Source: Aphanothece sp. CMT-3BRIN-NPC111 (GTDB lineage Bacteria; Cyanobacteriota; Cyanobacteriia; Cyanobacteriales; JAHHGU01). Taken from it: a stretch of DNA of 64,000 nucleotides. Both the position numbers and the translations under genes were made by a program. Under the pieces are notes generated by a model. That model did not search any database and had not been told where the DNA came from. It saw only the letters and a program-made list of their open reading frames with translations. The DNA lies in contig JAHHGU010000015.1 in NCBI GenBank assembly GCA_019359765.1, forward strand, positions 26,914-90,913. The letters run 5' to 3'. Every line of letters starts with the position of its first letter. Within the stretch, counting starts at the first letter, position 1. This document shows positions 1-64,000 of this stretch, one piece after another.

Positions 1-218
1 TGCACTGGGGCAGCATTATCACCTATGGCCTGTCCGAGGTAGAAGTTAATTAGGGCGATCGCTACCAGCAGAGGGACGTACTGGATTTGTAAGGAAGCAT
101 AGAAGACGAGACTGACAATCAGAAGTATCCACAATCGCAAGGATGGCGATCGCGCTGACCAGTACATACCCACCACACTGAGCAGGAATAGTCCATAAAT
201 GAGCGAGATAAAGTTCAT
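1..218 (-). CDS. MBOAT-family membrane O-acyltransferase (AlgI/DltB-like). Only the N-terminal 72 codons are present; the gene runs off the left edge
   Basis: Not in the ORF track because it is truncated. Manual minus-strand translation from the ATG at 218-216 gives MNFISLIYGLFLLSVVGMYWSARSPSLRLWILLIVSLVFYASLQIQYVPLLVAIALINFYLGQAIGDNAAPV. It has hydrophobic helices and an FYA...Y..LL.....NFY.G pattern typical of MBOAT N-termini. It lies directly downstream of a DUF1574-type gene, the usual partner. Confidence 0.55.
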   Translation of the reverse strand, partial: MNFISLIYGLFLLSVVGMYWSARSPSLRLWILLIVSLVFYASLQIQYVPLLVAIALINFYLGQAIGDNAAPV

Positions 219-227
219 TTTTAAATA

Positions 228-380
228 GTTTTGAGTTTTGAGTTTTAAGTTTTGAGTTTTAAGTTTTGAATTAATTTTTAACTCATAACTATTTTTAGAA
301 AATTTTAAGTTTTAAACTTTGAGTTTTAAGTTATGAGCTTTGAATTAATCTTTAACTCAAAACTCAAAACTCATAACTCT
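228..380. repeat. Tandem heptamer repeat block (GAGTTTT/AAGTTTT and complement AAAACTC) arranged as two inverted-repeat hairpin units
   Basis: Read directly: gagttttgagttttaagttttgagttttaagttttgaattaa...ttaactcataact, then tttgagttttaagttatgagctttgaattaatctttaactcaaaactcaaaactcataactc. The right end overlaps the last codons and stop (371-373) of the upstream CDS. Confidence 0.9.
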
Positions 381-3300
381 TTATTCGGCCAGGGAATCAT
401 TTTGTCTTGACCCAAATATTTGGAAACTTCCTCGGCACCGTAGCGGTTGAGGTGGCTGGGGTCAGAAAAGCGATCGTATTTGGTAGGCCATAGCTGAGTT
501 AGGTCTTGGAAGATTAATTGCTTTTGGAGAGCTATCTGTTGCATATGCTGCTGAAATTTTGCCTCATGCTTTTTGCGAACCGGGTCTAAGTAGTTATTTG
601 TGAGGGGTACGTTGACAAACACGAGGGGAATTTTTTGAGCCTGAACAAATTGGAGAAGATTTTGTAGGGCCGTGTTTTGTTCACCGTCCAGCTGGAAGGA
701 TTCATAGTCACTGTCATAATCACCAGTAACTTTGGCATGCTGCTGGTAATAAGTGGAGGGCTGGAAGCGAATTGACAGGGGGAGAAAACCATCAACGTCA
801 ATGTCACCTTCATTGACTGGGGATTCTCCAACGAAGGAGGAATCTTTTGCCTGAGCAGCAATATCTGCCGTCGGGGCCATCTGGGCGTACTGCTGCTGCA
901 ACCGCGTCATCAGCTGTTCGCGCTGAGGATAAGTTGAGGAAATATTAGCCAATACCTGGTTTAGAGACTCATTAACATCTTCATAGCTGGCCGTCAAAGA
1001 TTGTTCAGTCTGGGATGCTGTCTTGCTTCCAGAGCGATTATCCCAGCTACCGTCGCTGAGTTGCTTGGCACCTGGTGATGTCGCGATCGCATTGTAGGTT
1101 TGATCCACTCGACCACTGTTAAACGCCCTTGCCCCGTCAGCCCAGATAATCAGTTTAGGCAGCTGGGAGGGCGTGAGAATGCGGCGAACGATCAAGTCTA
1201 CGACCTGAACCGTAGCGCCGTTGATGCCAAAGTTAAATACCTCGACCTTGGGGTAGCCTTGAGCCGCCAAGGCAGTTTGGAGCGCTTTGGGATCGATCCC
1301 CCGCATGGCACGGGAACTGCCAACTATGAGAATGTCAGCAGGGCCATTAATTGAGCAGGCGTGTTGGTAGAGAGCTAGCTTCTCATCTAACAGAGGGTTA
1401 TTGAAGGAGGGGTTAGACGATTTTGCTGCTGCTAAAATCGCTGCTGTTGGTGCCTCTGGGCGGGGTGAGGTGAAGCTATTAGCAGCAGGATGCTGATTAT
1501 TCGCAATCTTGCTATTGTCAGAAACGCTAGTAAATCCGGAAGCGTTGAAAACACTGTTTTTGTCTAGTCGGGATTTCTGCAAAGAAAGCTGAGGCAAAAG
1601 TTCAGAGCCGCTATCGGTGGCTGGACTGGGTGGGGGAACTGGTGCCACAGCGGCTGCCTCCGGTGAAGATCGCAACCAATAACCCATCAGCCAATCAGCC
1701 TGTACCGTTAGCAATAATCCCACTGCCCCCCAGATGCCGGGTGCGATACGTTGCTTTGCAACACGCTGCGCGATGGTCGTTCGCGCAGCGTCCCGTAGGG
1801 AAGACCCACCTTCGGCGATCGCCTCTTGGGAAGAAGAGTGAAATTCTGTATTAGCAGAACGAGCCGGCACCAATGTCAAGTCTTTTGTCTCTGTGGTAGG
1901 AATAAACAGCTGGGTGTAGCACAACAGGTGCTGGAGTTTCCTACCTACACCCTCAGCAGTTCGCTTTAGGGGGCCTTTAACGTCTTCTTTGGTGAAATCT
2001 TCACCCCCAACTAATTCACTGGCTGGAAGGAGGAGATTGTTCGCGTAAGCATAGGAGGTGGCAAACTCTGGAGTTGCTTCTGGCTGCCGACGCTTCGTGC
2101 GAGCGAAATCACTTCCGTAGCTCCATAAAGGTGAAGTTTGACCTGCAATACGCCCATAAACTCGGACGCCAGCAATTTCTGGAATAGCTAGCTGGCGAAT
2201 GAACTTGACAATAGAATCACCCACTTGACTTTGGGAGGGACAGGTGGGTGCCTCGCTCATGATATGTAACAAATCTTGTTGGCGGCGAATAGTAACGTGA
2301 ATGCCACCAGTAGCCAATCGCTGATCGAGGTCAGGATTAATTAATCGTTGTAACAAAAAGATTAGGGCTTCCTCATCTCCCTGCTGCGCCAAGGTTAAGG
2401 GGTTTGGAGCTAAAGCCGGATGGATTGAGGCTGGTAAATTGAGCCACTCAATCCAGACTGGTGACTCCTGGGATGCTTCCAGATGGCGGCTCACCTCAAC
2501 CCCATAGATAGTAACAGCCTGGATACCTTGCGGAGCTAAAGACTCCAACATCGGCGCGATCGCCTCTATTGCCGCTTGCTTATCGGGAGCTGCCCCTGCC
2601 ATGGCAACGTTGGGCAACCAACCACAGAACAAATGCAGCGTTATGCCCTTGAGCACCGCTCGCACTTCCATCTTCTGTTCTGCCAGAGCCTGATTTAGAA
2701 GTCGGGCGATCGCTTGCACATCCCCCCATCGCGCCCAATCAGACAGCATTTCTTCAGGAGGAGTCAAATCAATCCGCAAGACCCAATCCGGGTTAGCTTC
2801 ACCGCTAACTTGAGAGCGAATCACAGCATCGGAGAACCCCTCCAGGTTCAAATCCCGCAACCGCTGAGCCACCGGCTCAGCCAGCAATGACGCATCGGGG
2901 CTGTAATCAGAATTGCAGATCACCCAAAGACACCGTGCTTGGCAAGGATCAGCTATGTAGGATGAGGGAGCAATTAAATTCTCATCTTTTTCCTCATTCA
3001 TCCTCACTGCTTCCTTTGTGGGCAGCTTCTGGATGAATACATTAACGCCAACCCCAAGAGGACTAAGGGTTTCGCTCAGATAGCGGGCAATAGCTTCGGG
3101 CTGACCAGAGCGAGCCAGACTTTCGTTAGAAACGATCAGGCCTGAACTTGCTTTTTGGGACTCGGCAGAGCCACTATTGGGCGTATTTGAAGCACCAATA
3201 TTAGAACCACTGGGCTGATGCCAGCGCTCCAAATGCCGATCTAGCTGATGGACATCAATTGCCTCTACCCAGTCGGGGCGCTGGCGATTTAAAGTGCGAC

Positions 3301-3559
3301 CGTAGAGGATGACATGGTAGATGGGTTGCCCTAAGTCAATAGGTAAACCAGCTATCCCATTCGTGGCCTTGAGCGCCCTGAGGAACTTAGGCAGCACTTT
3401 GGCTGCTTCTGGGCACTGGGTGCTCTCACAGAGAATATGTAGGTTATTTCCCCGTAACCGAGTTCGCAGGCGCATCCTTTGGATTCCGATGGCTCGGTAA
3501 GCCCACTCGGCGAGGGAGGATGGATGGCCTTTCTGGGTTCGCTGATCGACATCCAACAT
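371..3559 (-). CDS. Large membrane-anchored protein with about four N-terminal repeated domains, one TM segment and a C-terminal DUF1574/SGNH-like (AlgJ/DltD-like) domain
   Basis: 1062-aa ORF. The repeated roughly 70-80 aa modules share L.LH(I/L).CE...P....(V/I).(I/V)YG.....P.W (around aa 27, 205, 297 and 420). The hydrophobic segment is IAPGIWGAVGLLLTVQADWLMGYWL. The C-terminal part, ILIVGSSRAMRGIDPKAL...FNFGINGATV...IIWADGARAFN, resembles DUF1574 proteins that pair with MBOAT. Confidence 0.6.
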   Translation of the reverse strand: MLDVDQRTQKGHPSSLAEWAYRAIGIQRMRLRTRLRGNNLHILCESTQCPEAAKVLPKFLRALKATNGIAGLPIDLGQPIYHVILYGRTLNRQRPDWVEAIDVHQLDRHLERWHQPSGSNIGASNTPNSGSAESQKASSGLIVSNESLARSGQPEAIARYLSETLSPLGVGVNVFIQKLPTKEAVRMNEEKDENLIAPSSYIADPCQARCLWVICNSDYSPDASLLAEPVAQRLRDLNLEGFSDAVIRSQVSGEANPDWVLRIDLTPPEEMLSDWARWGDVQAIARLLNQALAEQKMEVRAVLKGITLHLFCGWLPNVAMAGAAPDKQAAIEAIAPMLESLAPQGIQAVTIYGVEVSRHLEASQESPVWIEWLNLPASIHPALAPNPLTLAQQGDEEALIFLLQRLINPDLDQRLATGGIHVTIRRQQDLLHIMSEAPTCPSQSQVGDSIVKFIRQLAIPEIAGVRVYGRIAGQTSPLWSYGSDFARTKRRQPEATPEFATSYAYANNLLLPASELVGGEDFTKEDVKGPLKRTAEGVGRKLQHLLCYTQLFIPTTETKDLTLVPARSANTEFHSSSQEAIAEGGSSLRDAARTTIAQRVAKQRIAPGIWGAVGLLLTVQADWLMGYWLRSSPEAAAVAPVPPPSPATDSGSELLPQLSLQKSRLDKNSVFNASGFTSVSDNSKIANNQHPAANSFTSPRPEAPTAAILAAAKSSNPSFNNPLLDEKLALYQHACSINGPADILIVGSSRAMRGIDPKALQTALAAQGYPKVEVFNFGINGATVQVVDLIVRRILTPSQLPKLIIWADGARAFNSGRVDQTYNAIATSPGAKQLSDGSWDNRSGSKTASQTEQSLTASYEDVNESLNQVLANISSTYPQREQLMTRLQQQYAQMAPTADIAAQAKDSSFVGESPVNEGDIDVDGFLPLSIRFQPSTYYQQHAKVTGDYDSDYESFQLDGEQNTALQNLLQFVQAQKIPLVFVNVPLTNNYLDPVRKKHEAKFQQHMQQIALQKQLIFQDLTQLWPTKYDRFSDPSHLNRYGAEEVSKYLGQDKMIPWPNKEL

Positions 3560-3743
3560 TACAAACCTGTTACCTGGACTTGCAACAGAAGATTATCTTC
3601 CCTTTTGGTTAATACCTGCAATGACCCACAAAGCATAATGTACAATGGCGTCATTGCTATATACATCTCCATAGTCTGACACAAGCTGAGCGCTAGGCTA
3701 TTTACACCGCGATAGATAGAGTTCCAAAAGCCCTCAAATACAG

Positions 3744-3980
3744 ATGCAATCTTCTAACAAAAAGCTACCGCAAACAACAGAGTTTAACACTCAAGGCTTC
3801 AAAAATTCCGCAGAAATTTGCTTAAGCTTGGTCACGGGTCCCTTTCTCGTGGGTCTGGTGGGAGTTCAGATGCTGGCTGAATGCCTACATAATACAGGTA
3901 TTAGCAGTGAGGAAGTGTTCCGGGGCGATCGCTTGCCTACCTTGCACTTCCCTAAGTCTCAGCCATCTGATACGCCATAG
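3744..3980 (+). CDS. Hypothetical small protein (78 aa) with one hydrophobic segment
   Basis: ORF in an otherwise empty 670-nt spacer upstream of ppc. Contains GPFLVGLVGVQMLAECL. No recognisable family. Confidence 0.3.
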   Translation: MQSSNKKLPQTTEFNTQGFKNSAEICLSLVTGPFLVGLVGVQMLAECLHNTGISSEEVFRGDRLPTLHFPKSQPSDTP

Positions 3981-4231
3981 TACAGGCATAGCAGCAATAG
4001 ACCTTTAGTTATAGCTTCTTGGGTCTAGGCTTTTGGGATTTCGTTATTACCTTTAGGTTTTTTAAGCCTCTCGCCTATTAGCGAGTGAACACCCTCACTG
4101 TGAGATGAAACGCTCGTCAGCCTTTGGCGACCTTTGCACTTATTAAAAAAATAATTTGTGTAGGGTGAAACTACTCCTGGGGAAGATTCCCCCTAAAATG
4201 ATTTGATTATCTTTGCTTAGCGCGAGGTCCT

Positions 4232-7200
4232 ATGAGTTCGCTCCTCCACCCGTACGATCAGGACACGGTACTATCTCCCTCCAACCTGTTTCTGCGCCAT
4301 CGCCTGAAAGTTGTGGAGGACTTGTGGGAGTCTGTTTTGCTCAAGGAGTGCGGTCAGGAATTGGTCGATCTGCTCAAGCAATTGCGCTCGATGTGTTCGC
4401 CTGAGGGACAGGCAACTGAATTTCCTGAGTCCTCAGTCCAAAAGCTGATTGAACAGCTTGACCTCAACGCAGCCATCCGGGCGTCACGGGCTTTTGCTCT
4501 CTACTTCCAACTGATAAACATTGTTGAACAGCACTACGAACAGCGCGAACAAAAGCTCTCACTACGTACCATTCACCACTATGCGGCTGCGACTAAGCGT
4601 GCGAGCCATCAAGTTTTTGAGTTAGAAGAGGGTCATGCAGCGATTTCCTCTTCACACCCAGTGGAGCCACTAGGAACGCCCACAACAGGCGAACAAACGG
4701 GTGGCCCAGGAGCAGATATGCTGGAAAAGAGCTGGCATGAAACTAGTGTAGCGCGACGCGATCCTGGCACCTTCCACTGGCTGTTTCCCTACTTACGCTC
4801 TCTGAATGTGCCGCCGCAGCAAATTCAGCGGCTAATTAACAATCTGGACGTGCGCTTAGTTTTCACGGCTCACCCCACGGAAATTGTCCGCCACACGATC
4901 CGGGACAAACAGCGGCGGATTGCCCATATTTTGCAACAGCTAGACCAAGCAGAGGAAGAATTCACAAGTTTAGGTCTTACCTCCTCTTGGGAAGCAGAAG
5001 CTTTACAAGAAAAATTGACAGACGAGATTCGCCTCTGGTGGCGCACGGACGAGCTACATCAGTTTAAGCCAACGGTGCTAGATGAGGTAGATTACACGCT
5101 TCACTACTTCCAGGAAGTTTTGTTTGAAGCGATTCCTCAACTCAATCAACGCCTGAAGCGTGCTTTACAAGTATCTTTTCCCTGGTTGACTCCTCCCGAC
5201 AACAACTTCTGCCAGTTTGGTTCCTGGGTGGGTTCTGATCGGGATGGCAACCCATCAGTGACGCCGAAAGTGACTTGGCAAACAGCCTGCTACCAGCGCG
5301 ATATAGTGCTGAAAAAGTATATACAATCGGTGCGACAGCTAACAAATATGTTGAGTTTGTCATTGCACTGGAGCGATGTCTTGCCAGATCTGCTGGAATC
5401 TTTAGAGCAGGATCGCGGACAGATGCCAGAAGTATACGAGCGGCTGGCAATTCGCTATCGCCAAGAACCTTATCGGCTGAAGCTGGCTTATGTGCTTTCT
5501 CGGTTGGAAAATACGCGCGATCGCAACTCTCAACTCTCTGATGGGGAAAATCTGCAATGGCAAATTGACAAAAGCCATATCCCCAGCTTTTACTCTTCGG
5601 GAGCGGAATTTTTGACAGAGTTACGGTTGATTCAGCGCAACCTGAGCGAGACAGGTTTAAGTTGCCGGGATCTGGAGAATCTGATTTGTCAGGTGGAAAT
5701 CTATGGCTTTAACTTGGCACATCTGGATATCCGCCAGGAAAGCTCCCGCCACTCGGACGCACTCAACGAGGTTGCCCAATACCTGCAAATTCTACCCAAG
5801 CCTTATAACGAACTGTCGGAAGCAGAGCGATCGCTCTGGCTGGCAACAGAACTGCAAACAAGGCGTCCGTTAATCCCAGCTGAACTGCCGTTTTCTGAAA
5901 AGACTCGTGAGACAATAGAAACCTTCCGCATGCTGCGGCAGTTGCAGCAAGAGTTTGGCCCCCAAGTCTGCCAGACTTACGTGATCAGCATGAGCCATGA
6001 AGTCACCGACCTCCTAGAAGTGCTGCTGCTGGCGAAGGAAGCTGGTTTATATGACCCCGGTACTGGCATCAGTAGCATTAAGGTGGTGCCACTGTTTGAA
6101 ACTGTGGAAGACTTAAAGCGGGCGCCTGCGGTGATGCAATCTCTGTTTGAACTGCCCCTATATCGCGCCGCTCTTGCTGGAGGCTACGCAGCTTGGCAAA
6201 GTGATGAGTTAGAGGTAAATTCTTCCACTCAAAACTCTCTCCAAGAAGTGATGCTGGGCTACTCTGACAGCAATAAGGATTCTGGTTTCTTAAGCAGTAA
6301 CTGGGAAATCCACAAAGCTCAGAAAGCCTTGCAGAAAATAGCCGAGAAGTATGGGATTGCTTTACGTATATTTCACGGGCGTGGTGGCTCAGTAGGTCGC
6401 GGTGGCGGTCCTGCATATGAGGCGATCTTGGCTCAACCTGGTCAGAGCATTAACGGGCGCATTAAGATTACAGAACAGGGGGAAGTGCTGGCTTCAAAAT
6501 ACTCCTTGCCGGAGTTGGCTTTGTATAATTTGGAAACAGTTACAACGGCTGTGATTCAAGCTAGCTTGCTGGGTTCAGGCTTCGATGATATTCAGCCCTG
6601 GAACGAAATCATGGAAGAGCTAGCGACGCGATCGCGCTCTCACTATCGTGCCCTGATTTACGAGCAACCTGACTTAGTAGATTTCTTCCATCAGGTAACA
6701 CCCATTGAAGAAATTAGCCAGCTGCAAATCAGCTCTCGCCCAGCTCGTCGGGGGGGTAAAAAAGATTTAGCTAGTCTGCGTGCTATTCCCTGGGTATTTA
6801 GCTGGACTCAAAGCCGCTTTCTGCTGCCTTCATGGTACGGGGTTGGCACAGCCTTACAGGAGTTTTTGAACGAAGAGCCAGAGGAAAATCTCAAGCTACT
6901 ACGCTACTTTTATTTCAAATGGCCGTTCTTCAAGATGGCTATCTCTAAGGTAGAGATGACCCTGGCAAAGGTGGATCTCCAGATTGCCAACCACTATATG
7001 CGCGAATTATCAAAGCCACAAGATATAGAGCGCTTTGAAGCTTTGTTTGAGCAGATTGCCAAGGAATACCACCTCGTATGCGATTTAGTCCTCAGCATCA
7101 CCGGCCACAAGCGCCTCTTAGATGGAGATCCAGAATTGCAGCGCTCAGTGCAGTTACGCAATGGCAGCATTGTACCGCTGGGTTTCTTGCAGGTTTCTTT

Positions 7201-7336
7201 ACTGAAACGCTTGCGCGAACATGGCAGTATGACGGCTTCTGGTGTCATCCATTCTCGTTACAGTAAAGGTGAGTTGCTACGCGGGGCGCTGTTGACTATT
7301 AACGGTATTGCCGCAGGGATGAGGAATACTGGTTAA
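4232..7336 (+). CDS. ppc: Phosphoenolpyruvate carboxylase
   Basis: Contains the motifs [20 protein letters not shown] and [14 protein letters not shown], and the C-terminus ends [12 protein letters not shown]. The length of 1034 aa is typical for cyanobacterial PEPC. Confidence 0.97.
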
Positions 7337-7410
7337 AGTTTTGAGTTTTGAGTTTTGAGTTTTGAGTTATTAATTCAAAACTCAAAACTCAAATTTAAAA
7401 CTTAAAAGTT
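7337..7410. repeat. Heptamer (GAGTTTT)n / (AAAACTC)n inverted-repeat hairpin filling the whole ppc-to-next-gene spacer
   Basis: The sequence agttttgagttttgagttttgagttttgagttattaattcaaaactcaaaactcaaatttaaaacttaaaagtt starts immediately after the ppc stop (7334-7336) and ends at the next ATG (7411). Confidence 0.9.
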
Positions 7411-7983
7411 ATGAAGCTTTTTAAAAAACGAGTTTTCATTTGTACGTTTACGGCGCTGGTGTCGGGATTATTTGGTGCCTATGTAGGTGGGCAAATAAAT
7501 GCGATCGCCCACAACCACCAATGCGATGTGGGGACAAGGCAGGGCTTATCCATACCGGGATTGAACACCCTCTGTAAAGCCTGGAACACGCCCTTCGCTC
7601 TGTGGGAGGGTAGTACTACTGGCTTGTGGACAGGAACGATTCTGGGAGCCTTTATCGGTGGCTTGGCGACTCGCCAGACATCTGAGGCAACCGATGCTGA
7701 TGATGGCCCGTCTCTTTCTGTTCAAGATAGGGAGGTTCTGCGGCGTCTTTTGGTGCTTATGGTAGTCAAGTCGGCGGCTTCTGGCACAGAGGAATTTATC
7801 AGTCAAACTTCAGCAGCTGAGGCAGAAAAACTTGTTTTAGCTAAGTTAGCAGATCAACCAAAACTAACTATGCCTGAGGTGCGTCAGCTATTATTAGCAG
7901 CAGGTTTTTCAGCGCTAGATATTGATCGTGCTTGGCAAGAATTGAGGACTAGTGCGAAAGGCGATCGCACGCTCAGTCAGTGA
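7411..7983 (+). CDS. Hypothetical membrane protein (glycine-zipper-like TM segments with a soluble C-terminal half)
   Basis: 190-aa ORF. N-terminal hydrophobic segments are FICTFTALVSGLFGAYVGG and GLWTGTILGAFIGGLA. No recognised family. Confidence 0.5.
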   Translation: MKLFKKRVFICTFTALVSGLFGAYVGGQINAIAHNHQCDVGTRQGLSIPGLNTLCKAWNTPFALWEGSTTGLWTGTILGAFIGGLATRQTSEATDADDGPSLSVQDREVLRRLLVLMVVKSAASGTEEFISQTSAAEAEKLVLAKLADQPKLTMPEVRQLLLAAGFSALDIDRAWQELRTSAKGDRTLSQ

Positions 7984-8138
7984 ACTACCCGACGCTCATG
8001 CTTCTCACGGAGTGCGATACTTATACCTCCCCGAACCCCTCAAAAGTTAATCTCCAGCTTCTCTTGCATGCTGCCCATAGTTGGTTTGACGATCCCCATG
8101 GGCACAATAATAAAAAAAAGCTAAATTAACACTATGTT

Positions 8139-10511
8139 ATGAGCCGTCAAAATCATGATTTTCCACCAGAGAGTAACGCTGTAGATCACGATCCCAATTC
8201 CCACCGTCGGGTTATTGCCTCAGCACCTGGCTGCGACTGGGTAAAGCGACTGCTCGATAGCCTCAGTATCAGGCAAAAAATTAGCTTTGGATATGCCCTA
8301 GCAATTGGTATTGCTATTGTGGGAGCCACTACCGGACAGGTAGTTGGAAAACACTATGAAACGCAGGCTAAGCAGCAATACGACTTTGCTCTTGAGGAAG
8401 AACACCTCTTAAGTGAATTGAAAATTGCGGTACTAGAGGCACGCTCACATCAGCAACAGTTTATTCCGCTGATGAAGCATCCTGAATTATATAAACAAGA
8501 GCATGCTCATTTTCTCAAACATATAGACGAGGTTAACAAGGTATTCTCACAAGTAAAATCTTATATAACTAAAGCATCAAAAATCGATTCAGACAACGCA
8601 AATCTAGAAAAATGGCTGCGAACTTACAACCATACGGTAGAGGGTTACAGCCAACAAATAGAAGCAGTTATGAGGCGCATAGATCCAGCAGATTTGCAGC
8701 CAGGAGAAGTAGCGGCAGCGCAGCAATCGCTTTTGGAATTTACCAATAGTGAGGTAGCGCTAAAGTTAGATAGTCTGTCAGATGATTTAACAGAGCTGAT
8801 TGAGGCTGCTCACAATGAAGAGGATGAAGCAAAGGAAGCTTTAGAGAAAGCAGAGGTAATGCACCTCCAGATTATTGGGTTTAGTCTTTTATTGTCGATC
8901 GCGATCGCTGTGACTTTGGCGCTTGTTACCAGTCGGGCGATCGCCTATCCTGTGGAAGCTATGACAAAGGTAACGAAGATCGCCACCGAGTCAGGCAATT
9001 TTGATCTCCTAGTTCCCGTTACCACTAAAGATGAAGTTGGAGTATTAGCCACTTCTTTCAACAACCTCATCCAACAAGTAGCAAATTATACCCAAAAACT
9101 AGAAATTGCCCGCCAGACATTAGAAAAACGGGTAGAGGAACGGACGTATGAATTAAGCCAGCTGATCGAGCAGATGGAGAGCGAAATAGCTCAACGTCAG
9201 AAGATGGAGTCAGCATTGCGCCAGAGCGAGTCACGGCTCAATAGCATTCTGAACTCGTTGAAAGACGTAGTGTGGTCGGTTGCCGTAGATAATTTTGCGG
9301 TTCTTTACATGAATCCTGCTACCGAAATTCTATATAAGCGCCCAGTGCGCGAGTTTTTCGATAATCCCAATCTTTGGATAGAAACTATTTATCCAGAAGA
9401 CAACTATTTCATCGACGATTTTTACCAGAAAATACTAAAAACTGGCAGCTATGAACGTGACTATAGGATTATCCTACCGAGTGGAGAACTGCGTTGGGTT
9501 CATAACAAGGCTTGGCTAATATACGATGAGAAAGGGAATACCACTCGCATAGATGGGATGGTTACGGATATCACAGAGCGCAAGCAGGCACAAGCAAAGT
9601 TGCAGCAAGCAGAAGCACAAGCGCGACAACAAACTTTCCAATTGGAGCAAGCCCTTCACTATCTACGACAAACACAATCCCAGCTAATTCAGACCGAAAA
9701 AATGTCTAGCTTGGGTCAAATGGTGGCGGGTGTGGCTCATGAAATCAATAATCCAGTCAACTTTATCCACGGCAACATCGGTCACATTAGTAGCTATGCT
9801 CAGGATTTACTCGGTTTAATCAACCTTTACCAGCAACACTATCCCCAAACTCACCCAGAAATTCAAGATGAGATAGAAGCAATTGACCTTGAATTCCTGA
9901 GCGAGGATCTACCTAAAATTCTGTCTTCAATTAAGATAGGCACTGAGCGTATCTGTCAAATAGTGCTGTCGTTGCGGAATTTCTCTCGCCTGGATGAAGC
10001 GGAGATGAAACTTGTCCATCTTAACGAAGGTATTGACAGCACACTGTTAATTCTCAATCACCATCTCAAACAGAGAATTGAAGTCATCAAGCAATATGGA
10101 GATTTGCCGCTGGTTGAGTGCTACCCAGCGCAACTCAATCAGGTATTCATGAATATTCTTAGCAATGCGGCTGATGCCCTGCTAGAGCAAGCAGATCGAC
10201 CTAACAAACAGATTGTAATTCAGACGCAAGTGGTTGATTCTAACCAAGTTAAAGTACGAATTCGAGATAACGGTCCTGGAATACCGCCAGAGGTGAAAAA
10301 CAAGATTTTTGACCCATTTTTTACGACGAAGCCCGTGGGTCAAGGTACTGGACTAGGGCTGGCTATTTGCTATCAGATTATTGCAAAGCACAAAGGTAAA
10401 ATAGAGGTTTACTCAGAGGCTGGGCAAGGGACGGAGTTTGCGATCGCATTACCTATCCAAAACAAAAGTTCTCCAGTACCACCTTTGTCACAGCTAAGTT
10501 CCCCCCAGTGA
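8139..10511 (+). CDS. Sensor histidine kinase (N-terminal membrane/sensor region, HAMP, coiled coil, PAS, HisKA-like, HATPase)
   Basis: HAMP region AIAYPVEAMTKV...KDEVGVLATSFNNLIQQV; PAS region SRLNSILNSLKDVVWSV...DITERKQA; H-box [20 protein letters not shown]; N-box [12 protein letters not shown]; G-boxes RDNGPGIP and [10 protein letters not shown]. Confidence 0.9.
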   Translation: MSRQNHDFPPESNAVDHDPNSHRRVIASAPGCDWVKRLLDSLSIRQKISFGYALAIGIAIVGATTGQVVGKHYETQAKQQYDFALEEEHLLSELKIAVLEARSHQQQFIPLMKHPELYKQEHAHFLKHIDEVNKVFSQVKSYITKASKIDSDNANLEKWLRTYNHTVEGYSQQIEAVMRRIDPADLQPGEVAAAQQSLLEFTNSEVALKLDSLSDDLTELIEAAHNEEDEAKEALEKAEVMHLQIIGFSLLLSIAIAVTLALVTSRAIAYPVEAMTKVTKIATESGNFDLLVPVTTKDEVGVLATSFNNLIQQVANYTQKLEIARQTLEKRVEERTYELSQLIEQMESEIAQRQKMESALRQSESRLNSILNSLKDVVWSVAVDNFAVLYMNPATEILYKRPVREFFDNPNLWIETIYPEDNYFIDDFYQKILKTGSYERDYRIILPSGELRWVHNKAWLIYDEKGNTTRIDGMVTDITERKQAQAKLQQAEAQARQQTFQLEQALHYLRQTQSQLIQTEKMSSLGQMVAGVAHEINNPVNFIHGNIGHISSYAQDLLGLINLYQQHYPQTHPEIQDEIEAIDLEFLSEDLPKILSSIKIGTERICQIVLSLRNFSRLDEAEMKLVHLNEGIDSTLLILNHHLKQRIEVIKQYGDLPLVECYPAQLNQVFMNILSNAADALLEQADRPNKQIVIQTQVVDSNQVKVRIRDNGPGIPPEVKNKIFDPFFTTKPVGQGTGLGLAICYQIIAKHKGKIEVYSEAGQGTEFAIALPIQNKSSPVPPLSQLSSPQ

Positions 10512-11720
10512 AGTAATTTTGGTTAGGCTCAAATCGGCTTGTTTCAAACTCACCTCCGTACAGGTGGCGATGTTAGCGGGTGTAATCTCAAATTGATTTG
10601 CATTGCTTTTCTGTTGTGCTGCTTCTATGGCTAACAATGCCTGTTTACGATCAATTCCCCAGCGATACCCGGTTAGGGAGCCGTTGCTGCCCACAACTCG
10701 ATGACAGGGAATTGCAACGGCAATGTTATTTGTCGCACAGGCACGGGCGACGGCACGTACCGCTTTGGGATTGCCAAGGCGTTGGGCAATTTCAGCATAG
10801 CTAGCAGTTTTACCGAGCGGAATAGCCCGTAGTGCCTGCCACACTTTCTGCTGAAACACGGTGCCTTGAATGTCTAGCGGTAGATTAAGTTCGGGCTGTG
10901 GTGTTTTGATAAACGCAATCACCTCTTCGACCCAGCGATCAAACTCTGGATCGTTTGCAGAGAACAGTGCCTTTGGAAAGCACTCTTGCAGCTGCGCGAT
11001 CGCGGTTTTGGAATCGTCGCTGAACTGAATTGCACAAATGCCACCCTCTGTAGCGGCAACCAACACCCAACCCAAATCAGAAGGCTTAACGGCATAGCGA
11101 ATTGTGACCCCAGTACCACCTTTTCGATAGTCCATCGGCTGCATTCCCAGAATCTCAGTCGCCTGATTGTAAAAACTACTGCTTGCTCTAAACCCAGCGT
11201 TGTAAACAGCCTGGGTTATGGAACTGTTTCCTGCTAGTTCGTGACGAACTTTTTTTGCCCGTAGAGCCATCTCATATTGTTTTGGGCTAATGCCAACGAT
11301 CTCTTTGAATAGCCGTTGGAAGTGGAAAGGACTGAACCCTGCGGTAGTTGCTAGTTTTTCCAGGGAAATAGAATCCTCGGATGACTCAATTTGCTTGCAG
11401 ATATTGGCAATCATCTCAACTTTCTGCTGGCGAGGCAAGTTTATCTGTGGTTGGCAGCGTTTACAAGCTCGAAAGCCAGCATTTTCAGCAGCCGTGTAGG
11501 AATCAAAAAAGAGAACATTTTCTCGGTTTGGCAGGCGAGATGCACAAGCTGGCCGGCAATAAATTCTGGTGGTTTTGACTCCATAAAAGAAGGCACCATC
11601 TGCTTCAGAATTCCTGCCTACCAGAGCCTCCCATCGCTGCTCGTTTGTTGAGAATTTGCGATCGTTCGCCTGCTGCATGATGACATTTATCAAGAGTGTA
11701 TATGTTTGCATGCTAAACAA
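10494..11720 (-). CDS. ada: Ada-like bifunctional regulator / methylated-DNA-protein-cysteine methyltransferase (Ada Zn domain, AraC HTH and MGMT)
   Basis: Cys cluster YCRPACASR...CKRC; AraC-type HTH FSPFHFQRLFKEIVGISPKQY; MGMT active site IPCHRVV. The likely true start is MQQANDRKF at 11678. The 3' end overlaps the convergent kinase gene by 18 nt. Confidence 0.85.
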   Translation of the reverse strand: MFSMQTYTLLINVIMQQANDRKFSTNEQRWEALVGRNSEADGAFFYGVKTTRIYCRPACASRLPNRENVLFFDSYTAAENAGFRACKRCQPQINLPRQQKVEMIANICKQIESSEDSISLEKLATTAGFSPFHFQRLFKEIVGISPKQYEMALRAKKVRHELAGNSSITQAVYNAGFRASSSFYNQATEILGMQPMDYRKGGTGVTIRYAVKPSDLGWVLVAATEGGICAIQFSDDSKTAIAQLQECFPKALFSANDPEFDRWVEEVIAFIKTPQPELNLPLDIQGTVFQQKVWQALRAIPLGKTASYAEIAQRLGNPKAVRAVARACATNNIAVAIPCHRVVGSNGSLTGYRWGIDRKQALLAIEAAQQKSNANQFEITPANIATCTEVSLKQADLSLTKITSLGGT

Positions 11721-11786
11721 TTACACCATCAACTAATATCCGAATCTTGCGGTCTAATTGGGGTTGCTAGAAGTATCGTACTGCCC

Positions 11787-12002
11787 TTAAATAGCCGCCC
11801 CCCAGCAGATGTCTGGCAATCGCTGCCAACTGTGCCATAAAGCCTGCCACCTAGGCTCTCCATCCGACTGGCTATTAATAAACCTTCCCAAACGAGCAAC
11901 AGCCCGCCAAAATTGCAGCATCGTCAGTTTAGAATCAAGCAAGCCAAATAAAGCAGCCGCCATAAGGGTGCTTGACAACCGACCTTGCCGCCAAACTCCC
12001 AT
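11787..12002 (-). pseudogene. Relic of the C-terminal (dimerisation) end of an IS4/Tn5-like transposase
   Basis: The translation LQFWRAVARLGRFINSQSDGEPRWQALWHSWQRLPD parallels the Tn5 transposase C-terminus (LQWAYMAIARLGGFMDSKRTGIASWGALWEGWEALQ). No upstream DDE catalytic region is present, and heptamer repeats follow at 12027. Confidence 0.5.
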
Positions 12003-12026
12003 AAATGCTGCTATAACTGTATGTTT

Positions 12027-12068
12027 GCTAAAAGCTAATTGCTAAAAGCTAACTGCTAATTGCTATAA
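12027..12068. repeat. Six tandem heptamers of the GCTAAxx family
   Basis: Reads gctaaaa gctaatt gctaaaa gctaact gctaatt gctataa. The reverse complement of the same family occurs at 62914-62948. Confidence 0.9.
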
Positions 12069-12260
12069 AGTCACCAAAACCTTCAACATACTGAACTAGC
12101 TAGACGCTGAGGATAGGTACGACTAAGGTTGTGCAACTGTAGTCACTTCACGGCGACTCATTGCCAGAAATCAAGCGTAAACGCTTTAAGGCATCCTGGA
12201 AATGCGTAAGTCCTGATAATCTGATTTTGGGATTCAAAACTGAAATTCTGGGAGTAAAAC

Positions 12261-12710
12261 TTGGAACGGACATTTCTAGCAATCAAGCCAGACGGTGTAC
12301 AGCGCAAACTCGCAGGCGAGATCATCCGTCGCTTTGAGACTAAGGGCTTTACCCTCATTGGCCTAAAGTTGATGCAAGTGAGCCGAGAACTTGCCGAACA
12401 GCACTATGACGTCCACCGAGAAAAGCCTTTTTTTGCTGGGCTTGTCGAATTTATCACTTCTGGCCCGGTAGTGGTGATGGTGTGGGAAGGTGATGGCGTT
12501 GTCGCCGCAGCTAGGACAATTATTGGCGCTACCAACCCCCTTAGCGCGGCTCCAGGTACGATCCGTGGTGACTATGGGGTTAGCATTGGTCGCAACCTGA
12601 TTCATGGCTCTGATGCCGTAGAGACAGCGCAACGCGAGATTAGCCTGTGGTTTAAAGAAGAAGAACTAGTCAGTTGGCAGCCGACTTTGACATCTTGGCT
12701 TTACGAGTGA
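12261..12710 (+). CDS. ndk: Nucleoside diphosphate kinase
   Basis: The product starts (M)[14 protein letters not shown] and contains NLIHGSDA with the active-site His. 149 aa. The start codon is TTG at 12261. Confidence 0.95.
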
Positions 12711-12724
12711 TAGCAAATTAAGCC

Positions 12725-12778
12725 ATAGGTGATAGGTGATGGGTAATTCAACTACCTTTGAGCAATTACCTATCACCG
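12725..12778. repeat. Heptamer (GATAGGT) repeats forming an imperfect hairpin downstream of ndk
   Basis: Reads ataggtgataggtgatgggtaattcaactacctttgagcaattacctatcaccgat. The arms ggtgataggt...aatt and aattacctatcacc are complementary. Confidence 0.75.
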
Positions 12779-12881
12779 ATCGCCAAAAACTTTGACCAAA
12801 AAGAAAACAGATCTCCAGCCCCCGGCATACCGTCTGGGGGACAATGCAAAATCGAATCACACGTCAAGTTGCGAGAGCTCC

Positions 12882-13050
12882 AATTCGTAATTGATAATTA
12901 CGTTGCTCCGCAACACGAAGAGCGAACGTAATTCGTGGGGCTTGTACCGTTCAAAGTTCGGCGAGGAGTTCGGCGAAGGCTCACTCGAGCCGCTGAGCTC
13001 ACGGCCGAAGCCTCTTTAATTACGAATTACGAATTGCGAATTACGAATTA
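12882..13050. repeat. Composite element: AATTACG-type heptamer arms in inverted orientation flanking a GC-rich core
   Basis: Left arm aattcgtaattgataattacg. Core ...ggcgaggagttcggcgaaggctcactcgagccgctgagctcacggccgaagcctc. Right arm aattacgaattacgaattgcgaattacgaatta. The right arm supplies the last codons and stop of the TerC-family gene (13041). Confidence 0.75.
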
Positions 13051-13796
13051 TTTTGGTTATCTTTGTTATCGGCTGGAGTTGTAACTAATAACTCCTTAGT
13101 CTCGCTCTCTGGCGATGACTTTTGAGTGGCGCGCTGGGAAAATCCCCAGGCAAATACCCCAGCAACCGCAGTAATCATTAACCACTCAGGCGGTGTCATT
13201 GCGGGGTTAATGGCTCTGATTAACAGTCGCAACCCCACTAGCCCAACTGTTATGTAGCCAGCGTCCTCAAGATGAACATACTCATCGAGCCAGCGGATAA
13301 ACAATCCGGCCATGAACCGCAGGGTGATGACACCAATCGTGCCACCGAGGAGGACTAACCAAGTTTCTTGAGAAATGGCGATCGCTGTTGTGACGCTATC
13401 AAGCGAGAAAGCCAGATCAGTAAAAGCGATTATTGGTATTGCCTGCCAGAGTGAAGTAAACTTAGGGCCATGATGTTCGCTATCTGCCCCTTCATCGGAG
13501 CTAAAGTATTGGAATACCAGCCAAAGTAAATAGGCAGCCCCTAATAACTCAAACTGCCAGAAGTTAACTACCCAGGTAGCTGTCAGAATCAAGGTAATTC
13601 TGAGAATATAAGCAACTGCTAAGCCAAAGTTGAGGGCGCGACGCTGAAGTGTGCTGTCTTCTAAGCCCTGGGCGATCGCGGCTAAGGCGATCGCATTGTC
13701 TGCTGACAGCACCGCCTCTAACGCCACCAGGATCAGCAGTACAAAGGAGGCTTCAATTCCCCCATGGAATGGGGAGTCCATGATTTGGTCTAGCAT
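13041..13796 (-). CDS. TerC-family integral membrane protein
   Basis: 251 aa and polytopic. Has the paired motifs LSADNAIALAAIA and FSLDSVTTAIAIS, characteristic of the TerC/Alx family. Confidence 0.8.
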   Translation of the reverse strand: MLDQIMDSPFHGGIEASFVLLILVALEAVLSADNAIALAAIAQGLEDSTLQRRALNFGLAVAYILRITLILTATWVVNFWQFELLGAAYLLWLVFQYFSSDEGADSEHHGPKFTSLWQAIPIIAFTDLAFSLDSVTTAIAISQETWLVLLGGTIGVITLRFMAGLFIRWLDEYVHLEDAGYITVGLVGLRLLIRAINPAMTPPEWLMITAVAGVFAWGFSQRATQKSSPESETKELLVTTPADNKDNQNNS

Positions 13797-14054
13797 TAAC
13801 GATTGTTCAAATTTGAGATATGCAAACCAAAAGCAACCAGTAAGTCGCTAAAAACAGCAAAAATGATTGCTATCTTAACCAAGCTTAACCTAACGCTCGC
13901 AAAATTCTGCTGAAAATTGAACCGTAACAATTCTGCCTAATGGGGTTGATTTGCTGTGCTTGTGTGTTGCATCTTGTTACAAGATAGTTAAAGAAGAGCC
14001 AATTTACCCCAAATTGTTGAAATATAAACCCTGAAACCAGGAGAAAAACGAACA

Positions 14055-14150
14055 ATGTCTATATCAGATACCCAAGTGTTTGTGGCTTTAGTTGTAGCGC
14101 TGATTCCAGGCATCATGGCCTTCCGGCTAGCGACAGAACTGTACAAGTAG
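14055..14150 (+). CDS. psaM: Photosystem I reaction centre subunit XII (PsaM)
   Basis: Below the ORF-track size cutoff. Manual translation gives [31 protein letters not shown] (31 aa), which matches the conserved PsaM pattern ...DTQV.VAL..AL.P...A.RL.TELYK. Confidence 0.9.
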
Positions 14151-14195
14151 GTCGCAGTAGTGATGCTGTAGGGAATCTATCGACAGCAGGCGAGA

Positions 14196-14245
14196 GGCAA
14201 AAATCATAAGGTGAGAAAAAGACTTCTCACCTTATGATTTTTGCC
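14196..14245 (+). terminator. Perfect 22-bp stem / 6-nt loop hairpin downstream of psaM
   Basis: ggcaaaaatcataaggtgagaa aaagac ttctcaccttatgatttttgcc. The descending arm contains a T-run. Confidence 0.7.
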
Positions 14246-14462
14246 CCTTGCCTGTTAAACCTCAATTAAGTGAAATAGTTAGGCCCAGATATTTATCTGT
14301 AATTTCTCTGGTTGGCTCAGTGTTCCACTTGCTGGCGTAGGTTATTTGCCACTTGCGGTGATACTCATCCAACACTCATGGTAGGTAAAAAGCGGTATCC
14401 AGACTTTGCCATGTTTTCCTCAACTCAGCTACACTGGCTGGCGATCGCGATATCCTGACATC

Positions 14463-14870
14463 ATGAACGCAATTCAACCTTCAAGACCTCCTCTGCAATC
14501 GGTCAAATCCCGCCGGAGGCCCCCCCGGACAGCACGACCTCAGCGGATTCATCCTTACCGTGAACCCGCAGCTGAAACGACTGCTAAGTTAGTCGTCAAT
14601 GTGGTGCTGTCAGTGGCAGCGATCGCCTCACTGATCCAACTTGTGCCTTTTCAAATGTCACAGCAAGCAAAGTTGCAGGAAATCCGAGCGGAAGTTAAGC
14701 GAACTGAAAAACGGGTCGAGCCTTTACGCAGCGACTTCAGTCGCGGTTTTGACCCTCAGCAATCCCAAAGTATTATGCAGGAGGAGAGCCATCGGGTTGA
14801 CCCCCATCAGCGTCAGGTCGTTTTGCTGGACAAGGACGCTCCAGATGAGGAGTCTGTTTCAGAGCCATAG
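14463..14870 (+). CDS. Hypothetical single-pass membrane protein with a coiled-coil segment (FtsB/DivIC-like topology)
   Basis: The track ORF begins at a TTG (14406). The ATG at 14463 (MNAIQPSRPP...) is more plausible. It has a basic/Pro-rich N-terminus, the TM segment LVVNVVLSVAAIASLIQLV, then QQAKLQEIRAEVKRTEKRVEPL. Confidence 0.5.
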   Translation: MNAIQPSRPPLQSVKSRRRPPRTARPQRIHPYREPAAETTAKLVVNVVLSVAAIASLIQLVPFQMSQQAKLQEIRAEVKRTEKRVEPLRSDFSRGFDPQQSQSIMQEESHRVDPHQRQVVLLDKDAPDEESVSEP

Positions 14871-14883
14871 CAAAAGTTTTAAG

Positions 14884-15591
14884 TTACGAAGCGGATTTAT
14901 GACTCAGTGGATTCAACAAGTCGTTCATCCAATTTTGCACTTGCAGGCGCAGGCGACTGGCAGCGTCAGATGGGGGTTCAAGCTCTAGGAAGCGCCGGTA
15001 GTCAGAGATCGCGCAGTTCCAGTCACCTAAGAGGTGATAGGTGCGCCCGCGTTCGGCATAGATGTGACTTGCCAGTTGACCTAAGTGCAGGGCAAACTCA
15101 AAATTATCCAGCGCTCGCGAATATTGTCCCAGTTCGCGAAAAGTGATTCCCAGGTTTATCCAGGCACGAATATTACGAGGATTGAGGTCAAGGGCTATTT
15201 CGTAGTCCCCTATCGCTTCTGACAAGAGTCCTTGAGCTGCGTAGTAGTTAGCTCGGTTGTTGTAGGCGCTGTCGAGCTGAGGATTCAGTTTCAGAGCCTT
15301 GTTGTAATCGGCGATCGCGTTTGCCAGTTGACCACTTTGGAAATAAATCAGCCCCCGATTGTTGTAATCAACAGCGCTGGTGGGGTTACGGTCAATCAGC
15401 TCAGTCAAAAGCGTGATCGCACCAGCATAATCTCCCTGCTGCGCTTTTGCCCTAATGTATGCACGTAGGCAGCTAGTGGATTCTGTTTGAAAATGTCTGG
15501 GACGCCCTTGAGCATCATTGCTACTTCCTGGAATGCTAGGGTGCCTGTGTTTCCTATGGTATTGCTGGTATAGAGAAGTGCGAGCGTTCAT
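14884..15591 (-). CDS. TPR-repeat protein
   Basis: Repeated 34-aa units containing YNNRG.IY...G....AI.DYNKAL.LNP, AYNNRANYYAAQG, AWINLGITF and IYAERGRTY. Confidence 0.85.
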   Translation of the reverse strand: MNARTSLYQQYHRKHRHPSIPGSSNDAQGRPRHFQTESTSCLRAYIRAKAQQGDYAGAITLLTELIDRNPTSAVDYNNRGLIYFQSGQLANAIADYNKALKLNPQLDSAYNNRANYYAAQGLLSEAIGDYEIALDLNPRNIRAWINLGITFRELGQYSRALDNFEFALHLGQLASHIYAERGRTYHLLGDWNCAISDYRRFLELEPPSDAASRLRLQVQNWMNDLLNPLSHKSAS

Positions 15592-16048
15592 TTTTTCCTC
15601 AATGGCACCTGCAAACGGTCACCGAATTCAATTTATCTAAAAATGCAAAAAGAGGAATCCCGCTATAGTCGAATACTTAGGGGTAAGAGTTGTCAAAAGC
15701 TTTTCCTTCTGTGCGGGTAGGTTTGTGCGTCACTGCCTTATGCGTATGCCATGAAAGACATAGGCTTGCAGGTGCGATCGCTCAAACAGTCCACTTCAAG
15801 TTAAATTTATTGAGTAAATCTACACTGCCACTCAGGTTGATTCCGAAAACACCATATTTTTTTTTATACCAAAGGCATCAAATGCCCTATACGTAATGGT
15901 TTGCCGTCAAACAACTCTGAAAAGTCTCCGGGCTAATTGGTGTAAGGAAGAACATCGAAAGCATAATAAAGGTAAAGATTTGCAGTTAGGAATCGTTAAC
16001 TGGTAAAACCTTTGACCGATGTGTTGATTCTTTAAGAGGAATATTTTC

Positions 16049-16513
16049 ATGACAACTGCAATGTCCTTTCCTAATGCGCCTGATGTGTCCGCAGATGACT
16101 ACCTGGTTTTGGGCTTAGCCACCTGCTTCTACAAAGAAGACGGTGAAGTTCATCAAGTCAAAATTGTCGAGCCTATCCCCTCAGCGGCACTGGAAGCGAT
16201 TCTCAAGGGGATTCCCACCTCTTATGAGATGGCTTATGCAACTACATTAGGTGATGTAATCCCAACTGAAACGCCCCAGATGCCAGCATTATTTCCAGCA
16301 GAGGCTCAGTTGAGTGATGAGTTTGTAGAAAGAGCGCTCGCAGCTGTTCGCACCTATAAGCGTCGCCCAGAGGCTCAGTCCCATATCCCCATAGGCAGCA
16401 GTCGCAATGACTTCCAATACACGGTAGAACGCAAGCGCGTACTCAATGCCAGCCGCGTTGTTACAAAAGATGACAATGTGAAACAACACTCCCATACTCA
16501 TAAAGTCCTTTAG
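16049..16513 (+). CDS. Hypothetical protein (154 aa)
   Basis: ATG preceded by aagagga at about -8. No motif that I recognise with confidence. Confidence 0.5.
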   Translation: MTTAMSFPNAPDVSADDYLVLGLATCFYKEDGEVHQVKIVEPIPSAALEAILKGIPTSYEMAYATTLGDVIPTETPQMPALFPAEAQLSDEFVERALAAVRTYKRRPEAQSHIPIGSSRNDFQYTVERKRVLNASRVVTKDDNVKQHSHTHKVL

Positions 16514-16528
16514 ATCCATAAGCACAGT

Positions 16529-17086
16529 ATGTTGAAACTCTATGGCGGTGCCCGCAGTCGGGCGTCAATTGTCCAGTGGTATCTCGAAGAACTGGGCGTT
16601 CCTTACGAATTTGTCATGCTGGATATGCAGGCAGGTGCCCATCGGCAACCAGACTACCTCGCGATTAACCCGATGGGGAAAGTCCCAGCGATTGAGGATG
16701 GAGATTTTAAGCTTTGGGAGTCGGGGGCGATTTTGCTATATCTGGCTCAGAAGTACGGCAAGATGTCTCAGTCTTTGGAAGATCAAGCCCACATCACTCA
16801 ATGGGTAATGTTTGCCAATGCCACACTAGGGCCAGGAATTTTTGTAGAAGCGAGTCGGGAACGAGAAACACCCAATTTGATGACGCCGCTAAATCAAATC
16901 TTTGAGAAGCAACCGTTCTTACTGGGACAAGAATTTAGTGTTGCTGATGTGGCAGTTGGGTCAATGTTGGCTTATATTCCGATGATGCTAAAGCTCGATC
17001 TGAGTGACTACCCTGCTGTTGTGGATTATATCAAGCGCATTACGGAGCGATCGGCGTTTCAGAAGGCGATCGGTTCGCGTAGTTGA
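16529..17086 (+). CDS. Glutathione S-transferase
   Basis: Thioredoxin-like N-domain MLKLYGGARSRASIVQWYLEELGVPYEFV...GKVPAIEDGDFKLWESGAILLYL, followed by a helical C-domain. Confidence 0.85.
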   Translation: MLKLYGGARSRASIVQWYLEELGVPYEFVMLDMQAGAHRQPDYLAINPMGKVPAIEDGDFKLWESGAILLYLAQKYGKMSQSLEDQAHITQWVMFANATLGPGIFVEASRERETPNLMTPLNQIFEKQPFLLGQEFSVADVAVGSMLAYIPMMLKLDLSDYPAVVDYIKRITERSAFQKAIGSRS

Positions 17087-17128
17087 TGGAGATGTGGGGG
17101 TAGGTGTTGTGCTTATCCCCATTTCTTA

Positions 17129-17168
17129 ATTAGGGCGTGTCTGCTTTCAAGAGCAGATACGCCCTAAT
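17129..17168. terminator. 17-bp hairpin between the GST gene and the AT-rich island
   Basis: attagggcgtgtctgct ttcaag agcagatacgccctaat, with one G-U pair. There is no clear U-tract on either strand. Confidence 0.4.
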
Positions 17169-17268
17169 CTACGTTCAGAAGTGGCTACACTATGCCTTGC
17201 CTATATCACTTTTGATCGATAATAACGAACTCTGTACCCGATGGGGCTATCATCACTAATTATTACGT

Positions 17269-18219
17269 TTAGCTCAAATTAACGAATTGATACAGATTTT
17301 TAAAGAAAGAAGGAATATGATACTTTGTACTATCAGTTTCTTCAGAGTAAAATCGTGCTATTTTTAATATAAGTTGATCCTTAAATGCATCTACAGGTCG
17401 AGTCCACTCATTACTAGGTTGAATTTGATTCCAATATTTTTTAGCTTTTCTAATAGTTAGTAGAGCAAAAACTAACTCTTCCTTTTTTGTTATATCATGG
17501 CTATTTTGAAACTGAGATATCCAAGTATCTTTGAGTGTAACTATATCAGTAAAGTCTAATTCAGTACAATAACAAATACGATTACATACTCTTTGAAAAT
17601 GTTTTTGCAAATCAATGTCGCTGGTAGTCTCATCAGCAATATCAAGGTGTAAATCCTCAAGCAGAATATTGCTATTATTGTAAACTGCCTGAGTAGGAAA
17701 ATGGTCAAAAATTTCTTGAAGCTTTGGCAATAGAAAATATGCTTCTTTGTGAATTAAGCCTGTTACCCATATTCGGTGCTGTGAAGCATTAACCTCATTT
17801 ACCTTGGCATTTTTATAAAGATGATTAAAAATTGATTCTGTATCAGAAAAAAGATAATCAGAAAGGCTTTTTACTTGAATATCTAAATCTACAATTGCGA
17901 AGAGTTTTCTTGGTTCAAGATAAGAATGACTGCTGTCGGTTTCGTGTAAATCTAATAGAGAGAAATATGTATTCAGTACATCATCTCTATCCCCACAATT
18001 GAAGAATTGTGGGAGAAATTCTTTCCACCAAGTTGGAACACAAGCCTTGTAAAAGTTGGCATCTGGCATACTCTCCATTTTTCCGTATGCCTGGGGAGAA
18101 GGTCTGCCCTGTAAATCAGGAATGTTACCCTCACAAAGTACAACCAGTTTATTGCGGATTCTGCGAGAAGTGAGAATTACTTCGCAGTGTTGCCTTAGCT
18201 GCTCTGGGTTCAGACTCAT
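17269..18219 (-). CDS. DUF4435/Toprim-like protein (OLD-nuclease-type Toprim; AriB-like)
   Basis: The preferred start is the ATG at 18219 (MSLNPEQLRQ...), which overlaps the upstream stop as ATGA. Motifs: KLVVLCEGNIPD (Toprim Glu), CGDRDDV, FAIVDLDIQ (DxD) and GLIHKEAYFL. About 316 aa and AT-rich. Confidence 0.6.
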   Translation of the reverse strand: MSLNPEQLRQHCEVILTSRRIRNKLVVLCEGNIPDLQGRPSPQAYGKMESMPDANFYKACVPTWWKEFLPQFFNCGDRDDVLNTYFSLLDLHETDSSHSYLEPRKLFAIVDLDIQVKSLSDYLFSDTESIFNHLYKNAKVNEVNASQHRIWVTGLIHKEAYFLLPKLQEIFDHFPTQAVYNNSNILLEDLHLDIADETTSDIDLQKHFQRVCNRICYCTELDFTDIVTLKDTWISQFQNSHDITKKEELVFALLTIRKAKKYWNQIQPSNEWTRPVDAFKDQLILKIARFYSEETDSTKYHIPSFFKNLYQFVNLS

Positions 18220-19718
18220 ACTGGCTGTTCTGACTGCTTTAAAAGCTTTGGTTCTAATTCTTTGACATGAGCAGGTGTAAGGGCTTGACACAATTCATAA
18301 GAGTGAGTTGCTAGAATGTATTGATTTGTCGGTGCCCACTGAAGTAAGTCTAAGACAATCCGATACTGCCAATCTGGGTGTAACGCAATCTCAATTTCAT
18401 CCATTAGCACAATCGCATCCTCAACGTTGCGGTACTTTAACCACATATAAATACTTAGTCTCTTTAATTCACCATGACTTAAATCTTCTGGATAAAATTC
18501 AACATTCCCATCATTTATCAATGGTTTGAAAGTTATTTCTGAAAGATTGGGACTTAGATTAATTTGCTTATTAGCTAGTAAAGAATTTAAGTCATTTAGT
18601 AGAGCTTTATAAGCATTACCATACTCTCCGGTCTCTATAGCTTCCTTAAAATCTTTATCCCGAGCGGCTTTAAAAGCATCAATAAGAATATCAACTTCAA
18701 GGAAATCATATGTAAAAAGACCTGGAATGCCAGATCTAGCTTCTTTAAGAAGTGAGTAATAATTATTACTAAAAGCATAACTATCTTGCTTCTTGAATAA
18801 GAGTTTGTTTGTTTCCCTACTTAAAAAAAGAAAGACTTGAGTTGATGGAGCGGCAAGAAAAACTTTGTTTGACAGACTTTCCAAAAATGGGCTTATCTCT
18901 TTTGGTCCTAAATTACTTACTTGGCAGACAAGGGCTTGATTATCACTACTATCGGAATCAGATGAATAATTGCATATGTATATCAAATTTTTTGAGTTTA
19001 AAAAGCTTGTTATTCTATTTATACTAAAAGATAAGGTGACAAGCTCGGAATTAATCCGATCATAAGTCTCTTTCAATTTATTTAATTGTTTTGTAGCTTG
19101 TGCTTGCATGGTTAGTATTAAGGTCATATCAGTTTTCCCTGTTTCTCGATATTTATTAAACTTAGTAAATTGTTCTAATCGATGTGAAAGCTCAGTAAAC
19201 CGAGATCTGTTTTCAGGAGTGACAAAATTTTTTATATCTTCTAAGCCAGAAATAATATTTTCTAATTCAATTCGATCCTTTGCCAAACCAGACACGTTTT
19301 TTCTTATGTTTTCTAGCTCTGGAATCATAGAAAACTTTAGTTTGCTGCCTATGTTGTCATTGCTGTCATGTTCTTTACTTACAGATTCTTCAATTATTAG
19401 TTGCTCAATATAGGAATCTGGGCAACCGAAAAATTCAAGCTCTATTTCTCTGCCCTCATGCAAAATATTAATAATTGCAAGTGATTTGCTGCTACTACCC
19501 TTCAAATGAAAATATTTTAGTATATTTTTTAGAGCAGCTAGCCTATCAGGAGCAAAAGCGCAGTGTAGTAGTACAAAAATTAGCTGCAACAATGTACTTT
19601 TTCCACCACCGTTTTGGCTACCTAAAGGGAAAATTCTAGGAGAAAAGTTTTTTTCAAAGACAATATCAACATCTTTAAGGACTCTAAAATCAGGAACTTG
19701 AATTCTTTGTAAATGCAT
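18216..19718 (-). CDS. ABC/SMC-like ATPase with a coiled-coil insertion (AAA_15/AAA_21-type; AriA-like)
   Basis: N-terminal LQRIQVPDFRVLKDVDIVF; Walker A GSQNGGGKSTLL; about 250 aa of helical insertion; signature LSHGELKRL; Walker B AIVLMDEIEIALHPD; H-loop ILATHS. Confidence 0.75.
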   Translation of the reverse strand: MHLQRIQVPDFRVLKDVDIVFEKNFSPRIFPLGSQNGGGKSTLLQLIFVLLHCAFAPDRLAALKNILKYFHLKGSSSKSLAIINILHEGREIELEFFGCPDSYIEQLIIEESVSKEHDSNDNIGSKLKFSMIPELENIRKNVSGLAKDRIELENIISGLEDIKNFVTPENRSRFTELSHRLEQFTKFNKYRETGKTDMTLILTMQAQATKQLNKLKETYDRINSELVTLSFSINRITSFLNSKNLIYICNYSSDSDSSDNQALVCQVSNLGPKEISPFLESLSNKVFLAAPSTQVFLFLSRETNKLLFKKQDSYAFSNNYYSLLKEARSGIPGLFTYDFLEVDILIDAFKAARDKDFKEAIETGEYGNAYKALLNDLNSLLANKQINLSPNLSEITFKPLINDGNVEFYPEDLSHGELKRLSIYMWLKYRNVEDAIVLMDEIEIALHPDWQYRIVLDLLQWAPTNQYILATHSYELCQALTPAHVKELEPKLLKQSEQPV

Positions 19719-20023
19719 ACAAAATCCTGTTTTCTTAGGAAGGAATCAATCGAAAGTAGTTTCTTGCCGTTAGCTTCGAGGTATAGCGCTTTTATTTTAG
19801 CCCACATAGTTAGGCATTATTAACTGTCTATCCTCTAACCGTTGCTGCAAGCCCAAGCTATAGCGGGTAGTTCTTTTGAGCGTTTATTTTGGACATTCCA
19901 GCAGGAATTTGTCTTGGGTAGCGCTGCTGGCGCTTTTGGGATTAGCGGGTAAATCAACTTCTCCAGCGGCGCTGGGTATTCCTTAGCTAAAAGAATGCTG
20001 CGATTATTAAAATAATTGGTTTA

Positions 20024-20056
20024 TAAAAAAAATAGGCACCGACAAGCAGTGCCTAT
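20024..20056 (-). terminator. Rho-independent terminator of psbK
   Basis: The minus strand reads ataggcac tgcttgtcg gtgcctat followed by tttttttt. It lies 25 nt downstream of the psbK stop. Confidence 0.75.
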
Positions 20057-20080
20057 ACCAGATAATTTGTAATTTTTGGT

Positions 20081-20218
20081 TTAGCGGAACCCAATAGCGG
20101 CCTGCCAAACGAAAGCCAGTAGCAAGAAAAACACAGGAATGACCGGGAGAACGTCTACCAAAGGGTCAAAGATGGAGTAAGCTTCAGGCAACTTCGCCAA
20201 CAGCAGTGCGGCTTCCAT
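20081..20218 (-). CDS. psbK: Photosystem II reaction centre protein K (PsbK precursor)
   Basis: [45 protein letters not shown] (45 aa) is the canonical PsbK sequence. The 79-aa track ORF is an upstream in-frame extension. Confidence 0.93.
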
Positions 20219-20264
20219 GTTTAAATCCTCTTTTCCAACACAGTTTTCAGAATTGAGAAGTATC

Positions 20265-21407
20265 TTAACATGACTCGGCTTCCACCTGAGCCGGAGCGGG
20301 TGGCTCCAGCCACTGGGCAAATTCTTTCGTGAAGCGATCGCCCAAAATCGCCTCCCTGATCCGTTGAGTAAAACGAATCAGTTCCGTAACGTTGTGAAGC
20401 GAGATTAAGGTATAGCCGAGAACTTCCTTGCTTCGCACCAGATGACTCAGATAGGCACGGCTAAAAGTCTGGCAGGTATAACAAGGACAAGTGGCGTCGA
20501 GAGAAGTGAAGTCCCGCCGAAACTGGGCGTTTTTCAGGTTCCAGCGTTCCCCCTGCACCAATGCGGCACCGTGACGCCCCAATCGTGTAGGAATCACGCA
20601 GTCAAATAAATCAATGCCAGCGGCGATCGCGCGCGCCATTTCCCGGTAAGTACCGACACCCATTAAGTAGCGGGGTTTCGACGCTGGCAGCAGTGGCGCA
20701 GTCGCTTGGACGATCGCATCAATAAGTTCTGGCTTTTCGCCCACACTCACACCGCCAATGGCATAACCGGGAAGATCTAACGCGACTAAAGACTCAGCAG
20801 CCCAGTGTCGCAACTCCTGGTAAATACCACCTTGGACAATACCAAATAAAGCTTGCTCATCTGGGCGCTGGTGGGCTTCTATACACCGTTCCAGCCAGCG
20901 ATAGGTTCGCTCTGTTGCCGCCAACACCTCTGAACGCTCTGCGGTTGCAGGGGGACACTCATCAAAGGCCATAATCACATCCGCACCCAGAGTGTTTTGA
21001 ATCTGGATCGACAACTCCGGCGTCATGTGGATCAGCCGTCCATCGCGGGGGGATCTAAAAGTGACACCAGTTTCGCTAATAGTTCGGATCTTACTCAAGC
21101 TGAACACTTGGAAGCCACCAGAATCTGTGAGCGTTGGTCCTTTCCAGCCCATAAACCGATGTAGCCCACCAGCCCCGGCGACGATTGCTTCTCCTGGTTG
21201 CAGGTGGAGGTGGTAAGTATTCGCCAGAACCATTTGCGCCCCAGCTGCCTCTAGGTGTGCTGGTGTCAGAGTTCTAACCGTCGCCAGCGTTCCCACGGGC
21301 ATAAAGCGCGGCGTTTCCACTACTCCATGAGGCGTGACAAAAACACCTGCCCGTGCCTGGGTTTGGCTACAGGAGGCTTGAGATTGGAAAGAAAATTTAA
21401 TACTCAA
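20265..21407 (-). CDS. tgt: Queuine tRNA-ribosyltransferase (tRNA-guanine transglycosylase)
   Basis: Motifs [13 protein letters not shown] and TDSGGFQV. Zn site CPCYTC...H. 380 aa, with an apparent TTG start. Confidence 0.93.
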
Positions 21408-21607
21408 GAGGGATGAAATATTCAGTAGGAAGTATGAAATTAGTTATTGGGTAATTGGGCATTTGTCAAGAGGAAATGGACAAATGGCTAAGGATTGCTT
21501 TATCCTTTCCTGGAACCTTCAACTTATTTCAGCCTACCCAACAACTGTAGGCTACGCCATACTTGCAAAACACTTCATCCCTTCTTTAAGCCTTGCTCCT
21601 GGTTACT

Positions 21608-22057
21608 TTAAAAGCAGAAATCACCGTCGTCGATTTGGACATCCCACTTGGCTGAGAGGACTTGCGTAACCATTGCTTCTAGGGCAGCAGCATTGATGTG
21701 GCGCGTACCTTCATCTTGCAGGGGGTTCGACAGGGGGATTAGCCGCAACTGGCGATTGTCATGAATCAGATCGAAGTAGGTTTCTTGTTCTAGAGATTGG
21801 GTTAGTTGCAGGTAATCAAAACTTTCGACGTTGAGATAAAGGGAATGGTTGGCAATCAGCGTGGCTCTTTGCAGGTCGGCAAACACCTCTAATAGGCACC
21901 CTTCTCCCTGGCTCTGCAATTGGCCATCAAGGGTGTGGATGTAGCGAACCCGCCCTAAATCAGCTAGCAGGCGTCGTATGTCTTGCTTGTTGACAATGAT
22001 GCCAGTGTCAATGATGCAGGGAGCTGGTAGTCGAGGCGGAGATTGATCGTGACTCAT
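21608..22057 (-). CDS. Hypothetical protein (149 aa)
   Basis: Clean ORF with typical local composition. No recognised motif. Confidence 0.5.
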   Translation of the reverse strand: MSHDQSPPRLPAPCIIDTGIIVNKQDIRRLLADLGRVRYIHTLDGQLQSQGEGCLLEVFADLQRATLIANHSLYLNVESFDYLQLTQSLEQETYFDLIHDNRQLRLIPLSNPLQDEGTRHINAAALEAMVTQVLSAKWDVQIDDGDFCF

Positions 22058-22277
22058 GGAATAAACAGCCTTTGGTTTAAAGGGGCCTTATCTTGCCTGG
22101 TCGCTGGGTGGAGATCCAAGTGAGGTCAGACCCTCCATGTGAGCAACTCCACAAGTGCGACACACCCAGTAAATTATTTTGGGAAACAGCAAAACATTTG
22201 GATACGAGTCAATCTTAGCCCAAGATTTATCAGCTGTTCCTGCGGTAATATACTGAACTTTTTGGTGGAAATCCCCA

Positions 22278-23051
22278 ATGAAGTGGTTCAGAGATCAACT
22301 ATTAGCCTCATGGGGGCGTCCTTTGGCGGCAGCTATTGCCTTCTACACCTGTTTGCCGATTCCCTCTAGCTGGGCGTTAGAGTTTTGGGGTGTGGCTCGT
22401 TGGGCACCGACAGTGGGGCTGTTGATTGGGGGATTACTGGGCTTAGGGGATATGGGCCTGCAATATCTGGGTATACCCGTGCTGACTCGGTCGGCTCTAG
22501 TAGTCGTTTCTTGGATTGCCCTTACCGGGGGACTGCACTTGGATGGGGTTATGGATACTGCGGATGGACTGGCTGTGCAGGACCCTTCCCGGCGTTTGCA
22601 GGTGATGGTGGATAGTGCCACGGGGGCATTTGGGGCAATGGCCGCGATCGCACTGTTACTATTGAAAACGTCTGCCCTAAGCGATTTAGATGACCACCGA
22701 TGGTTAGCCTTGATGGCAGCCGCTGGGTGGGGACGCTGGGGGCAGGTGGTCGCGATCGCTTATTATCCCTATCTCAAACCCACAGGCAAAGGCGCGTTCC
22801 ACAAACAGGCGGTTCGCACGCAAGATATTTTCGTGGGATTACTATTGCTATTGGGATTGAGTGGGTTACAGGTATTTTTGAATGCTCACTCATTGCCTAT
22901 GGCGATAGTGACATCAGCCGGGGGATGTGCGATCGCCTTGCTCACTGGTGCTTGGTTTCATCAGCAATTGGGCGGTCACACTGGTGATACCTACGGAGCA
23001 GTTGTAGAGTGGACAGAAGCTCTGTTTTTGTGCCTACTCACCGTCTTTTGA
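22278..23051 (+). CDS. cobS: Adenosylcobinamide-GDP ribazoletransferase (cobalamin synthase)
   Basis: Polytopic 257-aa protein with the motifs [14 protein letters not shown] and [10 protein letters not shown] characteristic of CobS. Confidence 0.88.
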
Positions 23052-23146
23052 GCAAAGTTATGAGCTATGAGCTTTAAATTAAGTATTTCAACTCAAAACT
23101 CAAGTACGGGCACGGCAGTGCCGTGCCCCTACAAAACTCAAAACTC
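23052..23146. repeat. Heptamer (AAAACTC family) repeats with an embedded GC-rich 10-bp palindrome, lying between convergent genes
   Basis: gcaaagttatgagctatgagctttaaattaagtatttcaactcaaaactcaagtac gggcacggca g tgccgtgccc ctacaaaactcaaaactctta. The palindrome is at 23108-23128. Confidence 0.85.
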
Positions 23147-23602
23147 TTAAATCGGCCGCAGCCGTGTCACTTTCATTTTAAAAGCACCACCACTAAGTTC
23201 ACCAAAACCGCGAACGCGAATAATGTACTGACCCGCCTCCTTAATTCGGGCAAACAGAAGTGAGTTGCTGCTGCCATCGGGACCGTCATCGTTTTCTCCT
23301 ATTGTCGAACCGTCAGTTGCCATGAGGGTTACGATTGTGTCAAAACTCTCCGAGGACAGGTCGATGGCTACTTGGTCGCCTGCATTCAACTTCACCGTGT
23401 AGTCGCGGGCAAATCCCCCTTGCCCGGTGGGAATATCTTTTTCCGAGAGCGTATCAGAAACTTCATTACTTGGGGGCAGAAGAATCGGGTTATACACCAT
23501 CCGGTTTTGTGCCCTAGCTGATACCCCACTTACGCCCACAGTAACTAAGGCGGCAAGAACAAGCAGGACAGGGTGAAGTCGAACAGCGAATAGGTGGGTC
23601 AT
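23147..23602 (-). CDS. Secreted protein with a bacterial pre-peptidase C-terminal (PPC)-like domain
   Basis: Signal peptide MTHLFAVRLHPVLLVLAALVTVGVSGVSARA. Body has DYTVKLNAGDQVAIDLSSESFDTIVTLMATDGSTIGENDDGP...GQYIIRV. Confidence 0.6.
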   Translation of the reverse strand: MTHLFAVRLHPVLLVLAALVTVGVSGVSARAQNRMVYNPILLPPSNEVSDTLSEKDIPTGQGGFARDYTVKLNAGDQVAIDLSSESFDTIVTLMATDGSTIGENDDGPDGSSNSLLFARIKEAGQYIIRVRGFGELSGGAFKMKVTRLRPI

Positions 23603-23894
23603 AAAGGGTCGGGTTCATGAAGCTTAAGTGGATTTATTATAGAGGCTGCGGTGGAACCCGCTCCGGCAGAACTTTTCAGGTAATTGTTATCAGGAGCGTG
23701 CTGTTCAAAGGCTATGGTAGCTTGTCCTATTTTGGCTCAGTTGAACTGGCTGACTCTGGCAATGTTCTCAGGGCATAAGTGCGATCGCCTTAGCTCAATT
23801 TAACAATCACCACAGAATAAATCAGAGGTCGCAGGCGTGTTCCTTAACAGTCGGAGAGAATCAGCGCTTTTATGAGTTTGCGGTTAATTGCTAC

Positions 23895-24989
23895 CTAAAT
23901 ATATTGTTGCAGCACTTCAACGGTGGCTTTTCCTGTTTTAGCCCAGCTGAAGTGGCTAGCTCTGGCGATACCGGCTTGACGAAGGCACGATCGCCACTCA
24001 GAAGACTCTGCTATAGTCTGCATGGCTTCGGCAATTTCCCCCACATTATAGGGGTTCACCAATATAGCAGCATCACCAGCAACTTCTGGCAGAGAGGAAA
24101 GGTTAGAAGTAATCACGGGTGTCCCGCAAGCCATCGCTTCTGCGACTGGCAAGCCAAAGCCTTCCCAGAGGCTAGGAAAGACAAGCGCGATCGCTTGATT
24201 TATTATCGTCGGCAGTTGGGCGTATGGCACGTAGTCGAGGAATTTCACCTGATTGGTTAGGCCCAGCTGTTCCACTTGCGCCATCAAAGAGCTGGTATAG
24301 CGCCGGTCAGGTGGCCCTGCTAGCCATAGTTCGTAGTCGTGGCAGCTGGGTAAGGCAGCGAAGGCGTTAACCAGGCGTTGCAGGTTTTTGTAGGGATCAT
24401 GCCTACCTATGTAGAGAAAGTAGTTGCTGGTGGGTAAATTGAGAAAGCGAAAGCGATCGGCATCATATGCCAGAAGAATAGGCGTAATTTTTTCAGATGG
24501 AATATTGAAAAAGTCGATCATATCCTGAGCGGTGGCGGCGGAGTTGCAGATAATATGCTCAGCTTGGGCTACAACTTGGGGTATGTAGTAGCGGAAGTAT
24601 GGTGTCAGGGGTGAAAAGGGTTTGGGAAAGCGCAGGGGGATGAGGTCGTGAACCATCACCACATAGCGGCAGTTTGAAAACAGAGGTGCTTCAGGGATGG
24701 GGGAAAAGAGGAGATGCGATCGCAACTTCTGATAAATTTGCGGTAGATGCCATTGAGTCCAGATCAGGCGGCGGAAGTGGCCTGCGGTTCCTTGCGCTGG
24801 CGTTAAGTTCGCAGGGACTGGGTAGCAGGTATAGTTAGGCTTAACTTGCGAAACCAGTAATGTAGGATTGAGAGGCTGTAGATGTGGAAATAGATTGGCA
24901 GAATAAGTTGTAATGCCGGTTGGTTTAGAAGTTAGAAAAGATAGATTAATTAGCAATTGATTGTCTAGAGAATCATGTATACCTATCAT
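23895..24989 (-). CDS. Glycosyltransferase, GT4 family
   Basis: C-terminal EX7E region [26 protein letters not shown]. The start overlaps the upstream stop as ATGA (24986-24989). Confidence 0.85.
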
Positions 24990-26146
24990 GTCATAAGATA
25001 TTTGTAAGCATTAATTGTTTCTTTAGCAGTTCTCTCCCACGAAAAAAGTTTAGCTCTTTCTTTACCTTTATCAATTAATTCCTGGCGAATTGAGGAATCG
25101 CTGATTACTTTCAAAATCGCATCTGCCAGCTGTGTTGGATCGTTGGGGTCAACTAACAGAGCAGCATCTCCTGCTACTTCAGGTAGTGATGAAGTATTGG
25201 AGGTGACAACTGGAGTGCCTAGTGTCATTGCTTCCAATACAGGAAGACCAAACCCTTCATAGTAAGAGGGATAAACAAACACATCAGCTTTTGAATAAAA
25301 GTGGGCAACTAAATTATCACATAAGTAATCTAAGTGATAAATATGCTGTTCCCACATACTACTTTTAATAGCTGTAAATATAGGTTCATAGTGCCATCCT
25401 TTTTTACCAACTAAAACTAATTGATGCTCAATATTATAATCATTTTTTAACAAGTTAAAAGCTTTAATTAAATTAATAATATTTTTTCTTGGCTCTAGCG
25501 TACTTACAAATAATATGTATGGCTTTGAAAAGTCATATACTATATTTAGATCTAATCTACTAGCTATATTGTTATAAATGTAACCCTGATAATAGCGGCT
25601 AGCTAGGGGAGTTACACAAATCCTATTAGGTTCTACTTGGAGATACTCAACTATATCTTTTTTAGAGCTTTCTGAAATTGTAATAACTAAGTCTGTCCAT
25701 TTTAAGGATTGCTGAACTCTTCCTTTATATCTTTTAACACTTGAATTTACATAATTAGGATACTTAATAAAAGTAACATCAGGAATCGTCATAACTTTTA
25801 AGCTTTTCTTACATGGATAAACAGTATAATCATTACCATGAACAATATTGGCATCTTGAAACCCATTTTCAAAAGCAGATAAAATTGGATTAGGGAATCG
25901 AGCTAGTAAGTTAGATATTCTAACAGGAATAGGAAGCATGTAAAGGTTAGAATAACCTTGTATTTTTTCTGGAAGAACTAGCTGACGAGTTAGCCACTTT
26001 TTCAAGCTAGGTTGATAATAAATACCTAGTTGAAAATTTTCAGTTTTTTGTAAAATATGAAGTGATTGAATTAAGTTATAAACATAAAATCCAACACCAG
26101 TTAACTTGGGTAGTAAAGGCGTTGCATCAAATACAACTTTTAACAT
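24986..26146 (-). CDS. Glycosyltransferase, GT4 family (AT-rich)
   Basis: Motif YPSYYEGFGLPVLEAMTLGTPVVTSNTSSLPEV. 386 aa. Confidence 0.85.
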   Translation of the reverse strand: MLKVVFDATPLLPKLTGVGFYVYNLIQSLHILQKTENFQLGIYYQPSLKKWLTRQLVLPEKIQGYSNLYMLPIPVRISNLLARFPNPILSAFENGFQDANIVHGNDYTVYPCKKSLKVMTIPDVTFIKYPNYVNSSVKRYKGRVQQSLKWTDLVITISESSKKDIVEYLQVEPNRICVTPLASRYYQGYIYNNIASRLDLNIVYDFSKPYILFVSTLEPRKNIINLIKAFNLLKNDYNIEHQLVLVGKKGWHYEPIFTAIKSSMWEQHIYHLDYLCDNLVAHFYSKADVFVYPSYYEGFGLPVLEAMTLGTPVVTSNTSSLPEVAGDAALLVDPNDPTQLADAILKVISDSSIRQELIDKGKERAKLFSWERTAKETINAYKYLMT

Positions 26147-26206
26147 AATTAAAACTAAACTCTAAATGCTTAAACTTCTGAATTTAAACTTATACAGCTA
26201 GATACT

Positions 26207-27670
26207 CTAGCGATTGCTTCTGTAATGGTGAATAATTTTTTTTACTTGCTTATGTAATAATTTTCCAAATAGGGGATTAGCATACAGATGATTAACTACA
26301 ATATCTATAAATTTATATCTAGCGCCAACCATATGAGGGTTTATATCTAATTCAAAGTACGGATATTTTAAGGTTTCACATACAGATAAAACATGTTCAA
26401 AAGAATAGCCTTTATTTACAGGCGTACTATCTATGATCTCATTTAAAGCAGGTACAGTCACATTATCTAAATCACACTCTTGCTTCAGTGTCTTTATGGC
26501 ATTCTGGCTAATGTCTGCCAATAATTTTGGATTTTCTAAACACCAAATAAGTTTTTTATAAATTTCAAAAATATCGTTCCTATCCTTAACTAATATAGCA
26601 TTATATTCATTTTTAAGGATTTCACTGTTACCGGCTTTTTCAGTAAGCATAACTGGAACTTGCTTCGACATAGCTTCAAGTGGCGCATAAGCAAATGGCT
26701 CATTATCATTAAGTAGAAAAATAGCAATATCGTATTCAGATATTTTTTGTTGAAGAGATTCTTTATTTAAAAATCCTTTTAAAACAAATACTTTAGCTAA
26801 TTGAGCGTCATTTTTAATTTCTCTATCTAGCCAATCAACAAATAAATCTTCACCTTTACCGTATAATTCTATTTTTATTCTATCTTTATAAGCAGATTTA
26901 GCTATAAGGTTAGCTAATTTAAACAAAATTGCAACTCCTTTTATTTCTGAGAGTTGACCAAAATACAATATTTTTAAATAATTAAGTCTTTTTTCACCAG
27001 ATGATAATGTTGAATCAGATAATATTTGATCTTCATACAAATCCTGATCATTATAAATCCTATCTAATTTAATCCAATTGTAGATTACCTTATTGTAATA
27101 ATATTCTCCGAATATAGTATTTGATTCTAAAATTTTTTGAGAACAGGATACTGCTGTAACTTGAGATTTAAGATGTTTCCATTTAGCTGTCAGATTCACG
27201 CTTTTACTGTAATCCTGGATAACCGCATCAATATGCTCCATTAAATGGATAATAACCTTCGTTTGACATGAAACAATAGTATCAAGGATACCAATTGGGC
27301 CTATTCCCAAAGGATTAAATAACCAAACCAAATCAGGACTTTCAGTTTCAATAAGCCTTCTTAGCGCTATACAATTAGGTTCAATGTATCCGGCAAAAGC
27401 CATTATTTTTTCATAGCAATATATACTATTTGTTTGAAAGTGATGATTGTACTGCTCGTCATAATAGTTGACAGGATTGAATATACGTCTAACATCTATA
27501 TGCTCAGGATGCGGATAGTTTTTGAAAGTCTCGTGGTTTTCAGATGAAGCAACAATAACTGAATGACCTATCTGGCTGTATTTTTGGGCTATTTCTAAGC
27601 AACCAAGTTCATATCCTCCTCTAACGTGAGGGGGAAATATGTTTGATACCAATAGTATTTTCATATTCAT
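26207..27670 (-). CDS. Glycosyltransferase (GT-B fold, GT4-like) with extra C-terminal region (AT-rich)
   Basis: N-terminal KILLVSNIFPPHVRGGYELG. Donor-domain remnant EPFAYAPLEAMSKQVPVMLTEKAGNSE. 487 aa. Confidence 0.7.
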   Translation of the reverse strand: MNMKILLVSNIFPPHVRGGYELGCLEIAQKYSQIGHSVIVASSENHETFKNYPHPEHIDVRRIFNPVNYYDEQYNHHFQTNSIYCYEKIMAFAGYIEPNCIALRRLIETESPDLVWLFNPLGIGPIGILDTIVSCQTKVIIHLMEHIDAVIQDYSKSVNLTAKWKHLKSQVTAVSCSQKILESNTIFGEYYYNKVIYNWIKLDRIYNDQDLYEDQILSDSTLSSGEKRLNYLKILYFGQLSEIKGVAILFKLANLIAKSAYKDRIKIELYGKGEDLFVDWLDREIKNDAQLAKVFVLKGFLNKESLQQKISEYDIAIFLLNDNEPFAYAPLEAMSKQVPVMLTEKAGNSEILKNEYNAILVKDRNDIFEIYKKLIWCLENPKLLADISQNAIKTLKQECDLDNVTVPALNEIIDSTPVNKGYSFEHVLSVCETLKYPYFELDINPHMVGARYKFIDIVVNHLYANPLFGKLLHKQVKKIIHHYRSNR

Positions 27671-27689
27671 AAAATAAATATTTACTCTT

Positions 27690-28835
27690 CTAACTTTTAC
27701 GAATTATATTTTGGAGATTAAACCAATAATTGTCCCAGAGAAACTGCTGTCGAATAATATCTTTGGCTTGCTCTATAAGCACTCTATATTCATTATTAGA
27801 TAGAGAACGGACAAGGTTCATTTTTTCGTAAAGAGACTTAGGATTTCTTTCTTGATATACTAAATGCTCAATCTTTAACACGCTCATAACTTCTTTCAAA
27901 GCAGGCAAGCTAGAAGTTATTGGTAGAGTATTATTGAGTATAGCCTCAATAACTACTAATCCTAAAAGCTCACTATGGGGAAATACTCTATTTTGATAAG
28001 TAACAGAAGATGAATTAACAAGCAAAGCAATAGAACTGGCTACTATACGGTCTTTTTCGCTTGAGACAACTTCTCCAACTATATGTACATTTTTACCTCG
28101 AGATTTGGTTTCTAAAAACTTTTTATAAGCAGGGTTTTCAGAGTCAGGTCCAATAATTACCAAGTGATCCGTTTTCGGCAAGGCATCAATAGCAACTTCA
28201 AAAGCTTTGTGAGGTAAAAGCCGACCTACACATACAAACTTATTTTTATCGGTAATGGATATATCTGATGATATTTCTAAATTTTTTTTCCAAGCGCCAG
28301 CATAGAGGTGATTCACAGATTTAGTGTACTGTTGGGTTCTCTTAGCAGAGTATTTAGATACCTCTATAAAATAGTGATTAGGAAGCCTGCTGTACCTAAT
28401 CCAAAAATCTTCTGCATACTCTTCAAATCCATGATTTGTCAGATAAATAATTTGCTGATTGTGAGTTGCTAGTAGCAAATCATATACAGAAGCAGTTGCT
28501 AAGTACTGATGTATCCATAAATACTCATATGCAGGTACGCTTTCTAAAATTTCTCTAAATGTTTCTTGGGTAGTATAAGATACACTACCAGCATTAAATA
28601 CTTGTTTTGTGAACCATTTATGGAAACGTCGTTCTGAACTATCTCCTATAAAACTTCTGTCAGAGGGCGCTACAAGCTCGCACCCTATATTTGCCATAGA
28701 TATAGACTTAGCGCAGTTTAAAGTATAATTTTCACCTCCGCCGGTAGCTGATATTGGATATAAGCTTATAAGTAAAATACTTTTTAATTTATTGGGCATT
28801 CCATCGTGATCAAATAGGCAATTTGTATATGTCAT
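27690..28835 (-). CDS. Glycosyltransferase (GT-B fold, divergent; AT-rich)
   Basis: Motifs ILLISLYPISATGGGENY and FVCVGRLLPHKAFE...ELLGLVVIEAILNNTLPITSS. The likely start is the Met at 28799, which removes the overlap with the upstream gene. Confidence 0.6.
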   Translation of the reverse strand: MTYTNCLFDHDGMPNKLKSILLISLYPISATGGGENYTLNCAKSISMANIGCELVAPSDRSFIGDSSERRFHKWFTKQVFNAGSVSYTTQETFREILESVPAYEYLWIHQYLATASVYDLLLATHNQQIIYLTNHGFEEYAEDFWIRYSRLPNHYFIEVSKYSAKRTQQYTKSVNHLYAGAWKKNLEISSDISITDKNKFVCVGRLLPHKAFEVAIDALPKTDHLVIIGPDSENPAYKKFLETKSRGKNVHIVGEVVSSEKDRIVASSIALLVNSSSVTYQNRVFPHSELLGLVVIEAILNNTLPITSSLPALKEVMSVLKIEHLVYQERNPKSLYEKMNLVRSLSNNEYRVLIEQAKDIIRQQFLWDNYWFNLQNIIRKS

Positions 28836-29577
28836 TCAAATTATTATTAATAGAGTTGAGATAATAATCTACTGCTTCATTGGTTTTTCCAATAAACATT
28901 ATTTTCCCCTTATTTAGCCACACTGCTTGTTGACAAGCCTCTTGAATAAACTTTAAATCATGGGACACTACTAAAACTGTTGCATTACCATCCCAAAACT
29001 TTTTAATTCGCTGCTTGCTCTTATTCTTGAAACTTTCATCACCCACAGATAGTACCTCATCTAAAATTAGAATATCAGGCTGCACATCCGTAGCAATAGC
29101 AAACCCTAAACGAGACACCATGCCTGAAGAAAGGCCCTTGACAGGAACCAGCGCGTGGTCTTCTAGTTCAGCAAATTGCAAAATTGACGAGGCTCTTTCT
29201 CGCATTTCTGTCCTAGAGAATCCTAGCAATACGCCATATAGCATAATATTATCCATCACCGAAAGCTCGGAATCAAACCCGGCTCCTAGTTCAATTAGCG
29301 GTGCAATCTTGCCTCGTACGCGTACCGAACCACTACTAGGTTGCAAAATGCCACAAATTACTTTTAATAAAGTTGATTTACCTGAGCCATTTGCACCAAT
29401 AATCCCCAGTTTATCACCAGCTTTTACAACCAGATCAATTTGCTCCAGGACTAATTTTTGGGTAGGCTTGCGATATTTGCCCTCCAATAAAGATAATATA
29501 GTTCTCTTCAAGTCATAAGAAAACTCTTCTTGTGTCCGTCGCCACAGGTAAACCTGATCTAATCGGATAATTTCCAT
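28810..29577 (-). CDS. Polysaccharide/O-antigen ABC exporter, ATP-binding subunit (Wzt/TagH-like, short form)
   Basis: Walker A GANGSGKSTLL; signature LSSGMVSRLGFA; Walker B ILILDEVLSVGD; H-loop VVSHD. 255 aa with no C-terminal glycan-binding domain. Confidence 0.88.
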   Translation of the reverse strand: MEIIRLDQVYLWRRTQEEFSYDLKRTILSLLEGKYRKPTQKLVLEQIDLVVKAGDKLGIIGANGSGKSTLLKVICGILQPSSGSVRVRGKIAPLIELGAGFDSELSVMDNIMLYGVLLGFSRTEMRERASSILQFAELEDHALVPVKGLSSGMVSRLGFAIATDVQPDILILDEVLSVGDESFKNKSKQRIKKFWDGNATVLVVSHDLKFIQEACQQAVWLNKGKIMFIGKTNEAVDYYLNSINNNLNDIYKLPI

Positions 29578-30429
29578 TTACAGCAAATCCATAAACTGAG
29601 ATCGCCGCGAACTAAAAAACACCCATCCCAACGCCATAATTAGCAAGCCGCTAAGCAACGCCCCCCAAATCAAGCTTAAATCTGGTAAGGCTCCTGATAA
29701 CGCTATCTGCCTAATACTTTCAATAATTGGTGATAAGGGATTCAGTGCTAAAAAAGGTTTGATTTGTGCTGGCACAATAGCTGCTGGATAAAATACTGGA
29801 CTTGTCACCCATAACAAAAATACCACTAATTCATAGAAATAAGGTAAATCTCTAAAAAATACATATAAGGCACTTACAATAAATCCAATACCTGTACTAA
29901 CCAAAATCAATGCTAATAATGGCAATAACAACGCTAGTACATTCAGTACACTCTTGGAAATTACTAGCGTCATTATCACGAGTAAAGGCAACACGCCTAC
30001 CGCTAACTGAAATACATTCGACGCCACCATTGATGCGGGAAAAATACTTACAGGTAAACTAATTTTATTCAAAATTGACCCATTCCCCACTACACTTGCC
30101 AGAGCCTGAGATGTAGACGCAGAAAAAAAGTTGACTACTACCAGTGCTGTAAATGCTGCCAATATATAGTTGACTATAGAGTTGTTGTAGTATGAGGCAA
30201 ATGCTGCACCAAAAATGGCAGTATATAAACCGGTCATAATTAACGGATTTAGCAGGGACCAATAAACGCCCAGAAACGATCCTCTATAGCGTACTTTCAA
30301 GTTACGCTCTACCAAAACGTGCAATAACTCCCAATAACGTCGCGCTTGCGACCACCTTAATTTAGCCTTGAGAGAGTTAGCTTTTAGGGCAAGAGTCATG
30401 TTTTGTTCTAAAGGCAAAAGGCAATTCAA
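29578..30429 (-). CDS. ABC-2 type polysaccharide exporter permease (Wzm-like)
   Basis: 283 aa with six predicted TM helices. Motif NLKVRYRGSFLGVYWSLLNPL is typical of ABC-2 permeases. Its stop abuts the ATPase start. Confidence 0.85.
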   Translation of the reverse strand: MNCLLPLEQNMTLALKANSLKAKLRWSQARRYWELLHVLVERNLKVRYRGSFLGVYWSLLNPLIMTGLYTAIFGAAFASYYNNSIVNYILAAFTALVVVNFFSASTSQALASVVGNGSILNKISLPVSIFPASMVASNVFQLAVGVLPLLVIMTLVISKSVLNVLALLLPLLALILVSTGIGFIVSALYVFFRDLPYFYELVVFLLWVTSPVFYPAAIVPAQIKPFLALNPLSPIIESIRQIALSGALPDLSLIWGALLSGLLIMALGWVFFSSRRSQFMDLL

Positions 30430-30657
30430 TTTGGTATTCTACAGTATTTATAGCAGCATTGACTAGTTGGGTGGTAAGCTCATCTCCCTGTTGAGGGTGG
30501 GGGAGTTTCGCGTTAGTGATTAGTTGTATTTTTTACTAACCACTTGACAGGTGCTCTCCTTTCACCAGCTATGCGACCGAAAAATCGTTAACTTCATTGT
30601 ATGGTTGCGGATTCAGTTACACTGTGGAATGGTTCATTACATTAAGTTTAAGTGGGA

Positions 30658-30855
30658 ATGGAAATCGGTCAAAAAGTTAAAGTCTACCGCCTTAGAGATC
30701 GCGTCTCTCCTGTGCTCGTCAACAAACTCGGCCAAATCGGCACCATCAAAGACTTCAGAATGACGGATGGCAGTGGTGTTGGCGTTGTGGTGCAGTTTGA
30801 TGACAAATCTACCACCTGGTTTTTTGAAGACGAACTGAAATCCGTCGAGAACTAA
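30658..30855 (+). CDS. petP: DUF2862 / PetP-like small SH3-fold protein (cytochrome b6f-associated)
   Basis: MEIGQKVKVYRLRDRVSPVLVNKLGQIGTIKDF...GVGVVVQFDDKSTTWFFEDEL resembles cyanobacterial PetP as I recall it. The track ORF starts at a GTG two codons upstream. Confidence 0.55.
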   Translation: MEIGQKVKVYRLRDRVSPVLVNKLGQIGTIKDFRMTDGSGVGVVVQFDDKSTTWFFEDELKSVEN

Positions 30856-30856
30856 A

Positions 30857-31954
30857 ATGTCCCTAATCCTCACCTTTTTGGGCAAAGGCGGCACTGGCCG
30901 TACCACAATCGCGATCGCAGCTGCCAAACAGCTGGCTAGCCAAGGTCAGCGGGTGCTGCTAGCAGGGCAAGATCCTGGTCCCGCCTTGGGACTGATGCTG
31001 GAAACCTCCACAGGGCCAGAACCCCAGGAACTCGCCCCCAACCTCCAGGTAGTGCAGTTCCAGACAACGGTGCTACTAGAGCGCAGCTGGGAAGAAGTTA
31101 AAAAGCTGGAAGCCCAATACCTCCGGACTCCCCTGCTGGCAAACGTTTACGGTCAAGAACTGGGTGTCTTGCCAGGGATGGACAGCGCCTTGGCTATGAA
31201 CGCTCTTCGGGAGTACGACGCCAGTGGCAAGTATGACGTCATCATCTACGACGGCCCTGGAGACCAAACCACGCTACGGATGCTGGGCTTGCCAGAAGTT
31301 CTCAGCTGGTACATACGCAGGTTCCGAAAAGTGGTGGAAGATTCCGACGTCTGGAAATCTGTATCCCCCTTTATTCAACCCGTCACCAGTACTGTACTCA
31401 ACGTTAGCTGGACGGGGGATAACTTTGCCCAACAACCTACTAAGGAAGTCAATAATTTACTTGACCAGGGCAGAGCCGCTGTGGCTGACCCCAATCGCGT
31501 TGCTGCCTACCTAGTGACCATCGGTGACGCAGCCGCGATCGCCACCACTAAGTACCTCTGGGGTAGCGCCCAACAAGTGGGATTGACTGTAGGAGGCATC
31601 CTGCTCAATCAAGCACCTGCTACCGAAGCCTTTGCTGCTGAATTTGCTCCCCTTCCCGTCAGCACTATCCCGACTCGCCCAGATGGCGACTGGCAACCTT
31701 TGATGGACGCCCTCCCAGACTTTCGTCAGGCATCCCAGGCACCCCGACCCATCACCGTTGACACCCCCGCCCGTCAGGTGCGCTTATTTTTACCCGGTTT
31801 TGACAAAAAACAGGTAAAGCTCACCCAATCCGGTCCGGAAGTGACCATCGAAGCAGGCGATCAACGGCGCAACATCTTGCTGCCGCCCCAACTGAGCGGT
31901 CAAGCAGTCAAAGGTGCAAAGTTCCAAAATAGTTACTTGACCATTTCCTTCTAA
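30857..31954 (+). CDS. ArsA/Get3-family P-loop ATPase with a C-terminal HSP20-like domain
   Basis: Deviant Walker A FLGKGGTGRTTIAIAAA. Switch region YDVIIYDGPGD. C-terminal RLFLPGFDKKQVKLTQSGPEVTIEAGDQRRNILLP. The start is 1 nt after the petP-like stop. Confidence 0.8.
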   Translation: MSLILTFLGKGGTGRTTIAIAAAKQLASQGQRVLLAGQDPGPALGLMLETSTGPEPQELAPNLQVVQFQTTVLLERSWEEVKKLEAQYLRTPLLANVYGQELGVLPGMDSALAMNALREYDASGKYDVIIYDGPGDQTTLRMLGLPEVLSWYIRRFRKVVEDSDVWKSVSPFIQPVTSTVLNVSWTGDNFAQQPTKEVNNLLDQGRAAVADPNRVAAYLVTIGDAAAIATTKYLWGSAQQVGLTVGGILLNQAPATEAFAAEFAPLPVSTIPTRPDGDWQPLMDALPDFRQASQAPRPITVDTPARQVRLFLPGFDKKQVKLTQSGPEVTIEAGDQRRNILLPPQLSGQAVKGAKFQNSYLTISF

Positions 31955-32011
31955 ACGTAAACCTTTAAGACTGGTAATGGGAAATCGATAATAGACCTCT
32001 CCAACAAAGAA

Positions 32012-32041
32012 TGTAGAGACGCGAAATTTCGCGTCTCTACA
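32012..32041. terminator. Perfect 15-bp palindrome hairpin downstream of the ArsA-like gene
   Basis: tgtagagacgcgaaa tttcgcgtctctaca. No U-tract, so it may be a dispersed-repeat hairpin rather than a classical terminator. Confidence 0.45.
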
Positions 32042-32103
32042 ATGGTTCAAGGGTTAGCACCTTTAATTTTTGGAGATGTCTAATTAGTAAAGAAAGTATG
32101 AAT

Positions 32104-32164
32104 GTTGAGTTTTGGTGAAGAAGTTCTTAATTCAAAACTCAAAACTTAAAACTCAAAACTTTTT
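32104..32164. repeat. AAAACTC-family heptamer repeats upstream of chlG
   Basis: gttgagttttggtgaagaagttcttaattcaaaactcaaaacttaaaactcaaaactttt. These repeats are what the track ORF translates upstream of the true chlG start. Confidence 0.85.
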
Positions 32165-32189
32165 GCTCACCAATCACCAATTACCAAAT

Positions 32190-33182
32190 ATGTCCGAAGC
32201 ACCGCCCTCTCCCACATCCCCTGATCCTGTTGACCGTGCAGCCCAAACCCGGCAGATGTTGGGTATGAAAGGAGCATCTGCCGGAGAAAAATCCATTTGG
32301 AAAATCCGCTTGCAGCTGATGAAGCCGATCACCTGGATTCCCCTGATCTGGGGGGTGGTGTGCGGTGCGGCTTCTTCCGGTGAATATAGTTGGACGCTGG
32401 AAAATGTCTTGAAAGCAGCTACGTGTATGTTGCTGTCTGGCCCTTTGCTAACTGGTTATACCCAAACCCTGAACGACTTATACGATCGCGAAATTGACGC
32501 GATTAATGAACCCTATCGTCCGATTCCTTCGGGTGCAATTTCAGTTCCCCAAGTAGTAACCCAAGTCTTGGTACTGTTACTCACTGGGGTGGGATTGGCC
32601 TACGGCTTAGATCGCTGGGCGGGTCATGAGTTTCCCATGATTACTGCCCTGACATTGGGAGGCACATTCATCGCCTACATTTACTCCGCCCCACCCTTAA
32701 AACTCAAGCAAAACGGCTGGTTGGGCAACTATGCCCTCGGTGCCAGTTATATTGCTCTACCTTGGTGGGCGGGTCATGCTTTGTTTGGTGACCTCAACTG
32801 GACAATTGTAATTCTGACGCTGTTTTACAGTTTGGCAGGGTTGGGAATTGCAGTGGTAAATGACTTCAAGAGCGTGGAGGGCGATCGCCAGCTGGGTCTA
32901 AAGTCGCTACCTGTAATGTTTGGAGTTAGCACAGCTGCCTGGATTTGTGTCTTAATGATCGATATTTTTCAAGCTGGAATTGCGGTCTATCTGATTAGCA
33001 TTCACCAGAATCTCTACGCGGCCATTCTGCTGTTATTCCTCATCCCCCAAATTACCTTCCAGGATATGTACTTTCTCCGCAACCCCCTGGAAAATGACGT
33101 TAAATATCAAGCCAGCGCCCAGCCCTTCCTGGTACTAGGAATGCTTGTAGCAGGTTTAGCGTTGGGTCATGCAGGCATATAA
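32190..33182 (+). CDS. chlG: Chlorophyll a synthase
   Basis: UbiA-type motifs NDLYDREIDAINEPYRPIPSG and VNDFKSVEGDRQLGLKSLPV. The start is taken at MSEAPPSP (32190), because the track start at 32112 lies inside heptamer repeats. Confidence 0.92.
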   Translation: MSEAPPSPTSPDPVDRAAQTRQMLGMKGASAGEKSIWKIRLQLMKPITWIPLIWGVVCGAASSGEYSWTLENVLKAATCMLLSGPLLTGYTQTLNDLYDREIDAINEPYRPIPSGAISVPQVVTQVLVLLLTGVGLAYGLDRWAGHEFPMITALTLGGTFIAYIYSAPPLKLKQNGWLGNYALGASYIALPWWAGHALFGDLNWTIVILTLFYSLAGLGIAVVNDFKSVEGDRQLGLKSLPVMFGVSTAAWICVLMIDIFQAGIAVYLISIHQNLYAAILLLFLIPQITFQDMYFLRNPLENDVKYQASAQPFLVLGMLVAGLALGHAGI

Positions 33183-33316
33183 CTCTCGGCGTGGACTCAT
33201 CCTGGAAAATATCATAATTAGCATAAAACCTTTTGCCGGAGCCTGTTGGAGCCTCTGCTTTTAGCTGCTACTAATATCGCAGAGGAACTCCAATAGCTCT
33301 ACAGGCAGTAGCCTAT

Positions 33317-34840
33317 TTACGCATAGTGCTGGACAGCTATAACTAGCTGGTTTGCCCAGTAAGCTGTGAGTTTGGGGCACTCGGCTTCCACCATGACGCG
33401 GATCAAGGGTTCTGTGCCAGAGGCTCTTACTAAAATACGTCCTTGGTCTCCCATTGCCGCTTCTGCTTGGGCGATCGCACTTACAATCCCATCGCAGTTT
33501 TTCCAGTTGAGCCTAGTCTCGCGGTCTTCCACCCGGACATTCTTGAGTAGCTGCGGGTAAGTCTGGAAGCTTTGATCTACCATATCTGCCAGAGATACAC
33601 CTGACTGACTCACTAGCGCTGCCACATGTAAAGCCGTCAGCAAGCCATCGCCAGTAACGCTGTAGTGAGGGCAGAGAATGTGTCCCGACTGCTCGCCGCC
33701 CAGCATTGCCCCAGTGCGCGTCATTTCCGCCTGCACATACTGATCGCCAACTGCTGTCCTGACCATCTGACCGCCCAGTTGTTTCCATGCCCGCTCAAAG
33801 CCTAAATTAGCCATCACCGTGGCAATAATCAAATCTCCAGGCAGCTTACCTTGCTGCCACAATTTCTGGCCCCAAAAATAAAGTATATAGTCGCCATCAA
33901 CAACGCGCCCTTGAGCGTCCACAGCCATTACCCTGTCGGCATCTCCATCAAAGGCAAAGCCCAAATCAGCTGAGTGCTCCTTCACGGCATCTTGCAGACA
34001 ACCGAGATAAGTCGAGCCACAATTGACATTAATGCGATCGCCATCCGGTCGATCGTGCAAGCCGATTACCTCAGCCCCCATGGCGGCAAAAACTGTTGGC
34101 GCAAGCCCCACGGATGCGCCCCATGCCAAATCCAGAACAATTCGCAGCCCCTGCAAATCAATCTCCGGTTGTAGCGGACGCCGCAGCGACTCAACATAAT
34201 CCGCGACCAACTCCGGTCTATGGTAGTGCTTACCCCACCCAGTGAAGCAGGTGATGCCGTTGCCACCTCTTAAGGCGGCTTCAATCTGCTCTTGCAACGA
34301 CGCTGGCAACTTCATCCCATCAGCGCCAAAAAACTTAATACCGTTATCTTCTGGCGGGTTGTGGCTGGCGGAAATCATCACGCCCCCCACTGCGTCTGTG
34401 ATGCTTGTCAGATAAGCAACACAAGGAGTCGGGCATAACCCCAAGTTCCACACTTCTAGCCCCGCAGAAGTTAAACCAGCGGCTAAGGCGCTAGCTAACA
34501 TATCGCTGGAGTTTCTTGAGTCTTGCCCCACAATCACAGGCCCAGCGACTGGTGCCAAACTCCGCAATACTTGACCCGCAAAGAAACCGACTTGCAGCGC
34601 TAGGGGGGCACACAGCAGATCCCCTACTCGTCCACGAATGCCATCTGTACCAAACAGGCGACTCGCTGGCAAATTAATTGGGTTCCAAGCAGCACTGACT
34701 TGGTGATGTTTTGCCGTTGGTGCCGATTCGATCAAAGTTAAGGGTGATTCTGAAACAATAGAAGGCTGATGCCGGATTGAGGATGTGACCATAAATAACA
34801 AATACTCCACACACAACACACATACAGTGGAGAATAGCAC
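33317..34840 (-). CDS. glmM: Phosphoglucosamine mutase
   Basis: Motifs [16 protein letters not shown] (active-site Ser), [15 protein letters not shown] and [12 protein letters not shown]. The true start may be the internal Met (MVTSS..., 34792). Confidence 0.92.
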
Positions 34841-34878
34841 CTTCAGTAATGACCCTAACCTCTCTAAGGTTATGCCTT

Positions 34879-36852
34879 TTAGGTGCTTACAACAGAGGTG
34901 GTTAATGGTGCTGGGGAACTTGTCGGTGGGATCGGGAATGCGATCGCAAACTCTGTTCCCTGCCCAGGTTGCGAGTGAACCTCGATAAACCCTTTGTGCT
35001 TTTCAATAATTTGGTAGGAAATAGCCAGCCCTAAGCCAGTACCTTGACCAACTGGCTTGGTCGTGAAAAAAGGGTCAAACAACTTGCTTTGGATCTCTAG
35101 GGGAATGCCAGGACCGTTATCTCGAATTCGTACCTTAACTTGGTTATCATCAACTACTTCCGTCTGAATCACAATTTTTTTGCTGGATTGAGATGGAAGC
35201 TCTAGCAGGGCATCAGCCGCATTGCTGAGGATATTCATGAATACCTGATTGAGCTGCGCTGGGTAACACTCAATTCGTGGCAAATCCCCATATTGCTTAA
35301 TAACTTCAATCTCGTGTTTGAGACGATAATTGAGAATTAATAGCGTGCTATCAATGCCAGAGTGGATATCGACCGATTTCATCCCGCCTTCGTCTAGACG
35401 AGAGAAATTACGCAACGACAGCACTATCTCACGGATGCGGTCTGCGCCCATCTTCATTGAAGATAAAGTTTTAGGCAGATCTTCCATTAAGAAGTTAAGG
35501 TCGATTGCTTCTATCTTATCTACGATTTCCGTATCGGTTTTGGTAATGGGAGACTGGTAAAAACTGATTAAATCGAGTAAATCCTGAATATAGTTATTAA
35601 CGTGAGCTATATTACCGTAGATAAAGTTAACGGGATTATTAATTTCATGAGCCACACCCGCGACCATTTGACCCAAGCTGGACATTTTTTCTGTTTGAAT
35701 CAGCTGGGCTTGGGTTTGCTGAAGATCTTGTAAAGCTTGACTAAGATCTTGCGATTGGGATGCCAACTCCGCATTCAATTGTTGTAGATGCGTATGAGCT
35801 GACTCTAACTGCTCATTTTTTTGCCAAAGTTCCTCAGTCCGTTCCTCTACGCGCTTTTCTAAAGTCTGACGAGCTATCTCTAGTTCTTGCGTGTATTCTG
35901 CTACTCGCTGGATCAGGTTGTTGAAGGAGATCGCTAACACCCCAATTTCATCTGAGGTTGTGACAGGTGCTTGAAGTTGAAAATTGCTTTCATCTGTCGC
36001 CATTTTTGCTACTTTGGTGACTGCTTCCAAGGGACGCGCGATCGCACCGCTGGTGTAAAGAGCTAAAGCCACCGCGAACAAAACTGACAGCATCATGCTC
36101 AAGCTAACAATTTCCGTTCGTAATGATTTGGCTTTACCGAAAGTCATCTCTGCCTGATTTTGATTATTTTGAGCATCTTTAATCAGCTCTATTAGATTAT
36201 TTAAAAGACCATCAAAATTGAGGGTAGCTTTGGTGGTTGTAAAATTTAGCAGTTTCTCCTGCCTAAATCGCACCTCTGCTAAGTTTAAATCTGGCCCTTG
36301 AGAAGGATCTACTTGATTCAGTAACACTTCCATCTGAGCGGCATAAGTTTCTGTTATCCCTTCTGAGGTTCGCAGAAACTGCTTGAGATTTTGTAACTGG
36401 CTCGTCTCTGCTAAAGAATTAAGTTCAGGTAGTACCTTCTTAATGCTGTCAATATGGGTCAGGAAGTGGTTGTGTTTTTCCTTAAATAAAGTTGGCTGCT
36501 CGATCATCGGCACAAGCTCATGCTGGTGCAATCGCATATGTAGCACATTGCGCTGCAACTCATTGAGCAACTGCTCTTGAGCAATAGCTTGAGCTAGTTG
36601 TTTCTGAGCTTGGTCTTGATAGCGCTCTCCCACTGTCAGACCAGCAGTAGTTCCTAAAATGGCGATCCCAATAGCCAGAGTATACCCGAAGCCAATTTTT
36701 TGCCTGATACTAAGGTGACGCAGCAACTGCTTTACCAAACTGGGTAAAGCTATCTCACCAGCAAATTGACTTTGTAACTCAGGAGCATGTCTGTTATTAG
36801 CGACGGCTTTTCCTTTTGCGGTAAGGCGAGAGTCTTCATTTTTATCTATCAC
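34879..36852 (-). CDS. Sensor histidine kinase (membrane sensor, HAMP, coiled coil, HisKA-like, HATPase); paralog of 8139-10511 without the PAS domain
   Basis: Shares [21 protein letters not shown], the HAMP region, [35 protein letters not shown] and IRDNGPGIP...[10 protein letters not shown] with the other kinase. Confidence 0.9.
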
Positions 36853-36970
36853 ACTAGTTGTCCCATACCACTATTCCAAGTAGCAATCGGGGTGATGACA
36901 CTCCCGGTGAACGATTGATTTATTCATGTCTTAAATTGCCACGAATGATTATAGAGTAGGGTTTTTGAGC

Positions 36971-38986
36971 CTATTCCGGTACATTTCTACGGTTAAGCTC
37001 CTGTTTATAGAGGCGGGGGGATGCCAATAATAAGGTTTTAAGACTTTCTACAACGCCACAATGAGTGCCTGAATTATTGCTATTTTGGAAATCTGCTGCC
37101 AATAAGGTAGTATTTTGTGTACGTTTATATCCCACATATAAAGGTACCATAGTACCACGTCCGCGTTGCGGTAAATCGGTACTTTTTAAAACTTTTGTCG
37201 TACCATCTCTTATTTCTTTGACAACAGTTTGATAACGTCCCCCGCCATAGTATGATTCACCAATAACAACAGATATTTGTGATTCATTATTAAGGAATGC
37301 TGGCTGATTATTTGGTATTTTTGGAGAACCAGGATATAGTAATCCACCTAGTACTTCTGTTTTACCGCCATTAATTGTTTCAACAGCAGTACCTCTATCC
37401 TCTGTTTTGAGACCTAGTATCCATAAGGTTCCGCCGTTGTTTAATATTTTCCTCCCGTCACCTTCTGGATTCAACTGACGTGCCCAAACCTTTTGACGAT
37501 TAAACTCCCACGGCCCTCCGGTCACGTCCTCAAGAAATAAGCGACCGGGCACTGTATTTCGATAGCCGCCAAACATAATGTTCTTGATAACTAAGGTTCT
37601 GGAGTCAGCCTGCTCTATCCAATACTTTGGATTTGAACCATACATACTCCAAAAACGCTCCAGACGTACAACATCGTGTTTCCCATCTTCAATGCGGAAG
37701 ACAGGCTTGTTTGTCCCCTTGAAGGCTGGTCCCTTCGCTTGAATAGCAGACTCCATGCCAATTATCCGTTTGACGTTGCCACGCACATAAATGGTGTCGC
37801 TGATCCGATAATTGCCGTGCGGGAAATACACTGTTGATTTCCCAGAGTCGATTGCCTTTTGGATGGCTGCGGTATCGTCTGTTTCAAATCCGTTCTTCGC
37901 CCCGTATTCGGTAATACTTACCCAATCGCTGAAGTCGTCGTCCGGGACTGTTGGCACCTGCTCCACAGGCAGTCGCAACGAATTGTGAGGGGTTGGGAAT
38001 AGGCTGTATACTCTCTGGGAAACATATTCATCAACAGCGCTGCCCGGAATAATGGTACTTCCATTTTTGATGGCTGATTGATACCCTGATGTCCTAATAT
38101 TGCGGGCGTATAATACCCCTTGTTGGTTTTCTATAGCCGATCTTGACGAGGAGCCGCCGCTGAAGTTTCCATCAAGTACTATAATCATGCCTCTGTCGTC
38201 ATTCACATTTTGAATGGCAGGCACAGAATTTTCACTCTTTATTCCCTGGATACTCAAGATATTGGCACTGTTATCAATGCCAGCAACTTTTTGGTTCTTC
38301 AGAACCAAATCTTCAAAAACAATGCTGTATTCTGGGTGACGAACCATAATGCCATAATCAAAGCCGAGAATACGCACCTTCTCTATCGTGGCAGGACCAG
38401 GCCAAGCTTGTGTTAGTGCTAGACCAGTTGCCCCTCTTTTGTCAGGGTCACTCGATTGGATAGTTACATTGCGAATACCTCCCTGGTTGTTGCTTGTAAA
38501 CCGAATACCAATCGCGCCTGGGTTGCCAGAACCCACATCTAATGTCAGGTCATTGATGGCATTTCGAAATGCTACACCCGTGCTTTTTCCTTCAAAAGTT
38601 GTAATAACTGGTTTCGGATGCTTGGGGTCGTCAAAGCCAGGGCAGTTGTCCCGCAGCCTAATGATGGTGCGCTCGCGGCTTTCCCCCTGTAAAATTCGGC
38701 GCTTCGGGGGGTTTCCCCACTTCAACGTGTCGCAGACTAGATAAGTTCCATTGGGAAGGTAGGCAAACCTGGTTTGGTCTTCAAGTGCCCGTTGAATTGC
38801 CTCAGTATCATCCGTAACCCCATCACCTTTGGCTCCATAGGCCATGACATCAACAGCACCCCCATTTTTTGGTAACGCTGCTGCATCTACTAGAAGTGAA
38901 ATCCCCGCTAGGCTAATTATGCAGATCAGGCTCAGCGTTATCAAAGTTTTCCAATTTATACGGCTTCTACTCAACATCAGCATCAT
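36971..38986 (-). CDS. Secreted right-handed beta-helix protein (pectate-lyase-superfamily / GH55- or GH28-related), two-lobed
   Basis: Signal/TM segment WKTLITLSLICIISLAGISLLV. Has two copies of the Pectate_lyase_3-type motif: YGAKGDGVTDDTEAIQRAL and YGAKNGFETDDTAAIQKAIDSGKSTVYFPHGNY. Confidence 0.7.
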   Translation of the reverse strand: MMLMLSRSRINWKTLITLSLICIISLAGISLLVDAAALPKNGGAVDVMAYGAKGDGVTDDTEAIQRALEDQTRFAYLPNGTYLVCDTLKWGNPPKRRILQGESRERTIIRLRDNCPGFDDPKHPKPVITTFEGKSTGVAFRNAINDLTLDVGSGNPGAIGIRFTSNNQGGIRNVTIQSSDPDKRGATGLALTQAWPGPATIEKVRILGFDYGIMVRHPEYSIVFEDLVLKNQKVAGIDNSANILSIQGIKSENSVPAIQNVNDDRGMIIVLDGNFSGGSSSRSAIENQQGVLYARNIRTSGYQSAIKNGSTIIPGSAVDEYVSQRVYSLFPTPHNSLRLPVEQVPTVPDDDFSDWVSITEYGAKNGFETDDTAAIQKAIDSGKSTVYFPHGNYRISDTIYVRGNVKRIIGMESAIQAKGPAFKGTNKPVFRIEDGKHDVVRLERFWSMYGSNPKYWIEQADSRTLVIKNIMFGGYRNTVPGRLFLEDVTGGPWEFNRQKVWARQLNPEGDGRKILNNGGTLWILGLKTEDRGTAVETINGGKTEVLGGLLYPGSPKIPNNQPAFLNNESQISVVIGESYYGGGRYQTVVKEIRDGTTKVLKSTDLPQRGRGTMVPLYVGYKRTQNTTLLAADFQNSNNSGTHCGVVESLKTLLLASPRLYKQELNRRNVPE

Positions 38987-39131
38987 CTCTTCATCATGTG
39001 TATGGTCTTGTAACTACTTAATGTTTGCTTTGCAGTGTGGAATGATTTGAATCCCAGTTCTCAGCTAAGCAATCTTTTAATAAATAGATGGTCAAGAGAG
39101 ATGCTTGGGACTTACCACAATCCGGTTCGGT

Positions 39132-40109
39132 TCATGATTCCTGACTGTTGTGGTTTGATGGCTTTAACCAGCGCTGTGTTTTGGGGGAAAATACCTGGTT
39201 CCAGACGCGAGCTAGCGAGTATCCCGGATTTAGAGCTGCTGACAGACTTAAGTAGAAGCACGCCTGCAAGTATTCGCCTTCACCGAAAGATAACCCAGCT
39301 TTGCGATAACAAAACATTCCTGAAGTCTTCAAATGCCGCTTCAGGCGCGACAAAAGGGGTTGCTGTTGATAGTCCTGCAAAAATTGCTCAAAACTCAATT
39401 CTTCATGGCCAGCCAGTCGCGAGCGATGACGAGCTACTACATATCTCATCAACAGCCGCTGAAAAAAGAACCGCTGCATGGAAACACTTCCAGAGTGTAC
39501 CCGATACAGCAGTAGCGGCTCTGGAATTGCCAAAGTAGGGCCGTACTCTGCCATCCGATCAAATAACTCTAGTTCCTCAACTGGCTCAAATTCTGTTTTG
39601 TAGCCGCCGATTTTTAATAAAACCTCTTTTTTAAGCAAGACAGTCGGATGGATCAATTGCACTAAATGCCCGTTGCTCCGAAGGTCATTAAATTCTTTTT
39701 CGGTTGTGGTTCCGCTTCGAGCTAGGCTCAAAATCTTGCCTTTGGAATTGATGTGGTGGGCATAGGTACCCCAGGCCACTACATGGGGATTTGTTGCTGC
39801 TGCATCGATTTGTTTCTGAAAGCGTTCGGGCAAGGCAATGTCATCTGCATCCATCCGGGCAATCCAGGGATATTTGGCTTCACCAATACCTCGGTTAAGG
39901 GCACGGCTCAATCCGCCATGTTCGCACTGAATCACTCGCACCCTGGCATCTTGCTCTGAATAACGCTTCAAGATTTCCAGAGTGTTATCTGTCGAGCCAT
40001 CATCGACCACAATCACTTCAAACTCTTGAAAGGTCTGCTTTAAGATACTCTCAATCGCTGGCTCGATGAATTTGGAAGCGTTATAAGCGGGGATGACGAC
40101 GCTAATCAT
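39132..40109 (-). CDS. Glycosyltransferase, GT2 family
   Basis: Motifs MISVVIPAYNASKFIEPAIESILKQTFQEFEVIVVDDGSTD and ARMDADD (DxD). Confidence 0.88.
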   Translation of the reverse strand: MISVVIPAYNASKFIEPAIESILKQTFQEFEVIVVDDGSTDNTLEILKRYSEQDARVRVIQCEHGGLSRALNRGIGEAKYPWIARMDADDIALPERFQKQIDAAATNPHVVAWGTYAHHINSKGKILSLARSGTTTEKEFNDLRSNGHLVQLIHPTVLLKKEVLLKIGGYKTEFEPVEELELFDRMAEYGPTLAIPEPLLLYRVHSGSVSMQRFFFQRLLMRYVVARHRSRLAGHEELSFEQFLQDYQQQPLLSRLKRHLKTSGMFCYRKAGLSFGEGEYLQACFYLSLSAALNPGYSLARVWNQVFSPKTQRWLKPSNHNSQES

Positions 40110-40382
40110 AGTGAGTTGGTTACGCGAGTATGATCATGACTAGACATTAATAATCAGGACTTATGCCGCTAAACAGTGGGTGATGGGGTAAGAGTTAAGG
40201 AGTTTGGGTAGGTTTTACTTCCCCTAATATGCAAAACTTTTACCTTTTGAACAAAAATAACTATTAAATTATTGGCTTAAGTCCTAATAAAGTTGAATGC
40301 CTTTGAAAGTTTTATCGGGTTTATAATTTTCATGCCCAACTGAGAGCGCCTTATACTAGAAAGCCAGAAAGAGCGATCGCAA

Positions 40383-41633
40383 TTATTCCTTCATCACTTG
40401 CTCATAAAGTTGAACAAAGAACTGACGCTTGGGTTCCCAGCCATAAAATTCACTGACGCGGTTTTGGCCAGCCTTTCCCATACGCTCGCGCAGTTGGGAA
40501 TCATTAGCCAAGGTTTTCATTGCTGTTGCCATGTCGCGCACAGCTTGTTCAGGGTCGTGGGCTTTGATTTTAAAACCTGTTTCTGCGGTGATTTGAGCCG
40601 CAGGTCCTCCTAAGTCTAAACAGAGGACTGGCTTGCCTGCTGCCATTGCTTCTAAGCAGACGGTGGGGGAAAAATCATGCAGGCTGGGATGGACTAGGGC
40701 ATCACATTCTCCCAAGGTAGATAAGGCTTGTTCACGGGAGAGTTCCCCCAAAAAACGCAGGCGATCGCTAATTCCTAGTTCCTCAGCTAACCTCTCTAGA
40801 CGCTGCCGCTCTGGTCCTTCCCCAATAATCCAGTATTCGCTATCCTTGAGATCAGCCTGGGCAAAGGCTCGCAGCCCTATGTGAAAACCTTTCCAGTGCA
40901 ACAAACGACCCAAGCTGATAAACCGTATCGGTCTGTGTGCCGACGAACTCGCCAGCTTTTTGAGTTTAATTAGTTCCCCCTCGTTAATTCCAGTCTGCCC
41001 AGCGATAGTTTCAATCCGCTTGGTACCCAAGGCACTGAGGCGGGCAGCCGTTTCAGTTGTCGCCACAATTGCAACAGCACACCTATGAGCAGTCAAGCGT
41101 ACAAGTGGGTCGCGTTCCCCTACCCAGCGAGACAAATTTCGCACGGTTTCATAAACCTGACCGCGAAAACCAAAATCTGGCCAAAAGCTATAAGGTGCTG
41201 ACTCTCCTCCCCCAACAGGCCCCCAAATAAAGGGGATGGGCATCAACGCCAGGAAACTAGGCGCACAGTACCTGCCATAGGTGACATGGTGTACCAAGTC
41301 AAAATTAATCTCCCTATGCAGGTTGCGGGCTGTGAAGTAAGCTTCTATTTGCCAAAGATAGTAGTGGAGATGCACTTCCCATCGCTCCTGCTTCCACCAT
41401 CGCAGCCACCCAGGTAAATCACTGTAGACAAAGTGAAGTCCAGGAATGGGATGAAGAGCAAGTTCAGCTTCAATAGACGGGCGATTGTTTGGTCGAGTCA
41501 GAACCCAGACGTCATGGTGCTTGACCAATTCCTGAGCTATGTTCCAGCCTACTCCTGGCTCAGAACCTTTATCAGGTCTACAGGCATAGGCAGCAATTAA
41601 AACTTTTAAGCGCTTCACGTCGAACTCCCCCAT
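40383..41633 (-). CDS. Glycosyltransferase, GT4-like
   Basis: Motifs KVLIAAYACRPDKGSEPGVGWN and GRLLHWKGFH...ALVHPSLHDFSPTVCLEAMAAGKPVLCLDLGG. Confidence 0.8.
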   Translation of the reverse strand: MGEFDVKRLKVLIAAYACRPDKGSEPGVGWNIAQELVKHHDVWVLTRPNNRPSIEAELALHPIPGLHFVYSDLPGWLRWWKQERWEVHLHYYLWQIEAYFTARNLHREINFDLVHHVTYGRYCAPSFLALMPIPFIWGPVGGGESAPYSFWPDFGFRGQVYETVRNLSRWVGERDPLVRLTAHRCAVAIVATTETAARLSALGTKRIETIAGQTGINEGELIKLKKLASSSAHRPIRFISLGRLLHWKGFHIGLRAFAQADLKDSEYWIIGEGPERQRLERLAEELGISDRLRFLGELSREQALSTLGECDALVHPSLHDFSPTVCLEAMAAGKPVLCLDLGGPAAQITAETGFKIKAHDPEQAVRDMATAMKTLANDSQLRERMGKAGQNRVSEFYGWEPKRQFFVQLYEQVMKE

Positions 41634-41729
41634 GCTTTGATAAGCCCCTTGCTAACCCTAGTTTCTCCTGACCTAAGCATTAGCCTGGGTTGATAGATAA
41701 GCGGATAGTCTGCACACTTCATCGCTCGA

Positions 41730-42869
41730 TTAATCTTTGAGAACGAAATTTGTTACTTCAGCAAGAAACTGGGCTGCTGCTTCTGGGCTATATGGGGTCA
41801 TCAGTTCCTGGGATTTGTGACCCATTGAGTCAGCCAAGCTAGGGTTACGAATAAACTGGCTCATGATTTCGGCCAGTTTGTTAACATCGTAGGGATCGAA
41901 ACGGTAGCCATTTTCGCCGTCAATTACCATTTCTGCTGCACCTGCCAATTGAGAACATAATACGGGTTTCCCTAAGACCATTGCTTCTAGTACCACAACC
42001 CCCCAAGTGTCTTCTAAGGTCGGCAGCACAAACACATCAGCTTGGCGGAAGTAAGCACCTAAACAACTGTAATCAACGCGACCTGCCCAGCGCACGCAGT
42101 TAGTCAAAGCATGGCGATCGCAGAACTCTTCGAGTTCTTGCCGTTGAAGTCCATCCCCCACTACTAGTAAGGTGTAGTCGTGGTATCCCTGTTTATCAAG
42201 TAGAGCACAAGCTTCCATAAGGAGATGTAGTCCCTTTCTGGGAATGAGACTGCCGACAAAGAGGAAAACCGGGCGCTTTAACTGGAACTTTCCTGACTCT
42301 ATTGCCTCACAAGGCTCTGACAAAGCTATTGCCGACGGAACCTCATAGGGCTTAACAAAAACTTTATTCTTCGCTGCATTCAGGATATCTATGAGATAAG
42401 CTTTTCCTGCACAACTGTTCGTAATGCAAGCATCGGCAGCCCGAACCATCGCTCGCCGAATCGATAAACGCCTCGGTGAATTGCGATAGTCAACACTGGG
42501 TGAACTACCCTCGTAAGCAATGACGACTCGCCACTTGCCCACAGGTTTAAATAGCAGTGCAAGGATAGTCCAGACGCCAAAAGAATTAGAGAAAATCACA
42601 TCTGGCTTAAACCGCAGTAATCGGCTAACAATGTTCAAGGGCAGGAATGTGAAGCTAGAGCCATAGCCCGTCGCTACCTTCTTGAGTGATACGATTTTTC
42701 TCTTTCCAACTACTTCAACGGCAAATGAGTCCTCAAACCCCAGAGCATATCCACGCCAGTTGGGAGCAAATGCCGTCATTTGCGGAAATAATTTAGCAAG
42801 GTGGCTCAGAGTAGGATGCCAGTAATAAAAGGCTGACGTTAAAAGCCAAGCGATACGCGGATTATTCAT
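41730..42869 (-). CDS. Glycosyltransferase, GT4 family
   Basis: Motifs FVGSLIPRKGLHLL and VFVLPTLEDTWGVVVLEAMVLGKPVLCSQLAGAAE. Confidence 0.85.
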   Translation of the reverse strand: MNNPRIAWLLTSAFYYWHPTLSHLAKLFPQMTAFAPNWRGYALGFEDSFAVEVVGKRKIVSLKKVATGYGSSFTFLPLNIVSRLLRFKPDVIFSNSFGVWTILALLFKPVGKWRVVIAYEGSSPSVDYRNSPRRLSIRRAMVRAADACITNSCAGKAYLIDILNAAKNKVFVKPYEVPSAIALSEPCEAIESGKFQLKRPVFLFVGSLIPRKGLHLLMEACALLDKQGYHDYTLLVVGDGLQRQELEEFCDRHALTNCVRWAGRVDYSCLGAYFRQADVFVLPTLEDTWGVVVLEAMVLGKPVLCSQLAGAAEMVIDGENGYRFDPYDVNKLAEIMSQFIRNPSLADSMGHKSQELMTPYSPEAAAQFLAEVTNFVLKD

Positions 42870-42873
42870 TTTA

Positions 42874-43554
42874 CTATTTTAAAGAGTTGGTCACACGCCA
42901 AATATAAATAAATAGAACTCCGGAAATCACAGCTCCTAGAAGCCACTTAAAGGTATTTTTTATCAGAGCCAAACGTCTATCTGCCCAAGCCGCTTCTGTT
43001 TTGGGACGAATTGTTGCCCTTACTTTATTAATTTCTGACAATAGCGCGCTTTTCGCTTGCTCAGGATTTTTGATATTTAATGAGTTTGGTCTAACTTGAT
43101 TGATGTAGTTGACAGCATCATTTATATCTTGAGGTGTACCCTGATTCACTTTGTTCTCAAGATTTTCCAGTTGAGATACCTGCTGACTAACTTGAATATT
43201 GATTTGATTATTGATTTGATCTCTGAGCCGAAAGCCGTCAACAACTAATAAAGGAGATAGCAGCAGAAATAGCACCCCAGCTAGTAAAGCAGCCCAGGAT
43301 AAAAATCTCAAGAGCAATCGTTCAGATTGCGATCGCACATATTCAGCTCTATAAAATACCAGCCCTAGGGCCACAAAAGGTACAGCTACACGCTCTACCA
43401 AGAACCCTATTGTCTGAAATTCCCAAGCTGGATTCATAAACTTCGGCGGAAACAGAATATCAATGAAATCAAATAAAGTCAGTACCAATAAAACGTATCC
43501 TATTGGGCGAAGCAAAGAGCTAGAAAGCCATTCATTGTTTACTGATCGAGCCAT
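42874..43554 (-). CDS. Membrane protein with a C-terminal coiled coil; possibly HpsJ-like (hormogonium polysaccharide locus protein), unverified
   Basis: 226 aa with 3-4 N-terminal TM segments, then a QINNQINIQVSQQVSQLENLENKVNQ coiled coil and a terminal TM. It sits 4 nt upstream of a GT4 gene. The HpsJ suggestion rests only on my recollection of the architecture. Confidence 0.4.
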   Translation of the reverse strand: MARSVNNEWLSSSLLRPIGYVLLVLTLFDFIDILFPPKFMNPAWEFQTIGFLVERVAVPFVALGLVFYRAEYVRSQSERLLLRFLSWAALLAGVLFLLLSPLLVVDGFRLRDQINNQINIQVSQQVSQLENLENKVNQGTPQDINDAVNYINQVRPNSLNIKNPEQAKSALLSEINKVRATIRPKTEAAWADRRLALIKNTFKWLLGAVISGVLFIYIWRVTNSLK

Positions 43555-43873
43555 TTGAACAAAATCCTGATTAGATTACATAGATTTTAGTGACTTTAAC
43601 TAGCTTCAGTATTTTTAGAAGCGTTAAATTTCTAAATTATACCAAGAATACCCCCATTTTATAAAGCATAATAAGTATTTTCAATATTAGATATTTAAAA
43701 TAAGTGCGTGAGAGAAAATAAACATAACTTTTTAGGATGGGTGATAGGTAAGAGGTTGTTAGCAATTGGGAAGACATAATTCTCGATCACTAACCTCTAC
43801 AAATAAAATTTAATTATGCTAACTTAATTAAAAATAATTTTATTCGCACTTTATAAAGAGCTTTAGGTATAAC

Positions 43874-44560
43874 TTAAGGCTTAGGAAAACGTGGATACCA
43901 CCACTTGTACCAAGAAAACCATGCATTTTCCAAACTTGAATAGGCATTATTAGGCGAAATATTGTTTAAAGGTATAGATGAATGAAACCATAGACAGCGC
44001 ATATCTCGAATATTTTGTTGACCGAATAACCAATAAAGTAAACGGTCGGGCTGGATATCGTAGGTATATCGGTTATGTTTAAATTGCGGAAGCGTGACAG
44101 TGCTACCACCACGCGGGTTAATACAACTTGTAAGGTAAGCTCGTTTTTGATAAACAAAAAGCATATAGTACCCCACTTTTTTCTCGTAGCGGTCAATTCG
44201 CGATGAAAGTTGGATAGCAGATGAGGGGATAGGAGTGTAGTTACTTATAAAACCCATAACATTGCCGCTAGTTTCAACTGTATAGCGCATCTCAATATCA
44301 AGAGTAAGTTTATTGCGGCTATATTTATAAACCATACCAGAAAGTAATTTAGGATGCTTAGCAACATCCTTTGTCAAAGCACGACTTTCTAAAGGCTGCC
44401 ATCCGGGTAGTGGAACTTCTGGAGGAAAAACAAAAGAAGCAGGGGTAACTGTACGCTGGGCTGCGGTAGTTGGATATAAAATTGATTTCCCTAAAACAGA
44501 GAGAACACTACCAAAGGTTATAACCAGAAGAAAATGCCGAATTTGCGGCCAATTAATCAT
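43874..44560 (-). CDS. Exosortase-adjacent conserved protein (cyanoexosortase system-associated type)
   Basis: 228 aa with an N-terminal TM/signal anchor IRHFLLVITFGSVLSVLG. It begins 5 nt after the exosortase stop. Assignment is by position and architecture only. Confidence 0.5.
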   Translation of the reverse strand: MINWPQIRHFLLVITFGSVLSVLGKSILYPTTAAQRTVTPASFVFPPEVPLPGWQPLESRALTKDVAKHPKLLSGMVYKYSRNKLTLDIEMRYTVETSGNVMGFISNYTPIPSSAIQLSSRIDRYEKKVGYYMLFVYQKRAYLTSCINPRGGSTVTLPQFKHNRYTYDIQPDRLLYWLFGQQNIRDMRCLWFHSSIPLNNISPNNAYSSLENAWFSWYKWWYPRFPKP

Positions 44561-44565
44561 AGATT

Positions 44566-45423
44566 TTAAAACTCTTGAGTTTCTTTTTCTTGATTTACAG
44601 GTTTATCGTTTTGAAGCAGAAGATTACAAAATAAGCCAAAAAGCAAGACTGAAATTACAGAGAATATTAGTGAACCATCTCCGCCATGCCAGTATAGAAA
44701 TGCTTCTTGTTGGGAGGATGAAGCTAGAATAGCCATAATTGCAACTCGAATACCATTAATTATAAATCCCAGCAGTACTGCTACAATAGGAGCCACTATT
44801 TTGGGCACCAAATTGGTAGGAAACATAAATAGAAAAATAACGGCTATTCCTAATAATTGAATAATGGCACCATAGCCGGAACAACCAGGATTTACCTCTA
44901 CGCTTCCAGTAGGAAGAACAACATTAACACCTTGACGCGAAACTTGAAACCCTAAATACCAAAGTAAAGAAGCTGCGAATTGGGCTGTAAATTTAGATGT
45001 ATCAATAAAGTGTGAAACAAATCCACTATGTGGAATAAGAAAACAAAGAATAAGCAACTCTTGCCAATATTGCTTTATTCCTTTGACACCAGAAGCAATT
45101 AGCCCAAGTCCCAAAGCTGAAAGTAAAGGTGAAAGCCGCAAAAAGAAATCAAAGCCGCCTAATGATTGGCTTTTAATCAGAACTATTGTAATAATAAATA
45201 GCCCTAGTGAACTGCCTATGATACCACTTTTTAGATTTAACTCGTTGTGTTTTTTAAATAAAATAGAACACACAGCAGCCCAAAAGAGAATACTTGTGGA
45301 CAGCAAATTATCATCTCCTGTTTGTCCGACTGCCGTAATATGAATTGCAATCAACCCTGCTCCTATCCCCAACAAACAAAATTGAGAATTCGTTAACAGC
45401 TTAAAAAAATGGTTAACTTTCAT
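44566..45423 (-). CDS. Exosortase (cyanoexosortase-type, EpsH family)
   Basis: 285-aa polytopic protein with the exosortase catalytic-signature pattern: GSVEVNPGCSGYGAI (Cys), INGIRVAIMAIL (Asn..Arg) and a downstream WHGGDG (His). Confidence 0.8.
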   Translation of the reverse strand: MKVNHFFKLLTNSQFCLLGIGAGLIAIHITAVGQTGDDNLLSTSILFWAAVCSILFKKHNELNLKSGIIGSSLGLFIITIVLIKSQSLGGFDFFLRLSPLLSALGLGLIASGVKGIKQYWQELLILCFLIPHSGFVSHFIDTSKFTAQFAASLLWYLGFQVSRQGVNVVLPTGSVEVNPGCSGYGAIIQLLGIAVIFLFMFPTNLVPKIVAPIVAVLLGFIINGIRVAIMAILASSSQQEAFLYWHGGDGSLIFSVISVLLFGLFCNLLLQNDKPVNQEKETQEF

Positions 45424-45710
45424 TGTCCAAAATTTAGATATTTTTTGCAGTATACGCTATATATCCAGGTAAGTTATGCGCCTATCCTACAGCATTGTTG
45501 TCTAAACCCAATAAAATAAGTAAGTCTGGGTCGTACTATCGTAGATTAATCTTTATCTTAATTAAGTTAAGTTGGCTTATACCCTTTTACCCTTAAAGCG
45601 CTACAAATAAATCTGCTTCTTTTTTGCTCCCCCGCTCCGGGTGCTGATGTGTAGCATCATGAAGAGAAATTGGTATTAGTTAGCACCACTACTGGAATTA
45701 AGAGAGCGAT

Positions 45711-45740
45711 TAAAAAAATCAGGGGCATCGCACCCCTGAT
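45711..45740 (-). terminator. Rho-independent terminator after the PEP-CTERM gene
   Basis: The minus strand reads atcagggg tgcgatg cccctgat followed by ttttttt. It lies 37 nt downstream of the stop at 45777. Confidence 0.7.
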
Positions 45741-45776
45741 CTCCCCCCGACCTTTTGCGCCCCACTATAGCGTAGG

Positions 45777-46499
45777 TTAATGAGGCAACTTCTTCTTAAG
45801 TTTTGATGACTTTCTCTGTAAAAAAGCTCCAATTCCTAAAGCCACACCTGAACCCAGGAAAGTAAAGGGTTCGGGAACAGCTTCGTTAACGAAAGATTCA
45901 CTCCCTCCATTGGAAAAGCCCTGACCGTGAATACCGAGGCGTAGATTACCTCTTTGTAAGTCTGTAATGACAGCATTAAAGGGATCGTCAAAGCCCGATC
46001 TAACATTGAAGAGGATGCCTATAGATTCTCCTGGATTTACACCGTTAGGTTGCACTGGAGAATTTGAGTCTGCCGAGTAATCAGCAGAAAAACCAATATC
46101 TGCTCCTCCAGGTAGATTTCCCGGTCTCGCATATTGAGAAAAGCTGACTCCACTACTGTTTCGAATCTCTGCCACACTATAGAGACTAAATGGGCTATTG
46201 TCATCAAAGTAAATATCCGTAATTGATGAAGCAAGAGCTGTCATCCCATCCTTGGCTCTATTATAGAACTCAAATAATACCTGCCCCGTACTAGTTTGCG
46301 AAACTTTTGCTACAAACTGGCTTTCTCCAGTTTGGCAATTTCCGGCATTGGTATCAGAGCTACAACCAAAGTTCACATAAACCGGAGGAAAAGATACTGC
46401 TCCTGCTGGCGTTGCCGTTGAGATAACGGCAGAAATTGCAACAGTAGCTACAGCAGAGGAGAAAACTACAGATGGTCGTAAGGCTTTTAATTTGATCAT
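45777..46499 (-). CDS. PEP-CTERM sorting-domain secreted protein (putative exosortase substrate)
   Basis: N-terminal signal peptide ...AISAVISTATPAGAVS. The C-terminus has VPEP, a TM segment FTFLGSGVALGIGAFL, and a basic tail QRKSSKLKKKLPH. Confidence 0.85.
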   Translation of the reverse strand: MIKLKALRPSVVFSSAVATVAISAVISTATPAGAVSFPPVYVNFGCSSDTNAGNCQTGESQFVAKVSQTSTGQVLFEFYNRAKDGMTALASSITDIYFDDNSPFSLYSVAEIRNSSGVSFSQYARPGNLPGGADIGFSADYSADSNSPVQPNGVNPGESIGILFNVRSGFDDPFNAVITDLQRGNLRLGIHGQGFSNGGSESFVNEAVPEPFTFLGSGVALGIGAFLQRKSSKLKKKLPH

Positions 46500-46586
46500 G
46501 TCACTTAAATCCTGTAGAAGAATTACAACTTTCTTAAGGCGGGACTGTTGTTTGTAAACTCATCCTCCTGAATCCTTACAAAACTA

Positions 46587-47657
46587 TTAATATGCTCCTT
46601 GCTTTTTCAGAACTACCTCAATGGTTTGGAGCAAGATTTTCAAGTCTAACCAGAGCGACCAGTTTTCGATATAAGAGCGATCTAAACGTACTACTTCTTC
46701 AAATTCCAGAATGTCCGACCGTCCCGACACTTGCCAAAGACCCGTCACGCCAGGCATAACTTCATTGCGAATGAAATGATGCTCAGAACACTTTTCTGCA
46801 TCCCTAACCGATAAAGGTCGAGGTCCGATAAGGCTCATTTCTCCCAAAAGAACATTAAAAATTTGGGGTAATTCATCCAAACTGTAACGGCGCAGAATTT
46901 TGCCTATACGGGTAATGCGAGGGTCGTCTTTAATTTTAAAGAGCACACCATCTTTGGTTTGATTAAGAGCTTCTAATTCTTTTTGTAAATGATCCGCATT
47001 AACAACCATGGTCCGGAATTTCCATACTTTAAATGAGCGACCATGTAAACCAATGCGAGTCTGCTTAAAAAAGACTGGACCTGGAGAGTCTAGCTTGATG
47101 AGTAAAGCGATTGCTAGATAAATTGGTGATGTTGCTACGAAAAACAAGGCAGAGAAACAAAAGTCAAATGCCCGCTTTATCGAAAAACCTGCACCCGTCA
47201 TTAGTGAATACTTAAAACTTTTATAAGGTATTTCTCCCAGTTGAGGAAATCCTTGATTTGAGTAATCTTGGTTTGCTTCAGTATCTAAAATATGCAAGGA
47301 GATGCCATATTTTTGAAAAGTCCACCAAATAAACATTCGATTTTTTATGGCGCCCCAAGCAACAAAAACTTCAGTGACACCCAAACGCTGAATTCTTTCC
47401 AACGTGGCTTTACGATTGGCTCTATCTAGCGAACTAGCATCCAGTAAACCCGCTATTTCATAATTTTTTTCTTTTTTTATTAATCCAGAAATTTTTTCTC
47501 TATCTGTTGGATCGCCAATAATGAAGGTAGATTGGGAACTCGTTAAAAACAGTGCAATAAATCTCAGCCATAATACAGACCAAAACTTATGCGATCCTGT
47601 GAATACAGGTGCCCGTAAATCAACGTTGTTAAATTCATTCCATGTAGAAAATGTCAT
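46587..47657 (-). CDS. Polyprenyl-phosphate glycosyl-1-phosphate transferase (bacterial sugar transferase, WbaP/EPS-priming type)
   Basis: Motifs [27 protein letters not shown] and [21 protein letters not shown]. Confidence 0.9.
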
Positions 47658-47802
47658 ATTTCAGAACCTTCTTACGAGTATGTAAATTTTTAATGACTGA
47701 ATAGTGAAATTGGTTCCTGGGCTTTTCTTATATTCAAGATACGAAAAAAAAATGAATAACTTGTGAAGCAGAGAGTAATTTATTCCAGAAGCTCTGCGAT
47801 CG

Positions 47803-48366
47803 CTACTGGCCTTGAGGTTGAGCCAAAGCAGTTGCAATCTTAGCTGGCAGCGTCAGCAGGTTAAAGGGCTTAATAATGATTGCTTTTACAGGGAGTTCCG
47901 GTTCCGTCCACCGTAGGCACTTGCCTAGTGATGAGGCAGCCGTGTACAAAATGACTGGGATATGTTTAGTAGCAAGGTTCTCTTTGAGTAGGCTCAGGGT
48001 GGTGAGACCATCCATGCGAGGCATAATCAAGTCCAGGAGAATTACATCCGGCTGCATTGCTTCAGCTTGGACTACCCCCTCCCTGCCTGAACTGGCGGTT
48101 AGTACATTCCAGTTTCCGATGGTTTCGAGGCAGAGCTGAATGATTTCTAGGGTATCGCCCTCGTCATCAATGACAAGGATACGTTTAGTAGTCAATGTAA
48201 CAGCTCCCTTCAGCATTGCTTGATTATTATCTTGGTGATGGCTCTGCGGTGGTAATTGCTCTGAATGAAGACAGGAGGCGCAGCGAGCGACACCCATACT
48301 TAAAGTGGGCTGAAGATCTAGCAATAATTCCACTTCCGGCTGATGGCTCTTAGTTGCAAACATCAA
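47803..48366 (-). CDS. CheY-like response regulator receiver with an N-terminal extension and no output domain
   Basis: Motifs ILVIDDEGDT, DVILLDLIMPRMDG, ILYTA and IIIKPF. The first roughly 60 aa are unassigned, so the true start could be internal. Confidence 0.8.
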   Translation of the reverse strand: MMFATKSHQPEVELLLDLQPTLSMGVARCASCLHSEQLPPQSHHQDNNQAMLKGAVTLTTKRILVIDDEGDTLEIIQLCLETIGNWNVLTASSGREGVVQAEAMQPDVILLDLIMPRMDGLTTLSLLKENLATKHIPVILYTAASSLGKCLRWTEPELPVKAIIIKPFNLLTLPAKIATALAQPQGQ

Positions 48367-48684
48367 TGTGACGCAGTTTTGTGGCTGCGGGCGATCGCTC
48401 TACATTGAAACTAGAATCAAAAAATGAAGAACTTAAGAAGAAATTAAGAATTAGCTTAAAAATCTGGAGTTTAACTATGGGGGAGTTTGAGGTGCTATAA
48501 GTCCCGCGCTCTATCTGAAAGATGAGCGCCGGGATACATGGACCCCTCAAGCAGATTTTATCCGGACTTCTTGGATAGCTTAAAGCCTAGAGAATTAGGG
48601 GTATTGCTTCTGCTGAAGTCATGTTGAACTCCGGGTAGCTCATCTAGCAGCCCTAAATAACTCATATGATGTCCGCGCTTATTA

Positions 48685-48732
48685 CCCATACAAGTTGACC
48701 CTTCGACTATGCTCAGGGTCAACTTGTATGGG
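48685..48732. repeat. Perfect 18-bp stem / 12-nt loop hairpin
   Basis: cccatacaagttgaccct tcgactatgctc agggtcaacttgtatggg. Confidence 0.85.
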
Positions 48733-48829
48733 CGGGAAAGCCCAAGATATTTGTGGGCAGGAGATTTTCTCAGATTTACCCGCCCCTATGCATGTGGTTT
48801 TTACCTCAAATGAACCGTATGGCAACAGG

Positions 48830-49003
48830 TCATGGTATGCCGAAATGGTTAAGTACCAGCATAGAAATGGCACAAAAAATAATCTCCACGATCACCTGTG
48901 ACGTTGTTGGTTTTTGAGTAGTTTGAGCTAAGACAGCTTGGGCAGTAACAACCAAAAATATGAGGGTGTAGAGAAAAATTACTACAAATTTTCGCTTTGC
49001 CAC
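48830..49003 (-). CDS. Possible small secreted/membrane peptide (57 aa, GTG start)
   Basis: Manual translation gives (M)AKRKFVVIFLYTLIFLVVTAQAVLAQTTQKPTTSQVIVEIIFCAISMLVLNHFGIP. It has a signal-peptide-like N-terminus and a second hydrophobic stretch. Below the track cutoff, and no clear RBS. Confidence 0.25.
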   Translation of the reverse strand: MAKRKFVVIFLYTLIFLVVTAQAVLAQTTQKPTTSQVIVEIIFCAISMLVLNHFGIP

Positions 49004-49050
49004 ACTTTATGTTTTCTAAATCAGGGACTTATTGAACTGAGCCACAACAA

Positions 49051-50163
49051 TTAGGTGAGACCCAATACATCAAGATATTGTTGGGTTATAGCTTCCAATG
49101 AGAATTGGTTAAGCCAATCTGGCTCAACATGTTTGGTCTCGCCAGCTAACACCTTCAAGATAGCTTCTGCCAGCGCTTGACTATCTCCCACAGGAACCAG
49201 TGAACCGTACTTACCATTGTCGAGAATCTCAGCAGGTCCACTCTCACAGTTTGTAGAAACCACTGGGGTTCCCACAACCATAGCTTCTACGATGACATTG
49301 CCAAAACCCTCCCAGCGGGAGGACAACGCAAACACTGCGGCCCGCGCCATGTAAGCGTAGGGGTTATTCACATAACCAGGTAAGGCTACATCATCCTCTA
49401 GTCCTAACTCTTGCACCAGCGCTTCCAGCTGCAGTCGGTCTGGCTCTGGCCCCCAGCCCAAAATCATCAGCCGTACAGGTTGTACCTGTCTTACCTGAGC
49501 AAACGCACGAATCAGGGTGGGAAAGTCTTTTTGTGGTTCTAACTTCCCCACCCCCAGAATCACCCTTGGTTCCCCAGCGGCAAACCAAGGGTGATCCACA
49601 GGCGCTTTCGCCTTTTCTGCAAGCTCAGGAGTTATGGCAGGGTTGTAAATTACTCGGATACTATCCAAGGGAAGGCCTGTGACTTGAGTCAGATCCTTGG
49701 CAACACCCTGGGAAATTGCCACGACCCCATCCGCCCAAGGATAGAAGAGGCGCGCCAGCAAAGGTGTCTGACGCTTCACCAGCCGCGTTTCATTGCGCGA
49801 TCGCAAAGAAAGCGTGTTTTGTTCACAGACCACCACCCTTGTGGATACCCCAGAGAGGCGTTTAGCTGCCACAGCAATTTCATTATTAAAGTGCAAGGCT
49901 GAGAGCAGAGCTACGGGTTGCTCTTGGCGCAGATAACGCATCAGAGCTTTAAGACTTGCGAAATTATTTGAACTGCCCAGATCGACAATCCGCACATCAG
50001 GCGGCACCTTCCACTGATGGGGGCCTCCTGCTTGGCTGAGTACAAAATCGACATTCAGTTCTTGTTGGGCAAAGCCGCGAGCCAAATTCGCCATCGCCGC
50101 CTCAGCACCACCACCACCCAGGTAGCGGAGAAAAAGGGCAACACGAGGTGGAACTTTCGTCAT
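49051..50163 (-). CDS. Glycosyltransferase, GT4 family (tandem paralog 1)
   Basis: Motifs VALFLRYLGGGGAE and FALSSRWEGFGNVIVEAMVVGTPVVSTNCESGPAE. Confidence 0.88.
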   Translation of the reverse strand: MTKVPPRVALFLRYLGGGGAEAAMANLARGFAQQELNVDFVLSQAGGPHQWKVPPDVRIVDLGSSNNFASLKALMRYLRQEQPVALLSALHFNNEIAVAAKRLSGVSTRVVVCEQNTLSLRSRNETRLVKRQTPLLARLFYPWADGVVAISQGVAKDLTQVTGLPLDSIRVIYNPAITPELAEKAKAPVDHPWFAAGEPRVILGVGKLEPQKDFPTLIRAFAQVRQVQPVRLMILGWGPEPDRLQLEALVQELGLEDDVALPGYVNNPYAYMARAAVFALSSRWEGFGNVIVEAMVVGTPVVSTNCESGPAEILDNGKYGSLVPVGDSQALAEAILKVLAGETKHVEPDWLNQFSLEAITQQYLDVLGLT

Positions 50164-50232
50164 GCTAAGGACTCTCCAGTTCTACGTTAAGGAAATGAGG
50201 CTGAATGAATGCAATTGGGGAGTTAAAGTCAT

Positions 50233-51348
50233 TTAGGTGGCAGTGATGCCTAAAGCTTCCAAGTACTGGCGAGTGGTTGTTTCCAGACTGAATTGAGTCA
50301 GCCAAGCAGGGTCAATTGGCTTCGAGTCGCCAGCCAACACCTGCAATATCGCTGTCCCTAGAGCCTGACTATCTCCTACTGGCACCAATGAACCGTACTT
50401 ACCATGATCCAGAATCTCAGCAGGACCACTCTCACAGTTTGTAGAAACTACTGGCGTTCCCACAGCCATAGCTTCTACGATGACATTGCCAAAACCCTCC
50501 CAGCGAGAGGACAATGCAAACACAGCTGCCCGCGCCATGTAAGCATAGGGATTGTTCACAAAACCAGGCATAGTAATATCACTTTCTAAGCCTAGTTCCT
50601 GCACCAGTGCCTCAAGAGCAGGGCGACTTCCAGCATTATCCCCCAAAATCATCAGCCGAGCTGGTCGCACCTGCCGTACCTGAGCAAAGGCTCGGATGAG
50701 CGTGAGGAAGTCCTTTTGCCCAACTAACCTCCCCACCCCCAGAACCACTGGCGGTTCTCCAGGCGCAAACCAAGGGTGGTCTACAGGCTCTTTTGCCCTT
50801 TCTGCTAGTTCAGGAGTTACTATCGGGTTGTAAATTACCCGAATGCGTTCTGAGGGTAATTTAGTTAACTGACTCAAGTCTTTGGCTACTCCCTGGGAAA
50901 CTGCCACGATGTCATCAGCCCAGGGATAAAATAATTTGGCCCACAGAGGCGTCCACCGCTCCACAATCCGAGATGTATGTTGAGCATACTGGGAAAGGGT
51001 GTTTTGCTCACAAACCACTAACCGTGTGGGTACTCCAGACAGGCGCTTAGCCCATAAGGCCACCTCGTTGCCATAATGCATAGTTGATAGTAGGGCTGTA
51101 GGTCGCTCCCGTCGCAGGTAGCGGATCAAATCCGGAAGGCTGGTTGATGTCTGTGATGCTTTTAGCTCTATTATTCGCACTTCAGGGGGTATCTGAGCCA
51201 GGTAAGGTCCTTTTGCCTGAATCAATACTAGATCTACCTTTAAGCCTTGTTTGACAAAGGTACAGGCCAGATTCGCCATTACTCGCTCAGCACCACCTCC
51301 ATCTAGAGAGTAGACAAACAAAGCAACATTAGGTGAATTGTCAGCCAT
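50233..51348 (-). CDS. Glycosyltransferase, GT4 family (tandem paralog 2)
   Basis: Motifs VALFVYSLDGGGAE and FALSSRWEGFGNVIVEAMAVGTPVVSTNCESGPAE. The C-terminal half is nearly identical to 49051-50163. Confidence 0.88.
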   Translation of the reverse strand: MADNSPNVALFVYSLDGGGAERVMANLACTFVKQGLKVDLVLIQAKGPYLAQIPPEVRIIELKASQTSTSLPDLIRYLRRERPTALLSTMHYGNEVALWAKRLSGVPTRLVVCEQNTLSQYAQHTSRIVERWTPLWAKLFYPWADDIVAVSQGVAKDLSQLTKLPSERIRVIYNPIVTPELAERAKEPVDHPWFAPGEPPVVLGVGRLVGQKDFLTLIRAFAQVRQVRPARLMILGDNAGSRPALEALVQELGLESDITMPGFVNNPYAYMARAAVFALSSRWEGFGNVIVEAMAVGTPVVSTNCESGPAEILDHGKYGSLVPVGDSQALGTAILQVLAGDSKPIDPAWLTQFSLETTTRQYLEALGITAT

Positions 51349-51431
51349 TATTCGGGTTCCCCAGTTTTATATCTGGTGAACTATATGGTATAGCAGTGCT
51401 TCCTTAAGAGGCAAATTCCTGCCAGCTTGCC

Positions 51432-53306
51432 TTAATGCCCTACATACAAGGGCATTATTTTACCATATGTCGTACGTCCGGGAAGTCCTACATCCGAAAA
51501 CACCTGAGCAACGCCGCCCCTGTTCTCTTGTATCAAAGTTGCATAGCGGGAATTTAACCCATAGGCACTCTCACCAATGGAAACAGAAAGCGAGGATTCA
51601 TCGTTTAAAAAAGCTGGCTGATAGGTGGGCACTTGATCGATGGGATAAAGCAACCCGCCGAGTACTTCTGTTTTGCCACCAGCACGGGTTTCTATGGCGG
51701 TGCCCACTTCTTCTGTCTTCAAACCTAGTATCCACAATGTACTGCCGTTGTTAAAGATTTTTGTGCCGACAATTTCAGCGTTTATCTGTCGAGCCCAAAC
51801 TTGCTGATTGTTAAATATCCAGGGTGCCCCTGTCACATCCTCGATGAATAGCTTGCCAGCACCTGGCGTATTTCGATAAGCTTTTCCACTCAGTCCACTA
51901 TTTCGGATAACTAGAGTATTAGGAGAAGCGTGTTCTATAAAAGTGAAGTTTACAGGGTCACTCAGATAGGCACCTTGAAAACGTTCAAAAACAACAGTAC
52001 TTTGGTTCCCAGGTTCAAAGCGAAAGGCAGCTAAGTCAGAGCTTTTCAACGGGTCAACCACATTAATGGTAGACCACAAACCCATAATTCTCCTGACATT
52101 ACCGCGTACATGAATCGTATTGCTGATCTTATAACTACCAAACGGGAAGTAGATTGTTGCCTTGCCTGAATCCATCGCTGCTTGGATAGCGGCGGTGTCA
52201 TCGGTGATGCCGTCTCCCTTGGCTCCGTAGAGCTTGACACTTACCCAATTGTAGGATAAATCCCACTTCACGTCTGGAGTGTCCAGGATGGGGAGCTTTA
52301 AATGACCTTGTGGAGATGGGAACAAGCTGTAAATGGTTTCGGAGACATACTCGCTCAGTGATAATTCTGGAATAACTATATTTTTGTTGTTGAGAGCCGC
52401 TAGATACCCGGACGTATTAATATTGCGCAAATACATTTCTCCGGCAGCGTTTTGGATCGCTACATTAGTGAAGGAACCGCCGGTTAAGTTCCCGTCGATC
52501 AACGTCACTAGACCCCAGTCACCAATATTCTGGATGGCGGGCACAGTGTTGATACTTGTCATACCCCGGATGGATGAGATGTTGTCCTGGTTGACAAAGC
52601 CAGCTTGCCTTTGGTTCATGAGGGTTATGTTCTCAAAAACCATGCTGTAGTCTTGGGCACCGACCCTGATTCCCTGATCGAAACCGTCTACTGTGAGGTT
52701 CCGGATGAGGCCAGGACCTGGAAACGGCTTCGTTAAAAGCAGCCCTCTTGCTCCCACTTTGTTTAGGTCGCTAGAGCGGATAGTGACATCACGGATACCG
52801 CCGACGTTGTTATTGATAAAGTTGATACCTACTGCGCCAGGATTACCAGAACCGATATCCACAGTGAGGTTGAAAATATAGTTGTAAAACGCTTGAGCAG
52901 TAGTGCTGCCATCAAAGGTCGAGATGACGAACTTGCGGTTGTTAGGGTCGTCAAATCCCGTAGCATTATTCTTAAGCTTGATGATAGTTTGAGCTTGGCT
53001 TTGGCCTTGCAACATCAACCGCTTGCCGGAGCCACCCCACGTAAGATTGTCGCTGATTAAGTAGGTGCCATTGGGAAAATAAACAGGCTTTTTATAATTT
53101 ACGTTATCGTTAAGTGCCTGCTGGATTGCAGCCGTGTCGTCTGTTACACCATCTCCTTTGGCGTTGTAGGGTGCTTTCTTGACATTGATCATTCCCGCAT
53201 CTGCCGGAAAGACAATGTTTTCCGCTCTTGTCGGAGATGACAGCATCACTACTGAGCCAAGCAACACCATTACGGGAATGACTTTCATTATTAACCTCAA
53301 CTTCAA
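51432..53306 (-). CDS. Secreted right-handed beta-helix protein (pectate-lyase superfamily), paralog of 36971-38986
   Basis: Signal peptide MKVIPVMVLLGSVVMLSSPTRA, with a likely ATG start at 53288. Motifs YNAKGDGVTDDTAAIQQAL and YGAKGDGITDDTAAIQAAMDSGKATIYFPFGSY. Confidence 0.7.
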   Translation of the reverse strand: MKLRLIMKVIPVMVLLGSVVMLSSPTRAENIVFPADAGMINVKKAPYNAKGDGVTDDTAAIQQALNDNVNYKKPVYFPNGTYLISDNLTWGGSGKRLMLQGQSQAQTIIKLKNNATGFDDPNNRKFVISTFDGSTTAQAFYNYIFNLTVDIGSGNPGAVGINFINNNVGGIRDVTIRSSDLNKVGARGLLLTKPFPGPGLIRNLTVDGFDQGIRVGAQDYSMVFENITLMNQRQAGFVNQDNISSIRGMTSINTVPAIQNIGDWGLVTLIDGNLTGGSFTNVAIQNAAGEMYLRNINTSGYLAALNNKNIVIPELSLSEYVSETIYSLFPSPQGHLKLPILDTPDVKWDLSYNWVSVKLYGAKGDGITDDTAAIQAAMDSGKATIYFPFGSYKISNTIHVRGNVRRIMGLWSTINVVDPLKSSDLAAFRFEPGNQSTVVFERFQGAYLSDPVNFTFIEHASPNTLVIRNSGLSGKAYRNTPGAGKLFIEDVTGAPWIFNNQQVWARQINAEIVGTKIFNNGSTLWILGLKTEEVGTAIETRAGGKTEVLGGLLYPIDQVPTYQPAFLNDESSLSVSIGESAYGLNSRYATLIQENRGGVAQVFSDVGLPGRTTYGKIMPLYVGH

Positions 53307-53478
53307 GGGGCGATCGCTTTTGACAAAATTATCTGACCACGACAGTGTAGCAACGAGCTTTCGAGCTGATAGTTGTATTATTACTATTACGCTAAAGGGC
53401 TACTATACATTAAGACAGTTTGTGGGGCTGGAAACTGGGCAGTCTTCCTAAGCCCCAATACCCTTTTATTTTGCATCT

Positions 53479-54771
53479 ATGTCTAGCAGAAAGGTTGACA
53501 TTAATTCCTCTGAGCTAACTCCTAATGCTTCGCGAACAGAGAACGCTTCACGCAAGCTGATGCTATTCGATCTCTCCATTAATGGTCATCATCCAGCTTA
53601 TATCACCCATTTGATCCGGTATTGGTGTGAAAATCAATTATCTGGATATCTGGATATTGTTGTATCACCAAAATTCATACAGCATCACTATGATGTTGTA
53701 GAAATAGCTTCAAATTACGATGTAAGCAATGTTAATTTTGTGGCAATTGACTCAGAGGCAGAAGCAGCTCTTAAATCTAGAAAATCTGGTGTTAATCGGA
53801 CTGCCCGCGCTTTCCAGGAGTGGGATTTACTTTGTCACTACGCTGGTTCATTAAAGGCTACTCAATGCTTGATTATGTACTTTGATACCTGCCAGATACC
53901 GCTCGTTTTTGGGAAAAAACCGTGTTGTCCGGTTTCCGGTATCTATTTTAGGCCCACCTTTCATTACAGCAACTTCGCTCACTTTGTACCTTCTTGGCAA
54001 GATCGTTTGCAGCAATGGCGGGAGAAGCTGCTGCTGTCCCGCGTGTTGCAGCATCCCCAGTTGCAAACCTTGTTCTGCCTAGACCCATTTGTTGTCCAAC
54101 ACATAGACCAATTTCATAGCTCAGTCAATTTTGTGCCGTTGCCAGACCCAGTTCCACTTACCACTGTCTCTGAGACTCAAGTTATCAGTTTAAGGGAGCG
54201 CTTAGGCATTGACCCTGATAAACAAGTGTTTATCTTGTTTGGAGCCTTAACGGGACGCAAGGGTATTGATCAATTACTAGAAGCAGTGGCGATGTTACCA
54301 CCTGAGCTGAGCCAGAAATTTTGTTTGGTTCTCGCAGGGCAAGCTAACCCTCAAGAGCAGTCACGAATGGCAACCCACATCAGTGACATTTGTCAGGCTA
54401 GCCCAGTGCAAATTATTACTAATTATGAGTTTATTCCTGAGCCAGAGGTTCAGACTTATTTTCAACTTGCAGATGTGGTGTTGGCTCCCTACCAGCGCCA
54501 TGTCGGCATGAGCGGAATTTTGCTCTTAGCTGCTGCTGCCCAGAAACCTGTACTCAGTTCCGACTACGGCTTGATGGGAGAGATGGTGCAACGCTATAGC
54601 CTTGGTCTGACCGTTGACTCTACTATACCCGCAGAAATTGCGAGGGGATTGACTCGATTTCTGCTGGAGCCTCCTACAGAGTTGTGCGATCGCACTAGCA
54701 TGAAATCTTTTGCAGAACAGAATTCTGCCGAGCAATTTGCGAGTGTTATCTTCCAGTATGTCTTGTTATGA
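53479..54771 (+). CDS. Glycosyltransferase (GT-B fold, GT4-like C-terminal domain)
   Basis: Motifs FILFGALTGRKGIDQLLEAV and VVLAPYQRHVGMSGILLLAAAAQKPVLSSDYGLMGE. This is the only plus-strand gene in the EPS cluster. Confidence 0.65.
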   Translation: MSSRKVDINSSELTPNASRTENASRKLMLFDLSINGHHPAYITHLIRYWCENQLSGYLDIVVSPKFIQHHYDVVEIASNYDVSNVNFVAIDSEAEAALKSRKSGVNRTARAFQEWDLLCHYAGSLKATQCLIMYFDTCQIPLVFGKKPCCPVSGIYFRPTFHYSNFAHFVPSWQDRLQQWREKLLLSRVLQHPQLQTLFCLDPFVVQHIDQFHSSVNFVPLPDPVPLTTVSETQVISLRERLGIDPDKQVFILFGALTGRKGIDQLLEAVAMLPPELSQKFCLVLAGQANPQEQSRMATHISDICQASPVQIITNYEFIPEPEVQTYFQLADVVLAPYQRHVGMSGILLLAAAAQKPVLSSDYGLMGEMVQRYSLGLTVDSTIPAEIARGLTRFLLEPPTELCDRTSMKSFAEQNSAEQFASVIFQYVLL

Positions 54772-54825
54772 AGTTATTTTAGTAGAGGATCTGTCACATC
54801 TTTGAAACTTACCTATATTCCTCAA

Positions 54826-54853
54826 AAATGGTGACCTCTCAACGTCACCATTT
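54826..54853. terminator. 10-bp hairpin between the convergent GT and wzc-like genes
   Basis: aaatggtgac ctctcaac gtcaccattt. The right arm contains the wzc-like stop codon. Confidence 0.5.
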
Positions 54854-57100
54854 CTCTGGCTCTATAATATTTTCTGGCTCTATAATAAGTTGTGACCCTG
54901 TAATTCTAGATTTAGGGGCTATTTTAGAATCTTGGTAACTACTAGAAGAACTAGATATAGTATCTTTTGCCATATTAGCTACAACTCCTAAAATTGGAGT
55001 GGTAGATACCTTTAACTCATCTAAGGCTTGCTCTAGTACGGAACGTTTTAGTTTGCCTAGACCAGTAACTAGCACAAGTCCATTAGTATGGGCAGCCACG
55101 AGGTAGGAATCTGCAAACCCTAGAAGGGGTGGCGCGTCATAAATCACTAGATCAAAACCTGCTTGCATCTCATTCATCAAATCCTGCATCTTATGAGACG
55201 CAAGCAGCCTAACCGGGTCTGGAGGAATTGGACCAGCAGTTAGTATAAACAGGTTGTCCTCTAAAGGCGATCGCTGAACGGCATTCTCAAACTCCAGCTC
55301 TGTAGAAATAAGATCCGTTAATCCCTGGATATTCCTCAATCCTAGTCGCTCGTGCAGGCAGGGATTACGCAGGTCTGTATCAACTAGTAACACCTGCTGA
55401 CCCATCGTTGCTGCTGCTTGGGCTAGGTGTGCAGCAATAGTAGACTTACCTTCTAAGGACGTAGCTGAACTGATGACAAAGGAGCGAATTCGAGTATCAG
55501 AGCCAAGAAGGCGAATATTTGTATAGAGAGAGCGGAAGGCTTCAAAAAAGGGAACAGTCTTATACTTCTTAGGCTGACCACTATTGCTTAGCGCCAAATT
55601 AGAGTTTGCTTGATTAACCAAAAAAGCTTCATTTTTTTCAGAAGCAAATTCTCGAAGTTCTTTTTTGAAAGGAATTATCCCTAGTAGTGGCAGTTTAGTA
55701 ATATTTTTGACTTCCTTAGAGGTGTAGATGACGTTACTGAGCTTTTCTAGGAGTAAAGCAGCTGCCATACCTAACAGCAGACCTAACATAGCACCCAACA
55801 ACAAGTTATTCTTGACATTTGCTACAGAAGGTTGAGGCTTACCCACAGGGCTAAGTAACTGCCAAGGCACCTGCTTTTGAGCAGCGTCGATTCGCAACGC
55901 TTCTCGTTTTGTTAAAAATTGATTTAGGTTCTCAGTGGCAATATTTAATTCCCGCATAATGTCATTGTAAGTACGGCTAATTACTGATAATTGTTTCACT
56001 TGCAGCTGTAAGTCAGCTAGATATTGAGTTAAGGTTTGATTGCGCACTTCCAGTTCCTGGATGCTGCTAGCCATCTCTCCCTGATCTCGTTGCCCTTGCT
56101 GAGTCAACAATGTCTGAACTCGTTGCTCTTCCTGAGTTAACAAAGGGAGCAAGTTTTGTCGTTGCTGGCGTAGATCCTCGATGGTAGGACTCTCTGGCTG
56201 AAAGCGGGCTGACTCCTTGGCAATCTGAGTGTCTAATTCCTGAAGTCTATCCAACATCCTTTGGTAACGAGGATTCTCACTCAATTCCAAAGAAGTAGCC
56301 GATTTGGTTGACCCTTGCGGTAACTCGCTTTGTAACTTTGCATAGCGGGCTTGGGCTTCATTTAATTGAACCTGAGTATCTAGTTGCTGTTGTCCAAGAG
56401 CAGCAATTTGGCTAGACAGTTGTTGGCCTTTCGTTTCTGGATCAACTAAGTTATACTGCTGCCGAAGCCTTTGCAGTCGCTGTTGCTGGGCTTCAACGCG
56501 TGACCGTAGTTGAGGCAGTTGTTCTTCAACAAATTTTATTCCCCGGCGGATGTCTATCTGGCGTTCCTCTAGACTGTAGTCCAGATAAGCTTTAGCAACT
56601 AAATTTAAGACAGCCTGAACTAGCTCCGGGTCTGAATTTTGGTATGTGACTTGCAATATATTGGTATTTTTACCAAGAGTTTTTATACCTAAATTGCCAA
56701 TAACTGATTGGTAACTAATGTTGGGATAGCGAGTCTGAAGCTGCTTGACAATGGGAAGCAGCACTTTGGAACTTTGTAAAACTTGAAGTTTAGTTTCGTC
56801 TACGCCGACAGCACCTACTTTTTCCTCACTACTCAAGGTTTGGGGTACTGAAGATAGAAGCTGTGACTCGCCTGTCACAGGCTCGGTTAAAATCTCGAAG
56901 GAGGCTTGATAGACTGGAGTCTCGCTTAGAGCCTTAAGCAGGGCTCCAGAAGCCACTACAATTGTTATACCAGCAATTAAAAGTACTCGGCGACGAATAG
57001 CTCCTAGAACTTGACCCAAGTCCAACCCGCCTTCATCACCCTGATTTAACTGTGCTACTTTGGCTAGAGGCAATGGTTGAGAATTTTGTCCAGCCTTCAT
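54845..57100 (-). CDS. Polysaccharide co-polymerase / BY-kinase-type protein (Wzc/GumC-like: Wzz domain, coiled coil, P-loop domain)
   Basis: N-terminal chain-length-determinant region with TM RRVLLIAGITIVVASGALL; long coiled coil; second TM. Walker A SSATSLEGKSTIAAHLA; A' LLVDTDLRNP; B LVIYDAPPL. The C-terminal tail is Ser-rich with a single Tyr. Confidence 0.85.
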   Translation of the reverse strand: MKAGQNSQPLPLAKVAQLNQGDEGGLDLGQVLGAIRRRVLLIAGITIVVASGALLKALSETPVYQASFEILTEPVTGESQLLSSVPQTLSSEEKVGAVGVDETKLQVLQSSKVLLPIVKQLQTRYPNISYQSVIGNLGIKTLGKNTNILQVTYQNSDPELVQAVLNLVAKAYLDYSLEERQIDIRRGIKFVEEQLPQLRSRVEAQQQRLQRLRQQYNLVDPETKGQQLSSQIAALGQQQLDTQVQLNEAQARYAKLQSELPQGSTKSATSLELSENPRYQRMLDRLQELDTQIAKESARFQPESPTIEDLRQQRQNLLPLLTQEEQRVQTLLTQQGQRDQGEMASSIQELEVRNQTLTQYLADLQLQVKQLSVISRTYNDIMRELNIATENLNQFLTKREALRIDAAQKQVPWQLLSPVGKPQPSVANVKNNLLLGAMLGLLLGMAAALLLEKLSNVIYTSKEVKNITKLPLLGIIPFKKELREFASEKNEAFLVNQANSNLALSNSGQPKKYKTVPFFEAFRSLYTNIRLLGSDTRIRSFVISSATSLEGKSTIAAHLAQAAATMGQQVLLVDTDLRNPCLHERLGLRNIQGLTDLISTELEFENAVQRSPLEDNLFILTAGPIPPDPVRLLASHKMQDLMNEMQAGFDLVIYDAPPLLGFADSYLVAAHTNGLVLVTGLGKLKRSVLEQALDELKVSTTPILGVVANMAKDTISSSSSSYQDSKIAPKSRITGSQLIIEPENIIEPEKW

Positions 57101-57780
57101 CTTGGCCTCTATTATTTTAGAACCAGTTTAACGTCTCATTTTAATCTTGTCATAAACAGCTAGATATTGCCATGCAAAGACCCCTGATTGGTTCAGATAG
57201 TAGAAAGTTACTTCTCAAGAGTAATGCTATTAAGCAAATAATCAATTCAAGCTCAAAAGCCTACCATATGGGCTTTTATATCTTGTTTGTTGCATAAAAA
57301 TGTTTTCAATTATCTGTAGTTTAAACTGCTTATTGAGAATAAAGTCTTACTAAAATTGGCTAATACCGTTTCATCACTTTCTAGCTATTTACTATTCTTA
57401 AATATTAAACTTTTAAACAAGTAGAGCCACTTAATTATTTATAGGATGTGTAGAGCAGTAGCGTTCTCTTAGCATTTGTGCAGGAAACAACCCATCAAAG
57501 CTTTACAAAAATTGGGTTTCAAACCTCAAAATAACCTACTTTGGTCGTGGAAATCTTCTATCTTCCAGCGGAGTACTTTTTGTACCTTATCTCTAGAATA
57601 TTGATTTATGTTGTTTCTAACAACCAATCCGTTTTGTAGGTGAAGACAACGACCCAGAAGAGTTTCACCTTTTTTGATTGAGAAAAAGCTTTGATTTTAA
57701 TCTTTACTCGATCCGTGCACATATCTGTAGTCTCAACTCCAGTATCCAAGCAGCTGGTATTAACCCAATATGACTGGTGT

Positions 57781-58161
57781 TTATAATTCCCACTCCAGTA
57801 ATTCCGCGATTTGATTAGCTAGATTAACTGGATCAAAAGGCTTTTCAATTATTCCCTTCACACCTATTTCATCGAAGCGACGACGGTCAGCAGGCTGTAG
57901 CTTAGCAGTTAATAAAACTACAGGAATGTCCCTCGTCGAAGCTTTAGCCTGGAGCTTCGCAAATGTAGCGGAACCATCTAGGTCAGGCATCATCACGTCT
58001 AGAAGGATACCATTTGGTTGTTCAGCCTCGGCTACGAGCAGCCCCTCAGTCCCCGAACTCGCTATCATAACTGTCCACCCAACAGTAATTTCTAGGCAAA
58101 GCTGAACAACTTCCTGAATATCCGTTTCATCATCAATCACCAAGATGCGTCTATTTGTCAT
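57781..58161 (-). CDS. CheY-like single-domain response regulator
   Basis: Motifs ILVIDDETD, GILLDVMMPDLDG, VLLTA and IIEKPF. 126 aa. Confidence 0.9.
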   Translation of the reverse strand: MTNRRILVIDDETDIQEVVQLCLEITVGWTVMIASSGTEGLLVAEAEQPNGILLDVMMPDLDGSATFAKLQAKASTRDIPVVLLTAKLQPADRRRFDEIGVKGIIEKPFDPVNLANQIAELLEWEL

Positions 58162-58395
58162 ATATAATTAGGTCAACTAGCATCACATTTAGTTGCTGGG
58201 CGATCGCCTGCCCTACCGCTACCTACCTGGCCTGGTGGTTACGACTCAGTAGCCTTGCTCTTCCATTAAGGCTTTCCTCAGTTGACAAGGCTAGCGTTCA
58301 TCGTCCCACATCTAGAGTTCCCAATTTAATAGAAAAAATTTCCATTTCCTCAATTATTGAGTTTGACATTTATAAGGATACACCGCGTCTATCTT

Positions 58396-59500
58396 ATTGC
58401 TAATCCTGTTTAAAACTACTTTTGTTAGCTTACCTCAATATCTTTTGCAGCAAAGGCAGCGTGAAGTAGAAGCTGCTGCCCTGATTCACGATGCTGCTGA
58501 CCCAGATGCGACCGCTGTGCTGCTGCACAATGTGGCGGGAGATGGCCAGCCCTAATCCGGTTCCCCCTTTCTGGCGAGAATCAGAGGCATCAACCTGTTG
58601 GAAGCGCTCAAAAATACTCTCTATCTTATCGGCTGGGATACCTCTTCCCTGATCTGTGACCTGAAACACTACCTCCTGACCTTGTTTCTGGGCAGTTAAC
58701 CACACCTTTGTTCCTGGGGAGGAAAACTTGATGGCGTTACTGAGCAGATTGGTCAACACCTGAATAATGCGATCGCGATCTGCCCACAGCAGAGCCTTGA
58801 GCGGAGAAAAACACAGGGTAATAGTATTTTTTTCAGCCATGCTTTGCATTTCATCAACAGCTTGCTGCATTAAGTCAGCTGCATTGCAGGCCTGTTTTTC
58901 CATGTTTTCGGTGCCAGATGAGATGCGATCGAGATCTAATATTTCGTTAATCAAGCGTATGAGGCGATCTGTATTGCTGACAGCAATTTCTAGCATGCGT
59001 TGGCTTTTTTCCGGTTGGGCAAGCAGTAACCCCGAAGCCAGCAACCCTAGCGAACCGCGAATTGAAGTCAGGGGGGTGCGGAGTTCGTGGCTGATTACCG
59101 AGATGAATTCATCCTTCATGCGCTCTATCTCAAGACGTTCAGTGATGTCTCGAAGCACAACTTGAACAGCAGGCTTACCCTTGTAGAGAATGCTGCTGGC
59201 GTTCATCTCCACATCAATCACCTGTCCCGACAACTGCACCAGCTTGAGAGCTGGAAGTTCCACTGCTCGCTTCGCCGCTTGTACTTGCTTGATTTGCCGC
59301 TCAAAGGTTTGCCGATACTTTGGATGCACAATTTCTAGTATCGGCTTATCAATAATTGCTTCTAGGCTGCTTGCACCCAAAAGTCTGATGCCTGCTGGAT
59401 TAATGTAGACAAATTTTCCCTGACTGTAAACGGCAATCGTTTCCGGAGAAAGCTCTACCAAGCGACGGTGGCGTTCTTCACTTTCCTGTAGCGCTAATTC
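58396..59500. repeat. Duplicated about 1.1 kb segment, copy A (PAS, HisKA, HATPase and 3' flank)
   Basis: Aligns base-for-base with 59846-60950 (offset 1450 nt). Sampled 60-nt stretches show about 3 mismatches. Confidence 0.9.
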
Positions 59501-59857
59501 TGTCTGTTTGCGGTTTGTAATGTCTTGGATATGAGCCAAAAAGTACAAAGGTAACCCGTTGGTCGAGCGCACCAAGGAGACGCTCAAGAGAATCCATACC
59601 AAATGACCAAACTTGTGGCTATACCGCGTCTCTATGTGGTAGCAAGGAATCTTGCCACTGAGTAATTGATGCATGCAGTTGAGATCGGCATTTAGGTGGT
59701 CTGGATGAGTAATGGCCTGCAAGGTAGTAGCTAGCAATTCTGACTCTGAATAGCCAACAATCTCGCACAAGGTACGATTAACCTGTAGCCAAGCACCGTC
59801 TAGGCTCACCAGTGCCATTCCCATGGCAGCATACTCAAACGCACTATTGCTAAACAT
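58430..59857 (-). CDS. Soluble PAS-PAS sensor histidine kinase
   Basis: No TM segment. Two PAS domains. H-box ISHELRTPLTSIRG; N-box LTNLLSNAIKFS; G-boxes TDQGRGIP and GGTGLGLAI. The start overlaps the upstream kinase gene by 8 nt. Confidence 0.9.
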   Translation of the reverse strand: MFSNSAFEYAAMGMALVSLDGAWLQVNRTLCEIVGYSESELLATTLQAITHPDHLNADLNCMHQLLSGKIPCYHIETRYSHKFGHLVWILLSVSLVRSTNGLPLYFLAHIQDITNRKQTELALQESEERHRRLVELSPETIAVYSQGKFVYINPAGIRLLGASSLEAIIDKPILEIVHPKYRQTFERQIKQVQAAKRAVELPALKLVQLSGQVIDVEMNASSILYKGKPAVQVVLRDITERLEIERMKDEFISVISHELRTPLTSIRGSLGLLASGLLLAQPEKSQRMLEIAVSNTDRLIRLINEILDLDRISSGTENMEKQACNAADLMQQAVDEMQSMAEKNTITLCFSPLKALLWADRDRIIQVLTNLLSNAIKFSSPGTKVWLTAQKQGQEVVFQVTDQGRGIPADKIESIFERFQQVDASDSRQKGGTGLGLAISRHIVQQHSGRIWVSSIVNQGSSFYFTLPLLQKILR

Positions 59858-60950
59858 GTTTGGTACGAATTTTGTTAGCTTGCCTCAATATCTTTTGCAG
59901 CAAAGGCAGCGTGAAGTAGAAGCTGCTGCCCTGATTCACTGTGCTGGTGACCCAGATCACACCGCCGTGCTGCTGCACAATGTGGCGGGAGATGGCCAGG
60001 CCTAATCCTGTTCCCCCTTTCTGGCGAGAATCAGAGGCATCAACTTGTTGGAAGCGCTCAAAAATACTCTCTATCTTATCGGCTGGGATACCCCTTCCCT
60101 GATCTGTGACCTGAAACACTACCTCCTGACCTTGTTTCTGGGCAGTTAACCACACCTTTGTTCCTGGGGAGGAAAACTTGATGGCGTTACTGAGCAGATT
60201 GGTCAACACCTGAATAATGCGATCGCGATCTGCCCACAGCAGAGTTTTTAACGGAGAAACACACAAAACGATCGCATTATTCTCTGCCATGCCTCGCATT
60301 TCATCAACAGCTTGCTGCATCAATTCAGCTGCATTGCAGGCTTGTTTTTCCATGTTTTCGGTGCCAGATGAGATGCGATCAAGATCGAGGATGTCGTTAA
60401 TTAGGCGTATGAGGCGATCTGCATTGCTGACGGCAATTTCTAGCATACGTTGGCTTTTTTCCGGTTGGGCGAGCAGTAACCCCGAAGCCAGCAACCCTAG
60501 CGAACCGCGAATTGAAGTCAGGGGGGTGCGAAGTTCGTGGCTGATTACCGAGATGAACTCATCCTTCATCCGCTCTACCTCAAGACGTTCAGTGATGTCT
60601 CGAAGCACAACTTGAACAGCAGGCTTACCCTTGTAGAAAATACTGCTAGCGTTCATCTCCACATCAATTACCTGTCCAGACAACTGCACCAGCTTGAGGG
60701 CTGGAAGTTCCACTGCTCGTTTGACCTCTTGTACTTGCTTGATTTGACCCTCAAAAGCTTGCCGATCCTTTGGATGCACAATTTCTAGTATCGGCTTGTC
60801 AATAATTGCTTCTAGACTACTTGCACCCAAAAGTCTGATGCCTGCCGGATTAATGTAGACAAATTTTCCCTGACTGTAAACAGCAATCGTTTCCGGAGAA
60901 AGCTCTACCAAGCGACGGTAGCGTTCTTCACTCTCCCGCAGTGCGGACTC
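59846..60950. repeat. Duplicated about 1.1 kb segment, copy B
   Basis: See copy A. It lies within the 3' third of the 940-aa kinase gene. Confidence 0.9.
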
Positions 60951-62672
60951 TGCCTGTTGCCGTTCGTGAAGTTCAAGCTGTAGCTGCTCATTAGCTGTTC
61001 TTAACTCGACTGTCCGCTCTGCTACTCTGACTTCCAGTTTATCGTTGGCTTGGTGCAGAGCAATTTCTGCCTGTTTGCGCTCAATTGCCTGAGGCAATAA
61101 ATTAGCAACAGCCTGAAGAAAGTAGGTATCATCTTTAGTAAAAGTTCGTCGCCTAGTGGTATATACGCCTAAAACACCGAAAGGTCTTTCCTGTCCCTGA
61201 ATGACTACACTCATCCCGCTGACTACTCCATGTTCATGGAGTAACGGTAATTCACTAAATTGTGTTTCTTTGCGAAGGTCTTCCACAATCACAGGTTTAT
61301 CGTCAAATAAAATGTAGCCTGCCTGCGATTCCGCATTGATATCAACTGTTGCATGTCCTACAAGTCCTTCTTGCCAACCCACACCTGCCCGTAGGAAGAC
61401 AGCACGATTATCTGGAAGCAACTCTAAAATCTGGCAATACTCCACTTCCAAAGTTTGCGCGGCAATAGTTACCACCCTATCCATCAATTCAGACAGGTCT
61501 CGACCTGCCAAAGCCTGCTGGCTTAGTTCTACTACCACCATCTGCTGACGTGCCCGATCTTTAAGCATTTTCTCTGCTTGTTTTCGTTCTGTGATATCAA
61601 GTACGGCAGACTCTAATACATTGCGACCCTGGTAGACACTCTTTTTCCCAAACACCTCTAATTGAAGAGGGGTGCCATCTTTCCTAACCGCAGCCACCTC
61701 GTAGGGTTGTTCGTATCCCAATTGTGCGTTTTGCATCATCAGTGTCTGAGATTCCGGTGTGAAAAAGGCTGCCGCAGACATGCCTATGACTTCGTTTGCC
61801 TCGTATCCAAACAGCTTGGCAAACGCTTGATTGGCATCAAGAATGTGTCCCAGATCATGAATTGCGATACCTTCAACCGTTGCTTCAGCTAATAAATTAC
61901 AGCGAGTTAATGCTTGGTATAAGGTCTTTTCGGCTTGCTGGCAATTATTGATTTCGGCTTGTAGTGATTCGTTAATTTTGGTTAGCTCTGTAATATGTTC
62001 CTGAACTGTGATATCTAGTGCATCCCCTGCTGGCTGGTGATCGCGCCTTCGCTGCTGGAGTAGCAAAAAAAATCCAACTAGCAGCCCCAAACCCAAGGTA
62101 TATTCAACCAGGAAAAAAATAATCGTTTTTTGAATACCGAGTTCTGATTCCCATAACCGAGGCTGCAACAATTGCCACTCTTCGGCTTTCATTGCCTCCA
62201 ACCTTGTCAGGGCTGCATTATGTATATCTCTTCCCTGATTAATCAAACTCACTAGTACTGCTGTATTGGATTTGTCACTAGTCTGGAGGTCAATCGACTC
62301 TTGTAACAAGACCAATCTTTTGGCAATCAGGAATTGAAGGTCATTAAGTCGGCGCTCTTGGTTGGGATTATTAGCTGTCAATTGCTGGAGATTTTTTATT
62401 TTCTGGTTAATCGCTGCTACGCCCAGCTGATAAGTTTCCAGATAGCTCGCATTGTCGGCGATCGAGTAATTTTGTTGCTTTTCCTCAGCACTTTTCAGAT
62501 CAGAAGTAACATCATTGATATCTTCCAGAACTGTATAGGCGTGCTTCACCCATTTGTGATTCTCCAGCAACCTAGCACTATTCTGGTAGTAAATCACACC
62601 TATGCTGCCTAGAATCAGTAACGCCAACACTAGTCCAATGGCAACTATTCTTCTTTCAATAAACCGTTGCAT
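59850..62672 (-). CDS. Membrane sensor histidine kinase (CHASE3-like, TM, PAS, GAF, coiled coil, PAS, HisKA, HATPase)
   Basis: N-terminal TM plus ENHKWVKHAYTVLEDINDVTSDLKSAEEKQQNY (CHASE3-like). Second TM IIFFLVEYTLGLGLLVGFFLLL. PAS and GAF regions. The catalytic core is nearly identical to 58430-59857. Confidence 0.9.
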   Translation of the reverse strand: MQRFIERRIVAIGLVLALLILGSIGVIYYQNSARLLENHKWVKHAYTVLEDINDVTSDLKSAEEKQQNYSIADNASYLETYQLGVAAINQKIKNLQQLTANNPNQERRLNDLQFLIAKRLVLLQESIDLQTSDKSNTAVLVSLINQGRDIHNAALTRLEAMKAEEWQLLQPRLWESELGIQKTIIFFLVEYTLGLGLLVGFFLLLQQRRRDHQPAGDALDITVQEHITELTKINESLQAEINNCQQAEKTLYQALTRCNLLAEATVEGIAIHDLGHILDANQAFAKLFGYEANEVIGMSAAAFFTPESQTLMMQNAQLGYEQPYEVAAVRKDGTPLQLEVFGKKSVYQGRNVLESAVLDITERKQAEKMLKDRARQQMVVVELSQQALAGRDLSELMDRVVTIAAQTLEVEYCQILELLPDNRAVFLRAGVGWQEGLVGHATVDINAESQAGYILFDDKPVIVEDLRKETQFSELPLLHEHGVVSGMSVVIQGQERPFGVLGVYTTRRRTFTKDDTYFLQAVANLLPQAIERKQAEIALHQANDKLEVRVAERTVELRTANEQLQLELHERQQAESALRESEERYRRLVELSPETIAVYSQGKFVYINPAGIRLLGASSLEAIIDKPILEIVHPKDRQAFEGQIKQVQEVKRAVELPALKLVQLSGQVIDVEMNASSIFYKGKPAVQVVLRDITERLEVERMKDEFISVISHELRTPLTSIRGSLGLLASGLLLAQPEKSQRMLEIAVSNADRLIRLINDILDLDRISSGTENMEKQACNAAELMQQAVDEMRGMAENNAIVLCVSPLKTLLWADRDRIIQVLTNLLSNAIKFSSPGTKVWLTAQKQGQEVVFQVTDQGRGIPADKIESIFERFQQVDASDSRQKGGTGLGLAISRHIVQQHGGVIWVTSTVNQGSSFYFTLPLLQKILRQANKIRTKHV

Positions 62673-62913
62673 ACGATCACATAGTAGTTAATTACTGTTA
62701 CCAAAAGGCAGCAACCAGAGGTGGTGGCGCTAGCAAAATTTTACTTGACTGTGCTAATAGAGCGATCGCTAGTTGGGGATATCAAGTAGCCAGTCAGCTT
62801 CCTTGCTGTATAAACAATACAGACTCTGTATGCATTCGCATAACCTGTCATTTAACATCAAGTTAGGCTCCTCTCTCGGGCGGTTATGGATGGCAGTTTC
62901 TGACAACACATAT

Positions 62914-62948
62914 AGCAATTAGCTTTTAGCAATTAGCTTTTAGCAGTT
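62914..62948. repeat. Five tandem heptamers (AGCAATT/AGCTTTT), reverse complement of the family at 12027-12068
   Basis: Reads agcaatt agctttt agcaatt agctttt agcagtt. Confidence 0.9.
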
Positions 62949-63231
62949 GAAGAGTGATAGCGGCACTTCTGGATGCATAGGGTTGAGGTCGATTGTCAAG
63001 CGCTGCCTTGGTGACTGCGATACTTAATGCGCTGGTTATTGACTTACTCGTCGACTTTACAGTGCTTGACGAATGTTGCGGGAGAGCTTGGCATTATTTG
63101 CACTTTTCAGGATGTAGCGACTCAAGTTGCATGCCTTCGAGACCATTGAACCAAATTGGAGGCTTTGTTCCTAGATCGCGATCGCCAATCATAATAGTTG
63201 ATCAAATTCCTTAACTGAGCTAACTTCAAGA

Positions 63232-64000
63232 TTACCCCGCAGGTAAAATATGCAAAGAAAGCTCATTGGAGGCAAATCTATCCTGGTGGTTCTTCACCTG
63301 GTGAAGTGCTGCATCGGCAGCATGATATAACTTCTGCAAGTCACTACCGTCTTCACTATACTGAGCAACGCCTGCACTAAAGCTAACACGGAACAGGGTG
63401 CCATTGGCAGCAGTAAACTCTTGCTGGTGAAAGTCTGCTAATAGCTTAGATAGCCGCTTGACGCCCTTGCTTTTATTCATGCCGTATAGCCCCAAGACAA
63501 ACTCATCCCCACCCCAGCGAGCGGCTATATCTTCCTCCCGAAGAGAGCGCCGCAAGAAAGCCCCAAACCAATTGAGCACCTGATCCCCTGCTGCCTGGCC
63601 GTGCTGAGCATTGATTTGCCTGAAGCCATCTAGGTCTAGCACCACCAAACAAAAGAATTGATGATGACGCTTGGCAAGACTCAGCCAACGGTTCAGGTCT
63701 TGGGCAGACTTGCGGCGACTGGATAGACCAGTCAGAGAGTCAGTTTCAGCCTGACTCCGCACTAGGCGCAAACGCTCCAATCGATTGAGGATGCGTGCAA
63801 CAAATTCTGATTCGATAATCGGCTTGCTGATATAGTCATCTGCACCGACAGCAAACACACGATGCACTGTATCAGCATCGCTGTGAGCTGAAAGAAACAG
63901 CACGGGCAGCTGGTTCCAACGGGGGTCATTGCGAACAACCTGGCACAGTTCAATTCCATTTACACCCGGCATCTCAACATCAAGAACTAGTAAATCTGGA
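63232..64000 (-). CDS. Response regulator receiver-GGDEF diguanylate cyclase; partial, with the N-terminus beyond the right edge
   Basis: The frame stays open to position 64000 (minus strand reads ...PDLLVLDVEMPGVNGIEL..., the receiver phospho-Asp region). GGDEF motif RWGGDEFVLGL, with an RxxD I-site (REED) five residues upstream. Confidence 0.88.
   Translation of the reverse strand, partial: PDLLVLDVEMPGVNGIELCQVVRNDPRWNQLPVLFLSAHSDADTVHRVFAVGADDYISKPIIESEFVARILNRLERLRLVRSQAETDSLTGLSSRRKSAQDLNRWLSLAKRHHQFFCLVVLDLDGFRQINAQHGQAAGDQVLNWFGAFLRRSLREEDIAARWGGDEFVLGLYGMNKSKGVKRLSKLLADFHQQEFTAANGTLFRVSFSAGVAQYSEDGSDLQKLYHAADAALHQVKNHQDRFASNELSLHILPAG

Follow-up and report, generated by a model that had tools for sequence, protein, structure and literature searches.

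Two adjacent genes in the cyanobacterium Aphanothece sp. CMT-3BRIN-NPC111 are best explained, at a probability of roughly 0.6, as a self-contained two-gene conflict module, in which an ABC ATPase would be joined to a Toprim nuclease on the theme known from PARIS (AriA/AriB), AbiL, MADS3–4 and RloAB. That the pair is a conflict system in the broader sense – whether defensive or closer to a toxin–antitoxin pair – appears probable. The upstream gene encodes an intact ABC ATPase of the AAA_15/21 type; the product of the downstream gene, referred to here as the partner, has a Toprim-like fold according to its structural model. The sequence of the pair changes much faster than that of its flanks, and alleles are swapped between close relatives.

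The locus and its edges

The window – the whole stretch of 64,000 nucleotides that was analysed – carries the pair as two open reading frames (ORFs) on the minus strand (Table 1), with psbK and tgt on the upstream side, GST on the other, all of them housekeeping genes. An earlier sequence-only reading of this DNA had reported both frames and an ATGA overlap between them, and these were confirmed in the sequence. The frame of the partner can be extended to a GTG start at 18291, but against this longer ORF stand all 79 aligned homologues, whose MS(L/F) start matches the partner ATG. The tight coupling of the genes also holds beyond this locus: among 78 related loci, 74 have the partner start −11 to +17 nt from the ATPase stop. 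Translation of the two genes is presumably coupled as well.

Table 1. Features of the two-gene locus (coordinates within the window; residue numbers refer to the respective protein)
Feature	Coordinates	Strand	Details and basis
ABC-type ATPase gene, AAA_15/AAA_21 (OLD/AriA/PtuA-like)	18216..19718	−	500 aa, ATG start; ORF and Pfam/PADLOC/PDB matches
Walker A GSQNGGGKST	19593..19622	−	Residues 33–42, Lys40; translation, conservation in 79 ATPases
ATPase hypervariable insertion	18984..19421	−	Residues ~100–245; column conservation, length variation
ABC signature LSHGELKRL	18456..18482	−	Residues 413–421; translation, conservation in 79 ATPases
Walker B IVLMDE	18396..18413	−	Residues 436–441; translation, conservation in 79 ATPases
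H-loop ATHS, His472	18303–18305	−	After Walker B; translation, conservation in 79 ATPases
ATGA overlap (ATPase TGA stop, partner ATG start at 18219)	18216..18219	−	Sequence check
Partner gene	17269..18219	−	316 aa; predicted Toprim-like alpha/beta domain ~1–185, C-terminal helical domain ~187–315; ORF, AF2, Foldseek
Span of five invariant acidic residues	17743..18132	−	Codons checked; alignment of 79
Codons of E30; D53; D111; D113; E159	18130–18132; 18061–18063; 17887–17889; 17881–17883; 17743–17745	−	Checked in sequence
5' leader, psbK terminator to ATPase start	19719..20022	−	Weak promoter-like site 19823–19794
psbK terminator hairpin, upstream edge of insert	20032..20056	−	Terminator-like site
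17-bp-arm palindrome between convergent partner and GST genes	17129..17168	.	Inverted repeat I4, 94% complementary, 6-nt loop

The sequence-only reading had described an AT-rich two-gene island, and the pair indeed has a GC content of 0.338, against 0.485 in the flanks and 0.45 in the window. As a sign of recent transfer, however, low GC by itself fails for this module, because a deficit of about 10 GC points relative to the flanks recurs in 78 of 80 genomes, long-resident syntenic loci included. What does speak for an insertion is the comparison of presence and absence at the GST–psbK locus that had been suggested: Crinalium PCC 9333 and two further relatives carry nothing between psbK and GST, and in the window's lineage the pair is therefore an insertion. 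In sister genomes, the pair stands at 81–84% protein identity, against 93–94% for Tgt and GST.

The hairpin at the upstream edge also follows psbK in the empty-site relatives; at the opposite side, the insert ends downstream at the palindrome, which, judging from its sequence, is likely to terminate transcription in both directions. Exact junctions could not be defined by nucleotide alignment of filled and empty sites, because the intergenic DNA between them is too diverged. Around the insert, a search for hallmarks of mobile elements turned up no terminal repeats, whether direct or inverted, no integrase and no Rfam RNA, the tRNA families among them. The leader is 88.6% identical in two sister genomes, with no occurrence elsewhere; it matches no Rfam family, and its promoter-like site scores at the level expected by chance. 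A functional link to tgt, which encodes a tRNA-modifying enzyme, was considered from proximity and rejected, as other genomes hold the pair elsewhere, without these flanks.

The ATPase and its partner

The upstream product had been called an ABC/SMC-type ATPase, and the HMM comparison proposed along with that claim bears it out, with Pfam AAA_21 (1.1e-14) and AAA_15 (2.2e-10) both matching above threshold. PADLOC models of PtuA (2e-18) and AriA (1e-15; full-length AriA model match 1.5e-12) match as well, those of PtuA scoring higher than those of AriA, and so does the MADS3 model. In the PDB, the sequence matches are PtuA, AriA (1e-5) and GajA (2e-4; C-lobe only), so that all solved relatives of this protein are defence ATPases. 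The Walker A, signature, Walker B and H-loop motifs quoted from the sequence are all real, and 79 ATPases share them with a conservation of 95% or more.

Between the two lobes, column conservation falls to 0.11–0.27, compared with 0.8–0.9 in the lobes themselves (79 ATPases), and the length of this insertion ranges from 20 to 160 residues across genomes, always in frame. Of the roughly 250-residue, putatively helical insertion originally described, the alignment shows a variable stretch to near residue 245 and moderately conserved sequence on to about residue 330. By analogy with known systems, the hypervariable insertion may be the sensor region.

The partner is less readily placed. It had been assigned to DUF4435, and in the strict form of an HMM test (PF14491 and AriB models) this assignment failed: the window partner has no match in Pfam, PADLOC, NCBIfam or PHROGs at E ≤ 1 or even at E ≤ 10, and no DUF4435, AriB, AbiLii or Toprim_OLD model matches it significantly. 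Across its family, PF14491 is by far the most recurrent Pfam hit, reaching E ≤ 1 in 11 of 79 members (best 1.5e-4), at scores that are sub-threshold (the cutoff is 27 bits, and the matches shown reach 13–16) in matches that are collinear, with member residues 49–125 on profile positions 8–78; when the 10 most divergent members were scanned with Pfam, none matched DUF4435, and a second set of 10 gave two matches with coordinates. In PADLOC, the family is matched best by the AriB and AbiLii models, each of which hits 3 of 79 members (best AbiLii match 0.0016), and the 'ATPase-Toprim_I-B' model matches a single member. Toprim_OLD (PF20469) matched neither the pair nor any of the family members scanned.

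An exhaustive profile search of 1.84 billion representatives stayed within a self-contained family of 165 clusters that does not grade into DUF4435. HMM searches of the PDB with two partner profiles (A1 and A2) did not find AriB and yielded only a designed protein (E 0.4–0.5); this search is no decider on AriB kinship, because bona fide DUF4435 proteins likewise miss AriB in it. Alignment with hhalign of the partner family to small Pfam-positive DUF4435 alignments (local, low-mact and global, with a reversed-template control) was not significant, the Acinetobacter DUF4435 seed having given only 14 close relatives and hence a narrow basis for the comparison profile. As the partner fails the DUF4435 and AriB models, the PDB profile search and hhalign, the pair is therefore not classifiable as PARIS.

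Members of the Toprim superfamily share a parallel sheet of four strands, in which strand 1 leads into a conserved Glu and strand 3 into a DxD. The AF2 model of the partner, built on the 79-sequence alignment (pLDDT 94.4, pTM 0.91; with 28 close homologues the pLDDT had been 57, and that model was set aside), alternates strands and helices: strand 26–29 is followed by E30, strand 71–74 by G76 and strand 106–110 by D111xD113, with a further strand at 150–152, so the Glu and the DxD stand in the predicted structure where a generic Toprim domain has them. When the model was compared with the PDB by Foldseek, AriB (8v46_D) came first with a probability of 0.97, every other match being at or below 0.13, in a fit that is weak overall (E 8.9e-3, TM 0.39/0.40, rmsd 10.8 Å). 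No OLD or GajA Toprim structure was among the top 50 PDB matches, and Foldseek against the BFVD viral structures gave no credible match.

Five acidic residues – E30, D53, D111, D113 and E159 – are invariant across 79 diverse members of the family. The motifs on which the Toprim assignment had been built are real: VVLCEGN contains E30, VDLD contains D111 and D113, and HKEAYF contains K158 and E159, all invariant or nearly so. At low stringency, hhalign pairs E30, D53 and D111/D113 with E27, D31 and D79/D81 of Pfam-positive DUF4435 proteins. The metal-binding residues of AriB are E26, D30, D88, E90 and E122 (PMC11464382), and the five residues of the partner match them by order and spacing, without significant alignment. 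Taken with the fold and the sub-threshold matches, this makes a Toprim domain of the DUF4435/AriB type the best reading, even though no model of either passed; the partner is accordingly best described, at the level of a predicted structure, as a distant DUF4435-like Toprim nuclease.

Distribution and divergence between close relatives

The two genes adjoin each other in all 80 loci compared. About 78 of these have an intact ATPase gene immediately before the partner gene, the exceptions being locus L075, with a 1.1-kb insert, and locus L077, which retains only the first 36 ATPase codons. Searches of 185,579 species genomes yielded 130 confirmed loci in scattered cyanobacterial genera, the pair being almost confined to cyanobacteria, with many Nostoc members in its family. 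Searches of mobile DNA, which covered 50,697 records of phages, a set of 72,556 plasmids and the IMG/VR contigs, found no relatives. In 46 of the 80 loci, representing both Nostocales and Oscillatoriales, dapL is adjacent; the genes around the pair in other genomes are otherwise ordinary, with no defence island seen. No helicase gene adjoins the pair.

Near-identical Microcoleus genomes allow the divergence of the pair to be set against that of its surroundings. Their flanks are 94–99% identical at the nucleotide level and divergence is restricted to the two genes, with identity dropping to 17–36% in the ATPase insertion; at the protein level, DapL is at least 99% identical, the partner 68–95% and the ATPase 74% on average. 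Synonymous divergence (dS) is 0.48–0.76 in the pair and 0.09–0.17 in the flanks, a four- to sixfold excess, and dN/dS is 0.3–0.44 as opposed to 0.01–0.15. Recombination breakpoints were located within the pair, between the putative sensor and effector parts. In its sequence evolution, the pair thus behaves like arms-race genes.

Known systems, rival explanations and meaning

PARIS (AriA/AriB; 'Class 4 OLD'), here in the form known from the P4-like satellite of E. coli B185, keeps AriB sequestered by an AriA hexamer, the ATP-dependent release of AriB being set off by an Ocr-type trigger; the system is often carried by satellites, prophages and defence hotspots. Once activated, AriB cleaves specific host tRNAs (PMC11464382; PMC12409363). 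The sequence-only reading had proposed a split OLD/PARIS-like architecture, and the layout indeed agrees with the theme common to split OLD, PARIS and AbiL: the genes are co-oriented, an AAA_15/21 ABC ATPase comes first (500 aa, AriA 464 aa) and a Toprim protein of about 300 aa second (316 aa, AriB 305 aa), the ATPase has an insertion between its lobes in both, and AriB is the solved structure nearest to the partner. The variable insertion also parallels the trigger-binding regions of AriA, which are poorly conserved (PMC11464382).

Might the pair then be PARIS proper, a true AriA/AriB orthologue sensing anti-restriction proteins and cleaving tRNA-Lys, tRNA-Thr and tRNA-Asn? Gene order and protein sizes, the structural match to AriB, the AriA models that match the ATPase and the standing of AriB as best PADLOC model in the family would all fit, yet we consider this distinctly improbable. 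No AriB or DUF4435 model recognises the window partner, its closed family shows no gradient into DUF4435, the TM-score to AriB is only 0.4, and PtuA models outscore AriA models on the ATPase. The partner further differs in an insertion of about 20 residues between E30 and D53, a longer spacing before E159 and a DxD in place of the DxE of AriB. The pair is chromosomal and restricted to cyanobacteria, with none found on satellites, prophages, phages or plasmids, and canonical AriB homologues exist in cyanobacteria separately, those of Nostoc PCC 7107 and Caldora being listed in the legend to Fig. 3j of Deep et al. (PMC10802264). The earlier statement that no such pair had been characterised in cyanobacteria needs qualifying accordingly, all the more as PMC10802264 and PMC13064643 cite an 'unnamed two-gene system in Nostoc sp.' [quoted passage not shown]

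AbiL (AbiLi/AbiLii), a plasmid-borne abortive-infection system of the Firmicute Lactococcus, has the same two-gene composition of ABC ATPase and Toprim/DUF4435-type protein, and apart from AriB no defence model but AbiLii recurs in the partner family. These matches are sub-threshold and the window partner has none, so membership by the AbiLii model was rejected. AbiLii itself lacks significant sequence similarity to AriB, as does the partner family, and superimposes poorly on it (PMC13064643). Canonical pairs of ATPase and DUF4435 protein were compared from Klebsiella pK708696-4, Acinetobacter pAhaem11616c and, inside DISARM, Trichormus variabilis plasmid C. They share the gene order and tight coupling of our pair, and their DUF4435 proteins, like the partner, run from an N-terminal (V/I)xxxE(G/D) strand through D-x-D to T-x4-(K)E, the Trichormus protein having even the 'CEG' motif in common with it. 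Unlike the partner, however, these proteins pass PF14491, at 36–50 bits; their ATPases are short (325–352 aa) and lack the large insertion, and the pairs sit on plasmids or in a defence island. Alignment of the partner family to these proteins by hhalign was not significant.

Septu combines the ATPase PtuA with the HNH nuclease PtuB. Among HMMs and PDB sequences alike, the C-lobe of the ATPase is matched best by the PtuA of Septu and retron Ec78, but Septu was ruled out, as the partner has no HNH match in Pfam and the PtuA match is local (residues 435–490, the region of Walker B, D-loop and H-loop), the NCBIfam PtuA model scoring 56 bits against a cutoff of 500. OLD systems of Class 1 and 2 (P2 Old, GajA) fuse the ATPase to Toprim_OLD, Class 2 adding a gene for a UvrD-like helicase; membership was likewise ruled out by the separate ORFs, the lack of PF20469 and of an adjacent helicase gene, and the restriction of the GajA match to the C-lobe. 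A looser relation to OLD – a split Class 1/2 system that degrades or nicks phage or host DNA, with tRNA not the target – is unlikely, if worth serious consideration: the GajA and MADS3 matches of the ATPase, the one 'ATPase-Toprim_I-B' member and the DNA-cutting activity of OLD and Gabija Toprim nucleases (PMC10568477) fit it, while PF20469 stays unmatched and Foldseek places AriB first with no OLD or GajA Toprim in the top 50; the substrate itself is not inferable from sequence.

It is quite unlikely that the pair is purely a selfish addiction module, with the nuclease as toxin and the ATPase as antitoxin, maintained by post-segregational or recombinational addiction and with no dedicated anti-phage role. 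A solitary, tightly coupled two-gene insert amid housekeeping genes, outside any defence island, with old divergent alleles retained at one locus and swapped by recombination, would suit such a module, and PARIS itself acts as a toxin–antitoxin pair (PMC10802264; PMC13064643). The toxin–antitoxin and defence readings are not mutually exclusive. Against the addiction reading, addiction modules flourish on plasmids, phages and viral contigs, yet the searches of these yielded no copy, and changing external triggers more easily explain a length-variable putative sensor insertion. Very improbable, finally, is a housekeeping or DNA-maintenance role of an SMC/RecF-like ATPase and a Toprim protein, like RecF/RecR or archaeal Cran1, in repair or the cell cycle of filamentous cyanobacteria. 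Its chromosomal confinement, stability beside dapL and strictly conserved catalytic residues would be in keeping with that role, for which OLD-family ATPases with possible non-defence functions, such as Cran1, offer a precedent (PMC12796447); the empty site in close relatives, the rarity and scatter of the loci, the GC deficit, the elevated dS and dN/dS between near-identical hosts and the large in-frame length polymorphism of the ATPase are not. Several observations also count against the conflict-module reading itself: the DUF4435, AriB, AbiLii and Toprim_OLD models that the window partner fails, the non-significant PDB and hhalign searches and the weak overall fit to AriB; the lack of guilt by association among housekeeping or ordinary neighbours; the negative searches of plasmids, phages and IMG/VR contigs, when PARIS often travels on satellites and prophages; and the non-defence roles open to OLD-family ATPases, as with Cran1.

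If the two genes do form such a conflict module, analogy with PARIS suggests that an ATPase oligomer would keep the nuclease inactive until the hypervariable insertion between the lobes recognised a phage-derived trigger. ATP-dependent release would then free the nuclease, probably as a dimer, to cut nucleic acid – tRNA being somewhat likelier than DNA – and the resulting halt of translation or replication would abort the infection. More tentatively, and at less than even odds, we propose that the family forms a cyanobacteria-specific branch of ATPase–Toprim immunity not modelled before, in which the ATPase insertion would serve as a swappable sensor cassette of 20 to 160 residues, exchanged by homologous recombination at fixed chromosomal sites such as dapL. 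Were this so, close filaments would bear different 'immune alleles' for different cyanophage triggers, and the target of the nuclease may differ from that of AriB.

Cyanophage defence in filamentous cyanobacteria such as Microcoleus, Nostoc, Pseudanabaena and Coleofasciculus is poorly charted, and no Pfam, PADLOC, NCBIfam or PHROGs model picks up the nuclease of this widespread two-gene module; standard defence annotation therefore very probably misses the pair, as judged from individual models rather than from PADLOC or DefenseFinder system calls. Should the pair be PARIS-like in action, it would extend the mechanism of an ATPase-sequestered Toprim nuclease to a new, deeply divergent family. 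Its alleles could also serve as a natural experiment on how trigger specificity is encoded: dozens of them occupy a single chromosomal locus, their putative sensor domain differs in length, and recombination breakpoints lie between this domain and the effector.

The gene pair and its insertion site

The sequence-only reading described two overlapping genes of low GC content in this place, and that observation holds: both open reading frames are present, the partner ATG overlaps the ATPase TGA as ATGA, and the GC content of the pair is 0.338, compared with 0.485 in the flanks and 0.45 in the window. The partner frame can alternatively be read as longer and GTG-started; as all partner homologues begin with MS[LF], which corresponds to the ATG, the ATG is the correct start. 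Around the pair in the window, no tRNA or other Rfam RNA, integrase or flanking repeats were found.

The nearest named relatives by Tgt (83–84% identity) – Crinalium epipsammum PCC 9333 and an Oculatellaceae MAG – share with a third relative the gene order cobS, orf149, tgt, psbK, GST, orf154, psaM, terC, in which psbK and GST are separated by only 200–420 bp and the pair is absent. At the window locus, the pair is an insertion. Two metagenomic sister genomes (Tgt 93–94%) carry it at the same place, in the order psbK–ATPase–partner–GST; their ATPase and partner are 81% and 84% identical to those of the window, and their Tgt, GST and PsbK 93–100%.

The tgt–psbK–GST neighbourhood is, in relatives, a repeated target of other insertions, including a resolvase with a TnpB-like protein (OrfB_IS605/Cas12f1-like_TNB) between tgt and psbK in locus L086, and IS605-type TnpB genes lie near this region in L082 and Crinalium. 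Two conserved cyanobacterial ORFs flanking the window locus lack a Pfam family, yet their synteny is kept in all relatives examined. The window has two further low-GC stretches. One, at GC 0.28–0.35 a stronger dip than that of the pair, is a minus-strand run of glycosyltransferase genes, four of them GT4/Glycos_transf_1 by precomputed Pfam matches on the same contig; since the matching place in the sister genome L083 is occupied by other glycosyltransferases (GT2 family), it looks like a variable surface-polysaccharide island. The other (0.35–0.41) is an exopolysaccharide/exosortase cluster encoding an exosortase (EpsH), a bacterial sugar transferase, a GT4 glycosyltransferase, a response regulator and two proteins without a family.

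Features of the gene pair, its surroundings and loci fetched from other genomes and plasmids (L-numbers)
Feature	Position	Strand	Detail
ATPase ORF	18216–19718	minus	500 aa; first of the two genes
Partner ORF	17269–18219	minus	316 aa; second of the two genes
Walker A	residues G33–T42 (K40)		ATPase N-lobe
Signature	residues L413–L421		ATPase C-lobe
Walker B	residues I436–E441		ATPase C-lobe
H472	residue H472		ATPase C-lobe
tgt and psbK			upstream of the pair
psbK terminator hairpin	20056–20032		upstream of the pair
Leader			about 300 nt; upstream of the pair
Palindrome	17129–17168		17-bp arms; downstream of the pair
GST gene			beyond the palindrome; convergent
Flanking ORF	16049–16513		154 aa
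Flanking ORF	21608–22057		149 aa
Glycosyltransferase run	24986–29577	minus	low GC
Exosortase cluster	42874–48366		lower GC
L086	11216–12899		resolvase and TnpB-like pair
L082	6818–7666		other insertion
L084	16401–17597		other insertion
L075	2655–6186		Candidatus Entotheonella scaffold
L077	5901–6843		Calothrix sp. NIES-4105
L090	3260–5243		Trichormus variabilis ATCC 29413 plasmid C
L091	3251–5178		Nostoc carneum plasmid2
L087	1–1948		Klebsiella 4.4-kb ColE1-type plasmid
L088	1539–3516		Acinetobacter 6.9-kb plasmid
L089	3323–5337		Clostridioides difficile plasmid

The ATPase and its Toprim-like partner

The first gene encodes an intact ABC ATPase, matching Pfam AAA_21 (1.1e-14) and AAA_15 (2.2e-10) above threshold. 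Its best PADLOC models are PtuA (2e-18) and AriA (1e-15), one AriA model covering it end to end (1.5e-12), and its solved relatives are all defence ATPases: retron or Septu PtuA, AriA (1e-5) and GajA. Aligning 79 ATPases of the family shows high conservation in the N-lobe (residues 1–100) and C-lobe (280–500) and a hypervariable segment at residues ~100–245 (column conservation 0.11–0.27), which spans 20 to ~160 residues depending on the genome, in frame every time.

Even with permissive thresholds, the window partner itself matches nothing in Pfam, PADLOC, NCBIfam or PHROGs. Its family is compact: clustering at 90% identity gives 594 clusters, almost entirely from filamentous cyanobacteria, and a search of 1.84 billion representatives yielded no more than 165 at 50%, with no gradient towards other families. 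Invariant in 79 diverse partners are C29, E30, G31, D53, F56, D111, D113, E159, R214, K260 and W263. An AF2 model built on the 79-member alignment (pLDDT 94.4, pTM 0.91) has an N-terminal alpha/beta domain, with E30 after strand 1, G76 after strand 2 and D111xD113 after strand 3, followed by a helical C-terminal domain. A Glu after strand 1 and a DxD after strand 3 make up the classical Toprim arrangement, and this is the layout of the predicted fold. The sole credible Foldseek match to this model in the PDB is AriB of the AriA–AriB complex (8v46_D, probability 0.97), a match that is weak overall (TM 0.39–0.40, E 9e-3); every other PDB match has a probability of 0.13 or less.

When the 79 members are scanned singly, DUF4435 (PF14491) is the most recurrent Pfam family (11/79, best 1.5e-4), and the top PADLOC models are AriB and AbiLii (3/79 each). 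Where coordinates are given, partner residues 49–125 match DUF4435 profile positions 8–78, and this match is collinear with the segment from D53 to the DxD. On small plasmids of Klebsiella and Acinetobacter, Pfam-positive DUF4435 proteins have the motif order E27, D31, G59–K60, D79xD81, T106-x5-E112; that of the partner is E30, D53, G76, D111xD113, T153-x5-E159. Aligning the partner family with these proteins by hhalign gave nothing significant, and the low-stringency, likewise non-significant alignment pairs E30 with E27, D53 with D31 and D111/D113 with D79/D81. The metal-binding residues of AriB – E26, D30, D88, E90 and E122 – form the same five-residue acidic pattern as E30/D53/D111/D113/E159 (PMC11464382). 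The partner is Toprim-like and intact, and its set of acidic residues is complete. Our conclusion is that it represents a Toprim nuclease with a distant relationship to DUF4435/AriB, in which insertions follow strand 1 and precede the last Glu. As it falls below every profile threshold, its assignment as a member of PF14491 or AriB was rejected.

Distribution and allelic divergence

Among 185,579 species genomes, 130 loci were confirmed and 80, fetched from species-representative genomes, kept for comparison. The ATPase gene adjoins the partner gene in all 80, and in ~78 it is intact, directly upstream and on the same strand, with a stop-to-start spacing of -11 to +17 nt in 74 of the 78; adjacency and coupling are obligatory. 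There are two exceptions. In L075, where the GC content of the pair is 0.36 against 0.555 in the flanks, a 1.1-kb insert holding a 380-aa ORF without a Pfam match separates the two genes; here the pair may have been genuinely transferred out of the cyanobacteria and disrupted afterwards. L077 looks like a decayed copy: its ATPase is reduced to the first 36 codons and its partner lacks the first 30 residues.

The 80 loci include Microcoleus (~26), Nostoc (9), Pseudanabaena (6) and Coleofasciculus/Coleofasciculaceae (6), as well as Rivularia, Calothrix, Tychonema and Anabaena azotica; four contigs labelled non-cyanobacterial (Caldilinea, Pedobacter, Entotheonella and Vulcanimicrobiota) may reflect binning errors or real transfers. 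No relative was found in the plasmids, phages and IMG/VR contigs searched. The window flanks recur at none of the 80 loci; 46, from both Nostocales and Oscillatoriales, have the pair immediately downstream of dapL. Elsewhere its neighbours are ordinary genes, most frequently those of Uma2 endonuclease-like proteins, and neither defence nor mobile-element families are enriched. In 78/80 loci the GC content of the pair is ~10 points lower than that of its flanks, so its low GC is a property of the module rather than a sign of recent arrival.

At 43 dapL-linked loci, genome pairs whose DapL proteins share at least 99% identity differ far more in the module: partner identity is 68–95% (mean 79%) and ATPase identity averages 74%. 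Between such Microcoleus genomes, a sliding-window comparison gives 94–99% nucleotide identity in the flanks, a drop exactly inside the two genes (17–36% in the ATPase insertion, 63–85% in the partner) and a recovery right after the partner stop codon. Genomes of this kind give dS of 0.48–0.76 and dN/dS of 0.3–0.44 for the pair, against 0.09–0.17 and 0.01–0.15 for flanking genes. In two comparisons of Microcoleus dapL loci (L012/L009 and L040/L042), little separates the partners (dN 0.05, dS 0.12–0.19) but the adjoining ATPases are far apart (dS 0.59–0.76), with insertions differing in length by ~110 residues, which points to recombination between or within the two genes. Together with the excess divergence of the pair over its flanks, this argues that the alleles predate host divergence and are swapped at a fixed locus – a pattern expected for arms-race genes and unexpected for housekeeping genes. 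The module is accessory, fast-diverging and recombining.

Place among known systems and proposed mechanism

The combination of an AAA_15/21 ATPase with a Toprim protein is a known theme, found in OLD classes 1–4, PARIS, AbiL, MADS3–4 and RloAB (PMC11464382; PMC10568477; PMC13064643). The split OLD/PARIS-like architecture initially read from the sequence stands as regards the ABC ATPase, the Toprim-like partner and the coupled insertion; the cyanobacterial pair nevertheless passes neither the PARIS nor the AbiL profile tests and, unlike PARIS, is not associated with mobile elements, and for these reasons we do not file it as PARIS. Passages in two papers cite an 'unnamed two-gene system in Nostoc sp.' (Makarova et al. 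2011) as structurally distinct from PARIS (PMC10802264; PMC13064643), and that system may represent an earlier, uncharacterised sighting of the cyanobacterial family.

Canonical ATPase–DUF4435 pairs occur on the conjugative cyanobacterial plasmids L090 and L091, where a short ATPase (352 aa) and a Pfam-annotated DUF4435 protein (288 aa), whose N-terminal motif IIFCEGK resembles VVLCEGN of the window partner, have a DNA methyltransferase on one side and the DISARM helicase DrmA on the other. In the small plasmids L087 and L088, such a pair, with overlapping or abutting genes, is the main cargo. In L089, a phage-like plasmid carries a Septu-like pair: an ATPase, then a 252-aa protein with Endonuclease_7/HNH matches, directly behind holin and endolysin genes.

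By analogy with PARIS (PMC11464382; PMC10802264; PMC12409363), an ATPase oligomer would sequester the nuclease, the variable insertion would sense a phage product, and ATP-dependent release would activate the nuclease against tRNA or DNA, leading to abortive infection. We put the probability that the pair is an ATPase-controlled Toprim nuclease conflict system at roughly 60%, and that of any specific trigger or target far lower. Judged from its sequence, the pair makes a credible candidate for a defence module that currently goes unannotated; its architectural theme is well known, and its population-level signatures are unusually clear.
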